Of a stretch of 64,000 bases of DNA, positions 1 to 64,000 are shown piece by piece. The stretch spans positions 6,138,001 through 6,202,000 of the forward strand of contig CATNEN010000024.1 of the NCBI GenBank assembly GCA_950097015.1, read 5' to 3'. Both the position numbers and the translations under genes were made by a program. Source of the DNA: Macrostomum hystrix (lineage: Eukaryota > Animalia > Platyhelminthes). Under the pieces are notes generated by a model. It had not been told where the DNA came from, searched no databases, and saw only the letters and a program-made list of their open reading frames with translations. Numbering within the stretch: position 1 is the stretch's first letter; each line of letters starts with the position of its first letter.

Positions 1-168
1 GTCGAGTGAATCTTCTGCCTGAATAGTATAGAGATCGATTGATTTGAGATATTGCTCAGAGGGGCGCGGGCTGCCTAAATCTGCTGGATTGTTCTAAAGT
101 CAAAATAAAACAATCAAAAACATTATTTTCTTCTTCTTGTGTTTAAGATACTTGGAAACCAACATTTC

Positions 169-1620
169 ACCTACCAGTCTACTCAGAAACCTACCAGTCT
201 ACTCAGATACCTACCAGTCTACTCAGATACCTACCAGTCTACTCAGATACCTACCAGTCTACTCAGAAACCTACCAGTCTACTCAGAAACCTACCAGTCT
301 ACTAAGATACCTACCAGTCTACTCAGATACCTACCAGTCTACTCAGATACCTACCAGTCTACTCAGATACCTACCAGTCTACTCAGAAATCTACCAGTCT
401 ACTCAGAAATCTACCAGTCTACTAAGATACCTACCAGTCTACTAAGATACCTACCAGTCTACTAAGATACCTACCAGTCTACTCAGATACCTACCAGTCT
501 ACTCAGATACCTACCAGTCTACTCAGATACCTACCAGTCTACTCAGAAACCTACCAGTCTACTCAGATACCTACCAGTCTACTCAGATACCTACCAGTCT
601 ACTCAGAAACCTACCAGTCTACTAAGATACCTACCAGTCTACTCAGATACCTACCAGTCTACTCAGATACCTACCAGTCTACTCAGATACCTACCAGTCT
701 ACTCAGATACCTACCAGTCTACTCAGATACCTACCAGTCTACTCAGATACCTACCAGTCTACTCAGAAACCTACCAGTCTACTAAGATACCTACCAGTCT
801 ACTCAGATACCTACCAGTCTACTCAGATACCTACCAGTCTACTCAGATACCTACCAGTCTACTCAGATACCTACCAGTCTACTCAGATACCTACCAGTCT
901 ACTCAGAAACCTACCAGTCTACTAAGATACCTACCAGTCTACTCAGATACCTACCAGTCTACTCAGATACCTACCAGTCTACTCAGATACCTACCAGTCT
1001 ACTCAGAAATCTACCAGTCTACTCAGAAATCTACCAGTCTACTAAGATACCTACCAGTCTACTAAGATACCTACCAGTCTACTCAGATACCTACCAGTCT
1101 ACTAAGATACCTACCAGTCTACTAAGAAACCTACCAATCTACTCAGATACCTACCAGTCTACTAAGATACCTACCAGTCTACTCAGATACCTACCAGTCT
1201 ACTCAGATACCTACCAGTCTACTCAGATACCTACCAGTCTCCTCAAATACCTACCAGTCTACTAAGATACCTACCAGTCTCCTCAAATACCTACCAGTCT
1301 TCTCAGATACCTACCAGTCTCCTCAGATACCTACCAGTCTCCTCAAATACCTACCAGTCTACTAAGATACCTACCAGTCTACTCAGATACGTACCAGTCT
1401 CCTCAAATACCTACCAGTCTACTCAGATACCTACCAGTCTACTCAGATACCTACCAGTCTACTCAGATACCTACCAGTATCCTCAGAAACCTGCCAGTTT
1501 CCTCAGATACCTACCAGTCTACTCAGATACCTATTAGTCTACTCAGACACGTACCAGTCAACTCAGACACCTACTAGTCTCGTTCGAAACCTACTAGTCC
1601 TGTCAGATTACCTACTAGTC
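169..1620 (+). repeat. 20-bp tandem minisatellite (CTACCAGTCTACTCAGATAC)n, ~70 copies, degenerating at the right end
   Basis: Unit recurs with exact 20-nt register line after line; point variants AAAC/AAAT/AAGA. Confidence 0.97.
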
Positions 1621-1649
1621 TCCTTAGATTCCAGTCACCCCACCCTATC

Positions 1650-2005
1650 AGTCTCACCGGTGACATAGTCCACCTCAACCTCAATGAGGTACCGGGCTCG
1701 AATCCCGTTGCCAACCGGACTCGCCGGAACAGTCGCAGGAGCGGCCACCGTTGCCGGATGCAACGCCTGACTCCCAACTGTCGCACTACCGATGTGCAGC
1801 GGCAGAAACAGCATCGTTGCTATGACAACAGCTCGAAATTGCAGTCGTGAATGCTTCGGAGAAATCATATTTTGCGGTCCTAACTTCGTCGGTTAACAAT
1901 AGAAGAAGTTTAAACTCAACTGCTGCTCACTTACTTCGCGCTCTAATTCTTTCTAGCTAGCTCTGCTTCTGTGCTATTAAGCGCCAATAAATAATAACAC
2001 TACTC
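1650..2005 (+). mobile_element. Possible degenerate SINE-like or LTR-like repeat
   Basis: B-box-like GGCTCGAATCCC near 1696, GC-rich body, ends in AATAAATAATAACAC. No second copy in the window, so weak. Confidence 0.2.
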
Positions 2006-2405
2006 AATAGGAACATTGACAATCGACTGCTCAACGAGGCAGGCGCCTCTGCTTTTACTTTGAAAACCCGCCGCTGCTTTTTAATACAGTAGTTTAATAC
2101 TAGAGGAACAAGCTTTTGCTAGCTGCAATCTGATTGGTCGGCCGCGGCCTGTCTCTGTAACCGAGTGAGCGCAGCTACTCAAACAAGGATTGCCGGGCCA
2201 CTCAGTTAAAAGTTGAAGCCTTTTAACAGCAAGCTCAAAAGACTGTCTCCATCATTAATTAGCGATTTGACTGAAAACTAGAGTTTTTTAAGGAAGTAGA
2301 AATATCGCGTAACCTTGCTGAGTCATACTGATTAACAAATCAGCGCTAATCCTGCTCAGGTCTCAAAGTAATATCATTATCCTAGAGCACCTCAAAGTAT
2401 TGACA

Positions 2406-2610
2406 GGCCTGAACCTTCATGGCCTGAACCTTCATGGCCTGAACCTTCATGGCCTGAACCTCCATGGCCTGGACCTTCATGGCCTGGACCTTCATGGCCT
2501 GAACCTTCATGGCCTGAACCTTCATGGCCTGAACCTTCATGGCCTGAACCTTCATGGCCTGGACCCTTCTTGGCGAGGACTCTTCATGCCATGGACCTTC
2601 CATGGCCTGG
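2406..2610 (+). repeat. 15-bp tandem repeat (GGCCTGAACCTTCAT)n, ~13 copies
   Basis: Directly visible; explains the HGLNL/VQAMK ORFs. Confidence 0.95.
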
Positions 2611-3361
2611 AATCTTAAGCTAATTATGGATTGGATCTGAAGCGGAAAAAATTAGCATCAAAGAGTATAATTTTCACTCAATAAACCCTTATTCTACTGT
2701 TAGTAAAACAGTTGCGCTTGAATTAGAATTTTCTGTTGGAAATTTTTTTCTCATCTTGCTACTTGTAGTAGGATACTGGAGAAATATTAAATAAAAAGGA
2801 CTTCAATATTATTTTTGTTGGACAAGCTATTCAGATGCAACATTGGGCAATAGGTGTAACACCTATGCATTATTTAAGTAACAGAAATTGTGCAGGCCAG
2901 CTTTTTATCGGGAAATCAGCCGCCCCCTCTTGACCTCCGGCAGCATTTTCGAGCGGGGATCAGAAATCAAGGCCCTTCGGTTGCTGGGGGAGCATTGACA
3001 CAGATTCGCTGGCATAAATCATAACTGTGATTTCCCCAGTTGTAGCTGAAACTTCCCAGTGAAATAGGCGGGAAAATCGGAAATTTACGACCTGATCAAA
3101 TCCCTGTTCGCTATGGCTAGTCCTTGCCCTAAGGATTGCAAGGTGCAGCTTACACACGTGCAATTCTGCCCCTAGGGGCGGATGAAATGAGTGCAGAATT
3201 CCAGACTGTGCAGACTACACTCTCTACTTGATTTCATAGACAGTGTACCTGCAGTGCGACTTTAGAGTGAATTGTCTATCCTTCCTTATCTTACTATTTC
3301 TGCATTCTCCTAAGACCTTAAAGTTTGGTCAAAACACAACAGCTTGTTATTGTTTATAGGC

Positions 3362-3800
3362 AGAGAGAGAATGGAGAGAGAAGGGAGAGAGAAGGGAGAG
3401 AGAAGGGAGAGAGAAAGGAGAGAGACCGGAGAGAGAAGGGAGAGAGAAGGAAGAGAATGGAGAGAGAAGGGGGAGAGAATGGAGAGAGAAGGGAGAGAGA
3501 ACGGAGAGAGAAGGGAGAGAGAACGGAGAGAGAACGGAGAGAGAATGGAGAGAGAAGGAAGAGAGAACGGAGAGAGAGAGGGAGAGAGGGAGAGAGAACG
3601 GAGAGAGAACGGAGAGAGAATGGAGAGAGAAGGGAGAGAGAACAGAGAGAGAGGGAGAGAGAAGGGAGAGAGAACGGAGAGAGAACGGAGAGAGAGGGCG
3701 AGAGAAGGGAGAGAGAAGGGAGAGAGAAGGGAGAGAGAAGGGGAGAGAGGGAGAGAGAGTGGGAGAGAGAGAGGGAGAGAGAAGGGAGAGAGAAGGGATG
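3362..3800 (+). repeat. GA-rich low-complexity array (GGAGAGAGAA-type)
   Basis: Almost pure purine tract on the + strand. Confidence 0.95.
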
Positions 3801-4240
3801 GAGAATATTAAGTATTTAGAAAGTAGAATCTAAAATCCCATGATGAAGGTAGAAGTGTGTGTGCAGGTACTGCAGTTTCACTGTCCGATTGCTAATATTG
3901 TGCCTGTTATTTAATAATTGCTGGCCCAGGCGAACACCTTCTCTGTCATGACATTTATATATTTTGTGAAAGCACAAATGAAGATAGAGGGCCCGTGACA
4001 AGCTTGAGCAGGTTGGCGAGCAGAATGTGAAGTGTGGAGAGCAGGAAAGAATTTGTTAGTAAATCAGAATGAAATTGAGGTGTCAGATGTGCAGGGTGCA
4101 AATAATCTGGCCAGGTGTTAAAGGTCTGCACTCAAGAATCCCCCAATAACACGCGGATCCCAAGAAGCCAAGTAATAATACAGTTGCACTACAGGATCAA
4201 ATGACCTAAGGATTAGTGGCCTGAAATGCTGCCACTTCAG

Positions 4241-7200
4241 GTGATTGATGTGAGCTGTGATCAGTGTGAGTGTGTGATTGATCTGAGATGTGATCAATGT
4301 GAGTGTGTGATTGATGTGAGCTGTGATCAATGTGAGTGTGTGATTGATGTGAGCTGTGATCAGTGTGAGTGTGTGATTGATCTGAGATGTGATCAATGTG
4401 AGTGTGTGATTGATGTGAGCTGTGATCAATGTGAGTGTGTGATTGATGTGAGCTGTGATCAGTGTGAGTGTGTGATTGATCTGAGATGTGATCAATGTGA
4501 GTGTGTGATTGATGTGAGCTGTGATCAATGTGAGTGTGTGATTGATGTGAGCTGTGATCAATGTGAGTGTGTGATTGATGTGAGCTGTGATCAATGTGAG
4601 TGTGTGATTGATGTGAGCTGTGATCAATGTGAGTGTGTGATTGATGTGAGATGTTATCAGTGTGAGTGTGTGATTGATTTGAGATGTGATCAATGTGAGT
4701 GTGTGATTGATGTGAGCTGTGATCAGTGTGAGTGTGTGATTGATGTGAGCTGTGATCAGAGTGAGTGTGGAGTTGATGTGAGCTGTGATCAATGTGAGTG
4801 TGTGATTGATGTGAGCTGTGATCAGTGTGAGTGTGTGATTGATCTGAGATGTGATCAATGTGAGTGTGTGATTGATCTGGGCTGTGATCAGTGTGAGTGT
4901 GTGGTTGATGTGAGCTGTGATCAGTGTGAGTGTGTGATTGATCTGAGATGTGATCAATGTGAGTGTGTGATTGATGTGAGCTGTGATCAATGTGAGTGTG
5001 TGATTGATGTGAGCTGTGATCAGTGTGAGTGTGTGATTGATCTGAGCTGTGATCAATGTGAGTGTGTGATTGATGTGAGATGTGATCAGTGTGTGTGTGT
5101 GATTGATGTGAGCTGTGATCAGTGTGAGTGTGTGATTGATCTGAGATGTGATCAATGTGAGTGTGTGATTGATGTGAGCTGTGATCAATGTGAGTGTGTG
5201 ATTGATGTGAGCTGTGATCAGTGTGAGTGTGTGATTGATCTGAGCTGTGATCAATGTGAGTGTGTGATTGATGTGAGATGTGATCAGTGTGTGTGTGTGA
5301 TTGATGTGAGCTGTGATCAGTGTGAGTGTCTGATTGATCTGAGATGTGATCAATGTGAGTGTGTGATTGATGTGAGCTGTGATCAATGTGAGTGTGTGAT
5401 TGATCTGAGATGTGATCAATGTGAGTGTGTGATTGATCTGGGCTGTGATCAGTGTGAGTGTGTGGTTGATGTGAGCTGTGATCAGTGTGAGTGTGTGATT
5501 GATCTGAGATGTGATCAATGTGAGTGTGTGATTGATGTGAGCTGTGATCAATGTGAGTGTGTGATTGATGTGAGCTGTGATCAGTGTGAGTGTGTGATTG
5601 ATCTGAGCTGTGATCAATGTGAGTGTGTGATTGATGTGAGATGTGATCAGTGTGTGTGTGTGATTGATGTGAGCTGTGATCAGTGTGAGTGTGTGATTGA
5701 TCTGAGATGTGATCAATGTGAGTGTGTGATTGATGTGAGCTGTGATCAATGTGAGTGTGTGATTGATCTGAGATGTGATCAGTGTGAGTGTGTGATTGAT
5801 GTGAGCTGTGATCAATGTGAGTGTGTGATTGATGTGAGCTGTGATCAGTGTGAGTGTGTGATTGATCTGAGATGTGATCAATGTGAGTGTGTGATTGATC
5901 TGGGCTGTGATCAGTGTGAGTGTGTGGTTGATGTGAGCTGTGATCAGTGTGAGTGTGTGATTGATCTGAGATGTGATCAATGTGAGTGTGTGATTGATGT
6001 GAGCTGTGATCAATGTGAGTGTGTGATTGATGTGAGCTGTGATCAGTGTGAGTGTGTGATTGATCTGAGCTGTGATCAATGTGAGTGTGTGATTGATGTG
6101 AGATGTGATCAGTGTGTGTGTGTGATTGATGTGAGCTGTGATCAGTGTGAGTGTGTGATTGATCTGAGATGTGATCAATGTGAGTGTGTGATTGATGTGA
6201 GCTGTGATCAATGTGAGTGTGTGATTGATGTGAGCTGTGATCAGTGTGAGTGTGTGATTGATCTGAGATGTGATCAATGTGAGTGTGTGATTGATGTGAG
6301 CTGTGATCAATGTGAGTGTGTGATTGAATGTGAGCTGTGATCAGTGTGAGTGTGTGATTGATCTGAGATGTGATCAATGTGAGTGTGTGATTGATGTGAG
6401 ATGTGATCAGTGTGAGTGTGTGATTGATGTGAGATGTGATCAGTGTGAGGGTGTGATTGATGTGAGCTGTGATCAGTGTGAGTGTGTGATTGATGTGAGC
6501 TGTGATCAGAGTGAGTGTGTGATTGATGTGAGCTGTGATCAATGTGAGTGTGTGATTGATCTGGGCTGTGATCAGTGTGAGTGTGTGGTTGATGTGAGCT
6601 GTGATCAGTGTGAGTGTGTGATTGATCTGAGATGTGATCAATGTGAGTGTGTGATTGATGTGAGCTGTGATCAATGTGAGTGTGTGATTGATGTGAGCTG
6701 TGATCAGTGTGAGTGTGTGATTGATCTGAGCTGTGATCAATGTGAGTGTGTGATTGATGTGAGATGTGATCAGTGTGTGTATGTGATTGATGTGAGCTGT
6801 GATCAGTGTGAGTGTGTGATTGATCTGAGATGTGATCAATGTGAGTGTGTGATTGAGGTGAGCTGTGATCAATGTGAGTGTGTGATTGATGTGAGCTGTG
6901 ATCAGTGTGAGTGTGTGATTGATCTGAGATGTGATCAATGTGAGTGTGTGATTGATGTGAGCTGTGATCAATGTGAGTGTGTGATTGATGTGAGCTGTGA
7001 TCAGTGTGAGTGTGTGATTGATCTGAGATGTGATCAATGTGAGTGTGTGATTGATGTGAGCTGTGATCAGTGTGAGTGTGTGATTGATCTGAGCTGTGAT
7101 CAATGTGAGTGTGTGATTGATGTGAGATGTGATCAGTGTGTGTGTGTGATTGATGTGAGCTGTGATCAGTGTGAGTGTGTGATTGATGTGAGCTGTGATC

Positions 7201-9522
7201 AGTGTGAGTGTGTGATTGATCTGAGCTGTGATCAATGTGAGTGTGTGATTGATGTGAGCTGTGATCAGTGTGAGTGTGTGATTGATCTGAGCTGTGATCA
7301 GTGTGAGTGTGTGATTGATGTGAGCTGTGATCAATGTGAGTGTGTGATTGATGTGAGCTGTGATCAGTGTGAGTGTGTGATTGATCTGAGATGTGATCAA
7401 TGTGAGTGTGTGATTGATGTGAGATGTGATCAGTGTGAGTGTGTGATTGATGTGAGATGTGATCAGTGTGAGGGTGTGATTGATGTGAGCTGTGATCAGT
7501 GTGAGTGTGTGATTGATGTGAGCTGTGATCAGAGTGAGTGTGTGATTGATGTGAGCTGTGATCAATGTGAGTGTGTGATTGATGTGAGCTGTGATCAGTG
7601 TGAGTGTGTGATTGATCTGAGCTGTGATCAGTGTGAGTGTGTGATTGATGTGAGATGTGATCAATGTGAGTGTGTGATTGATGTGAGCTGTGATCAATGT
7701 GAGTGTGTGATTGATGTGAGCTGTGATCAGTGTGAGTGTGTGATTGATCTGAGCTGTGATCAATGTGAGTGTGTGATTGATGTGAGATGTGATCAGTGTG
7801 TGTATGTGATTGATGTGAGCTGTGATCAGTGTGAGTGTGTGATTGATCTGAGATGTGATCAATGTGAGTGTGTGATTGAGGTGAGCTGTGATCAATGTGA
7901 GTGTGTGATTGATGTGAGCTGTGATCAGTGTGAGTGTGTGATTGATCTGAGATGTGATCAATGTGAGTGTGTGATTGATGTGAGCTGTGATCAATGTGAG
8001 TGTGTGATTGATGTGAGCTGTGATCAGTGTGAGTGTGTGATTGATGTGAGATGTGATCAATGTGAGTGTGTGATTGATGTGAGATGTGATCAGTGTGAGT
8101 GTGTGATTGATGTGAGATGTGATCAGTGTGAGGGTGTGATTGATGTGAGCTGTGATCAGTGTGAGTGTGTGATTGATGTGAGCTGTGATCAATGTGAGTG
8201 TGTGATTGATGTGAGCTGTGATCAGTGTGAGTGTGTGATTGATCTGAGATGTTATCAATGTGAGTGTGTGATTGATGTGAGCTGTGATCAGTGTGAGTGT
8301 GTGATTGATGTGAGCTGTGATCAGTGTGAGTGTGTGATTGATCTGAGATGTGATCAGTGTGAGTGTGTGATTGATGTGAGATGTGATCAGTGTGAGTGTG
8401 TGATTGATGTGAGCTGTGATCAGTGTGAGTGTGTGATTGATGTGAGCTGTGATCAGTGTGAGTGTGTGATTGATGTGAGCTGTGATCAGTGTGAGTGTGT
8501 GATTGATGTGAGATGTGATCAGTGTGAGTGTGTGATTGATGTGAGCTGTGATCAGTGTGAGTGTGTGATTGATCTGAGCTGTGATCAGTGTGAGTGTGTG
8601 ATTGATGTGAGCTGTGATCAGTGTGAGTGTGTGATTGATGTGAGATGTGATCAGTGTGAGTGTGTGATTGATCTGGGCTGTGATCAGTGTGAGTGTGTGA
8701 TTGATGTGAGCTGTGATCAGTGTGAGTGTGTGATTGATCTGAGATGTGATCAATGTGAGTGTGTGATTGATGTGAGCTGTGATCAATGTGAGTGTGTGAT
8801 TGATGTGAGCTGTGATCAGTGTGAGTGTGTGATTGATCTGAGATGTGATCAATGTGAGTGTGTGATTGATGTGAGATGTGATCAGTGTGAGTGTGTGATT
8901 GATGTGAGATGTGATCAGTGTGAGTGTGTGATTGATCTGAGATGTGATCAGTGTGAGTGTGTGATTGATGTGAGCTGTGATCAATGTGAGTGTGTGATTG
9001 ATGTGAGCTGTGATCAGTGTGAGTGTGTGATTGATCTGAGATGTGATCAATGTGAGTGTGTGATTGATCTGGGCTGTGATCAGTGTGAGTGTGTGGTTGA
9101 TGTGAGCTGTGATCAGTGTGAGTGTGTGATTGATCTGAGATGTGATCAATGTGAGTGTGTGATTGATGTGAGCTGTGATCAATGTGAGTGTGTGATTGAT
9201 GTGAGCTGTGATCAGTGTGAGTGTGTGATTGATCTGAGCTGTGATCAATGTGAGTGTGTGATTGATGTGAGATGTGATCAGTGTGTGTGTGTGATTGATG
9301 TGAGCTGTGATCAGTGTGAGTGTGTGATTGATCTGAGATGTGATCAATGTGAGTGTGTGATTGATGTGAGCTGTGATCAATGTGAGTGTGTGATTGATGT
9401 GAGCTGTGATCAGTGTGAGTGTGTGATTGATCTGAGATGTGATCAATGTGAGTGTGTGATTGATGTGAGCTGTGATCAATGTGAGTGTGTGATTGATGTG
9501 AGCTGTGATCAGAGTGAGTGTG
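4241..9522 (+). repeat. 33-bp tandem satellite (GTGATTGATGTGAGCTGTGATCAGTGTGAGTGT)n, ~160 copies
   Basis: 11-codon periodicity in the ORF track (ITAHINHTLTL / CDQCECVIDVS). One extra A near 6328 shifts the register. Confidence 0.98.
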
Positions 9523-10827
9523 AATAAACAAATATTGATTATGATCCTTAGCTTCTGTCAGTCGCATTGCTAAAGCTTTAAAGTTAGATTCAGTCGCTAG
9601 CTCGACCACAAAAAGCTGAAATCAATGTGGCTCGGGATATTCTAGTCATGGATTTCCAGTGATCCCACTGCCAATAGATTGATCAAGCCATGCAAAGTGT
9701 GGCTTCGCTGAAGCAGAAATGGGCTAAAAATTGAACTTGGAATTTGCCCCTACGAGACACTGAAATTCCGGCCCTTTTTATCCGCCGGCAAATTTAGGAA
9801 CAGACGGCTGCCAACGGGGCTGCTGGATAATGGGTGGGCTTAGAGACAGCCCAGACTTTCCCCGGAAGTGAAAGTAAAAAGCAGGCTTAGAAAAAGCTTT
9901 CTTCTTCTAGTTTCCTTCTCAAGGAAGAAACAAGCTCACCCGTAAACAGTGACATGTCCGATATCTTCAACTCAACCATCGGCTGCACGGATCGGCCGCC
10001 GGTGATGACCATTGCTGGGCTGGGAGGAATAATGTTTGCTTTGAGAGAACACTTTCTGCTTCTTGTTCTTGGCTTCTTGTTCTCAAAATAGAGAAGGAAT
10101 CGCGTGCGGATCATGAGGGTTGGAGCAGGCTTGGCTGACCAATGAGGTGGCAACTAAAGTTTTAGGGACACAGCAGCTTTTGAGTGACTGGTCCGCTCAC
10201 TCACAAGCATATGGCAGTGCGGCTTGCCGGTCTGTGTGTTTGTTTGGCAGACCGCAAGCAGTGTTGGAATGGCTGCCACAGAAGTAAAACTAAATTAATG
10301 GCAAAAAGAAAATTATTGTTTGGATAGGAAGAAAATTATTTATGAAATTTGTAACTTATCTCTTCTAAACTAACTATGACTATTTGGATAATATGGCAAA
10401 GATATCCCAAGGTTTTGAGGATTTTTCTGCTGCAACAATAGAAGATTGACAGTTAAAGGGGAGAATTTATCCTTCCCAGCGTGCTCCGACTACTGAAATC
10501 TCAGCCCCATTAATGATCTCCAGCTTAGCTCTGTGGGGGGTAGCCGTAACTACCTGTCCCATTCGATTTCCCAGATCCCAAACCTGTTTGAATAGAGGTC
10601 CCATTCCTCTTTTTATCCCATTTTTAGAAATCGATTATCGATGCTCGCTTTAGGTGCAGCCGCTGCTGCTTATTGACGTCCTTCGTCTACTTCTCTTTGA
10701 AGAAATGGCCGATACCTATTGAAAACTAAAGAACATTTTCACAAAAGCGTAACTTATAATAAGCGACTATGAGTAATTGCCCCATAAAACTGTTATCGTT
10801 ATCGTATGTGTATTCGGTCATTACACC

Positions 10828-11294
10828 ATTGGGTCATGGGTACATTGGGTCATGGGTACATTGGGTCACGGGTACATTGGGTCATGGGTACATTGGGTCA
10901 CGGGTACATTGGGTCATGGGTACATCGGGTCAGGGGTGGGAGAATGGGTCATGTGTCATTGGGTCATGGGTCATTGGGTCATTGGGTCATGGGTCATGGG
11001 TACCAAAGTCCTAAAGTTCGATTCCACAGCGAGGCCACATTTATTTGGGGCGCAGCCGCGGAGAGAAGGCTTGGGGGCTTGTCGTGCAATTTACGCCCTT
11101 GAGGGCCAACCTCCAAGGCGATGAGAAAGTCAGGGCAGATGTACACACCTGTGTGAGTGTGTGCCTGCGTACAGTATCTGAGCGCGTGTGTACTCAGGAG
11201 TCCGCGAAGTGGGCCGAATTGCCTCCTCGCTGGCTGGGTCTAGTGTCACCAAATGATGTGCCATTGCCCGCAGCCCTCCTGCAATTATTATTAA

Positions 11295-11325
<31 letters not shown>

Positions 11326-11372
11326 TATATTGGGTCATGAGATCATTGGGTCATAGGGTCATGGGTCATGGA
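10828..11372 (+). repeat. GGGTCAT/GGGTACATT short tandem array interrupted by a SINE at ~11001-11330
   Basis: Repeat units on both sides of the SINE. Confidence 0.85.
11001..11330 (+). mobile_element. tRNA-derived SINE, family 1, copy 1 (A box missing)
   Basis: B box GTTCGATTC near 11017; body GAGAAAGTCAGGGCAGATGTACACAC...GGTCTAGTGTCACCAAATGATG...CCCGCAGCCCTCCTGCAA shared with three other copies; (ATT)n tail. Confidence 0.85.
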
Positions 11373-11494
11373 CACAGACAATCAGTCACCCTACTTCAAC
11401 TAGTTTATATGGTATTTTGAAAAATATAGTTCCTATCCTTATCTTCGCTATCAAAGAGAGAACGGTGAATGCCGAATTAATAACGAATATTGTT

Positions 11495-11505
11495 AGCAGC
11501 AGCAG

Positions 11506-11545
<40 letters not shown>

Positions 11546-11546
11546 T

Positions 11547-11594
<48 letters not shown>

Positions 11595-11597
11595 TCA
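11495..11597 (+). repeat. (CAG)n trinucleotide microsatellite
   Basis: About 30 AGC/CAG units with two CAATC interruptions. Confidence 0.95.
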
Positions 11598-12631
11598 GCA
11601 GTGTGATCAGTGTGAGCAGTGGAAGCCAGCGCCCACCCGGCAGCAGATTTTAGATTTCATTCATTATGGCGTTTAGACAGGAGAAAAGCGGCCGCATCGC
11701 TGGTGCTTGGCAATAATTTGCTGGCGCGAATCGAACCAGCCGCTACCCCGCCAAAGAAGTTCTTGATTGAATTTCAGCCTTCAATTCGAAAGTCAATGGC
11801 CTCTGCTGGCAGTCGAAAAGTATTTCTCTAGCACAGACGGGACCGAGAGAAAATTTCACAATCGATGATCGCTTGTCTATTAAGCTGTCGATAAATCACG
11901 GACATAAGCTTATGATAGTGGGGCCCGCTCTCTTTGTCAAAGTTAGTTTTCTTTCTCCCACTCATGCGGTAACACAGACGGAACTGGGTCTAATGCTGAT
12001 CCCTGAGACGGTCGGGACTAGACAGTGGCTAGCTTGGATTATTAACCTGTCAGGATGCGTTAAGTCGTTTCGAGTTAGCTGTGCTCGACGAGAAAGCGCC
12101 TACGGGATTTCTACCCCGTCCTGACTCCCTGATCCGCCCCCCGCCGCACTCAGAATCTCCGTCTGCAGCCCAGGCCAGGATCAGGAAGCGAAGCACAGAG
12201 AGATGAGACGGGCTGAGAGTTGGGATAAAAACTAAGACTCTGGGAGGAAACCAATGAGGAAGATACGAACTTCTCTAAGCCCTCTCCTCTCTGCGGAGAT
12301 AGTTTATAGCGCGAAAAGGCGATCATTGGTGAGACACTGAAATCTGAATTCAGACTGCGAACTGAAATGGACCGTGATTTAAAGAGCTCAGCTTGTGCGT
12401 CCTTAGCAACCACCACGATGCCGGAATTGAGATTTGTTTGGCAAGACGAGAAACCGTTTATATTGCAACTGTCCGGAGGGACTTGAGGAAAAGGAAAGCA
12501 TATCAAAACAACAGTTTATTAAAATGTCTGGTATCAGTTCTGTATTGAAAAATAAATAACTCCTAAAAACTTTTAGGTAAAAAACAAGAAAAAAGTATAT
12601 GAACTAACCAAAGCGATCCGCATCCCGAAAA

Positions 12632-14282
12632 CATCCCCAATCCAGATAGATCCGTCCCCAATCCAGATAGATCCATCCCCAATCCAGATAGATCCATCCC
12701 CAATCCAGATAGATCCATCCCCAATCCAGATAGATCCACCCCCAATCCAGATAGATCCATCCCCAATCCAGATAGATCCACCCCCAATCCAGATAGATCC
12801 ACCCCCAATCCAGATAGATCCACCCCCAATCCAGATAGATCCACCCCCAATCCAGATAGATCCATCCCCAATCCAGATAGATCCACCCCCAATCCAGATA
12901 GATCCATCCCCAATCTAAAGAGATCCACCCCCAATCCAGATAGATCCACCCCCAATCCAGATGGATCCATCCACAATCCAGATAGATCCATCCCCAATCC
13001 AGATAGATCCATCACCAATCCAGATAGATCCGTCCCCAATCCAGATAGATTCATCCCAATCCAGATAGATTCATCACCAATCCAGATAGATCCGTCCCCA
13101 ATCCAGATAGATTCATCACCAATCCAGATAGATCCATCCCCAATCCAGATAGATCCGTCCCCAATCCAGATAGAACCATCCATAATCTAAAGAGATCCAC
13201 CCCCAATCAAGATGGATCTATAACCAATCCAGATAGATTCATCCCAATCCAGATAGATTCATCACCAATCCAGATAGATCCGTCCCCAATCCAGATAGAT
13301 TCATCCCAATCCAGATAGATTCATCACCAATCCAGATAGATCCGTCCCCAATCCAGATAGATTCATCACCAATCCAGATAGATCCATCCCCAATCCAGAT
13401 AGATCCGTCCCCAATCCAGATAGAACCATCCATAATCTAAAGAGATCCACCCCCAATCCAGATGGATCTATAACCAATCCAGATAGATCCATCCCCAATC
13501 CAGATAGATTCATCACCAATCCAGATAGATCAATCCCCAATCCAGATAGATCCATCATCAATCCAGATGGATCCATCCCCAATCCAGATAGATCCATCCC
13601 CAATCCAGATAGATCCATCCACAATCCAGATAGATCCATCACGAATCCAGATAGATCGATGCCCAATCCAGATAGATCCATCACCAATCCAGATACATCC
13701 ATCACCAATCTAGATAGATCCATTCCCAATCCAGATAGATCCATCCCCAATCCAGATAGATTCATCCCCAATCCAGATAGATCCGTCCCCAATCCAGATA
13801 GACCCATCCATAATCTAAAGAGATCCACCCCCAATCCAGATAGATCCATCCCCAATCCAGATAGATCTATCCCCAATCCAGACAGATCCATCCCAATCCA
13901 GATAGATCCATCACCAATCCAGATAGATCCATCACCAATCCAGACACATCCATCCCCAATTCAGATAGATCCAATCCCCAATCCAGATAGATCCATCCCC
14001 AATCCAGATAGATCCAATCCCCAATCCAGATAGATCCATCCCCAATCCAGATAGATTCATCCCCAATCCAGATAGATCCGTCCCCAATCCAGATGGATCC
14101 ATCCACAATCTAAAGAGATCCATCCCCAATCCAGATGGATCCATCCACAATCTAAAGAGATCCATCCCCAATCCAGATGGATCCATCCACAATCTAAAGA
14201 GATCCATCCCCAATCCAGATGGATCCATCCACAATCCAGATGGATCCATCCACAATCCAGAAAGATCAATCCACAATCCATC
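12632..14282 (+). repeat. 20/21-bp satellite A (ATCCCCAATCCAGATAGATCC)n, array 1
   Basis: Directly visible; source of the MDLSGLG / GDGSIWI ORFs. Confidence 0.96.
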
Positions 14283-14789
14283 GCACAATCAGGACTGATC
14301 CGTATCCCAACTTGATTTATCCCATAACCAGCTGAGGGCGGGCATTTTAAACGCGGCTTTGCAAACATAGGTAAGGACAGACGCACCGGAGGGGAACGGT
14401 GTGAGTACACTCATGTTGGGCAGGTTGATCGAGCTCAGAATTTTTACTAATTGAGATTTCTTTCGCTATATACGCCAAGGCAGCTTGTCCGCTTGACCAG
14501 AACGGAATTAGAAAATTGGCCAAATCTAATGATTCCTGGATTAAATTCCACCCTTGCTTACACTGGCCGAACTGTGTACTGCCACAGCGCGTTCAAGTGG
14601 CTTGGCGGCTTGGTTGATAGGCCTACCTACTGGTGTGGTGGCAGCTATGCGAGTTGGGCACGAACTACCGGTAGACATGATACCAGATAGGAAGTGAAAT
14701 TCACGAGAATAAACGCCGGACATACCAAGGAACAGGTAAATAAAGCGAATTATTAAAGAGTTTGACCAGAATAAAGGAACACGAAAGAA

Positions 14790-15478
14790 AGAAAGACAAT
14801 TAGAAAAGAGAGTAAGGGATAACAGAGAAGAGAACTGGATAGGATATGGAGAAGAGAGTAGAGAGGATAAGAGAGGAGAGAGGAGAGGATAAGAGAGGAT
14901 AAAATGATATGAAAACTGGAGAATAAGAGACGAGAGGAGAGCAAAGGAGGGGAGAGGAGAGCAGAGGTGAGGAGAGGAGAGCAAAGGAGAGGAGAGGAGA
15001 GCAAAGGAGAGGAGAGGAGAGCAAAGGAGAGGAGAGGAGAGCAAAGGAGAGGAGAGGAGAGCAAAGGAGAGGAGAGGAGAGCAAAGGAGAGGAGAGGAGA
15101 GCAAAGGAGAGGAGAGGAGAGCAAAGGAGAGGAGAGGAGAGCAGAGTTGAGGAGAGGAGAGCAAAGGAGAGGAGAGGAGAGCAAAGGAGAGGAGAGGAGA
15201 GCAAAGGAGGGGAGAGGATAGCAGAGGTGAGGAGAGGAGAGCAGAGGTGAGGAGAGGAGAGCAAAGGAGGGGAGAGGAGAGCAAAGGAGAGGAGAGGAGA
15301 GCAAAGGAGAGGAGAGGAGAGCAAAGGAGGGGAGAGGAGAGCAGAGGTGAGGAGAGGAGAGCAGAGGTGAGGAGAGGAGAGCAAAGGAGGGGAGAGGAGA
15401 GCAAAGGAGAGGAGAGGAGAGCAGAGGAGGGGAGAGGAAAGGAGAGCAGAGGAGAGGAGAGAAGTAGAGATTGGAGCA
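14790..15478 (+). repeat. (GGAGA)n-based polypurine array with 25-bp GCAAAGGAGAGGAGAGGAGA-type super-unit
   Basis: Directly visible. Confidence 0.95.
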
Positions 15479-16074
15479 GATGAAGCAAAGAATTGAGAAG
15501 ACACCGAGAGAACAAACAGATCTTACCTTCCTCCGTCATAGAGCTCATGTCCTCCCTGCACTAGACTCAGTTTTTGTAAAGAATTATTAATAAATTAATA
15601 ATTCGGTTAGCGCAGTAGTGAGTCCCATTGCGCCAATTTCCGTTGTCGCCCTCACTGTGTTGCCGCCGAAGCCGCCGCAGTCACCGAAGCTTCCGGAGCA
15701 TCGACACGCAGGTGGCATCAGCGAAACCGAAATTCTGCCAAATCTTTGCATGCATTGTCGGTCTTCTACCGACACTATCGTGTATCCTGTTGCTTAACCC
15801 TGGATTCTCTGGAACTGGTCCCGACTGTTCAGAATTTGTTCCAGGGACAGCTAGCCAATTGTTGACTGGTGCGGGCAAAAATCCAACCCACATACTCCAC
15901 GCACACAACCCTGGGCACCTCCTGATGACCTTTTCTAGGAAATGCACCGAATTTCGGCTAGCCCAGCTCGACTGTGCAATGCCTGTGCCTCCTAGACCAT
16001 GCTTTGACGTTCTTACGAGTGTGAAATCTGTGTCAGATAATGAGAAAAAATAATAAATGATTGTAAAATTATGG

Positions 16075-19000
16075 AGAAGACGAGATGAAAAAAGAGGAGA
16101 GGAGAGAAGAGGAGAGGAGAGAAGAGGAGAAGAGAGGAGTGGAGTGGAGTGGAGAGGAGAGGAGAGGAGAGGAGAGGAGAGGAGAGGAGAGGAGAGGAGA
16201 GGAGAGGAGAGGAGAAGAGAAAAGAGGAGAGGAAAGGAGAGGAGAGGAGAGAATAGGGGAGGAAAGGAGAGGAGAGGAGAGGAGAGGAGAGGAGAGAATA
16301 GGGGAGGAGAGGAGAGGAGAGAAGAGGAGAGGAGAAGAGAAAAGAAGAGAGGAAAGGAGAGGAGAGGAGAGAATAGGGGAGGAAAGGAGAGGAGTGGAGA
16401 GGAGAGGAGAGGAGAGGAGATAATAGGAGAGGAGAGAAGAGGAGAGGAGAGAGGAGAAGAGGAGAGGAGAGGAGAGAAGAGGAGAGGAGAGGAGAGGAGA
16501 GGAGAGGAGAAGAGAAAAGAGGAGAGGAAAGGAGAAGAGAGGAGAGAATAGGGGAGGAAAGGAGAGGAGTGAAGAGGAGAGGAGAGGAGAGGAGAGAATA
16601 TGGGAGGAGAGGAGAGAAGAGGAGAGGAGAGGAGTGGAGAGGAGAGGAGAAGAGAAAAGAGGAGAGGAGAGAAGAGAAGAGGAGAGGAGAGGAGAGAAGA
16701 GGAGAGGAGAGGAGAGAAGAGGAGAGGAGAGAGGAGAAGAGGAGAGGAGAGGAGAGAAGAGGAGAGGAGAGAAGAGGAGAGAAGAGGAGTGGAGAGGAGA
16801 GGAGAAGAGAAAAGAGGAGAGGAAAGGAGAAGAGAGGAGAGAATAGGGGAGGAAAGGAGAGGAGTGAAGAGGAGAGGAGAGGAGAGGAGAGAATATGGGA
16901 GGAGAGGAGAGAAGAGGAGAGGAGAGGAGTGGAGAGGAGAGGAGAAGAGAAAAGAGGAGAGGAGAGAAGAGAAGAGGAGAGGAGAGGAGAGAAGAGGAGA
17001 GGAGTGGAAAGGAGAGGAGAGGAGAGGAGAGAAGAGGAGAAGAGAGGAGTGGAGTGGAGTGGAGAGGAGAGGAGAGGAGAGGAGAGGAGAGGAGAGGAGA
17101 GGAAAGGAGAGGAGAGGAGAGGAGAGGAGAAGAGAAAAGAGGAGAGGAAAGGAGAGGAGAGGAGAGAATAGGGGAGGAGAGGAAAGGAGAGGAGAGGAGA
17201 GGAGAGGAGAGGAAAGTAGAGGAGAGGAGAGGAGAGGAGAAGAGAAAAGAAGAGAGGAAAGCAGAGGAGAGGAGAGAATAGGGGAGGAAAGGAGAGGAGT
17301 GGAGAGGAGAGGAGAGGAGAGGAGAGGAGAGGAGAGGAGAAGAGAAAAGAGGAGAGGAAAGGAGAAGAGAGGAGAGAATAGGGGAGGAAAGGAGAGGAGT
17401 GAAAAGGAGAGGAGAGGAGAGGAGAGGAGATAATAGGAGAGGAGAGAAGAGGAGAGGAGATAATAGGAGAGGAGAGAAGAGGAGAGGAGATAATAGGAGA
17501 GGAGAGAAGAGGAGAGGAGAGGAGAGGAGTGGAGAGAATAGGGGAGGAGAGGAGAGAAGAGGAGAGGAGAAGAGAAAAGAAGAGAGGAAAGGAGAGGAGA
17601 GGAGAGAATAGGGGAGGAAAGGAGAGGAGTGGAGAGGAGAGGAGAGGAGAGGAGATAATAGGAGAGGAGAGAAGAGGAGAGGAGAGAGGAGAAGAGGAGA
17701 GGAGAGGAGAGAAGAGGAGAGGAGAGGAGAGAATAGGGGAGGAGAGGAGACAAGAGGAGAGGAGAAGAGAAAAGAAGAGAGGAAAGGAGAGGAGAGGAGA
17801 GAATAGGGGAGGAAAGGAGAGGAGTGGAGAGGAGAGGAGAGGAGAGGAGATAATAGGAGAGGAGAGAAGAGGAGAGGAGAGGAGAGGAGAGGAGAGGAGA
17901 AGAGAAAAGAGGAGAGGAAAGGAGAAGAGAGGAGAGAATAGGGGGAGGAAAGGAGAGGAGTGGAGAGGAGATGAGAGGAGAGGAGATAATAGGAGAGGAG
18001 AGAAGAGGAGAGGAGAGGAGAGAAGAGGAGAGGAGAGGAGAGGAGTGGAGAGGAGAGGAGAAGAGAAAAGAGGAGAGGAAAGGAGAAGAGAGGAGAGAAT
18101 AGGGGAGGAAAGGAGAGGAGTGAAAAGGAGAGGAGAGGAGAGGAGAGGAGATAATAGGAGAGGAGAGAAGAGGAGAGGAGATAATAGGAGAGGAGAGAAG
18201 AGGAGAGGAGATAATAGGAGAGGAGAAAAGAGGAGAGGAGAGGAGAGAAGAGGAGAGGAGAGGAGAGGAGTGGAGAGGAGAGGAGAAGAGAAAAGAGGAG
18301 AGGAAAGGAGAAGAGAGGAGAGAATAGGGGAGGAAAGGAGAGGAGTGAAAAGGAGAGGAGAGGAGAGGAGAGGAGATAATAGGAGAGGAGAGAAGAGGAG
18401 AGGAGATAATAGGAGAGGAGAGAAGAGGAGAGGAGATAATAGGAGAGGAGAGAAGAGGAGAGGAGAGGAGAGGAGTGGAGAGAATAGGGGAGGAGAGGAG
18501 AGAAGAGGAGAGGAGAAGAGAAAAGAAGAGAGGAAAGGAGAGGAGAGGAGAGAATAGGGGAGGAAAGGAGAGGAGTGGAGAGGAGAGGAGAGGAGAGGAG
18601 ATAATAGGAGAGGAGAGAAGAGGAGAGGAGAGAGGAGAAGAGGAGAGGAGAGGAGAGAAGAGGAGAGGAGAGGAGAGAATAGGGGAGGAGAGGAGACAAG
18701 AGGAGAGGAGAAGAGAAAAGAAGAGAGGAAAGGAGAGGAGAGGAGAGAATAGGGGAGGAAAGGAGAGGAGTGGAGAGGAGAGGAGAGGAGAGGAGATAAT
18801 AGGAGAGGAGAGAAGAGGAGAGGAGAGGAGAGGAGAGGAGAGGAGAAGAGAAAAGAGGAGAGGAAAGGAGAAGAGAGGAGAGAATAGGGGAGGAAAGGAG
18901 AGGAGTGGAGAGGAGATGAGAGGAGAGGAGATAATAGGAGAGGAGAGAAGAGGAGAGGAGAGGAGAGAAGAGGAGAGGAGAGGAGAGGAGTGGAGAGGAG

Positions 19001-19655
19001 AGGAGAAGAGAAAAGAGGAGAGGAAAGGAGAAGAGAGGAGAGAATAGGGGAGGAAAGGAGAGGAGTGAAAAGGAGAGGAGAGGAGAGGAGAGGAGATAAT
19101 AGGAGAGGAGAGAAGAGGAGAGGAGATAATAGGAGAGGAGAGAAGAGGAGAGGAGATAATAGGAGAGGAGAGAAGAGGAGAGGAGAGGAGAGGAGTGGAG
19201 AGGAGAGGAGAAGAGAAAAGAGGAGAGGAAAGGAGAAGAGAGGAGAGAATAGGGGAGGAAAGGAGAGGAGTGAAGAGGAGAGGAGAGGAGAGGAGAGAAT
19301 ATGGGAGGAGAGGAGAGAAGAGGAGAGGAGAGGAGTGGAGAGGAGAGGAGAAGAGAAAAGAGGAGAGGAGAGAAGAGAAGAGGAGAGGAGAGGAGAGAAG
19401 AGGAGAGGAGTGGAAAGGAGAGGAGAGGAGAGGAGAGAAGAGGAGAGGAGAGAGGAGAAGAGGAGAAGAGAGGAGTGGAGTGGAGTGGAGAGGAGAGGAG
19501 AGGAGAGGAGAGGAGAAGAGAAAAGAGGAGAGGAAAGGAGAAGAGAGGAGAGAATAGGGGAGGAAAGGAGAGGAGTGAAAAGGAGAGGAGAGGAGAGGAG
19601 AGGAGAGAAGAGGAGAGGAGAGAAGAGGAGAGGAGAGGAGAGGAGAGGGAGAAGG
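16075..19655 (+). repeat. ~3.6-kb (GGAGA)n polypurine satellite with higher-order duplications
   Basis: Pentamer repeat; variant strings recur (ORFs at 17529 and 18475 start with the same long peptide, 946 bp apart). Confidence 0.97.
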
Positions 19656-20311
19656 GCAGTCTACTCGTCGCTAACAGGGTTTACCAGTTGAATGGGGCAT
19701 AGGCCTAGCAACGGTCTGTGTCGCTGGAGCCAACCCAGTTTAATGTAAATCAGTGCCAGCCACCGCAGCTGGTCGGGCAGACAGTTTCATCAAGCCAGCA
19801 TCAGTCCTGCGCAGCCTAACCAGCTGTCATGTAAACCCAGGCCAAACTGACACTGGCTTGGAAAACATCGATACCTAAACAGCTTAACAATTCGAATAAT
19901 TCCCATTTGGGATCAATTTCAAACAGTTTTTTGGGGATTGAACAGAAAGTGCGCTTCAATGCTGAACATGGTTGCTAAGCAACCAACTACGATCAGTTGT
20001 TTTCTTTGGAACAAGGTCGGTGACTGACTGACGTGAGCGACTGTGTAAAAATGGAAAAAAATTCGATTGTACAAATAAGGATCAGCCATTGTGGGGTCTG
20101 GCGCAAGAAACAGCTAGCGGCAACTGCTGCCTGCAAATGTTATTCTCGTAAAAGTTTCAGCTGGTGTAAAAAAACTGCCATTTTAAATTCATAATCTGAA
20201 ACTGCCGTCTTCTTTGCTCGGTCGAAATTCATTATCAGATTTTATTGTGCCTTTTGTACTGAACCAGTTGAAAAATACTCATTCCACAGATAGCTTTCAA
20301 TCAGACTCACA

Positions 20312-21668
20312 TATAGATCGATGCCCGATCCAGATAGATCGATGCCCAATCCAGATGGATCCATCCCAATCCAGATAGATCCATCACCAATCCAGATAGA
20401 TCCATCACCAATCCAGATAGATCCATCCCCAATCCATATAGATCCATCACCAATCCAGATAGACCCATCCCCAATCCAGATAGATCCGTCCCCAATCCAG
20501 ATAGAACCATCCATAATCTAAAGAGATCCACCCCCAATCAAGATGGATCTATAACCAATCCAGATAGATTCATCCCAATCCAGATAGATCCATCCCCAAT
20601 CCAGATAGACACATCCCCAATCCAGATAGATTCATCCCCAATCCAGATAGACCCAACACCAATCCATATAGACCCATCCCCAATCCATATAGACCCAACA
20701 CCGATCCATATAGATCCATCCCCAATCCAGATAGACCCATCCCCAATCCAGATAGATCCATCCCCAATCCAGATAGACCCAACACCAATCCATATAGATC
20801 CATCCCCAATCCATATAGATCCATCACCGATCCAGACAGATCCATCCCCAATCCAGACAGATCCATCCACAATCCAGATAGACCCATCCCCAATCCAGAT
20901 AGATCCATCCCCAATCCATATAGATCCATCACCAATCCAGACAGATCCATCCCCAATCCAGACAGATCCATCCACAATCCAGATAGACCCATCCCCAATC
21001 CAGATAGATCGATGCCCAATCCAGATGGATCCATCCCAATCCAGATAGATCCATCACCAATCCAGATAGATCCATCACCAATCCAGATAGATCCATCCCC
21101 AATCGAGATAGACCCATCCCCAATCCAGATAGACCCATCCCCAATCCAGATAGATCCATCCCCAATCCAGATAGACCCATCCACAATCCAGATAGACCCA
21201 TCCCCAATCCAGACAGATCCATCCACAATCCAGATAGACCCATCCACAATCCAGACAGATCCATCCACAATCCAGATAGACCCATCCACAATCCAGATAG
21301 ATCCATCCCCAATCCAGATAGATCCATCCCCAATCCAGATAGACCCATCCCCAATCCAGATAGATCCATCCCCAATCTAAAGAGATCCATCCTTAATCCA
21401 TATAGATCCATCACCAATCCAGATAGATCCATCACCAATCCATATAGATCCATCCCCAATCCAGATAGATCCATCACCAATCCAGATAGACCCATCCCCA
21501 ATCCAGATAGATCCATCCCCAATCTAAAGAGATCCATCCTTAATCCATATAGATCCATCACCAATCCAGATAGATCCATCACCAATCCAGATAGATCCAT
21601 CACCAATCCATATAGATCCATCCCCAATCCAGATAGATCCATCACCAATCCTAAAAGACCCATCCCCA
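20312..21668 (+). repeat. 20/21-bp satellite A, array 2
   Basis: Same unit and orientation as 12632-14282. Confidence 0.96.
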
Positions 21669-22050
21669 TAGAATATTTTTGGAGAATAGTAGTGCAGGCC
21701 TAGATGCACTTTTTGGCAAGTGAGTAGTTTTTAACATTGAGATGAATTCGTTACCTACTACATTCCTTCACTTGAGATATCATAATGCTGTACGTTACAT
21801 TATATTCCTTCACTTGAAATTTACATTCTAATCGATTTAGCAGTAAACACTTGCAGACAGTGGTTCTCACAATTATCTGCTACGAAAAATTAACACTCTT
21901 TAAGTTTTCAGAGAGCACTTGTCTTCACTTAGTGCTTGTTTGCCAATTCTTATACTTGGTAAATCCATTAGTGACCTGCTAAAATTATACTTAACACTGT
22001 GTTTTCAGTACCAAAACTGACCCACTTATCTAAAACTTGACAGCTTTCTC

Positions 22051-22810
22051 TAACTGATTGACAGCTATCTATAACTGATTGACAGCTATCTATAACTGAT
22101 TGACAGCTATCTATAACTGATTGACAGCTATCTAGAAACGGTGGACAGTAATCTACTTAGTATAACTGATTGACAGCTATCTGTAACTGATTGACAGCCA
22201 TCTGTAACTGATTGACAGATTATCTAGAACTGATTGACAGCCATCTGTAACTGATTGACAGCTATCTATAACTGATTGACAGCCATCTGTAACTGATTGA
22301 CAGACTATCTAGAACTGATTGACAGACTATCTAGAACTGATTGACAGACTATCTAGAACTGATTGACAGACTATCTAGAACTGATTGACAGCTATCTAGA
22401 ACTGATTGACAGATTATCTAGAACTGATTGACAGATTATCTATTACTGATTGACAGATTATCTATTACTGATTGACAGATTATCTATTACTGATTGACAG
22501 ATTATCTATTACTGATTGACAGATTATCTATTACTGATTGACAGATTATCTATTACTGATTGACAGATTATCTATTACTGATTGACAGATTATCTACTAC
22601 TGATTGACAGCCATCTGTAACTGATTGACAGCCATCTGTAACTGATAGACAGCCATTTGTAACTGATTGACAGCCATCTGTAACTGATTGACAGATTAGA
22701 ACTGATTGACAGATTAGAACTGATTGACAGATTAGAACTGATTGACAGATTAGAACTGATTGACAGATTAGAACTGATTGACAGATTAGAATCGATTGAC
22801 AGCTATCTAG
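22051..22810 (+). repeat. 18-22-bp tandem array with near-invariant core ACTGATTGACAG, ~35 copies
   Basis: Units AACTGATTGACAGCTATCTAT, ...CAGATTATCTATT, ...CAGATTAG. Confidence 0.95.
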
Positions 22811-23015
22811 AATTGGTTGGCAGCCATCAAAAAGTGATTGACAGCAATCTACAACCGATTGACTGTATTTTAATCCCTAATTGTCTATACCGAAGCAACA
22901 ATTGCGTGTCAGTGAATTGCAGCAGCACTAACTGACTGCAGCTCATGCTGATTAGTGCCAGGACAGAAAGATTACCAACACTCGTCATGCACACGGAGCA
23001 GACACGGCAACTCAG

Positions 23016-23022
23016 GTGTGTG

Positions 23023-23078
<56 letters not shown>
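23016..23078 (+). repeat. (GT)n microsatellite
   Basis: Directly visible. Confidence 0.97.
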
Positions 23079-23079
<1 letters not shown>

Positions 23080-23784
23080 AGTCTGGAAGGCGGATGTCAC
23101 CCTCAGGGAGTCTAAATGCAACAAATTGCGGCTGCCAGTTTCACTGCAGACGCCCCAGGCCAGGTGGAGGCACTGAGCCACTCTGAAATTCTCATTCTCT
23201 ATATAAGATTCTCTGCAAGACCTGAAATTGCACCAACTCACACAGCCGGGGCCGAACAGAATTTTGATGGAATAAAAATACCATGGCTAGCCAAGCCAAG
23301 CCAAGCTAAGCAACCAAAAGCCGCCGCGGTCGGCCCTAAAAACTCTCACACTCTCTTTCTCATTTTTTACCTTTCTCTTCATCGTCCAGTTTCTCTTTTT
23401 TGATTCCCCTCTCTCTCATCTCTAGTTTGCGGGGCTCTTCAGTGCGTTTGTTTTCAACCTGCGCCTGTCCGGTGATGGCACTGACTCTGAGCCTCTTGTC
23501 TTGGCGACTGGCTGCAGTGGGGGACAGAGAGTGAGTCTAGTTTGAGCACACCAGGCGTACTAGGGGGTGCATTAAAGCAGAATATTTTAACAGACTATCA
23601 TGGTTCGTCCAGGAGGCTGACAAAGCCAAAACTCTAAGTTTAGAGAACACCGTTGAAGCTGGAGAATACTGCTGCGAAAATTATCTTGAGTCTTGACATG
23701 GTTCATCTTGACCCGATTAGAACAAGATGAGGTCATTCAGATGGTTCATGACCTATTTAAAAGGAGAATGGGTCACCGAGATGG

Positions 23785-23960
23785 GAAGTCAGGACAGATG
23801 TACACACATGTGTGAGCGTGTGCCTGCGTACAGTATCTGTGTGCTTGTGTGCTCAGGAGTCAGCGAAATGGGCAGATTGCCTTCTCGCTGGCTGCTGGTC
23901 TAGTGTCACCAAATGATGAGTCATGGCCCGCAGCCCTCTTGCAATTATTATTTTTTTATT
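23785..23960 (+). mobile_element. SINE family 1, copy 2 (5'-truncated)
   Basis: Aligns by eye to the 11125-11290 body; ATTATTATTTTTTTATT tail. Confidence 0.85.
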
Positions 23961-24019
23961 CATTCATATAGGTCATGTAAATCATGAGATAGTGTTCATG
24001 ACCTATTAAAAAGAAGATT

Positions 24020-24360
24020 GGATTATTGATACGGGTCATGACCTATTTGGAAAGGTGAATGGGTCATTGATACGGGTCATGACCTATTTGGAAAGGTGAA
24101 TGGGTCATTGATACGGGTCATGACCTATTTGGAAAGGTGAATGGGTCATTGATACGGGTCATGACCTATTTGGAAAGGTGAATGGGTCATTGATACGGGT
24201 CATGACCTATTTGGAAAGGTGAATGGGTCATTGATACGGGTCATGACCTATTTGGAAAGGTGAATGGGTCATTGATACGGGTCACGACCTATTTGGAAAA
24301 GGGGAATGGGTCATTGATACGGGTCATGACCTATTTGGAAAAGGGGAATGGGTCACTGAG
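24020..24360 (+). repeat. 41-bp tandem repeat (GGGTCATTGATACGGGTCATGACCTATTTGGAAAGGTGAAT)n, ~8 copies
   Basis: 41-nt period (24061, 24102, ...). Confidence 0.95.
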
Positions 24361-24639
24361 ATGGTTTATGGCCAATTCTAAATTCTGGGTTCATGACAAT
24401 CAAGTGTTAAAACTCTAACCATAACTTAGCAGCAGTGTCAGTATGCTTATAAAACTTGAATTTCACTCAACGCTTGTACACGAAGTCTTCCAATCTATTC
24501 TAGCGGAAGCAAAAAGTGGACTGAAGGATAATTTATGCAAAATATACAGAATGATAAGAAAGCATGACAAAGATATGGAAATGCCACCTATAGCCCACAG
24601 TATTGGGTTAGATGTACAGCCACAGTCTGTGCTATTGCG

Positions 24640-24692
24640 CGGAGTTTCTAAAGGCTGCGTACAGCTGATCAGTCCATGGACTGGGGAGGTAT
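24640..24692 (-). mobile_element. Fragment of SINE family 2 (3' body)
   Basis: AAGGCTGCGTACAGCTGATCAGTCCATGGACTGGGGA matches 50295-50330 and 56092-56127. Confidence 0.6.
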
Positions 24693-25069
24693 TGCTGGTG
24701 CTCGTTTAACATTTCGTCTTATCATATCGAATAATAACGAGCATATGGAAACTAATTGGCACAGAAACTGTTAATAAATACGGGAGTAAGGTTAGTTACC
24801 AGCACAATTGAATGTGTAAAGCGCAGATGCTCTAATTAGGCGTTCGTGAAAAATCTCCAAGCTTATAACAAATGTTCGCAAAAACACGAACTATTATCGG
24901 GTGTGAATAGCCAGTGACAGAATGGGGAACCATCAAGGTGTAGCCAGATAATCACCTGCAACTGTGTTGGCAGTCAGGGCGTCGACTTTGACTTTGAGCA
25001 GCAAAAATTACTGACGGACGGACAGACAAAGTTCAAGAAGATAGACGTCAAGACCGAGGGTCAAGAGAG

Positions 25070-25555
25070 AGGGCGTGAAGGGGGGAGAGAAATTATAGAA
25101 AGGGAGTGGAGAGAGGAGACAGGGAGAGGAGAGAGGTAGAAGAGACGTAGATGAGGGAGGAGAGAGGTAGAGGAGGGAGGAGAGAGGTAGAGGAGGGAGG
25201 AGAGAGGTAGAGGAGGGAGGAGAGAGGTAGAGGAGGGAGGAGAGAGGTAGAGGAGGGAAGAGAGAGGTAGGGGAGGGAAGAGACAGGTAGGGGAGGGAAG
25301 AGAGAGGTAGAGTAGAGAAGTAGAGGAGGGAGGAGAGAGGAAGATGAGGGAGGAGAGAGGTAGAAGAGGGAAGAGAGAGGTAGAGGAGGGAAGAGAGAGG
25401 TAGAGGAGGGAAGAGAGAGGTAGAAGAGGGAAGAGAGAGGTAGAGGAGGGAGGAGAGAGGTAGATGAGGGAGGAGAGAGAGGAGAGAGAGGAGAAAGGGA
25501 TAAGGGAGAGGAGAGAGGGAGTGGAAAGAGGAGAGAGCAAGATGACAGGGAGAGG
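25070..25555 (+). repeat. 20-bp GA-rich repeat (GAGAGAGGTAGAGGAGGGAG)n
   Basis: Directly visible. Confidence 0.93.
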
Positions 25556-26394
25556 ACAGTGAAGGTCCAGATAACTTGACCAGTCGTGCTTGACCAAAGA
25601 ATCGGTGTGAAAGTTATAATTTGCGCCAATGCATTCGGTTGCTGGGCAAGCATTCCTTCTCAGTTCCAAGGCCCCGGCAGCTTGGCCGAACGATAAGAAG
25701 CTGGCAGTGTGTAAACAACAGTGCGCACGACCATGCCAGCATTCCAGAGCCGCCTGCTTCCTTAGCGCTGGAAGAGCAGACGAAAGATCGCGGATGGCGG
25801 GGCACCGCGCCCATTGGGAAGCCTAAAATAGATTAGGGATATCTCCCCAGCAACAACAACACTTCTGGAACTGATTCTGCTGGCAACCCGCGGAGAAGCT
25901 TTTTGCAGGCTGATGAAGGGGAAACGGAAAGGGCAGTTTGTGCCGGACAGCTTGTATGTGTTTTATATCAAGACGATGACATATGTCGGCCCCTCGCATT
26001 CCTTTACCCCAAGCGATGGACATGCGGAACTATCAAAGAGAGATTTCAATATTTGTTCTCTTCTGTTCAGCAGCTAATTGAATTGTCACCTGCCGGATGA
26101 ACAGCACTATTTACTTAGTCGAGTCAAGTAGCCAACTTTTTTGTTGAAGAAATTAGAAAAGCAGATTAAAATAAAACTCTAATTTGCATTATCGCACTAA
26201 TCTAGCTAACATGCAACTTAATCAAGCTTTTCGTGCCACCGACCTTGGTTAAGGTGCACACAGGAGCGTGTGTTGCGTACAGTGTGAAATCTAACAGACC
26301 GCAAAGGGGATTTACTTTTAAATAATTTTATCTGCTCTGCTGCGCCACAAGCTACTTAAAGTTAACGCGAGTAGTAGTGTGCGCGAACCAACGC

Positions 26395-27378
26395 GATTCA
26401 GTGACTGGGAGAAATCGGTGAATCAGCTGGATTCAGTGACTGGGAGAAATCGGTGAATCAGCTGGATTCAGTGACTGGGAGAAATCGGTGAATCAGCTGG
26501 ATTCAGTGACTGGGAGAAATCGGTGAATCAGCTGGATTCAGTGACTGGGAGAAATCGGTGAATCAGCTGGATTCAGTGACTGGGAGAAATCGGTGAATCA
26601 GCTGGATTCAGTGACTGGGAGAAATCGGTGAATCAGCTGGATTCAGTGACTGGGAGAAATCGGTGAATCAATGGGGATTCGGTGACTGGGAGAAATCGGT
26701 GAATCAGCTGGATTCAGTGACTGGGAGAAATCGGTGAATCAGCTGGATTCAGTGACTGGGAGAAATCGGTGAATCAGCTGGATTCAGTGACTGGGAGAAA
26801 TCGGTGAATCAGCTGGATTCAGTGACTGGGAGAAATCGGTGAATCAGCTGGATTCAGTGACTGGGAGAAATCGGTGAATCAATGGGGATTCGGTGACTGG
26901 GAGAAATCGGTGAATCAGCTGGATTCAGTGACTGGGAGAAATCGATGAATCAGCTGGATTCAGTGACTGGGAGAAATCGGTGAATCAGATGGATTCAGTG
27001 ACTGGGAGAAATCGATGAATCAGCTGGATTCAGTGACTGGGAGAAATCGGTGAATCAGATGGATTCAGTGACTGGGAGAAATCGGTGAATCAGCTGGATT
27101 CAGTGACTGGGAGAAATCGGTGAATCAGCTGGATTCAGTGACTGGGAGAAATCGGTGAATCAATGGGGATTCGGTGACTGGGAGAAATTGGTGAATAAAC
27201 TAGGATTCGGTGACTGGGAGAAATCGGTGAATCAGCTGGATTCAGTGACTGGGAGAAATCGGTGAATCAACGGGGATTCGGTGACTGGGAGAAATCGGTG
27301 AATCAGCTGGATTCAGTGACTGGGAGAAATCGGTGAATTAACTGGATTCGGTGACTGGGAGAAATCGGTGAATAAACT
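26395..27378 (+). repeat. 35-bp tandem repeat (GATTCAGTGACTGGGAGAAATCGGTGAATCAGCTG)n, ~28 copies
   Basis: Highly homogeneous units, no unique spacers. Confidence 0.97.
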
Positions 27379-27729
27379 GTAAAAGGAGAAATCAAAAGGA
27401 CTGCTAAAATACAGCAAAAATTATATAGTTTTAATATCCGCGTACAGCACACAAGAAGATAGCTAAAGTCTAACAAGTATATTTCAAAGGTATGCAATAG
27501 AGCACTATGTAGACAGAAAAGAAAACAAACAGAGAAACAGATTATCAAAACAAGAAATTGACCAGCTGCAATGGGCTACTAGTGCAGATAATTTCTTGAT
27601 GGCTTCAAAATTAACAAGAGACACAAGACTAATTGATTAAACACAGAGACCAAATAAAATTAAACCTGGCAGTGCACTGGAAGCACACGGACGGTGAAGG
27701 ATAAAAAAAATTCCTGGGCAAAAAAAACC

Positions 27730-28470
27730 ATAGGCTGTCAATGATTCTTAGGCTGTCAATGATTCCTAGAGTGTCAATGATTCCCAGACTGTCAATGATT
27801 CCCAGACTGTCAATGATTCTTAGACTGTCAATGATTCCCAGACTGTCAATGATTCCCAGACTGTCAATGATTCTTAGACTGTCAATGATTCTTAGACTGT
27901 CAATGATTCCCAGACTGTCAATGATTCCCAGACTGTCAATGATTCCTAGACTGTCAATGATTCCTAGACTGTCAATGATTCCCAGACTGTCAATGATTCC
28001 CAGACTGTCAATGATTCTCAGACTGTCAATGATCCCTAGACTGTCAATGATTCTTAGACTGTCAATGATTCCTAGACTGTCAATGATCCCCAGACTGTCA
28101 ATGATTCCTAGACTGTCAATCATCCCTAGACTGTCAATGATTCTTAGACTGTCAATGATTCCTAGACTGTCAATCATCCCTAGACTGTCAATGATCCCTA
28201 GATTGTCAATGATCCCTAGATTGTCAATGATCCCTAGACTGTCAATGATTCCTAGACTGTCAATGATTCTCAGACTGTCAATGATTCTTAGACTGTCAAT
28301 GATTCCTAGACTGTCAATGATCCCTAGACTGTCAATGATCCCCAGACTGTCAATGATTCCTAGACTGTCAATCATCCCTAGACTGTCAATGATTCTTAGA
28401 CTGTCAATGATCCCTAGATTGTCAATGATCGCTAGACTGTCAATGATCCCTATATTGTCAATGATAATCC
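27730..28470 (+). repeat. 18-bp tandem repeat (GACTGTCAATGATTCCTA)n, ~40 copies
   Basis: Source of the RLSMIP/IIDSLG ORFs. Confidence 0.96.
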
Positions 28471-29007
28471 CAATGTGTAAAGAAAGCCCATTAAAGTTTA
28501 AAGTCGCGCGATTTTGAAAATAAAAAAATATGAATAAATTACCAAATGAAATTGAGCAATGAAAATGAATAAAACGAATACACATCTATGAGTTGTACAG
28601 TTACAACTGATTCGGTATACAGAAAGTAGTCATAAACGCATAAAAACTGAGATTTACGGTACAACAGAAAAAATTCGATCGTGAGAAAAGCATGAGATTT
28701 TTAATGCGCAAAAGAACTTTCAATAGCTCTATTTAGGAAACTGTATTTATCTGCAGGAATGCAATTCGATACTAAACTATAAGTTAAGCCAAGGCCATGC
28801 TTTGATTTAGTTTTAATTTTAAGAGAACTAAAGCTATATTATTATACTTAAGAAGTAAAGAAATGTGCTGCACTAAATGTTGTAGGTGCAAGGAATTGAA
28901 ACAGTTGGGTAGGAATGCGGAAAAATGGGAAAATCTAATGGCACCTCATAGCTTCAATGGTCCAATTAGGCTTAACGAGTAATTAACTAAAATATAGAGA
29001 TCGAGGC

Positions 29008-32000
29008 TTAAACTCCAGAGCCTCGGTTTGAAGCGGAAGCGGAAGCAGGGCCGGAAGCGGAACCAGAAGCGGAAGCGGAAGCAGGACCCGAAGCGGAAAC
29101 GGAAGCGGAACCAGAAGCGGAAGCGGAAGCAGGACCCGAAGCGGAAACGGAAGCGGAACCAGAAGCGGAAGCGGAAGCAGGACCCGAAGCGGAAACGGAA
29201 GCGGAACCGGAAGCGGAAGGGGAACCGGAAGCGGCCAATCGAGAGCGCACAATGGCCAGGTGGTTGCGTATGTAATCCTCACCGGGGGCTAGTTGAGCAG
29301 CTCTGGCTAAGCACTGTTCGGCGTCGCGCAACCGGCCGGACTCAACCATGGTTACGCATAGATTGTGCAACGCCTGGGCATTGGTCGGCTCCAATTGGTG
29401 GGCCCGGTAGAAATACGCGGCAGCGCTTTGCACGTCTTTCAGGTGGTTCAGATGAATGTCGCCTAGAAGCATGTGGCCCTTTGTGTGGTCCGGGTGGTAT
29501 CGTAGAAGCGTCTCGGCGGTTTCCTGGTGGAGAGAGGACTGGGCGAGCTCTAAAGCGATTCGGATGTGCTGGGAATGTGTCTAATGATCTGGGAATGTGT
29601 CTTATGATCTGGGGATGTGTCTAATGATCTGGGGATGTGTCTAATGATCTGGGAATGTTTCTTATGATCTGGGGATGTGTCTAATGATCTGGGAATGTGT
29701 CTAATGATCTGGGAATGTGTCTAATGATCTGGGGATGTGTCTAATGATCTGGGGATGTGTCTAATGATCTGGGGATGTGTCTAATGATCTGGGGATGTGT
29801 CTAATGATCTGGGGATGTGACTAATGATCTGGGAATGTGTCTTTTGATCTGGGAATGTGTCTTATGATCTGGGAATGTGTCTAATGATTTGGGAATGTGT
29901 CTAATGATCTGCGAATGTTTCTTATGATCTGGGGATGTGTCTAATGATCTGGGAATGTGTCTAATGATCTGGGAATGTGTCTAATGATCTGGGGATGCGT
30001 CTAATGATCTGGGAATGTGTCTAATGATCTGGGGATGTGTCTAATGATCTGGGGATGTGTCTAATGATCTGGGAATGTGTCTTTTGATCTGGGAATGTGT
30101 CTTATGATCTGGGAATGTGTCTAATGATTTGGGAATGTGTCTAATGATCTGCGAATGTTTCTTATGATCTGGGGATGTGTCTAATGATCTGGGAATATGT
30201 CTTATGACCTGGGGATGTGTCTAATGATTTGGGAATGCGTCTAATGATCTGGGAACGTGTCTTATGATCTGGGAATGTGTCTATAAATATAAAGAGTCAG
30301 TTATCCAAGCCAAACCTTGGCCATTAGCGGTCTAGCCATCTCATTGTGATACATCAGCGCCAGATTGAATAGAGCTCCCCGCATGCTGGGGTCGCGGTGC
30401 AGAGCCCGCCTATAGTGCAGCTCAGCCGCCTGCAGATCGCGCATGTCGGTGTACAGCATAGCCAGGCTAAACAGTGGCCCGGGATCCTGAGGCTCCAGCT
30501 CGGCCAGCTGTTCCAGCAGCTGTTTGGCGGATTTTCGCTCGGGTCCATTGGCGGGTCCGATGTCCTGCAGCACTGAGGCGGCATTGTGCATGGCCAGCTT
30601 GTGACGCGGCTCCGATTGAAGGGCTCGTTGGAACCAAAGCAGGGCTTCGCGTTTCCGATTAGCGCGCAGCTCCAGTACGCCGATGTTGAACAGGATGTCG
30701 GCGTGAGCCGGCTGGTGCTGCAGCGCCAAGTCGTAGTGCCGCCTGGCCTCCTCTGTGCGATTCATCCGGATCAGCAGGTCCGCGCGATTCTGATGCGCGT
30801 CAATGAAGTCCGGGCGCATGCTCAGTGCGGTCAGAAGCAGCTGATCCGCCTCTGCGTAGCTACAATAATCACGATATGGGATGACAAGAAACCATTTGCT
30901 AGCATCGTATAGAACAGTTATTTGCATCATATGTACTACTTACCAGAGAAATAGTTGTCTTTGACAACGTTACACTGTTTAAAAAAATATAGACGCTTTT
31001 TATGAATGACGTCATCCCACTTGTTACTATAAATAGCACAGTAATGAATCATGTGCTAGTTTTTGAAATGACCACATCTAAATTCTACTATAAATAGCGC
31101 TTAACTCGATACAACAGAGAGGCGCTGATTTCGCTGAAAGATCACGAAAGATCACGGTGCGTTTATCCACACTCACATTCACAAATTCGTCTCTGAGAAA
31201 ATTGTCAAACAGCCTAGCGCTAAAACCGATCCCATCGATCTCAACGAACCAATTCTTGTCCTCCCTTTCTTTGGCTATCCTTCTCAATTCTTCAAAAATA
31301 GAATCTGATAAATTTTTCGCAACTCCCTTAATTGCAACATCCGCGTCATCTTTCGTTCTGCTAAAGTTGGCAACTTTGTCGGTCGGTTGAAGTCACTTGT
31401 TCCCTGTGCTCTTCATGCTGGTGTGGTTTATCAATTCAACTGCTCTGATGACCAGAGCGTCTCCTACGTGGGGAAGACTAAAAGGCACCTACCTGCACAC
31501 TAGAATCAGGGATCACTGGCTGAAACCGTCGGCTATTCAAAACCATCTCTTAGAATGTAATAGCTGCTCCAGCTGCAAACCCGAAGAGCGCTTTAAAGTC
31601 ATTGACCAATGCTCATTTGACTCCAAACTGCAGATTCTTGAAGCGTTGTACATTAAAGCGCGTTCCCCCAACCTCAACTCTCAACTCCAACACAGTGGCG
31701 CGGGCCATGTTCTCCGTGTGTTCTGAGGGAGGGGGCACTGGCTGTACATTCTGTACTGTTGGCTGCAACGCTAACAATCCGTCCCTGGACTTTGCCTCTC
31801 GACTTACGGACTATCAAATATGTACTGAAAATATTAAAATATGGATTAAATTTACACCCAAAAATCTCATATTTATTGACTTCTCAATTCGCTATATTCG
31901 TTTAGAATAAACCTGAAGATGCACACTGTTGTGCGAAACGCGTCGTTAAATGTTGATTCTCGCCTTTCTATAGATCACGGAAGGTTTTCTTATACCCACA

Positions 32001-35000
32001 TGTTTTCACGTATCTGCACACTGTTGTGCGAAACGCGTCGTTAAATGTTGATTCTCGCCTTTCTATAGATCACGGAAGGTTTTCTTATACCCACATGTTT
32101 TCACGTATCTGCACACTGTTGTGCGAAACGCGTCGTTAAATGTTGATTCTCGCCTTTCTATAGATCACGGAAGGTTTTCTTATACCCACATGTTTTCACG
32201 TATCTGCACACTGTTGTGCGAAACGCGTCGTTAAATGTTGATTCTCGCCTTTCTATAGATCACGGAAGGTTTTCTTATACCCACATGTTTTCACGTATCT
32301 GCACACTGTTGTGCGAAACGCGTCGTTAAATGTTGATTCTCGCCTTTCTATAGATCACGGAAGGTTTCTTATACCCACATGTTTTCACGTATCTGCACAC
32401 TGTTGTGCGAAACGCGTCGTTAAATGTTGATTCTCGCCTTTCTATAGATCACCGAAGGTTTTCTTATACCCACATGTTTTCACGTATCTGCACACTGTTG
32501 TGCGAAACGCGTCGTTAAATGTTGATTCTCGCCTTTCTATAGATCACGGAAGGTTTTCTGTTACCCACATGTTTTCACGTATCTTCTAAAATACTTTACA
32601 AATCACTGACTATATTGTTGAACCAATATAGATTCGTCAAAGAGGTTAATACAGAGCAATGTTAGTCATAAATAAATGTTATATTGCTAACTAAGCCCTT
32701 TCAGAAGCAATAGTAAAACAAGCGCCTCACACAAAGCATTAACAAAAAAATGATGCGCTAACCACCTACCGATTGGTGTCATTAGAGATCAGCGTGGCCA
32801 GGCTAACGTAGGCCTTGAGATTAGCCGGCGCCACCCGCGCAGTGTAGCTCTGACCCTTCTTAGGCTGCGGCATGAGGGCCACGGCTTGGCGATAGAATTT
32901 CTCAGCCAGAGCCTTGTCGCCTAGGGTGGCATATGTGCGGGCGACATTCTGGTGGGCGCCAATATCGTCCGGCTGTACGGAAGCGGCCTTCAAAAAGTAG
33001 GGCAAGGCGTCTGAATACCTGGCCAAGAAAAGGAGGGGTGGTAAGACAAGAGATTATCACAATCCAACTCATCATGCACTAACATCAGAATCTCATCTCG
33101 CACTTCGATGCCCATCAAATCCCGCACTCAGATCCTCGTCAAATGCCGCACTCAGATCAATCCCATCCCGCACTCAGATCCCAATCCCATTCCGCACTCG
33201 GATCCCAAATCCATCCAGCACTCAAATCCCAATCCCCTTCCGCACTCGGATCCCAATTCCATCCAGCACTCAAATCCCAATCCCCTTCCGCACTCGGATC
33301 CCAATCCCATCCCGCACTCAGATCCCAATCCCATTCCGTAATCAGATCCCAATCCCATCCCGTACTCAAATCCCAATCCCCTTCCGCACTCGGATCCCAA
33401 TTCCATCCAGCACTCAGATCCCAATCCCCTTCCGCACTCGGATCCCAATTCCATCCAGCACTCAGATCCCAATCCCATTCCGTAATCAGATCCCAATCCC
33501 ATCCCGCACTCAAATCCCAATCCCCTTCCGCACTCGGATCCCAATTCCATCCCGCACTCAAATCCCAATCCCCTTCCGCACTCGGATCCCAATTCCATCC
33601 CGCACTCAAATCCCAATCCCCTTCCGCACTCGGATCCCAATTCCATCCCGCACTCAAATCCCAATCCCCTTCCGCACTCGGATCCCAATTCCATCCCGTA
33701 CTCAAATCCCAATCCCCTTCCGCACTCGGATCCCAATTCCATCCCGTACTCAAATCCCAATCCCCTTCCGCACTCGGATCCCAATTCCATCCCGCACTGT
33801 AGCACCCACCGCTCAATTTTCTCCAGGCTGTGTCCGACATTGTTCCACAGCTTAGCATTGTTGGGATTGACTCGCACAGCCGAGGTGAACAATGCGTACT
33901 CGTCGCGCCAGTCGCAGTTGCGGCACAAAGTCTTGCCAGCAAATGCGGCCATTGTGAGCAGTAGGCAGAGCCGGCAGGCTGACTGCGGCAGCCGTTGGCA
34001 CAGCCTGTCGTAGCCAAGGCCAACTAGCAGGCAGAATCCCATACTGGGCAGATAAAGCACGCGTTCGGCAATGACAAAGCCAACTGGGAAGAACAGATTA
34101 GAGGCCGGCAGGAATGGCAAAGCCAATAGGGCCAGGCCAAGGCCGATTGGCCAGTTAGTCCGGCTGCGGAGTGCCAGCCAGACCAGGCCGAGTAGCCAGG
34201 CGTAGAAGGCTAGGACCAGAGCCAGCAGGTGCGGCTGACCCAGCGGGGATTCAAACAGCGGCACGGAGCCCATGGTCCAATCGGCGCACAGAGGCCAGGG
34301 AAGAATTAGCAGCAGCAGGTTGAGCGGCAGTAGCAGGTTGAAAGTCAGCTGCCTAGTTGGACTAGGCGAGTGCGCGGCCGGATTGTCGAATCGAGTGAAA
34401 ACGGGCAGCTGGGCGCCCATCACTCGAATCCTGGCCCACATTAAACAGGCGGTGGCGCCGATCAACAGGCAGCAGCGAGCCAGACTGCGGCGCGACCAGG
34501 GCAGGCGGCCGGTGCTGGCAGCCGAGGCCAGCTGCCGCAGGGTGACGCCGCGCTTAGCCACGTAGAGCTCATAGAAAGCGCAGACCGCCACCACTGTGAT
34601 GGCCTGGAGCGACGGCGGGAAGGAGGTGCCGATGTCTTAGACGGCCTGCTATGAAACAAGTTGTACCTAGCTCCCTTCCTCGAAGGCACAGTGAAGTATA
34701 CACTGCCTGACAATGAGAAAGTCAGGGCAGATGTGCACACCTGTGTGGGCGTGTGTGCTCAGGAGTCAGCGAAATCGGGCAGCTCCTCGCTGGCGGCGGG
34801 TCTAGAGTCACCAAATGATGTGCCATTGCCCGCAGCCCTCCTGCAATATTATTATTTTTATATTAGCTCCCTTCATCCAGGCTTAGCCGAAGTCTGTTGT
34901 TAAACTCGACCCCACAATGCAAGCCCACCCCAAAGCACAGCTGGCATCGGACCTGCTCCTTGCACAGTGTGCCCAGCGCAGCATAGAGCACAGCCAGCCA

Positions 35001-35582
35001 GACGCCCGTGTAGCCGCGCTTGGCCGAGAAAGCGCGCACAGCCAATAGGAACAGAGCAGCTGACAGCAGCTCGGCGCGGCCGACAACCCCGGCCACGGCC
35101 TCCGTGTGCACCGGGTGCAGCGCAAACAGGTAGGCGGCGGCGACGCTGGCTCGCTCGGTGACTGCGGCGCCTAGCAAAAGGGCGCGGCAGGCGGCTAGAA
35201 ACATGCCGGAGACGAGGGTGTGCAGGGCCAGGTTGGCCAGGTGATAGCCGAAAGGCGCCAACTCGGCCAGGGCGTAGTTGAGTCGGAAAGTGAGCACAGT
35301 TAGTGGCCGATATGATTTGTGCGACTTCTCCTCTGACATTGGCGTGCCCCAGAAGTCATTGCTAAACAGCTGCGTCCAGGGCACGTGCGGCCGCAGGTCT
35401 TTGTTGTCACGAATGGCAGACGCATCGTCGAAGACAAAGTCGCAGTGCAGACTGGTGACATAACAGGCTGCAGCCAAGACTGTTACATAGAACATGTGGT
35501 GATCAAATGTGACATTGGGCTCATCAGCTGATTCGCTGCAACTTCTAGATGAGGTCGACTTGGATTTTTCATGACTTGGCAT
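29008..35582 (-). CDS. TMTC3: TMTC3-like protein O-mannosyltransferase (TM + TPR). Exons 35582-34953, 34603-33810, 33018-32770, 30859-30316, 29523-29008; ~910 aa
   Basis: Motifs [88 protein letters not shown], multiple TPRs and [11 protein letters not shown]...HNLCV (TMTC3-type). All four introns are GT-AG with matching phases (0,2,2,0); total 2733 nt. The start codon is the least certain part. Confidence 0.92.
29028..29235 (+). repeat. 42-bp repeat built from GCGGAA hexamers, inside the last TMTC3 coding exon (Ser/Ala/Gly tail)
   Basis: Encodes [14 protein letters not shown] repeats, in frame before the stop codon at 29008-29010. Confidence 0.85.
29563..30283 (+). repeat. 20-bp tandem repeat (GATCTGGGAATGTGTCTAAT)n filling TMTC3 intron 4
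   Basis: Occupies ~720 of 792 intron bases. Confidence 0.96.
31075..31950 (+). mobile_element. 5'-truncated, decayed Penelope-like retroelement (linker + GIY-YIG endonuclease + 3' UTR/pLTR) in TMTC3 intron 3
   Basis: Reads ...[13 protein letters not shown]...[12 protein letters not shown]...GVVYQFNC...SYVGKTKRH / LHTRIRDH...SAIQNHL...FKVIDQC...[10 protein letters not shown]...PNLNSQ, with in-frame stops and a 4-bp ACCT duplication causing a frameshift; followed by CTGAAGA...GAAAC. Confidence 0.88.
31910..31947 (+). ncRNA. Minimal type I hammerhead ribozyme motif (Penelope type)
   Basis: AAC-CUGAAGA-U-GCACA(CUGU)UGUGC-GAAAC-GC-GUC/GUU: conserved core, 5-bp stem II, palindromic ACGCGU stem III, 3-bp stem I; predicted cleavage after C31944. 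Confidence 0.75.
31920..32584 (+). repeat. 95-bp tandem repeat, 7 copies, derived from the Penelope terminus
   Basis: TGCACACTGTTGTGCGAAACGCGTCG... recurs at 31920, 32015, 32110, ... Confidence 0.96.
33105..33797 (+). repeat. 42-bp (2 x ~21) tandem repeat CCCCTTCCGCACTCGGATCCCAATTCCATCCCGCACTCAAATCCCAAT-type, filling TMTC3 intron 2
   Basis: On the sense (-) strand it starts ~12 nt after the GTGGGT donor. Confidence 0.95.
34695..34865 (+). mobile_element. SINE family 1, copy 3 (5'-truncated), antisense in TMTC3 intron 1
   Basis: CACTGCCTGACAATGAGAAAGTCAGGGCAGATG...CCCGCAGCCCTCCTGCAATATTATTATT. Confidence 0.85.
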
Positions 35583-36264
35583 CTCGTTTAATGCAGATTT
35601 GCTAACTGGAATCAAATGAAGCAAACAACAGCCTTTAGTAACATGAGCCAACATGCTTAAATCATAGGGTTTGAAGGTTTACAGCTTCTAAACCACTTTT
35701 AAGCATTTGAGTGGCAGCTTGCAAAGGCTTGTTATTATGGCACACGAGAAAAGCTTTGGTTCTCATGTGTGAATGAAATAAGAAATTAGAAATGCAGTCT
35801 ATGAACCCCCTAAAAATAAAATTAACAAGTGTTAACATCCTAAATTTAGGTAAATACAATGTTATTATTTTTTTTAATATTATTAATTTTAGCAAAAATG
35901 TATATTCATAATTTTTTTAAAACTAAGAACTTAGCTTTTATATATTAAAAATAATGTGAGATTTAGCTAATTGTGATACTTTTTACATTATACTATTCAA
36001 GAGTATATACTATATAGCACTTATTTTTCAGTTTGCCATTTTTACAGAGGTGGCACCTGAAAAAATGTTTCTGTAGGTCTAGCTTTGTATATACTACAAC
36101 TGAGTATAAAACACTGTTTAAGCAGTTTCTAGTCATCTTGGCTTTTGCCTTAAATCTGCTTTATTGTCTGCTTTAAAAATTTAGCATAGATCTGTAGAGT
36201 CCATCATATAATTATAAATCTGAAATCATGGTTTTTATCATTTGGGCAACATTAGGTTAAATTG

Positions 36265-36620
36265 CATATATAACTTTGACCGATCGGTTTTACTGACGTT
36301 AAACCGACATTAAAATGTACATACACTGGAGTGGGGTGGCTGCTAGCGGGACAAGATTTTAATTGGGGTGTGTGACAGGGAATTCCCTAACCCACCCCAA
36401 GTGGACAATTAGTCATTCTGATGATTCATCTCTCAAAAAACCCCTACATTTAGGCTTCATATGAAATACGAGCTTGTACATTGCCGACGTAAACTTTTCC
36501 CGATGCTAATGATTTTATGCATCAATGCATATATATTTTTAGTTAGCATTGGGAAAAGTTTACATTGGCAGCTAAAAACCGATTTTCCGGTAAAAACCGA
36601 TCGGCCAAAGTTATATACAT
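36265..36620. mobile_element. MITE with ~28-bp terminal inverted repeats and an internal inverted repeat
   Basis: TATATAACTTTGACCGATCGGTTTT(T)AC ... GTAAAAACCGATCGGCCAAAGTTATATA; internal IR at ~36482-36508 / ~36542-36570. Confidence 0.8.
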
Positions 36621-39087
36621 GTTAAATTGTTGCCTGAACGCAATGACAAGTTAAATATAGATGACACTAAAAACTAAAATTGGTTATGCTAGCCTAATCT
36701 AATTAATAATCTGCTTTTCTTACATTGCTGCTTACCTAACCTTCAAACTAGTTTTTTTTCACTTTTAAATTAGTTACTTTAGAGTACTAAATATGCCAAT
36801 ATACAGTTGCCATGCACATGCAGGTAAGTTCTCAGAAAACAAAATCTAAACCTGCATCTATGGGATTCTATGCAATAATTTTGGCCCGATAAAATTTTAA
36901 ACTTTTGTATTTAAACTATGTATATATATTATTATACATAACACGATAAGCAGATTGCAGTCATCATATTTCATAGATTGGTGTACACAATCTAGTAATA
37001 AAAGTAAATGAATTATATGAACGCCAGTAGGCTTAAGTAATTAACACAAACACTCCGATCTGCTACGTATGCATACAAATGGCACATTCCAGTCGGACTT
37101 CAATGTAAATGACATTTAATAAACACTTGCTTAATTATGATATTTAACTTCATCCGAACTATGCAGAATGTTCTATCCGAAGATTAAAAAATTATAAGAA
37201 AACACATTTTTTAACAAAGTTGTTTTCTTTTGCTATCACTGTAGACATTTTCTGCTAATTTATCGTCCATTATTAATAAATCTGTTACATCACACTTTTT
37301 ATGTGCTTTTCTTAAATAGCAAAGCTATATTTAAACTAAACAATGACTTCTAGAAGAACCTAATAGAACTCTTCGAGGAAGTTATAGTGGTTCTAAAATC
37401 TATATCTCGCTCATCAAAATCAGAATAGGAGCATGCAGCACACAATGTTTGTACGCACAGCTAACTTCCCTTCCTTGCGTATTATTCTAAAATGAAGATA
37501 AATTATTTAGCTTTCAAATCAAACAAAAATGTAACACATTACGCACTCGGTCCCAATTCCATTCTGCAAAAATCCTGATCTCATTATGGCCAAATCCCCA
37601 ATCCGATAAAATATATATTATAAAATGTTGATTTAGGTTTTAAACCAAGTTTTGTGACAATTTACATTATTATATTGCACATTAGAAAAATAAAAGCGCA
37701 TTATGAGAAGACAAAACAATTAGGAGCTGTTAATCTTTTGTTCAGTTTATTTTATTGTCATAGAATCTCTAATCACCGCAAAGAGTACATTTTATGCAGG
37801 CCCGAAACAAAACTTAGTCGAAGCTGCAGTAGTAGTGCCAGCATAGCAGACATTTGTACAATTTATTTTATTTAGTATGCGAAATTAGAAGCTGGCAAAA
37901 AATGACAAGAAAAAGTAGGTTAAAAAGTAGCTATTAGAAAAAAGTTGCATTTTTGGATAAGCTAGGTAAGAATCTTAGCGCGTAAATAATCTTAGTTTAT
38001 TGAATAATTAACTTTAGTAGTATTTTAATCAGCTGACTTGTGACACCTGGTGCAGTAGGCATTTGATGAACTATGAACAACCGCTTCCCATTGCAGTAAA
38101 TGGCATGCTCGGTATTAAAATACAAAGCATTCCTGTATAGAAGATAAGTCATGCAAATTGACAAAAAATGAATCATTGACATGCGATAGAGATGGCTGAA
38201 CCGGCAGTGCAGTAACTCCAGTGGGTCCTGTCGCTTTCAATTGTGACATTAAAAAAAAGTATATATATAAAAAGCAATACTAAAGAATCTGTTCTTTACA
38301 GCCAAGCAAAAATTGAGAAAAAAACTGATAGCAGTTTTTTAATCCGTGTTTGTCAGGTCGCTATCAGATGATTAGACGCATTGCATTCGGTTGGGCTTCA
38401 TTAGCACCTATTGGGTAAAAAATAGATTTAACAAAGAGTTCTGCCACGACTGTACGACTTTAGCAAAAGAAAAAGAGAGAATACATTTTTGGTAGTCAAT
38501 ATGTTGAAGGCATTAGTGACGTCAACAAGCAGATTTCTCATAACTCAATTAGCTCTAAAAATCAGTTTTTAAAGGGTGAGCATAAGCGTATTAAAATGTT
38601 GAGTAATCCCATGTCATGGACCTCATCTAAGGGCTTTAGAAAATCGTTCCGGATAAGTAGCATAAATAAGCAACAGCACTTCACCAAACATGCTTGGAAT
38701 AACTATCAATAAGCTTGGGAACGAACCCCCTGCAATACTTTCAGCAGCTTTTTGGAACAGAATTTCCTGATTGTTCAAATGTATTCGCATTATCCTGTAC
38801 TTGTTGCAATTCCAGGTGTTAAAGTGTTCTTAGATTTAAATAGCCATGCACTAGTTAAACATACTTAATCAAGAGAGCAAGTTAAATACACAATAGCAGT
38901 ACTGCGATAGCAGAAAAGTACATGCTTATACGAAATCTCGATACGCAAAAATATTCAGCACGTAGAAAAAATGAAAACACACTGACTGATTGATTTGAAC
39001 TACCATCTCAAAATACAGAGAAAGAGCAAGTTTTTTTGCAATCCCATTTTGCATATAAATCAAATTAGGCTAGGCATTCAGAGTGGC

Positions 39088-42000
39088 TCAAGGATCAGCG
39101 GGCAGCAGGCCGATACTGGCGGCGAACTCCAGCAAGGCCAGGTGGCAGAACACGTACTGCTCAGCTGTCTGGATGGATCCCGCCCGCTGCTCTCTCAGTC
39201 TGCGCACGGTTCCCAGAAGGTCGACCTCGCCGGTGTCCAGAAGGCGCCGCATGGCGATGTCGACGGTCAGGAAGGTGCCGGTGCGCCCGATGCCGGCCGA
39301 GCAGTGCACCAGGGTCGGGCCGCGGCGCTCCTCGGAGACCTGGCGGACGCGGTCGAGGAACTTCAGGAAGGAGCCGGCGGCGTGGGGAATGCCAAAGTCA
39401 GGCCAGCTGGTGAACTGCAGGTGCGTCACTCGCCTCTGAGAGTCGCGCTGTGAGATCGTCAGCTCGCTGATCACCACGTCGTCGAGTTCGTCGACCGAGT
39501 CGCACGTCACCGTCACGCCTCCGTGGCTCTGCGACTCGCCGGCCGTCTGCGGCCAGTACGCTGCGCACTTTGTCCGACGACCTTCAACCAGGCGCGTCGT
39601 CATGACGACCACCCCGACGTCGTTCTGCCAGACCATCGACCAGAAGTCGGACACCGTGTTCGGCAGGGGGCCCTGCGGATGGATGAGGTTTCGGTGGGTG
39701 AAGCGGGTCTCTCGGCTACAGAGGCTGAAGGGATTTGAGCGACTTGTGCAGTTAATGGAATTAGTGATTGCCATTGGTTTGCCACTAGAAAGATTGTTCA
39801 AGTTGGGAGGCTGACTGTAGCGAGAGGGTAGATGCCAGGTGCTATTGGAGGGAAGCGGCATGGCTGAGAAGCTCATGACCAGCTCACCTGAGTGCAGATG
39901 TAGGCGCGGGGTTGCTGGTAGCCGTCCACCCAGTTCGCGTGCACATAGTCGCAGGCGCCGCCCTTTAGCTGAACCCGGCTGGCGTCCAGGCAGGGCACGT
40001 CGGCGTACCGGTTCTTCTCCCTGTTTCGGCGGAACGCCTCGCAGGGCCGGTCGCCGCCCCGGTCCGGGCCCAGCTTGCTGTTGAACTCCTCCACCAGGCC
40101 CTCGCGCTGCATGGCGGAGATGCGGGCGGCGAAGGCGTTCAGGCCGGCGGCGCATCGCTTCTTGCTGCTGGCCGAGCAGTCTTCTTCAGCGGCATCACAG
40201 TCGGCGCCCCTGGCGCGGCCGTCGCCGCTGCGTTTCTTAGACGGCGAATTTCCGCCGCTGATTCCTTCGACGCCGCATCCGCTCTGCCCGTCAATGCTGG
40301 GCGAGCGCTTGCGGCTGGAGGAGCCGCCACTGCTGCCGCTGGCGACTAGCACTGAGTCCGTCATGCTGCCAACGCTGACATCGACCAGCCAGTCAGCACC
40401 GCCGCCGTTGCCAGCGCTACCTGTATCGTCAGTCAAGCTGCTGGAGTCGGAGACAGCGCTGCTGGACATGCAGGTGACAGCGTTGAAGCCGCAGCTTCTG
40501 TTGAAATAGTCGGCTGGCAGTGGCCTGCCCATTCGTCGGCAAGCCTCGCGCAGCCAAGCCCGATGATCATGCGGTCGTGTGCCGCCCAGACTGCGAGGCA
40601 GAGCCTCCGGTGGCAGGTGGGTTGCCATGGAGACGCCGTTGACTATGAATACTCGGTCACGCAACTTTTCCCGAACAAACATTCGCAGGACCTGGTCGGG
40701 TTTGAGATAAAAAGACAGTAGACGACATTAGCTTTTTACTGACGTATTTAACAATCAGTGTGACCACAGTGAATTTTATATAATTAAGCAGTACAATTTT
40801 TTCGCGCAGTACCTTGTTGCATAGTTTTTCAAGTAAAAAGTATGCCCTTTGAAAAGAAGTTATTTAATTTATAAAAATGTATATTTACTGATAAAATAAC
40901 CCTACCTTGAAAAGGGTAAATCTTTTTAAGGGTGTTGGAAATAGTGTCTTTATTAAGTAGCATTAGTAACATTGAAATCAGAGTCAACAAATATTCGATT
41001 AATTCTTTTTCGCTCCTGGCAACTTGGCACTTAGACTTTTGGCTTCCGTAGTTTGCTGGTCCCTCGCATCTGCCTTTTGGAGCATCTCCTGAGCCGCTTT
41101 TACCATCTCGTCAATCATTTTCAGCAAGCAGCTTCGTCATCTTGTTTCTTTGTCCTCTCGTTCACTTTCTCACGCTGCATGTCCAGCTTTCATCTGAAGC
41201 CATTGCATCATCGCTTTGCATTTCTTTGCCTTCACAAGCGCTTCAGCCTTTGCACGGGCATCGAAGCTGAGGCGCAACATTGAGTGGTCAACGGCAAAAT
41301 CTGATGGCTCTTTTCCAAAGGCCTTGAGCACAGATTTAATGGACAAAAAGCAATCCAGAGTGTAATCGGCCAGCTGGTTTCGCTGTGTTTTTGAGATTAT
41401 TGGAAACTGTTTGGAAAGTGTTAGCAGTGCGGAAGTGTCTGCTCTAGAAATTGGAGTCGTTCAAGTGTTCTATCTCGTAGAGCTGTTTCGATTCTATCGG
41501 CAATGGGTTTCAACTTGCAAGCTGAAGTCATTGGCTTACTAAAAAAACTCATTGAGAGCGTCCCACTGCTCTAGCACGCGCCGGACAACCGCAAGCATCT
41601 GCAGCCATTGAGTTTCTACTCGTCTAATATAGACAAGCTGGACCAGCTGCATTGCGTCCTGGCCAAAGTTTTATAGGCCAAATACATCCGCAATAGGTTA
41701 AAATTACAGTTTTAGTGCATATAGCATTATTTGAGTGCATTTAAAAAATAGTTGCGCAATTGAGAAGAAAACTAAAAACAGTGCAAAATACTATAATAGT
41801 ACAGGTGTGGTCACACTATTAACGATATTCCCCGGCAAACCGAACATCATTGCACACTTGCTACATACGAGAAGACAATTGATAAAAAACTGCGCAAATT
41901 AGATGGATTGCATAGCAAAACCGGCTGGCAAATTCTAAAGGTAAATTGCTAGGCGACGCAATAACTATAATCGTAGATGTTAAAGTGCAGCCAAACGTAC

Positions 42001-45000
42001 TATTTAGACTTGTTAGCTACTTAAAACTTTTAAATGTGTCTACAAATTTTTTACTAACTTATGCGTGTTTAGTAGTCATCTGAAAGGGCAGAGTTCTTGT
42101 TGCATCTCCATTTGCCGGTCATTGTTATAATACGATAAGTTTCAGTTTCCTTGATTTTCATATTCCTCTATTGCTCGTTTGAAACAACCTTCATTACCTA
42201 TGAAGGCATTACCTTACCTTCAACCTATCACATTTAAAGTGATTTTTTGAAGTGGCTAAACAGGAGCGAGATCAGCTCACAAATATTTTCCACAGTGGGG
42301 GCTAAAGTTGCTAGTCAAATATACTAAAAATGCTTCTAGCCGTCCTACTTTTGTCTGGCATGCAAGTGGAACTACGAAATAAAGCAGATTTCTTATTTTT
42401 AACTCATTAAGAAAAGCAGGATGAATAGCCGAAACGTGAAATTTTAGACTCAGGTATTTGCGAAGAAGTACGGTTGGTTACACGAGATAAACCAACAGTG
42501 AAAAATCACCATGTGCTTTTTCATAGTTGTCGGTCATTTTTTGTGTACTCGCCGGACTTTTGAGTGACAGCACATTTCAAAGGACAATGAATAGAGGCGA
42601 CAAAGAATTAAAGTAAGGCCATTTTTAGCGATCTAGATTTCTCTTGATCGCTCAAAATGAGAATTTCGTCGCATTTGTCTATCAGAAATTCAATACACAC
42701 AGGCATAAAAAGGTCTAAAAGACACAAGCGTTTTGTTTTTGCTTTATTATGTGGTGACCACACACGGACTCTTCCCATAACATAGCGACTATCAGCAGAG
42801 CTCTAGAAAGGCGACTGATAAAGTTTTGGTAGATATGCCGACATTTCCGTGATACGCAACAGTCTGCAACAAACGATTGCAGGGAGGTCGTCGTCCGGGT
42901 TTATTGTGTGCCATACACTCTCAGCAAGGTCATAGTTTACTGATTTCAGTTTCTATTAGAACTGTCTATCTCAAAGTGGAAAATCAAACAATGTTGTTTC
43001 AGCAGTTCATCAATTAACAAATCTCCCCTCAAAACGCATCAACTAGATGGTGCTTTAGGATCGCGAGCATGATCAGTGTCCCACTGACACCACCATTGGT
43101 CAGAAGAGATCTACGCATTGCTGAGGCTTCCATGGTTATCACAGTGAAGAAATGCTTTTCTACTCTTCCAAATCTTCATTAAAACGGCAAGGCTCGTCTG
43201 CCGCTTTAACGTACGAGCTGTTTTAAGTAAAACGATTGACTTTACCACTATGACTATTAGGACCAATAGGACTAACGTTGCAGTGACGAACATTGTCGCC
43301 AGAGATAATGAGCATTATCTTTTGCATGCATATGATCGTAATAGACTGCAAAAGATTGAGTTTTACGAGTAATATACGAGTATATGAGCACATATAAGAT
43401 TGCTCACTCGAAAATTATTTCGTCTAAATTCGCTGGCGCCTAATTGAACGAACGAACGGATAAATGACTGGTAAAGTTTGAGATTATTTAACTGACTGAG
43501 CAGGGCATTGCTAGTAACGCATAAATACACTTAGTTAAGTAAGGCCAGAGTTACAAAGTGAATCAAGTGGAGGCAGAGCTGAGTTGAACGTACTCTACTT
43601 TCAGAAGTACATGCCTGGGAGGATTAAGCGATGGCAATGACAGTACAGCCCAAATAGACCTGCGATTGAGCCATTTAATCACAAAAGCTTTCATCATCAT
43701 AGGAAATAGCTTTCCATCTCAGCCTTGCAACTTATAAAAAGCCCTTCTAAGATGGAAAAATGAATCCTTCGTACTTTTCTCTCCAGCCCTTCTGAGATAA
43801 TTGAGCAAGTAGCGAGAAGGCTATATGGCCTCTATAAGTTAAGGCTGGTCAGATTATAGAATTGACCGCCAATAATAATATATGATTAATTTATTAAAAT
43901 AGATTTCGACTTCTATAGCGCATTCGGGTTAGCTGCACCAAAAATACCATTCGGAGTAATCAGTACTAAAACTTTATTTCCGAGAAAATAGCTTCAGCAC
44001 AACTTCTGTGCGATAAATATAACAACGCTGAGAAAATAGCGTCACATTATACAGCTCTAGAATATTTTGTACCAAATATGACAAAGGCCAGAACGTTGCA
44101 GTCTCTCTCATTCTCTGATGGTATTGAGTTTTTTCTTTCATTTTCTCTCTCGCCAGATTTTATTAACGCGCTTACCTTCTTAAACTAGAATAATTGTTCA
44201 GAGGCAAAAGTTAATCGTCAAGCTAACATTTAAGCACTCTCAAACTTTATAATGCAGTTTTTTATTTCTACTCCGGATTTCGCTTTTCACGCAAACCGGC
44301 TGCTGACTGGAAAGTTGTGAATACTGACGGGAAGGTTGTGAATACTGACTGGAAGGTTGTGAATACTGACTGGAAGGTTGTGAATACTGACTGGAAGGTT
44401 GTGAATACTGACGGGAAGGTTGTGACTATTGACTGGAAGGTTATGAATACTGACTGGAAGGTTGCGAATACTGACTGGAAAGTTGTGACTATTGACTGGA
44501 AGGTTGTGAATACTGACTGGAAGGTTGTGAGTACTGACTGGAAGGTTGTGAATACTGACTGGAAGGTTGTGAGTACTGACTGGAAGGTTATGAATACTGA
44601 CTGGAAAGTTTTGAATACTGACTGGAAAGTTGTGAATAATGACTGGAAAGTTTTGAATACTGACTGGAAGGTTGTGAATTCTGACTGGAAAGTTGTGAAT
44701 ACTGACTGGAAGGTTGTGACTACTGACTGGAAGGTTATGAATACTGACTGGAAGGTTGTGACTACTGACTGGAAGGTTATGAATACTGACTGGAAGGTTA
44801 TGAATACTGACTGGAAGGTTGTGACTACTGACTGGAAGGTTATGAATACTGACTGGAAGGTTGTGAGTGCTGATTGGAAGGTTATGAACACTGACTGGAA
44901 GGTTGTGAATACTGATTGGAAGGTTTTGAATACTGACTGGAAAGTTGTGAATACTGACTGGAAGGTTGTGAATACTGACTGGAAGGTTGTGAATACTGAC

Positions 45001-47327
45001 TGGAAGGTTGTGACTACTGACTGGAAGGTTATGAATACTGACTGGAAGGTTATGAATACTGACTGGAAGGTTGTGACTACTGACTGGAAGGTTATGAATA
45101 CTGACTGGAAGGTTGTGAGTGCTGATTGGAAGGTTATGAACACTGACTGGAAGGTTGTGAATACTGATTGGAAGGTTTTGAATACTGACTGGAAAGTTGT
45201 GAATACTGACTGGAAGGTTGTGAATACTGACTGGAAGGTTGTGAATACTGACTGGAAAGTTGTGAATACTGACTGGAAGGTTGTGAATACAGTTACGATT
45301 TTTATGATTGAACTGATAGATTTATAAAATTCGATCAGAGGCCTATGTCTAGTAATTAAAACCAGGGTTATTTAAAATGAAAGTACTCTTACTCCAAGTT
45401 ATAAATTCCAGAAACCGAATCAGGTATTTAGGTGAATCAAACCATCGCATATAGTTTAAAAGTACAAACAGAAAGGCAAACCAGAAAAGGCGCACATACA
45501 TCACTGGGTTTAGACTTATAATTAAATGCATGAAATCTAGCTAGCTAGCTGGACAATTTGTATAAATAGGAAAACCTGTGAATAGGAAGACCCGGCATTT
45601 TAAAGTCGGACAAAAATTGTCTTATGTGGTTGATAATTTTGGATACTTGTCCATGCGTTTCGATGCCAAGTGTTTAGCTGGACAACGTCTAACAGATGCA
45701 AATACACCCTAAACTAGAACATTCGGGCTCCAAGCCATCCAACCCACAGCAGTTGCCGGTACCTGTACCCAATGCAGCGTTTCCTGTGTACCTGTGCCGC
45801 ACCTGCCAGTCAAACAGTCTATCCGCGACTGCAATGACATGCTTAGCCAACTGTGCGGTAAAACTAAATCTAGTTACACACCAACTCGATTAAGCTGCGC
45901 ATGGGAATACGACATTTCTTGGGGGGGTCAAAAACCGCAACATTGTAGAGTCCAGAAACAAAGAAAACTACAGATTTTTTAAGCTAAAATTGAAAACTAA
46001 AATTTAAAGCTACTGTCAAGCCCTTTTGCCGCTTGTTCTTATACCAAGGGGATTCCCCCCTGACATTTTTTGGCAGCGCCTGAATGCTAAAAGCGTTAGG
46101 TGGTGACTGATTGGTTGACGGACAAGGCAATGGTGTCCTGTGGTTGAGCTGCGCCTAAAATTTAGGCTTGATCAGTAAAATTGGAGAAATTTGCATTACG
46201 GTGTCAATTGTGGCCTTCTTCCACCTGTTGTAGCCCATGAAGGTCCAGCAGTCCGTCTAGATAAAGGTAGGTGACCACCGAAGACGGAGATGATGCATGC
46301 ACATTCGGGTGACATGCTGATAAATTTTGAAGGCCTAGCAAGGCCGCACTGAGGCGTAGTGCTAATTCGTGCATAGGGGTGTATGAAATACACTAGCTCT
46401 TATGGAAAAATCTGACTTTCGCCAGAACCATTGAATATCTCGGCGGTACGAAGAGCTGGCGACTTGATTCTTGTTTCAGAAGATGCGCAACAAAATGTTG
46501 GCCCGTGATCTTGAGTTTAGTGTGCATGCATTGTTCCGTTCGGGTGCAGCGCAAAAATGTGTCAGGGGGGACGGGGGGAATTCCCCCACGGTAGTTCTAC
46601 TGTTAACCAGCGCAGTCTTAAGCTTAGTGGAAATCGGACCTCTCGTGATGTCGTAATTTATTGGAAAGCTGTCATTTTACAGTTTATCAAAATACAAGCT
46701 AATAGAAATAACTCAATTCAATACTCATATGACAGAAACGAAACTTACCTGGAATGGAGCCTTGAACCAGATTGGCGCGGTAACAATGAGCACCTTTTTT
46801 AATCTAGCCGGGTAATTGCCTTTGAGCATGTTTAGTATCTTAATGCTGAGATCGTAATCAAAGTTGCTATACTTCGATCCAGTCATGTCGTAGACAAACA
46901 CCAGGCCGTTCTCCTGTGCGGATTCCACAGCCAATGCTGCGTCTAATTGAAAGACGAGGCTCTTCAGAGTGTCCCTGTGCGTGGTCTCCGGCGGCCTGTG
47001 CCGACAGGCGGTGAACAGGGCTACTACGGCGTCGCTGGAGCTGAGGCCAGGCACAATGGTGAGCTTCTCGGACAGCAGCTCGGCCCGGACGCCTTCGTCG
47101 CAGGGATCGATGTGCTCAAAGCACTCTAGCCGGCGCAGTTTCTCGTGGGCGGCGAATAAATCAACGGCCCGCTGGGCGTCCCACTTTCGAGCGCGCAGAA
47201 ACTTCAAAGCCACCGTACGCTGCTGCGAGTCGGATAGGTGACGCAGCCGATCAGCGCACCTGGTAATCAGCCGCACCCGATCGAAGAAGTCCTGCACAGC
47301 CTGACATTGTTGAGGACGGTTGGTCAT
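39088..47327 (-). CDS. PTPN9: PTPN9/PTP-MEG2-like phosphatase (N-terminal Sec14/CRAL-TRIO + PTP domain). Exons 47327-46749, 40691-39888, 39672-39088; ~655 aa
   Basis: ALKFLRARKWD, LVFQLDAAL...QENGLVFVYDMTGSKYSNFD, YPARLKKVLIVTAPIWFKAPF (MEG2-type Sec14); KNRYADVPCLD, DYVHANWVDGY, YICTQ|GPLPNT..DFW, WPDFG, HCSAGIGRTG, QTAEQY. Both introns are GT-AG, phase 0. Confidence 0.93.
41100..41690 (-). mobile_element. Degenerate hAT-like transposase relic in PTPN9 intron 1
   Basis: Minus-strand fragments ETQWLQMLAVVRRVLEQWDALNEFF (cf. TRWLS...RVLEQW.AL..YF) and KTQRNQLADYTLDCFLSIK (cf. KTRNRL...TL..LL.IK). Confidence 0.55.
44303..45290 (+). repeat. 21-bp tandem repeat (ACTGACTGGAAGGTTGTGAAT)n, ~47 copies, in PTPN9 intron 1
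   Basis: Source of the TDWKVVN / TTFQSVF ORFs. Confidence 0.97.
45850..46616. mobile_element. Possible decayed MITE
   Basis: Imperfect inverted repeats: CCCCCTGACATTTTTTGGCAGCGCC (~46056) vs GGTGCAGCGCAAAAATGTGTCAGGGGG (~46543), and ACTGTGCGGTAAAAC vs GTTAACCAGCGCAGT at the ends. Confidence 0.3.
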
Positions 47328-50209
47328 TGTGCTACTCCTACATCATCTGCTCACTGTCACTAGCTTTAGTGCTTTCTCTGGCATCAGACACAACTATCTC
47401 CCAATCTATCAAATCCTGTTAGTTTTTTCCCTGGCATCAGACTCAACCATTTCCCAATCTAGCAAGTAAAGTTAGTGTTTTCTCTGGCAATTAAAATCTT
47501 TTTAAGGCTATATTGCTGACTAGTAACATTGCTAGAAAATTGTTTGGTAGGCATCGTGCCAACTGACTAGCTAAAATACAATTACTATGGTAGCAGCTAA
47601 AATACTATCTACATTGTAAACAATCAATAATTCCATAATTTTTATGTTAACATTTTGGATATGTCTGTCTTTTGCCAGTTGCAAGAAACTATATGTCAAG
47701 TTATTTAAATGTGTTCATTTAAAGACTAAAATAAACTAGTAAAAAGTAGGCTAAAAGCTATACCTAATTCAAGCCTCAAACAATTATTATGTACTAGCAT
47801 TTAGGAGATCTAAGCATTGGCTGTACCCATGATGTCCCATTTTTTAAGGAAAGGAAACATTTAAAATATGATAAAAAAGGCCTATAAGACTTGGATTTCA
47901 ACCAGAACCCAAAATTAAAAGCCCAAAAAAAGAAAAATCCTACCTATGCATCTATGCCCACAGTATTTATGCAAATAAAAGAACTATACTATCTCAAAAG
48001 TTTTATTATTCACATAAAGGTATAAAAAATCCAAAATAGAATGCAATTCTGCACTTTCAAGGTCTAGCAACTAAAATATAACACAATTTTGCAAAGCTAA
48101 TACAAAACAATTTGCTAACTATTATCCAGAGTACAGATCCCATAATATATACCCAAAAATACATACATTAGTATGTTGCACCAGATTTTGCCTACATGGT
48201 TGGTGCATGCTACTTGCTATATACCAAATGATTGCATACATGATCAGTATGCCTTTGCCACAAACTGAATTATTGACATCTATGCTTAGTGTTAAATGTA
48301 AGTAAAATGGACATAGAAGGCACTAACAGTGACAAGTAAACAAGGTTGTTGACAAGATAAAATTTTCTTAGGCCTAGTGCCAAAAATTAACCACATAATT
48401 TTTGGACTATAGGCAATTGATGTTCAAGCTTTATAAGACATAATTTTTTGGCATGAATTATACAGTTTAAGGCATGCAAAATTAACATTTTAGCCTACAT
48501 TAAAGTCCAGACATTTTAGACATACAATCAGTAGGATTATGGTTATAGGCTACATTAGTTACTAGGCCTGAGCACAAAAAAATATAACCATATTTTGTAG
48601 TCTTAATTTTTTTTAACTTTGTTAAACAAAATCCACTTTTATTTTTTTAATAATGCACTTTTGTTAGTAACAAAATCATCTATGATAAAAATGATTAAAT
48701 GAAGAAAAAACTCTCATCATGAATGGATGGACTATTATGACTTACTAGATAAAAAACGATGTTCTTAAACTGTTCCCAATATGCATAAGAGAAAAACAAA
48801 TACATCTTGATACTGGTTGGACTAGGCTATATACAGAGTAGGGCCTATTACAACCCTTATGGGCATTTATTGGCTAAATTTTATATTGAAATTTTCAATA
48901 ACTATATAGGTAGCTAATGGCAAAACAAGAAAACAAACTTAAATATGTAACAATTATTCAATATATTTTTAAAGCAAAACAACCACAAACTTACGGTTTC
49001 TTCACTTCTGCTTAATTTCCTTTCTTCGGTGTCTTCACATACACAATACCACAAGCTTATAGAACTGTTCTGTGACATTTAGCTATTTTCCGAACAAAAT
49101 AAAGAATATGTTTACAAGTAATGCAAACAAGTAGGTGGTGTAGTGTATATTTAGGATTGCCTAGAACTTCTGGTCATAGCTATCCGAATTTAATCCCTAG
49201 AGCCTATTAGCTTGACTACGCCTAGCTAAGAGAAGCCAGTCCGGCGAAAAGAAAAGAAACTGTAATAATATGGGAATCAGTAAGCCTGGCAAATCTGTTC
49301 CAATGACCAAGACGCAAAAGTTAATAAATATTTTATTTTACATGCAATGTCACTTAAGACGCTCATTAAAAATATGATTTTATACGAGTGAAACTATTAC
49401 CAGTTAGTTTACACAAATTAGTCAAGTGTAAGTCGAATGTGAACTTAACTGTCGCATTAACGCATTAATTAAAACGAAACATAAAATTTAAGCTTCAATG
49501 AAATTTCAAGCGATAGAACTTTCGTAAAGGAACCAACAAATGCTCAAAATATTTATCTTGACTACACTATTCGCTTTTTATTACCATAAGCGCGTATTAG
49601 TGCATCATATCTCTAATGTAAAGCCTAGCTACATTTATAAAGATTTGTTATATTTTTTATAAGGCTCAAACGATATTTCAAAACAAAAATATTCCATGAA
49701 TCGATAACCTAGGTCCTTAGTACTACAGTTTTTAGTTCAATTAAGATTAAGATTTTCCTTACGATATACTTATTCTTTTCAGCAGCATAACAAAAGCGCC
49801 GTGTTAAATTGCATGAATTTAGGAATACAGAATTGAAGACACAAATAAGAAAACTCGACAAGATTATACCTTTTGTATTAAAAAGTATATACTTACAGAT
49901 TAACCTTAGACAATTTTAACATGAAGCATTTTAGTGTAGCAGCTGCTTGTAGTTCAATCCCAGACTTCCCAGATATTTTTTAATTCACTGTTAAAAAACA
50001 GACACCCACACACATGTGTTTTTAGCAAAGCTACTTGTACATCACTATTTTATTTGAATAAAAAATGTTAGTTATTGTCAACAATGATGCTTACTCCTTG
50101 TTTAAATATTGCTCTACCGAAAATAGTTGTTAGAACCGAAAATTGCTGTTAGAACCAACAACAATCTTGCAGTCATATGGTAGTATAAATTTATAAGTTA
50201 CAATCCCTT

Positions 50210-50516
50210 ATTATTATTATTTTAATACACCTGCCCTAATTGCGACAGATGCGTAGCCGACAGCAGAGCCGCGGCTATTACAGTGCGCATCTGAAGGCTG
50301 CGTACAAATTTTCAGTCCATGGACTGGGAGGACCCAACACCCACCCTCAATTACCCCAGCTAATGCTGGTACCCATTTCACAGCTGGGTGAACTGTAGCA
50401 ATGCAGAGTTAAGTGTCTTGCTAAAGGGCACATATTGTTCCCGTAAAGTCAGGAATCGAACCCCCGACCTTCAAGTCATTATTCCGACGCTCTAACCACA
50501 AGGCTACAACCTCTCC
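50210..50516 (-). mobile_element. Full-length tRNA-derived SINE, family 2, with CORE-like central domain
   Basis: Minus strand: A box TAGCCTTGTGGTTAGAGC, B box GGTTCGATTCC, then GTGCCCTTTAGCAAGACACTTAACTC...CACCCAGCTGTGAAATGGGTACC (resembles the MIR/CORE domain GTGACCTTGGGCAAGTCACTTAACC...CATCTGTAAAATGGG), (AAT)n tail. Confidence 0.88.
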
Positions 50517-50634
50517 TTATATAGGTTAGACTGAGTGATATCCAGTGTTGAGTTTTGTGAGCACTGATGCCTTATTTACCTCATTAAAACATATCAGGTT
50601 TCGAATTAAACCCGATCATGCAGCTCTTAAACAA

Positions 50635-51914
50635 ATGCACTTAAACACAAGCGCAAGACGAAATGTAACAAATAATGATCTTCAGTATCGCCGTCTCCAT
50701 TACGCGACAGCGACGCTGTCTATTGGATTTGCACTTGGCATTGGTCTTCTGACAGCCTACAACAAATGCCAATATGCAAGCGACACTTCATCCATATGTT
50801 GGTGGGACACCAGAAAAGCTCACAGAGACGACCTTACAATATCAGCCTTCGCCGCCCGCATCTCCGCCATGCAGCGCGAGGACCTGGTGGAGGAGTTCAA
50901 CAGCAAGCTGGGCCCGGACCGGGGCGGCGACCGGCCCTGCGAGGCGTTCCGCCGAAACAGGGAGAAGAACCGGTACGCCGACGTGCCCTGCCTGGACGCC
51001 AGCCGGGTTCAGCTAAAGGGCGGCGCCTGCGACTATGTGCACGCGAACTGGGTGGACGGCTACCAGCAGCCCCGCGCCTACATCTGCACTCAGGTGAGCT
51101 GGTCATGAGCTTCTCAGCCATGCCGCTTCCCTCCAATAGCACCTGGCATCTACCCTCTCGCTACAGTCAGCCTCCCAACTTGAACAATCTTTCTAGTGGC
51201 AAACCAATGGCAATCACTAATTCCATTAACTGCACAAGTCGCTCAAATCCCTTCAGCCTCTGTAGCCGAGAGACCCGCTTCACCCACCGAAACCTCATCC
51301 ATCCGCAGGGCCCCCTGCCGAACACGGTGTCCGACTTCTGGTCGATGGTCTGGCAGAACGACGTCGGGGTGGTCGTCATGACGACGCGCCTGGTTGAAGG
51401 TCGTCGGACAAAGTGCGCAGCGTACTGGCCGCAGACGGCCGGCGAGTCGCAGAGCCACGGAGGCGTGACGGTGACGTGCGACTCGGTCGACGAACTCGAC
51501 GACGTGGTGATCAGCGAGCTGACGATCTCACAGCGCGACTCTCAGAGGCGAGTGACGCACCTGCAGTTCACCAGCTGGCCTGACTTTGGCATTCCCCACG
51601 CCGCCGGCTCCTTCCTGAAGTTCCTCGACCGCGTCCGCCAGGTCTCCGAGGAGCGCCGCGGCCCGACCCTGGTGCACTGCTCGGCCGGCATCGGGCGCAC
51701 CGGCACCTTCCTGACCGTCGACATCGCCATGCGGCGCCTTCTGGACACCGGCGAGGTCGACCTTCTGGGAACCGTGCGCAGACTGAGAGAGCAGCGGGCG
51801 GGATCCATCCAGACAGCTGAGCAGTACGTGTTCTGCCACCTGGCCTTGCTGGAGTTCGCCGCCAGTATCGGCCTGCTGCCCGAAGAGAACAGGACTAAAT
51901 ATGCGCTGGTTTAA
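50635..51914 (+). CDS. Chimeric PTP: 70 novel residues with a hydrophobic helix + duplicated PTPN9 catalytic domain + 10 novel residues. Exons 50635-51093, 51309-51914; ~354 aa
   Basis: 50845-51882 is the reverse complement of 39099-40136, including the 215-nt intron; KNRY, WPD, HCSAGIGR and Q-loop intact. Expression unknown, so it could be a young gene or a pseudogene. Confidence 0.7.
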
Positions 51915-52469
51915 TCAAATTATATCAACAAAGACTGCATTGTTCTTAGTTTTATAGCAAACTATGTTTCGTTTTCAATGTGGTACATTGCGCACACCTT
52001 CTTTCTTAAGCTTTCTTAAGTCATGCTTGTGCCAAATTTATATCGTCCGTTATGCTATTGACACTTTAATTTATAGAGGTTACGCTCGGCTACGAAAGAT
52101 CCACTAATTGAGGATAGTTTTAAAGAAAAATATTCATTCGTTTTGTAGTTTGTTGAAAGGATTTCGAATCTTAAAATAGGACTGTGGTTTTATTTGCGAC
52201 ACTCCATTTGTTTTATTTTGATCGGTTGTTGAACGCAAGCGATAGCTTAGGTTCCCAGGAGCAAGTAAAGTAATGGTTGTTCACTTTCATACGAGCAGCT
52301 TAGTAGTAGAAATGCGGAAGAATCGAAGTATCGAAACGAGAAAGAATCGCTTCGAAATCTCCCATTAGCAAAAGAAGGCAAAGCTAACGAAGAAAAGTGA
52401 CTGAAGCTATCAGAGTCCCAAGGTTTCCGCAGCGGCTTCCTACTAGGTCATTTCATGCGGCTAGTTAAG

Positions 52470-55400
52470 CTACCGTAGCCGCACCCCCGCCTTGGTCATG
52501 ATTCTGCGAGCCACGGAATCGTCAGCGTGACTAAATATGCAACGAAAATCCTGCATGCCAGCCAGTCGCTTCGTTGACTGACCGCGACCAGTCCTCTGTA
52601 AGATCTCCACAGCCAGACAGATGCTCTCCTCTACCGCCTGCGTGACAACTCGTTCCAGGGTTGCGGTCTGCTTGCTCAGCGACGGATCCGAGTTCAATTC
52701 GAGCAGCCACACGTTGAAATCGGCGCCGATTAAAAAGTCGCAGCCCAACAGTTCGTAGGACATTGGCTGCTCGCACAGGGAACTACTAGCCAGCGAGACA
52801 ACGTGGGCTAAGATTGCGCGAATTCTCTGATACAAGCGCCGCTTGACCCAGTTATGGCACGGCGCGGTCAGTTCTCGACTATGCTGATTGATGTAGTCGT
52901 TGAGCTGGTCTGGCGTCCACACCGTGTCCTCCTTGACAGTCTCGAAGGCTGGGTCTCGCCGCTGCACCGCCTGGTTGGTGAGATGCAGCAGCGGATCGTC
53001 ACTATCGGCCTGATAGGGACGGCAGGCCAGTCTGACATAGCCGGGGTGGCAGAATGCGTACAGTCCGCACTGTTCTACGCTGCACAGATTGGGCACTAGC
53101 AGTAAGTACACGCGCAAATCAAATTTTCGACCTTCCAGAAGCAACGGCTGCTGAATGTAGCGCTGAATGATGAGATCCCGGTGCTGGTAGTCGGGAAATT
53201 TCGTCTCCAGCAAGGCAACAATGCTGGCCAGAGCCGCTCCCGTGCCGCTGTCTTTCAGTGGCGGCACTCGGTGGAGAATGATGCCCTCCCCGCAGTCAGC
53301 GTGTCCGGGCTTCAACAAGAACAGGCCGCTGTCGTCACGGCCTAGCATTGAGGTGCGTTACACAGTGGAGAGATGAGACTGTGGAGAAATGCGACTGTGG
53401 AAAGAATAGACAGAGGAGAGATGAGACAGAGGAGAGATGAGACTGTGGAGAAATGCGACTGTGGAGAGATGAGACAGTGGAGAGATGAGACTGTGGAGAA
53501 ATGCGACTGTGGAGAGATGAGACAGAGGAGAGATTAGATTGTGGAGAGATGAGACTGTGGAGACATGCGACTGTGGAGAGAATAGACAGAGGAGAGATGA
53601 GACAGAGGAGAGATGAGACAGAGGAGAGATGAGACAGGAGAGATGAGACTGAGGAGAGATGAAACAGAGGAGATATGAGACAGAGGAGAGTTGGAGGGAC
53701 TGGAGAGATGACACAGGGGACAGATGGCACGAGGGAGAGATGACATAGGGGAGGGATGACACAGGGGGACAGATGACACGAGGGAGAGATGACACGGGAC
53801 AGATGACACGAGGGAGAGATGACACGGGACAGATGGCACGAGGGAGAGATGACATAGGGGAGGTATGACACAGGGGGACAGATGGCACGAGGGAGAGATG
53901 ACACAGGGGACAGATGGCACGAGGGAGAGATGACACAGGGGACAGATGGCACGAGGGAGAGATGACACAGGGGACAGATGGCATGAGGGAGAGATGACAC
54001 AGGGGACAGATGGCACGAGGGAGAGATGACACAGGGGACAGATGGCATGAGGGAGAGATGACACAGGGGACAGATGGCACGAGGGAGAGATGACACAGGG
54101 GACAGATGGCACGAGGGAGAGATGACACAGGGGACAGATGGCACGAGGGAGAGATGACACAGGGGACAGATGGCATGAGGGAGAGATGACACAGGGGACA
54201 GATGGCACGAGGGAGAGATGACACAGGGGACAGATGGCACGAGGGAGAGATGACACAGGGGACAGATGGCACGAGGGAGAGATGACACAGGGGACAGATG
54301 GCATGAGGGAGAGATGACACAGGGGACAGATGGCACGAGGGAGAGATGACACAGGGGACAGATGGCACGAGGGAGAGATGACACAGGGGACAGATGGCAC
54401 GAGGGAGAGATGACACAGGGGACAGATGGCACGAGGGAGAGATGACATAGGGGAGGGATGACACGGGAGAGATTACACATAGGAGAGAAGACACAGGGGC
54501 GAGCGAGTGGAACCTAGCATACAGGCCTAGAATAGACTAGCTTACGAATGAAATCAATGATGCTGGTGGCGCTGGAGCCGTTAAGGTGCATTGTGTCCGG
54601 AAAGAAGCTTGACGCTTCAAGGCCTTTCGGCACCAGGTAGGGGTGATTGAGCTCAAACTCCTTCAAACACCTGGCCAGGCTGCACTTGTTGGCTAGGAGG
54701 CCGCGAAAATGCAATCGGTTAATGATGTAGTAGCCTGACAAATGGGGGTGGGCGACTGACCAGTTAGTAATTAAACAGCATGCACCAACATGACAGGAAA
54801 ACTAGCGTTGTTCATAGAAATACTTTAAAATTAGAGTAAGCGCACTGCTGGCCTGACTAGATTTCTGCTTCACTTTGGCATAATGTTTACGATATTACGA
54901 TATTCAAAATTACAATACCACAATATAATTGACAATACAAATAATGTGATTTTATGCGCAAGATTATTAATAAAATGAGACTTCGAGGTTACGATTTGAA
55001 AGGCTAGAAAACACTCCAGCCCTGCTTCGGGCCTCTAACTGTAGATTATATTATATTATTTGATAGGCTAGGACAAAAGGGGTCGACAGCGAGAAGAAGA
55101 CAAATGAACCCTAGGGTGATGTACATTGTGGGGGCTAACAGACGACAACGAGCGCATAGGGAGAGAAAAACAAGGTGGGGGCAGGGGGTCTGGACTAGAC
55201 TGGAGGGGTCAGAGTGGAAAGGGACACGGGGAAAATCGATAATAGAGAGCAAAGGGTGGAGCTGGCAAATAACTGGGGTTAGAAAATGAAATTACCCCAA
55301 GGGTGTACAGTGAACAGGATTGGTTAACATTGGATTAACAACATTTTTCCCCTTGAAAACTTTTCGTTCTGAGTGTTTTTTTACTTTCACTTTTGCTTTC

Positions 55401-58400
55401 ATTTTACGCCTTTTCAATTAGGTTGTTAAGTGCCTACTCGCAGGTGCAATTAAAAATAAAATTAAATTAAAGTCTCTTTTGAGTGCCCACTTTATAATAA
55501 AAAAAAATAATAATAGTAATATTTACCCCCTGGGGAAATACCCACTGCTGCCTACTTCACCATAGCTCCCAAACCGAATGACCGATTTTTGTGAAAATCC
55601 TGCTTTTGGATCGAAAAATAGTTGAATATCATGGCGATTGGTTGAATAGTTTAGACGATACAGAAATGCGGGTTTTTGAAAGACCCCGTCGTCTTTCGTC
55701 TTTCCACAAGTAAAAAGTTTAGACCGATGACAACCTTCAGACAGTGGGATACATAACTGAGAAGCCAATTACAATATACTTGTCTCACATACCAAGGCCG
55801 GGCTTTCTCATCGCTCCAGAATTTGTGCCACTGCACCAGAGCAGGGCCATCCTGTCCAGCGGCCTGAATTTGTTGCGTACATCACCTGGCAGCTGCTCCT
55901 TGAAGCCCATGGCATTGAGCATCTTGCGACAGCTGCAATGTACGGAACATTGTTCAAGTGTTTACTTCCTGAATGAAATAATTGTCAGATTTAAATATAT
56001 ATATATTAGTTCAAAAGATAATTAAGCCTGCCCCATTTGGGCCAGATGTGCAGCCGACAGCCCACTTTTAGTCATTATATGGTGCATCTGAAGGCTGCGT
56101 ACGGTTGATCAGTCCATGGACTGGGGGACGCCACACACACCCTCAATTACCCCAGCTGATGCTGGTACCCTTTTAACAGCTGGGTGAACTAAAGCAACGT
56201 GGACTTTAGTGTCTTGATAAAGGAAGTACCAATTTTCAAAAATAATAATATTATTACGAGTATAATAATACGCAACCCCCCGGCGACGCCGTGGCCCGAA
56301 AAATAGGGGAAGCGTCAAAACGCGCTTCAGGGCTAGTTTGCGGACATGTTTCACTCCGTCAGCCTGGCTCGGGGCACGGGCGTCGGAGTAGAGCAGGTCG
56401 ATGTAACGGGCCGATCGTCCTTGTCCGCGCCTGGGCGGTCCTTCAGAGTCCACAGAAGCACATCCTGCAGCGGCTTAGGGCAGTAGGCTTCAACCCTGAT
56501 CACGTGCCCAGCCAGCCGCAGGCGCCGCTGTCTCAGCAATCAGGTCAGTCGCGCTCGCTTGTACAGTGAGTCGGTCGTCTCGCTTCCTGGACCGCGGCGG
56601 GCGCCAAACGCAGAGCGAAGCAGGGCCGCATGTGTCGCGTTGAGCTGCCTCTCGAGCGCCTCCGTCAGAGTCCAGGTCTTCGCATTATAGAGCAGCAGGG
56701 TCTCAACGACCGCCTGGAAGAGCTGCGACCTGGAAGAGCTGCGACCTGGATGAGCTGCGTCCGTCAGCGCGCCCGAAAGCAGCACCGTGCACACCGATCG
56801 GAGGGCCTTGCCGCGCCGTCTCGCCAAATCGTCGTTTACGTCCGTCCGGCTTTACTCCGCCGAGACTCGTAAACGAACTGGCGGCACCTCGGAAGCGGGT
56901 TCCTGTGGCCGCTGTCGTCCCGGAGCAGAATCTCGGCCGGCAGGTTGTGCGGCACTGTCAGCACCTCGGTCTTCTGCTCGTTCACGATGAGACCGACTCT
57001 CACCGCCGCCTTTGTCAGGCCATCCAGCACAGGTCCAGCACAGGCTGTAACCGTGCTAAAAGCATCCGGTTGAACAGCTTCGACATAAGCGAAATCCCGC
57101 GATGTTCCTCCATCCATGTGGTGCCCGACTTCTTCAGGATTCCGACGCTGATCAAGTGGGCAAAAGTCCACTCGAAAGGCGCAGAACCTCCTGCCAAGAC
57201 CCCGATCATCACGCGGGTCACCTCAGTGGCGACCCTCGGGACTTGCAACGCTTCGGCGGGCACTTCGTCAGGGCCGGGGGCGCCCGGAATTCTGCGAGCG
57301 AACTCCACTACGTCAGTGCTGGTGAAAGGACGGATGTCGAAATCTTCCTGCTTCGGCAGTGCTACCTCAGGGGACAGCGATAGGTCAGCAGGCAGTGACG
57401 GCGACGGCGCATTGACAATGGTGGTGAAGAAACAGCGCAGCATATTTCTGTGCTCCTCCGCAGAGTCACCAGCCAGGTTTAGCGCCGCCTTTTTCTTACG
57501 ACCAGTAAGGGCATTTACGGCCGGCCGGACGACTCGGTTTTTTCCCATCAAGACCGACTGACGCGATTTTCAAGTAGTGAGTCCGATCGCTCTAAAGGCT
57601 AGGCTACAACCCCCCCAACCCCTCTGAAGCCTAAACAATTAATTTATATTTATCTCACCCTAAGACCTAAGACCTAAGACCTATCTCACCCTGTATCTCG
57701 TCCTATTCCTGGAATGACACACCCTACCCTCACATCCTATTCCTGGAATGACACACCCTACCCTCACATCCTATTCCTGGAATGACACACCCTACCCTCA
57801 CATCCTATTCCTGGAATGACACACCCTACCCTCACATCCTATTCCTGGAATGACACACCCTACCCTCACATCCTGTTCCTGGAATGACACACCCTACCCT
57901 CACATCCTGTTCCTAATAAAGACTTACAGGGGATTAGGGATTAGTGACTTACACCTGGTGTCTAGGGCACCATTTGCTATTTTATGTTAGCCATAAAAAT
58001 CGGACTTTTTAACGATCTTTTGCCCGACATATAGGTAGCATAATAACAAAATAGTACAATAACTTAACCATATTACGTTTGATCAAGTCACTATAAAATA
58101 TTAGAGAGATAATATACTCACTGTGAACTGCCGTGATTGTATAAAATGTAGTACTCGCCGCGCAGTGACGAGTACCTCTCTCGGAATGCACGACCTCGCG
58201 CCTCTGTGTCGTAGGAGTCGGAGACGAGTGATCGTCGGCTCGTCATTGGCCCGGTGGGGATCACGATCTGCCTGTCGATTGAATCACCGTGGAGCACGTC
58301 ATTTACTTTTGTCACTTCTGACGCGCTAGAGTAGCTAAAGATCGCGTTGGTGCAGGCCACGTCGTCAAGATTGGGTAAAGGAACATTTTCTGCGAGTTTT

Positions 58401-58807
58401 ACAATACCCCTAACACACATTCGAAAGTCTGTTTTATGCTGCTCTAGTCTGCTAATGAAGGATGTGGCTGCTTTAGTAGCCAACCTGCGGTCAGTATCTG
58501 AGCAATTAGTTGATACGCCAATCAGCATTTTATTGCTGGAGTTGCGACTGACATTGATGTAGAATGATAATTTGAGCGGATGGCTATAGCTAGATTTGTC
58601 ATTCTGGCTCTTCCTTTGTTCACTCGGCTTTTGTAATAAAAGCAGCAACGCATTGTAGTTTGCCAACACGAAATGTTGCGCTGCCGAACTTAACAAACTG
58701 AAATTTTTGTTGCTGCAACAAACTCTGAGCTCGAACTCCAACTGACCGATCTGTGATTTGCACTGCGCATTGTTCTCATATGCATGACTAATTGGCTTTT
58801 TCTTCAT
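52470..58807 (-). CDS. TTLL10: TTLL10-like tubulin-tyrosine-ligase-family glycylase. Exons 58807-58122, 55932-55793, 54734-54546, 53341-52470
   Basis: IIQRYIQQPLLLEGRKFDLRVYLL, GYVRL, HLTNQAVQ, KEDTVW, YELLGCDFLI...VWLLELNSDPSL (TTLL10-like); upstream IINRL...LLANKCSL...FFPDT and FLLKP. Junction phases 2,1,1 all match. Exon 1 is divergent, so its assignment is less certain. Confidence 0.85.
53362..54485 (+). repeat. Compound GA-rich array: GAGATGAGACAGAG-type units, then 32-bp (GGGAGAGATGACACAGGGGACAGATGGCACGA)n, filling TTLL10 intron 3
   Basis: Occupies ~1120 of 1204 intron bases. Confidence 0.95.
56026..56225 (-). mobile_element. SINE family 2, CORE + 3' body without head
   Basis: Matches 50235-50430 (CATCTGAAGGCTGCGTAC...CCCTCAATTACCCCAGCT.ATGCTGGTACCC...CAGCTGGGTGAACT). 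Confidence 0.85.
56236..57562 (-). mobile_element. Decayed, internally deleted non-LTR retrotransposon (RTE-like RT + C-terminus) in TTLL10 intron 1
   Basis: APGPDEVPAEAL, W..AHLISVGILKKSG, HRGISLMSKLFNRMLLARL, VGLIVNEQKTEVL, VETLLLYNAKTWTL, LRQRRLRLAGHVIR. Frameshifted, no YADD seen, (TAT)n tail at ~56236-56270. Confidence 0.85.
57685..57915 (+). repeat. 34-bp tandem repeat (ATCCTATTCCTGGAATGACACACCCTACCCTCAC)n, ~6 copies
   Basis: Directly visible. Confidence 0.95.
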
Positions 58808-59224
58808 CGCGTGCAGCGAAATAGTTAGATTCCGCTCATAATTGATTAACTCACACTATATACATGGTTAGAAAATGGAAGAATGCACTAAAAGTAACAA
58901 ATTAATCAACCAATCAGATCGACAATAAAGAGTCTATGGACTCTTATTCTATGGTATAAAGTTTCCTGAATCGAGCTTCGTAAAGAGAAAAAAAATTGAA
59001 CTAAAAATAGAAAGCAAGCGATTGCTCGTGTGTACTCGCGGATGTACTCATGTTTATATGGGCATTTACGGCCGGCCAGACGACTCGGTTTCGCCCATCA
59101 AGACCGACTAACGCGACTGACGCGATTTTCAAGTAGTGAGTCCGATATGGCTCTAACCACTAGGCTACAACCCCCAACCTCTCTGAAGCCTAAAAAATTC
59201 ATTTATCTTATACCCTAAGACCCA

Positions 59225-60135
59225 CCCTCACATCCAGGAATGACACAGTCTACCCTCACATCCTATTCCTGGAATGACACACCCTACCCTCACATCCTGT
59301 TCCTGTAATGACACACCCTACCCTCACATCCTGTTCCTGTAATGACACACCCTACCCTCACATCCTGTTCCTGGAATGACACACCCTACCCTCACATCCT
59401 GTTCCTGGAATGACACACCCTACCCTCACACCCTATTCCTGGAATGACACACCCTACCCTCACATCCTATTCCTGGAATGACACACCCTACCCTCACACC
59501 CTATTCCTGGAATGACACACCCTACCCTCACATCCTATTCCTGGAATGACACACCCTACCCTCACATCCTGTTCCTGTAATGACACACCCTACCCTCACA
59601 TCCTGTTCCTGTAATGACACACCCTACCCTCACATCCTGTTCCTGTAATGACACACCCTACCCTCACATCCTGTTCCTGGAATGACACACCCTACCCTCA
59701 CATCCTGTTCCTGTAATGACACACCCTACCCTCACATCCTGTTCCTATAATGACACACCCTACCCTCACATCCTGTTCCTGGAATGACACACCCTACCCT
59801 CACACCCTATTCCTGGAATGACACACCCTACCCTCACATCCTATTCCTGGAATGACACACCCTACCCTCACACCCTATTCCTGGAATGACACACTCTACC
59901 CTCACATCCTATTCCTAGAATGACACACCCTACCCTTACACCCTATTCCTGGAATGACACACCCTACCCTCACATCCTATTCCTGGAATGACACACCCTA
60001 CCCTCACATCCTATTCCTGGAATGACACACCCTACCCTCACATCCTATTCCTGGAATGACACACCCTACCCACACATCCTGTTCCTGGAATGACACACCC
60101 TATACCCACACATCCTGTTCCTGGAATGACAAAAC
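59225..60135 (+). repeat. Same 34-bp tandem repeat, ~27 copies
   Basis: Same unit and orientation as 57685-57915. Confidence 0.96.
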
Positions 60136-60167
60136 CTATGGCGCTACTGCAGTTTTAGGCATTCATG

Positions 60168-60739
60168 TGCATAATAAAGGACTGCCTCATCCTCTCAGCA
60201 AAAGTTTCAAACCAGCGGCAAGGGAAAGATGATGTGCCAACTGCAGGGCCTCATTATGCCGTGATCTAGACGAATTTATATATGACACCAGAACGGATCG
60301 AAATTTTAGCTAGCGTGCTGCCTTTGCTGCCATTACAAAATTGGCTTCTAGATTGAATATTATACGTACGTGTTAAATCAACAAATGCATATTATGTACA
60401 TGTGTAGGCTAATAATTATCTCGCCGACTGTTCACACGTACAGTATAATTGCTTGCATAATAAAGGACTGCCTCATCCTCTCAGCAAAAGTTTCAAACCA
60501 GCGGCAAGGGAAAGATGATGTGCCAACTGCAGGGCCTCATTATGCCGTGATCTAGACGAATTTATATATGACACCAGAACGGATCGAAATTTTAGCTAGC
60601 GTGCTGCCTTTGCTGCCATTACAAAATTGGCTTCTAGATTGAATATTATACGTACGTGTTAAATCAACAAATGCATATTATGTACATGTGTAGGCTAATA
60701 ATTATCTCGCCGACTGTTCACACGTACAGTATAATTGCT
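60168..60739 (+). repeat. Exact tandem duplication, 2 x 286 bp
   Basis: TGCATAATAAAGGACTGCC...GTATAATTGCT starts at 60168 and again at 60454. Confidence 0.93.
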
Positions 60740-61324
60740 TCGATTTTTTATGCCACGCTGTATAATCTCTGCATTTGGTTCCAAAGAATCAATCAATGCA
60801 CGCTCTGAAGTTTCGAAAAAACACTGTGACCAAGGACATCTAGAATTACTAGACTAGAACTAAGTATTCCAGATGCTAGAATTATATATTCTTGATCCTA
60901 CATGTACTTGACTGTGGCTTTGAATAAACGGATTTAAAAACAAGTTCTTCTGTTAATTGTCGAGAACTACTGAAGATTCAGCATCAAAGAATATTGAGAT
61001 CACATGTGAGATTGAAGTACTCTAGATTGAGATCACATGTGCTCACATATGTGATCTCAATACTCTTTGTTAAGCAAGCTTCACTTTCAACCAACGGTTT
61101 TTTCTGCGGGAGAGTAAAATAGTAAAACAAATAGATTTATCGCACTTGTCGCTATCAAACCGTTTAAAATAGAAAATTACAACGATAACTAAATAAAAAT
61201 GATTGGTTAGTTTATTAATCAAATTTAGAAGATTAAATCACACGATTAAATTTTAATTCACCTTCTAGGAAAAAATATACTTTTGCAAATGTGACTACGC
61301 ACATGTGACTACATATGTAACATT

Positions 61325-61690
61325 GGGGGTGAGAGGGGTGAAGTCTAACCGTTTGCCTCTCGCACCAAAGTCTCTGAGCTCGATTCTGCGGCGTATTCAT
61401 ATTCATTTAGGGAGCACATGCGGAGAGAAGGCTTAGGCCTTAAAGGCTTTTCGTGAAATTTTCGCCCTTGAGACGAGAGTCTACACTGCCTTGACGACGA
61501 GAAAGTCAGTGCAGATGTACACACTGGTGTAAGCGAGTGCCTGTGCGTGTGTGTGTCCAGGAGTCGGTAATCGGTAGAATCGCCTCCTGGCAGGCTGTGG
61601 GTCTAGTGTCCCAAAATCGTCTCTAATTGCCCGCTGCCCTGCCGCTGCCAGCATCCCTCCTGCAAATCTTATCAACACATTACATATGTT
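61325..61690 (+). mobile_element. SINE family 1, copy 4 (longest, with tRNA-like head; divergent)
   Basis: Head GGGGTGAAGTCTAACCGTTTGCCTCTCGCACCAAAGTCTCTGAGCTCGATTC, then CGGAGAGAAGGCTT...CGCCCTTGAG...GAGAAAGTCAG.GCAGATGTACAC as in copy 1. Confidence 0.8.
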
Positions 61691-62512
61691 ATAATAATAC
61701 ACATGCATTAAAATTTTGTGTTTAATTCGAGATATCCTTAAGGGAGGGAGTAGCCAGGCCCTATATGTCGATAGCCCTTCTTTAAAAAAGACAATTTTAG
61801 TAGCATAATTCTGGTCTTTATTCACTGGCCATAGCCCATAGGCTCATAGTCCATTTTGGGGTTAAGCTGGTTGTATGCCAGAAAATGGATAGCTTGAGTA
61901 AACACTATAAATGTGTACTGCACATCAGAGTTTTTTTCTTTAATAAAGTAAAAAATATAAATGTTTATTTCCCCTAGCCTGCAGACCTATTAAATTATCT
62001 ATGAGTTATACCTTCAGGTAGATGGGTAGTTGAAAAAAGCAATTTTTTCTTGTCAAACAACCTTCCTTACTTGTTACCATTTGTGCTATATGTGCATTGA
62101 ATCCACATTGAGCACTAATTTAGGTTTGCAATAATTCAATAATTCAGTGAGGCAGCTGCATGCCAACTATGCATGCCATATTTGGTAAACAGCAACATTG
62201 CACACCCATATATTTAGGCATGTACTACATAATCCAGTTGATGGTTCACTTTGCTCTATAGGCCCCTATCTGATTTTGTTCTCTCTAGTGTTTCGAAATC
62301 ATAAAGCTGTGTACCTATTTATTATATATAAATTATAAATTATAGTTCATGTTGGTAATAAAAAATATATTTAAAATGTTATATAAAACTAGTTACAAAC
62401 TAATTTTTGGATATATGCACTGTCTGATATTTATTTTAAAAAAATAAAATCAATAAACTTTCAAATCCTCAATGTGTTTTAATATGTCCTCAATATGATA
62501 CATTAATTTTCT

Positions 62513-62781
62513 CATAGGCGTAGGAATGGGGGGACAGTGGGGCCATGGCCCCCACTTTTTAAGTTGGGGGGCCAGTAATGAGATCTGGCCCCCCCACATT
62601 TTAAATGCAAAATGTTGACTTTTTGCTTATTTTTTACTATTTTTTTACTATTTTTTACTATTTTTTACTGCAAGGGCAATATTGAAATAATAGCAATTGT
62701 CATTTTTGGGATTTTTTTCGTGGAAATGGATCCTCCCCTTGGCCTTGGCCCCCCACTTTTTTAATCATTCCTACGCCTATG
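62513..62781. mobile_element. 269-bp hAT-type MITE
   Basis: Perfect 16-bp TIR CATAGGCGTAGGAATG / CATTCCTACGCCTATG; 8-bp TSD AATTTTCT at 62505-62512 and 62782-62789. Confidence 0.92.
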
Positions 62782-62943
62782 AATTTTCTTTAAATTGATT
62801 AGCTGCCAATTTTGCATAACCCTCTCTCACTTTAAGTAGCTTTTGGGTTTTATAGATAAAACTGATTCACTGATCCTTATCAGTAGAGAGTAAAAATATG
62901 CCCTACATGAGCCTTAAACTAGCAATGACAAAACTAACAAAAA

Positions 62944-63534
62944 ATGTTCTTATCAATTCTCCAGTCATCTCCAGAGTCCACCTCTTCCTCATCATCAGCA
63001 TCAGCGCTGACTGGGGCAGGTGATGCAGAGCCAAGCCATCGATCGCTGCTGTTGCAGCGCGAGAAGCAGCGTCTACTTCATCTGCTGGATGAGCGGCTTT
63101 CCCACCTGCTGGACAAGCTGGACAATGGCGGTCCCAATACTGCGCCTCACTCTGCTGCTGATGCTGCGAAATCAGCCGGTGATAAGCGAGACTTGCCAGA
63201 GAAAGAGTTTCGTCAGCGCTGCAGTCTACTCACGGAGCTGTTCGAATTGTCTCACTTTCGCACACTTCAGAATGTCTTCATCGCCCTGATGTCAGTCTAT
63301 GGCCTGAGCACTCTTGTGTGCGATACAATGGACGGCAAGTCAATTGTTGACACCCTGTCCCTGCCGCTGCTGCGTTGGGCATTTGGCGGCCTGCCAGACG
63401 CCATCGCCATCTGGATGGTGATGCACGCCGCCGTACTTCTGATGGCCTACCCAGCGTTTCATCATTTCGCTGAAACGCCGCCACGCTCCAAAGAGTGGCG
63501 GGTCGCCTGGGTGTCTCTCTATATCGCTTTTCAG
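62944..63534 (+). CDS. SOAT1: Sterol O-acyltransferase (SOAT/ACAT, MBOAT family), first visible coding exon; gene continues beyond the window
   Basis: LPEKEFRQRCSLLTELFELSHFRTLQNVFIAL...LSTLVCD...LRWAFG resembles SOAT1 [30 protein letters not shown]...LSTLVVD...LSYAFG; donor CAG|GTGCGT at 63534. The start could instead be a splice acceptor (TTCTCCAG at ~62965). Confidence 0.85.
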
Positions 63535-63556
63535 GTGCGTAGCTTCTGCCTAGTGC

Positions 63557-64000
63557 CAGTCTTGTGCCACTTTTAGTGTCAGTCCTGTACCACTTTTAGT
63601 GTCAGTCCTGTACCACTTTTAGTGTCAGTCCTGTACCACTTTTAGTGTCAGTCCTGTACCACTTTTAGTGTCAGTCCTGTACCACTTTTAGTGCCAGTCC
63701 TGTACCACTTTTAGTGTCAGTCCTGTAGTACTTTTAGCGTCAGTCCTGTACCACTCTTAGTGTCAGTCCTGTACCACTTTTAGTGTCAGTCCTGTACCAC
63801 TTTTATTTCCAGTTCTGCACCAATTTTAGTGCCAAGCCTGTACCACTTTTAAAGCCAGTCCTGTAGTACTTTTAGTGCCAGTCCTGTAGTACTTTTAGTG
63901 CCAGTCCTGTAGTACTTTTAGTGCCAGTCCTGTAGTACTTTTAGTGCCAGTCCTGTAGTACTTTTAGTGCCAGCCCTGTAGTACTTTTAGTGCCAGTCCT
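63557..64000 (+). repeat. 23-bp tandem repeat (AGTGTCAGTCCTGTACCACTTTT)n in the SOAT intron, runs off the window
   Basis: Starts ~20 nt after the donor. Confidence 0.96.

What the first reader, a model, noticed from the sequence alone, without database searches (positions are those of the whole stretch)
50635..51914. Newborn chimeric phosphatase: PTP domain copied in frame into a small ORF with a hydrophobic helix, replacing Sec14
Seen: 50845-51882 (1038 bp) is an inverted copy of 39099-40136, i.e. essentially the PTP catalytic domain of PTPN9 including its 215-nt intron, so the copy was made at DNA level and is not a retrocopy. I noticed only two differences (GGC>GAC, G>D; synonymous CAA>CAG), so it is very recent. 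The 5' junction is in frame with an ATG at 50635 that gives 70 new residues, including RR-LHYATATLSIGFALGIGLLTAY. Removing the insert (a single G is shared by both junctions) restores one continuous 80-codon ORF ...DDLTIS-EENRTKYALV*. Established: in PTP-MEG2 the Sec14 domain binds lipids and governs localisation and activity; all catalytic motifs are intact in the copy. Inference: a lipid-regulated PTP has been converted into a possibly membrane-anchored, unregulated PTP by insertion into a pre-existing microprotein gene. Same-phase junctions have a 1-in-3 chance, and RR before the helix could put the PTP on the luminal side.
Basis: partly seen in the sequence, partly recalled or inferred. 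Interest (0 to 1): 0.85.

Follow-up and report, generated by a model that had tools for sequence, protein, structure and literature searches.

The report
Young expressed PTP-domain partial gene duplicate
A Macrostomum flatworm recently copied the catalytic half of its PTPN9/MEG2 tyrosine-phosphatase gene, intron included, into the spacer just upstream of that gene, where it borrows a start and stop from non-coding DNA and is transcribed and spliced; this is a clean but ordinary example of how new genes begin.

Summary
50845-51882 is an inverted copy of 39099-40136: 1038 nt, two mismatches, sharp edges. It is not an assembly artefact. DNA contigs of run X1 cross both junctions at flank depth, with no empty-site branch. 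One RNA-like contig of X2 runs left flank, junction, spliced-out intron, junction, right flank. A contig from a second study (X5) crosses the 5' junction.

The genome is a Macrostomum flatworm. The parent is a 674-aa Sec14+PTP gene, and the copy equals its residues 398-671, a complete catalytic domain with all motifs. The copy lies head-to-head 1.56 kb upstream of the parent's ATG. M. lignano has no copy in that spacer.

The "pre-existing microprotein gene" is not supported. The host ORF has non-coding-like GC3 (0.37-0.40 against 0.62-0.94) and no homologue in two very large protein searches. The hydrophobic helix is borderline, and charge bias would put the PTP on the lumenal side.

Best reading: a very young "partial duplicate with recruitment". 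The scan's first readers flagged other chimeric genes in this genome, but not this one.

The parts
50845..51882 (+). Inserted copy: the 3' 249 nt of parent exon 3, the 215-nt intron, and parent exon 4 minus its last 3 codons. This is the complete PTP catalytic domain, parent residues 398-671.
   Evidence: 1038 nt, 2 mismatches; Pfam Y_phosphatase positions 1-48 and 49-234; aligns to residues 20-307 of the 314-residue human PTPN9 catalytic-domain chain 2pa5_A.
39099..40136 (-). Donor segment inside the parent PTPN9/MEG2 orthologue.
39088..49078 (-). Parent gene, 674 aa, Sec14/CRAL_TRIO + linker + PTP. Coding exons are 49078-48995, 47300-46749, 40691-39888 and 39672-39088.
   Evidence: tblastn of M. 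lignano P0001 and a splice-aware model, 81.6% identity; Pfam CRAL_TRIO and Y_phosphatase.
50635..50844 (+). Recruited 5' coding stretch, 70 codons from ATG 50635 (frame open from 50539). It contains the marginally hydrophobic segment LHYATATLSIGFALGIGLLTAY.
   Evidence: GC3 is 0.40. No homologues. uATGs at 50567 and 50618 precede it.
50680..50685 (+). CTTCAG, a candidate 3' splice acceptor; the exon would start at 50686 in codon phase 0 of the host frame.
   Evidence: X5 contig 19 fits 50685-50874 and carries 22 further letters that do not fit the window. The site matches the [T/C]TNCAG trans-splice acceptor motif of M. lignano (PMC8629364). The identity of the 22 letters was not seen.
51094..51308 (+). 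Inherited GT..AG intron (215 nt), removed in RNA-like contigs.
   Evidence: Contigs of X2, X5 and X9 skip 51091-51305; the few-base offset from the intron coordinates is alignment ambiguity at the splice boundary. The intron is identical to the parent intron.
51883..51914 (+). Recruited 3' tail: with G 51882 it reads EENRTKYALV plus stop TAA (51912-51914).
51915..52169 (+). 3' untranslated stretch as far as the X2 transcript contig reaches. It has no canonical poly(A) signal on this strand and abuts the 3' end of the convergent TTL mRNA.
50206..50515 (-). tRNA-head SINE with an (AAT)n tail, immediately upstream of the open frame. The X2 transcript contig breaks inside it.
   Evidence: k-mer depth 1e5-1e6 in X1; 83% to L001:2238-2532.
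52470..53348 (-). Last coding exon of a tubulin-tyrosine-ligase-like gene, convergent with the new gene. Its AATAAA is at 52189-52194 on the minus strand.

Best explanation
This is a real, very young, DNA-mediated partial duplication. About 1,037 bp of the 3' end of the PTPN9/MEG2 orthologue was copied once: the whole catalytic domain with its intron, stopping 3 codons before the stop. It was pasted in inverse orientation into the TTL-PTPN9 intergenic spacer, 1.56 kb upstream of the parent's own start codon. The most likely route is break repair or replication template switching, because the junctions are blunt or share 1 nt, there is no target-site duplication, and there are no terminal repeats. 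The insert happened to land in frame in a stop-free stretch of non-coding-like DNA. That DNA supplies a start (ATG 50635, or a 5' exon or spliced leader joined at acceptor 50686) and, because the spliced insert is 274 codons, a 10-codon tail and a stop. In Katju's terms this is a 'partial duplicate with recruitment'. Shown: the locus is transcribed on the + strand and the inherited intron is spliced. Inferred: the mRNA can encode a 354-aa stand-alone PTP domain lacking the Sec14 lipid-binding and targeting domain. Whether it is translated, membrane-bound or useful is unknown. My estimates are about 50% that a protein is made and 20% or less that it is a cytosol-facing membrane-anchored PTP.
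For: The repeat and its two mismatches are.

Junction support in DNA contigs of X1: 50486-50874 at depth 89 and 51853-53300 at depth 76 each run exactly k-1 = 30 nt into the repeat with no branch at the insertion point. Neighbouring flank depth is 70-76. The insertion is therefore present and homozygous in that sample.

Transcript support: one 1470-nt X2 contig covers 50485-51090 plus 51306-52169, which spans both junctions with the intron removed. X5, from another study, has a contig crossing the 5' junction.

The intron is GT..AG only on the + strand.

Synteny: M. lignano contig L001 has TTL then PTPN9 in the same order and orientation. Its spacer is 1.67 kb with no second PTP copy and no match to the host ORF.

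The host ORF looks non-coding: GC3 is 0.37-0.40 against 0.62-0.94, and it has no homologues. An in-frame upstream ATG-ORF of 70 or more codons occurs at about 1.8% of random non-genic positions in this window. That is rare but not extraordinary for a scan of many windows.

The domain is complete and its motifs are intact.

This class of duplicate is common among young duplicates of C. elegans and Drosophila (PMC3449122).
Against: Only contigs were available, not raw reads. The X2 contig could in principle be a graph path that mixes the parent's spliced k-mers with flank k-mers.

In X5 the right flank 51883-52155 has no cover. The X5 PTP contig runs past 51882 into 1391 nt unlike the window. 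The 3' junction is therefore seen in RNA of one study only.

The repeat contig in X1 has about 2.8x flank depth rather than 2x, so a third copy may exist.

A 102-codon stop-free stretch in front of the junction has an empirical chance of about 2%, which leaves room for a real host gene.

Near-identity could reflect gene conversion between the inverted repeats rather than youth.

There is no canonical poly(A) signal on the + strand, and two uATGs precede ATG 50635.
Confidence: 0.72

Rival explanations
1. One reading: the PTP domain was inserted into a pre-existing, functional microprotein gene with a transmembrane helix, converting a lipid-regulated PTP into a membrane-anchored one.
For: The empty site reads as one continuous ORF, 80 codons from the ATG and 112 stop-free codons. 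The flanks are transcribed. A CTTCAG acceptor at 50685 appears to be used in X5, which suggests an organised transcription unit. A stop-free stretch this long has only about a 2% chance.
Against: GC3 of 0.37-0.40 is unlike any real exon in the window. There is no homologue in 5.8 billion or 1.84 billion proteins; the single hit, P0121, is a translated tandem repeat that matches 12 of 30 residues seven times. The Atlas recognition score is in the range of shuffled sequences. Nothing comparable lies in the M. lignano spacer. The helix is borderline, and the positive-inside rule would put the PTP on the lumenal side.
Confidence: 0.12
2. A dead-on-arrival duplicate. The DNA copy is real, but its RNA is incidental: divergent transcription from the parent's promoter, SINE-driven transcription, or read-through near the TTL 3' end. 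No stable protein is made, and the copy will decay.
For: Two short uORFs precede ATG 50635, and no canonical poly(A) signal follows the stop. The X2 contig abuts the TTL 3' end. X9, labelled as a different organism but with near-identical PTP and TTL exons, shows no flank cover. With only two substitutions there is no signal of selection.
Against: The ORF is fully intact and the intron is correctly spliced. Flank depth in X2 (49) is comparable to TTL (83), and in X5 the 5'-junction contig (35) exceeds TTL (9-11). The stop is in the last exon, so no nonsense-mediated decay is expected. Three of the four coding differences seen among samples and copies in the PTP part are synonymous.
Confidence: 0.3
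3. An assembly artefact: a mis-join or a duplicated read placed in the contig.
For: The copies are near-identical and inverted, which is a pattern some long-read artefacts produce.
Against: Both junctions exist in short-read-derived contigs at single-copy depth in X1. They are also in RNA-like contigs of X2, and the 5' junction is in an independent 2020 study, X5. The copy lies 10.7 kb from the donor and is not a fold-back.
Confidence: 0.02
4. Transposon-mediated gene-fragment capture (Helitron, Pack-MULE-like or similar), or a retrocopy.
For: A SINE lies 330 bp upstream, and repeats are abundant in this genome.
Against: The intron is retained and there is no poly(A) tract, so it is not a retrocopy. 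There is no target-site duplication and there are no terminal inverted repeats at the junctions. The immediate flanks 50516-50844 and 51883-52470 are unique in the window.
Confidence: 0.03

Closest known systems
Partial gene duplicates with recruitment, and chimeric duplicates, of C. elegans and Drosophila (Katju & Lynch; Katju 2012 review, PMC3449122; classic cases jingwei and Sdic, cited from my own knowledge)
   Same: A DNA-mediated, short-span (about 1 kb), nearby duplicate covers only part of the parent ORF. The derived copy takes new coding sequence and regulatory context from its landing site. The outgroup has a single complete gene.
   Different: Here both the N-terminus and the C-terminal tail are recruited. 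The copy is inverted and sits in the parent's own upstream spacer, head-to-head with it. It is caught at 0.2% divergence with transcript evidence.
PTPN9 / PTP-MEG2 (human; Drosophila Meg2)
   Same: The catalytic domain is PTPN9-type. Best hits are PTPN9 orthologues at 45-52% identity and the M. lignano orthologue at 84%. It aligns to the 2pa5 catalytic-domain structure.
   Different: It lacks the N-terminal CRAL_TRIO/Sec14 lipid-binding domain that defines MEG2 and targets and modulates it (PMC2213338). It has 70 unrelated residues instead.
Templated-insertion or template-switch repair products (FoSTeS/MMBIR; ectopic templated insertions at double-strand breaks; from my own knowledge)
   Same: A nearby segment is copied in inverted orientation, with 0-1 nt microhomology at the junctions and no duplication of the target.
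   Different: The mechanism is inferred from junction anatomy only; nothing here observes the event.
PTPs anchored by hydrophobic segments (STEP61/PTPN5 N-terminal hydrophobic regions; PTP1B C-terminal tail anchor; from my own knowledge)
   Same: A single catalytic domain joined to a short hydrophobic segment.
   Different: Those anchors are clearly hydrophobic and leave the domain in the cytosol. Here the segment is marginal and the charge bias predicts the opposite topology.

Membership tests
Classical protein-tyrosine phosphatase (Pfam PF00102) | Full-length match to the Y_phosphatase domain | tested here: met
   Profile positions 1-48 (exon 1, 1.3e-14) and 49-234 (exon 2, 5.7e-64). Covers residues 20-307 of the 314-residue chain 2pa5_A.
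Classical protein-tyrosine phosphatase (Pfam PF00102) | Catalytic motifs: KNRY pTyr loop, WPD loop, HCX5R P-loop, QTxxQY Q-loop | tested here: met
   KNRY at residue 111, WPD at 243, HCSAGIGR at 276, QTAEQY at 321 of the 354-aa product.
Classical protein-tyrosine phosphatase (Pfam PF00102) | Phosphotyrosine hydrolase activity | not testable with these tools
   Needs expression and a pNPP or phosphopeptide assay.
PTPN9 / PTP-MEG2 subfamily | N-terminal CRAL_TRIO/Sec14 domain joined to the PTP domain | tested here: not met
   The parent has it (46725-47327, CRAL_TRIO 6e-17). The new gene's N-terminal 107 residues match no Pfam family.
PTPN9 / PTP-MEG2 subfamily | Catalytic domain closest to PTPN9 orthologues | tested here: met
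   The top hits are PTPN9/Meg2 proteins, and M. lignano BOX15_Mlig010339g2 is 84% identical.
Partial duplicate with recruitment (Katju 2012) | The derived copy holds only part of the ancestral ORF, and the outgroup has the complete single gene | tested here: met
   The copy equals residues 398-671 of 674. M. lignano L001 has one complete gene and an empty spacer.
Partial duplicate with recruitment (Katju 2012) | Unique coding sequence is recruited from non-genic flank rather than from a second gene | tested here: inconclusive
   Non-coding-like GC3 and no homologues favour a non-genic origin. The empty site in a sister species was not available.
Retrocopy | Loss of introns, poly(A) tract, target-site duplication | tested here: not met
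   The 215-nt intron is retained and identical. There is no poly(A) tract and no TSD.
Single-pass membrane protein | A hydrophobic segment that passes standard transmembrane thresholds | tested here: inconclusive
   Kyte-Doolittle 19-residue mean is 1.52 (threshold about 1.6), and a buried PTP helix scores 1.60. The summed Hessa-type scale is +2.0 (scale values from memory). No dedicated predictor was available.
SL trans-spliced Macrostomum gene | [quoted passage not shown] | tested here: met
   CTTCAG at 50680-50685. X5 contig 19 leaves the genome there.
SL trans-spliced Macrostomum gene | Spliced-leader letters (…TTGCATG) on the transcript | not testable with these tools

The most novel reading that the evidence does not exclude
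The acceptor CTTCAG|TAT at 50686 is a spliced-leader trans-splice site. The Macrostomum leader ends in AUG, and 50686 is in codon phase 0. The leader itself would then donate the start codon, giving M-YRRLHYATATLSIGFALGIGLLTAY…, an N-terminus shaped like a signal peptide or signal anchor. In one mutational step, intergenic DNA plus a captured catalytic domain would become a secretory-pathway or ecto-tyrosine phosphatase. In addition, the two 1-kb inverted repeats may flip the 10.7-kb spacer and swap 3' ends between parent and copy. That would fit the X5 pattern, where the 5' junction is present but the PTP contig continues into sequence other than the window's right flank.
Probability: 0.12. 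Interest if true: 0.65.

Novelty: new member of a known kind. Interest (0 to 1): 0.42.

Why it matters
Young chimeric or partial duplicates are thought to be a main source of new domain architectures, but most are found long after birth. This one has 0.2% divergence from its parent, known breakpoints and a known donor. An outgroup carries the empty spacer. Transcript evidence spans both junctions. It sits in a flatworm genus that is a laboratory model with transgenesis and RNAi. It offers a tractable case for three questions. Is a catalytic domain stripped of its regulatory Sec14 domain tolerated, silenced or used? Does non-coding DNA immediately provide a working N-terminus? Does landing beside the parent's promoter give the copy its expression? 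As a kind of event it is well known, so it is a good specimen rather than a surprise.

Tried and rejected
Exact-product look-ups for the junction-crossing ORF pieces (window 50847-51881 and 50635-50874) found nothing on record. This species' proteins are apparently not in that collection, so the blank means little.

The only hit of the exhaustive search with the host ORF, P0121, is a translated tandem repeat. It matches 12 of 30 residues in seven repeats, and its E-value is inflated by the repetition, so I rejected it as a homologue.

The ESM Atlas gave no usable neighbour: score 0.75, with recognition below the level of real families.

ARAGORN finds no tRNA in the SINE head.

The whole-window repeat scan was swamped by a 33-nt satellite and added only that no other long inverted pair exists.

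The rival readings (transposon capture, retrocopy, assembly artefact) were each considered and rejected for the reasons given under rival explanations.

I could not fold or search the full spliced 354-aa protein, because it has no single reference. I analysed its two exons separately and did not type the sequence.

Full report
**1. Observation**

The repeat finder reports a single long inverted pair in the window, 39099-40136 against 50845-51882, 1038 nt. A base-by-base comparison gives exactly two mismatches and no similarity beyond either edge.
- In copy coordinates the mismatches are 50882 (copy A, parent G; GAC Asp against GGC Gly) and 51069 (copy G, parent A; CAG/CAA, synonymous).
- The M. 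lignano orthologue has Gly at the first site, so Asp is the derived state.
- The copy contains the parent's 215-nt GT..AG intron unchanged, so it was made from DNA, not from mRNA.
- The insert is about 60-69% GC, in flanks of 31-44% GC.

**2. Frame arithmetic**

ATG 50635 is in frame with the insert, and the frame is open from 50539. The repeat's last base, G 51882, can equally belong to the host. The net insert is then 1037 nt, which is 822 nt or 274 codons after intron removal. The spliced mRNA therefore keeps the host frame on both sides and ends …IGLLP-EENRTKYALV*. Removing the insert gives a continuous 112-codon stop-free stretch, 80 codons from the ATG.

**3. The duplication is real and expressed**

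I had one call each of the look-up of sequencing runs and read laying. All runs were available only as Logan contigs.

Run X1 holds 0.96 of the sampled words and has even depth over introns and spacer, so it is DNA and probably the source sample.
- Contig 50486-50874 (depth 89) and contig 51853-53300 (depth 76) each run exactly 30 nt (k-1) into the repeat.
- A third contig is exactly 50845-51882.
- There is no branch at the insertion point. No empty allele is visible, and the junction contigs have flank depth (70-76).

Run X2 is from the same study but another sample. It has no cover in the spacer or the intron, so it behaves as RNA.
- One 1470-nt contig covers 50485-51090 plus 51306-52169. 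That is left flank, 5' junction, intron removed, 3' junction and right flank.
- Its differences from the window are N4D, D83G (back to the parental Gly), two synonymous changes and one 3'-UTR change.

Run X5 comes from a different study, dated 2020.
- One contig crosses the 5' junction (50685-50874).
- It carries 22 further letters that leave the genome at the acceptor-like CTTCAG|50686.

The intron is canonical only on the + strand, and the acceptor is an AG only on the + strand, so transcription is sense to the chimeric ORF.

Caveats:
- Contigs can mix the parent's spliced k-mers with flank k-mers.
- In X5 the right flank 51883-52155 has no cover, and the PTP contig continues for 1391 nt into sequence unlike the window.
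- The repeat contig in X1 has about 2.8x, not 2x, flank depth.

**4. Organism and parent gene**

The best protein hit is Macrostomum lignano BOX15_Mlig010339g2 (P0001, 666 aa, CRAL_TRIO + Y_phosphatase), 84% identical over exon 2. All other hits are PTPN9/Meg2 orthologues at about 45-52%. An earlier follow-up note of this scan also calls this genome Macrostomum.

With P0001 as guide the parent model is 674 aa on the minus strand. Its exons are 49078-48995, 47300-46749, 40691-39888 and 39672-39088, and it is 81.6% identical to P0001. The copy equals parent residues 398-671. It starts where conservation with M. lignano begins, after a diverged linker, and ends 3 codons before the stop.

The copy covers residues 20-307 of the 314-residue crystallised human PTPN9 catalytic domain 2pa5_A. 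It keeps KNRY, WPD, HCSAGIGR and QTAEQY.

**5.

The new gene (50635 to 51914, + strand) lies between the 3' end of a TTL-family gene (stop at 52470, minus strand) and the 5' end of its own parent (ATG 49078, minus strand). It is head-to-head with the parent, 1.56 kb ATG to ATG, and tail-to-tail with TTL.

The M. lignano contig L001 has TTL then PTPN9 in the same order and orientation. Its spacer is 1.67 kb and contains no second PTP copy, no match to the flanks, and no match to the host ORF. The insertion is therefore specific to this lineage.

A tRNA-head SINE with an (AAT)n tail (50206-50515, minus strand) abuts the open frame. It is hugely abundant in X1 and also present in M. lignano.

**6. 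Is the host ORF a gene?**

The evidence points away from that.
- GC3 is 0.37-0.40, against 0.62-0.94 for the parent, TTL and TMTC exons.
- The word-indexed search of 5.8 billion proteins found no candidate.
- The exhaustive HMMER search of 1.84 billion representatives gave one hit, a translated tandem repeat matching 12 of 30 residues seven times over, which I regard as spurious.
- The ESM Atlas gave nothing, with a recognition score typical of shuffled sequences.
- Empirically, 1.8% of random positions, frames and strands in the non-genic parts of this window have an in-frame upstream ATG-ORF of 70 or more codons, and 2.4% have 100 or more stop-free codons. That is unusual but within reach of chance for a scan that selects striking cases.
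- Two short uORFs (ATGs at 50567 and 50618) precede ATG 50635 in the unspliced leader.

**7. N-terminus**

The segment LHYATATLSIGFALGIGLLTAY has a best 19-residue Kyte-Doolittle mean of 1.52, below a buried helix of the PTP fold (1.60). Its position-independent Hessa-type sum is about +2 kcal/mol, with scale values from memory. It is marginal as a membrane span.

Flanking charges are +4/-1 on the N-side and +1/-1 on the C-side. By the positive-inside rule the PTP domain would be non-cytosolic, where a classical PTP has few substrates and an oxidisable catalytic cysteine. This step is inference.

If the acceptor at 50686 receives the Macrostomum spliced leader, the leader's AUG would be in frame and give MYRRLHYATAT….
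- The M. lignano leader is 35 nt and ends …TTGCATG, and 20-30% of genes in the genus are trans-spliced (PMC8629364, PMC10468722).
- The acceptor motif [T/C]TNCAG is met here by CTTCAG.
- This remains untested, because the 22 letters were not shown.

**8. Mechanism of origin (inferred)**

The evidence against a retrocopy or transposon capture is:
- the intron is retained;
- there is no poly(A) tract;
- there is no target-site duplication and there are no terminal repeats;
- the immediate flanks are unique.

Blunt or 1-nt-microhomology junctions, together with an inverted copy of a segment 10.7 kb away, fit templated insertion during break repair or replication template switching.

Identity of 99.8% is lower divergence than the 5 differences in 1470 nt between X2 and the reference. 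The event is therefore very recent, or the copies are being homogenised by gene conversion. The 1-kb inverted repeats could also invert the 10.7-kb spacer, which would swap the 3' tails and UTRs of the two genes. The odd X5 pattern is compatible with that but does not show it.

**9. Comparison with known things**

As a phosphatase, the product is a complete PTPN9-type catalytic domain but not a MEG2-architecture protein, because Sec14 is absent. MEG2's lipid-binding domain binds and is modulated by phosphoinositides and is tied to secretory-vesicle function (PMC2213338).

As an evolutionary event, it matches the 'partial duplicate with recruitment' and chimeric-duplicate classes that make up a large share of young duplicates in C. 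elegans and Drosophila (PMC3449122).

**10. Verdict**

The 'pre-existing microprotein gene' and 'membrane anchor' parts are unsupported or weak.
- Novelty: a new member of a known kind.
- Interest is moderate, 0.42. It is a well-preserved newborn gene in a tractable model genus, but not a new principle.

Noticed in passing
window 50206-50515 (minus strand); also 56027-56223 and L001:2238-2532: A tRNA-head SINE with an (AAT)n tail. Its k-mer depth in DNA run X1 is 1e5-1e6 against about 73 for unique DNA, so it is an extremely abundant family. It is shared with M. lignano at 83% identity. ARAGORN does not call the head a tRNA.
   Followed up: partly
window 50845-51882, run X1: The collapsed repeat contig has depth 209 against 70-89 for both flanks, about 2.8x. 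This hints at a third copy of the PTP segment, or of the parent, elsewhere in the genome.
   Followed up: no
window 51883-52155, runs X5-X8: All four runs of the 2020 study hold about half of the sampled words. X5, the one run of these that was laid, has the 5' junction but no cover of the right flank, and its PTP contig runs on into 1391 nt of other sequence. Possible causes are assembler tip-clipping or an inverted arrangement of the 10.7-kb spacer in that stock.
   Followed up: no
window 50898-51882 and 52330-52598, run X9 (organism B): A run labelled as a different organism carries PTP and TTL exon sequence nearly identical to the window (0-1 differences per contig) but nothing from the chimera's flanks. 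It could be a very close relative lacking the expressed copy, or cross-sample carry-over.
   Followed up: no
window 33152-34594 (minus strand): The ORF holding the TMTC DUF1736 domain continues in frame for about 200 codons through a tandem repeat (…[15 protein letters not shown]… units). Either a satellite has expanded inside or next to a coding exon, or the open frame is a chance one.
   Followed up: no
window 4100-9300; 16000-19000; 44268-45327; 53335-54494: Several long satellite arrays with extreme strand skew: a 33-nt unit with more than 150 copies at 4100-9300, and an array reading as repeated TFQSVF-type units (44268-45327) inside the parent gene's large intron. All give long spurious ORFs.
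   Followed up: no
window 52141-52194: TTL mRNA contigs start at 52141-52156, just downstream of a minus-strand AATAAA (52189-52194). The X2 TTL contig carries 19 non-matching letters there, probably a poly(A) tail. The new gene's transcript contig ends at 52169, so the two 3' ends overlap by about 29 nt.
   Followed up: partly
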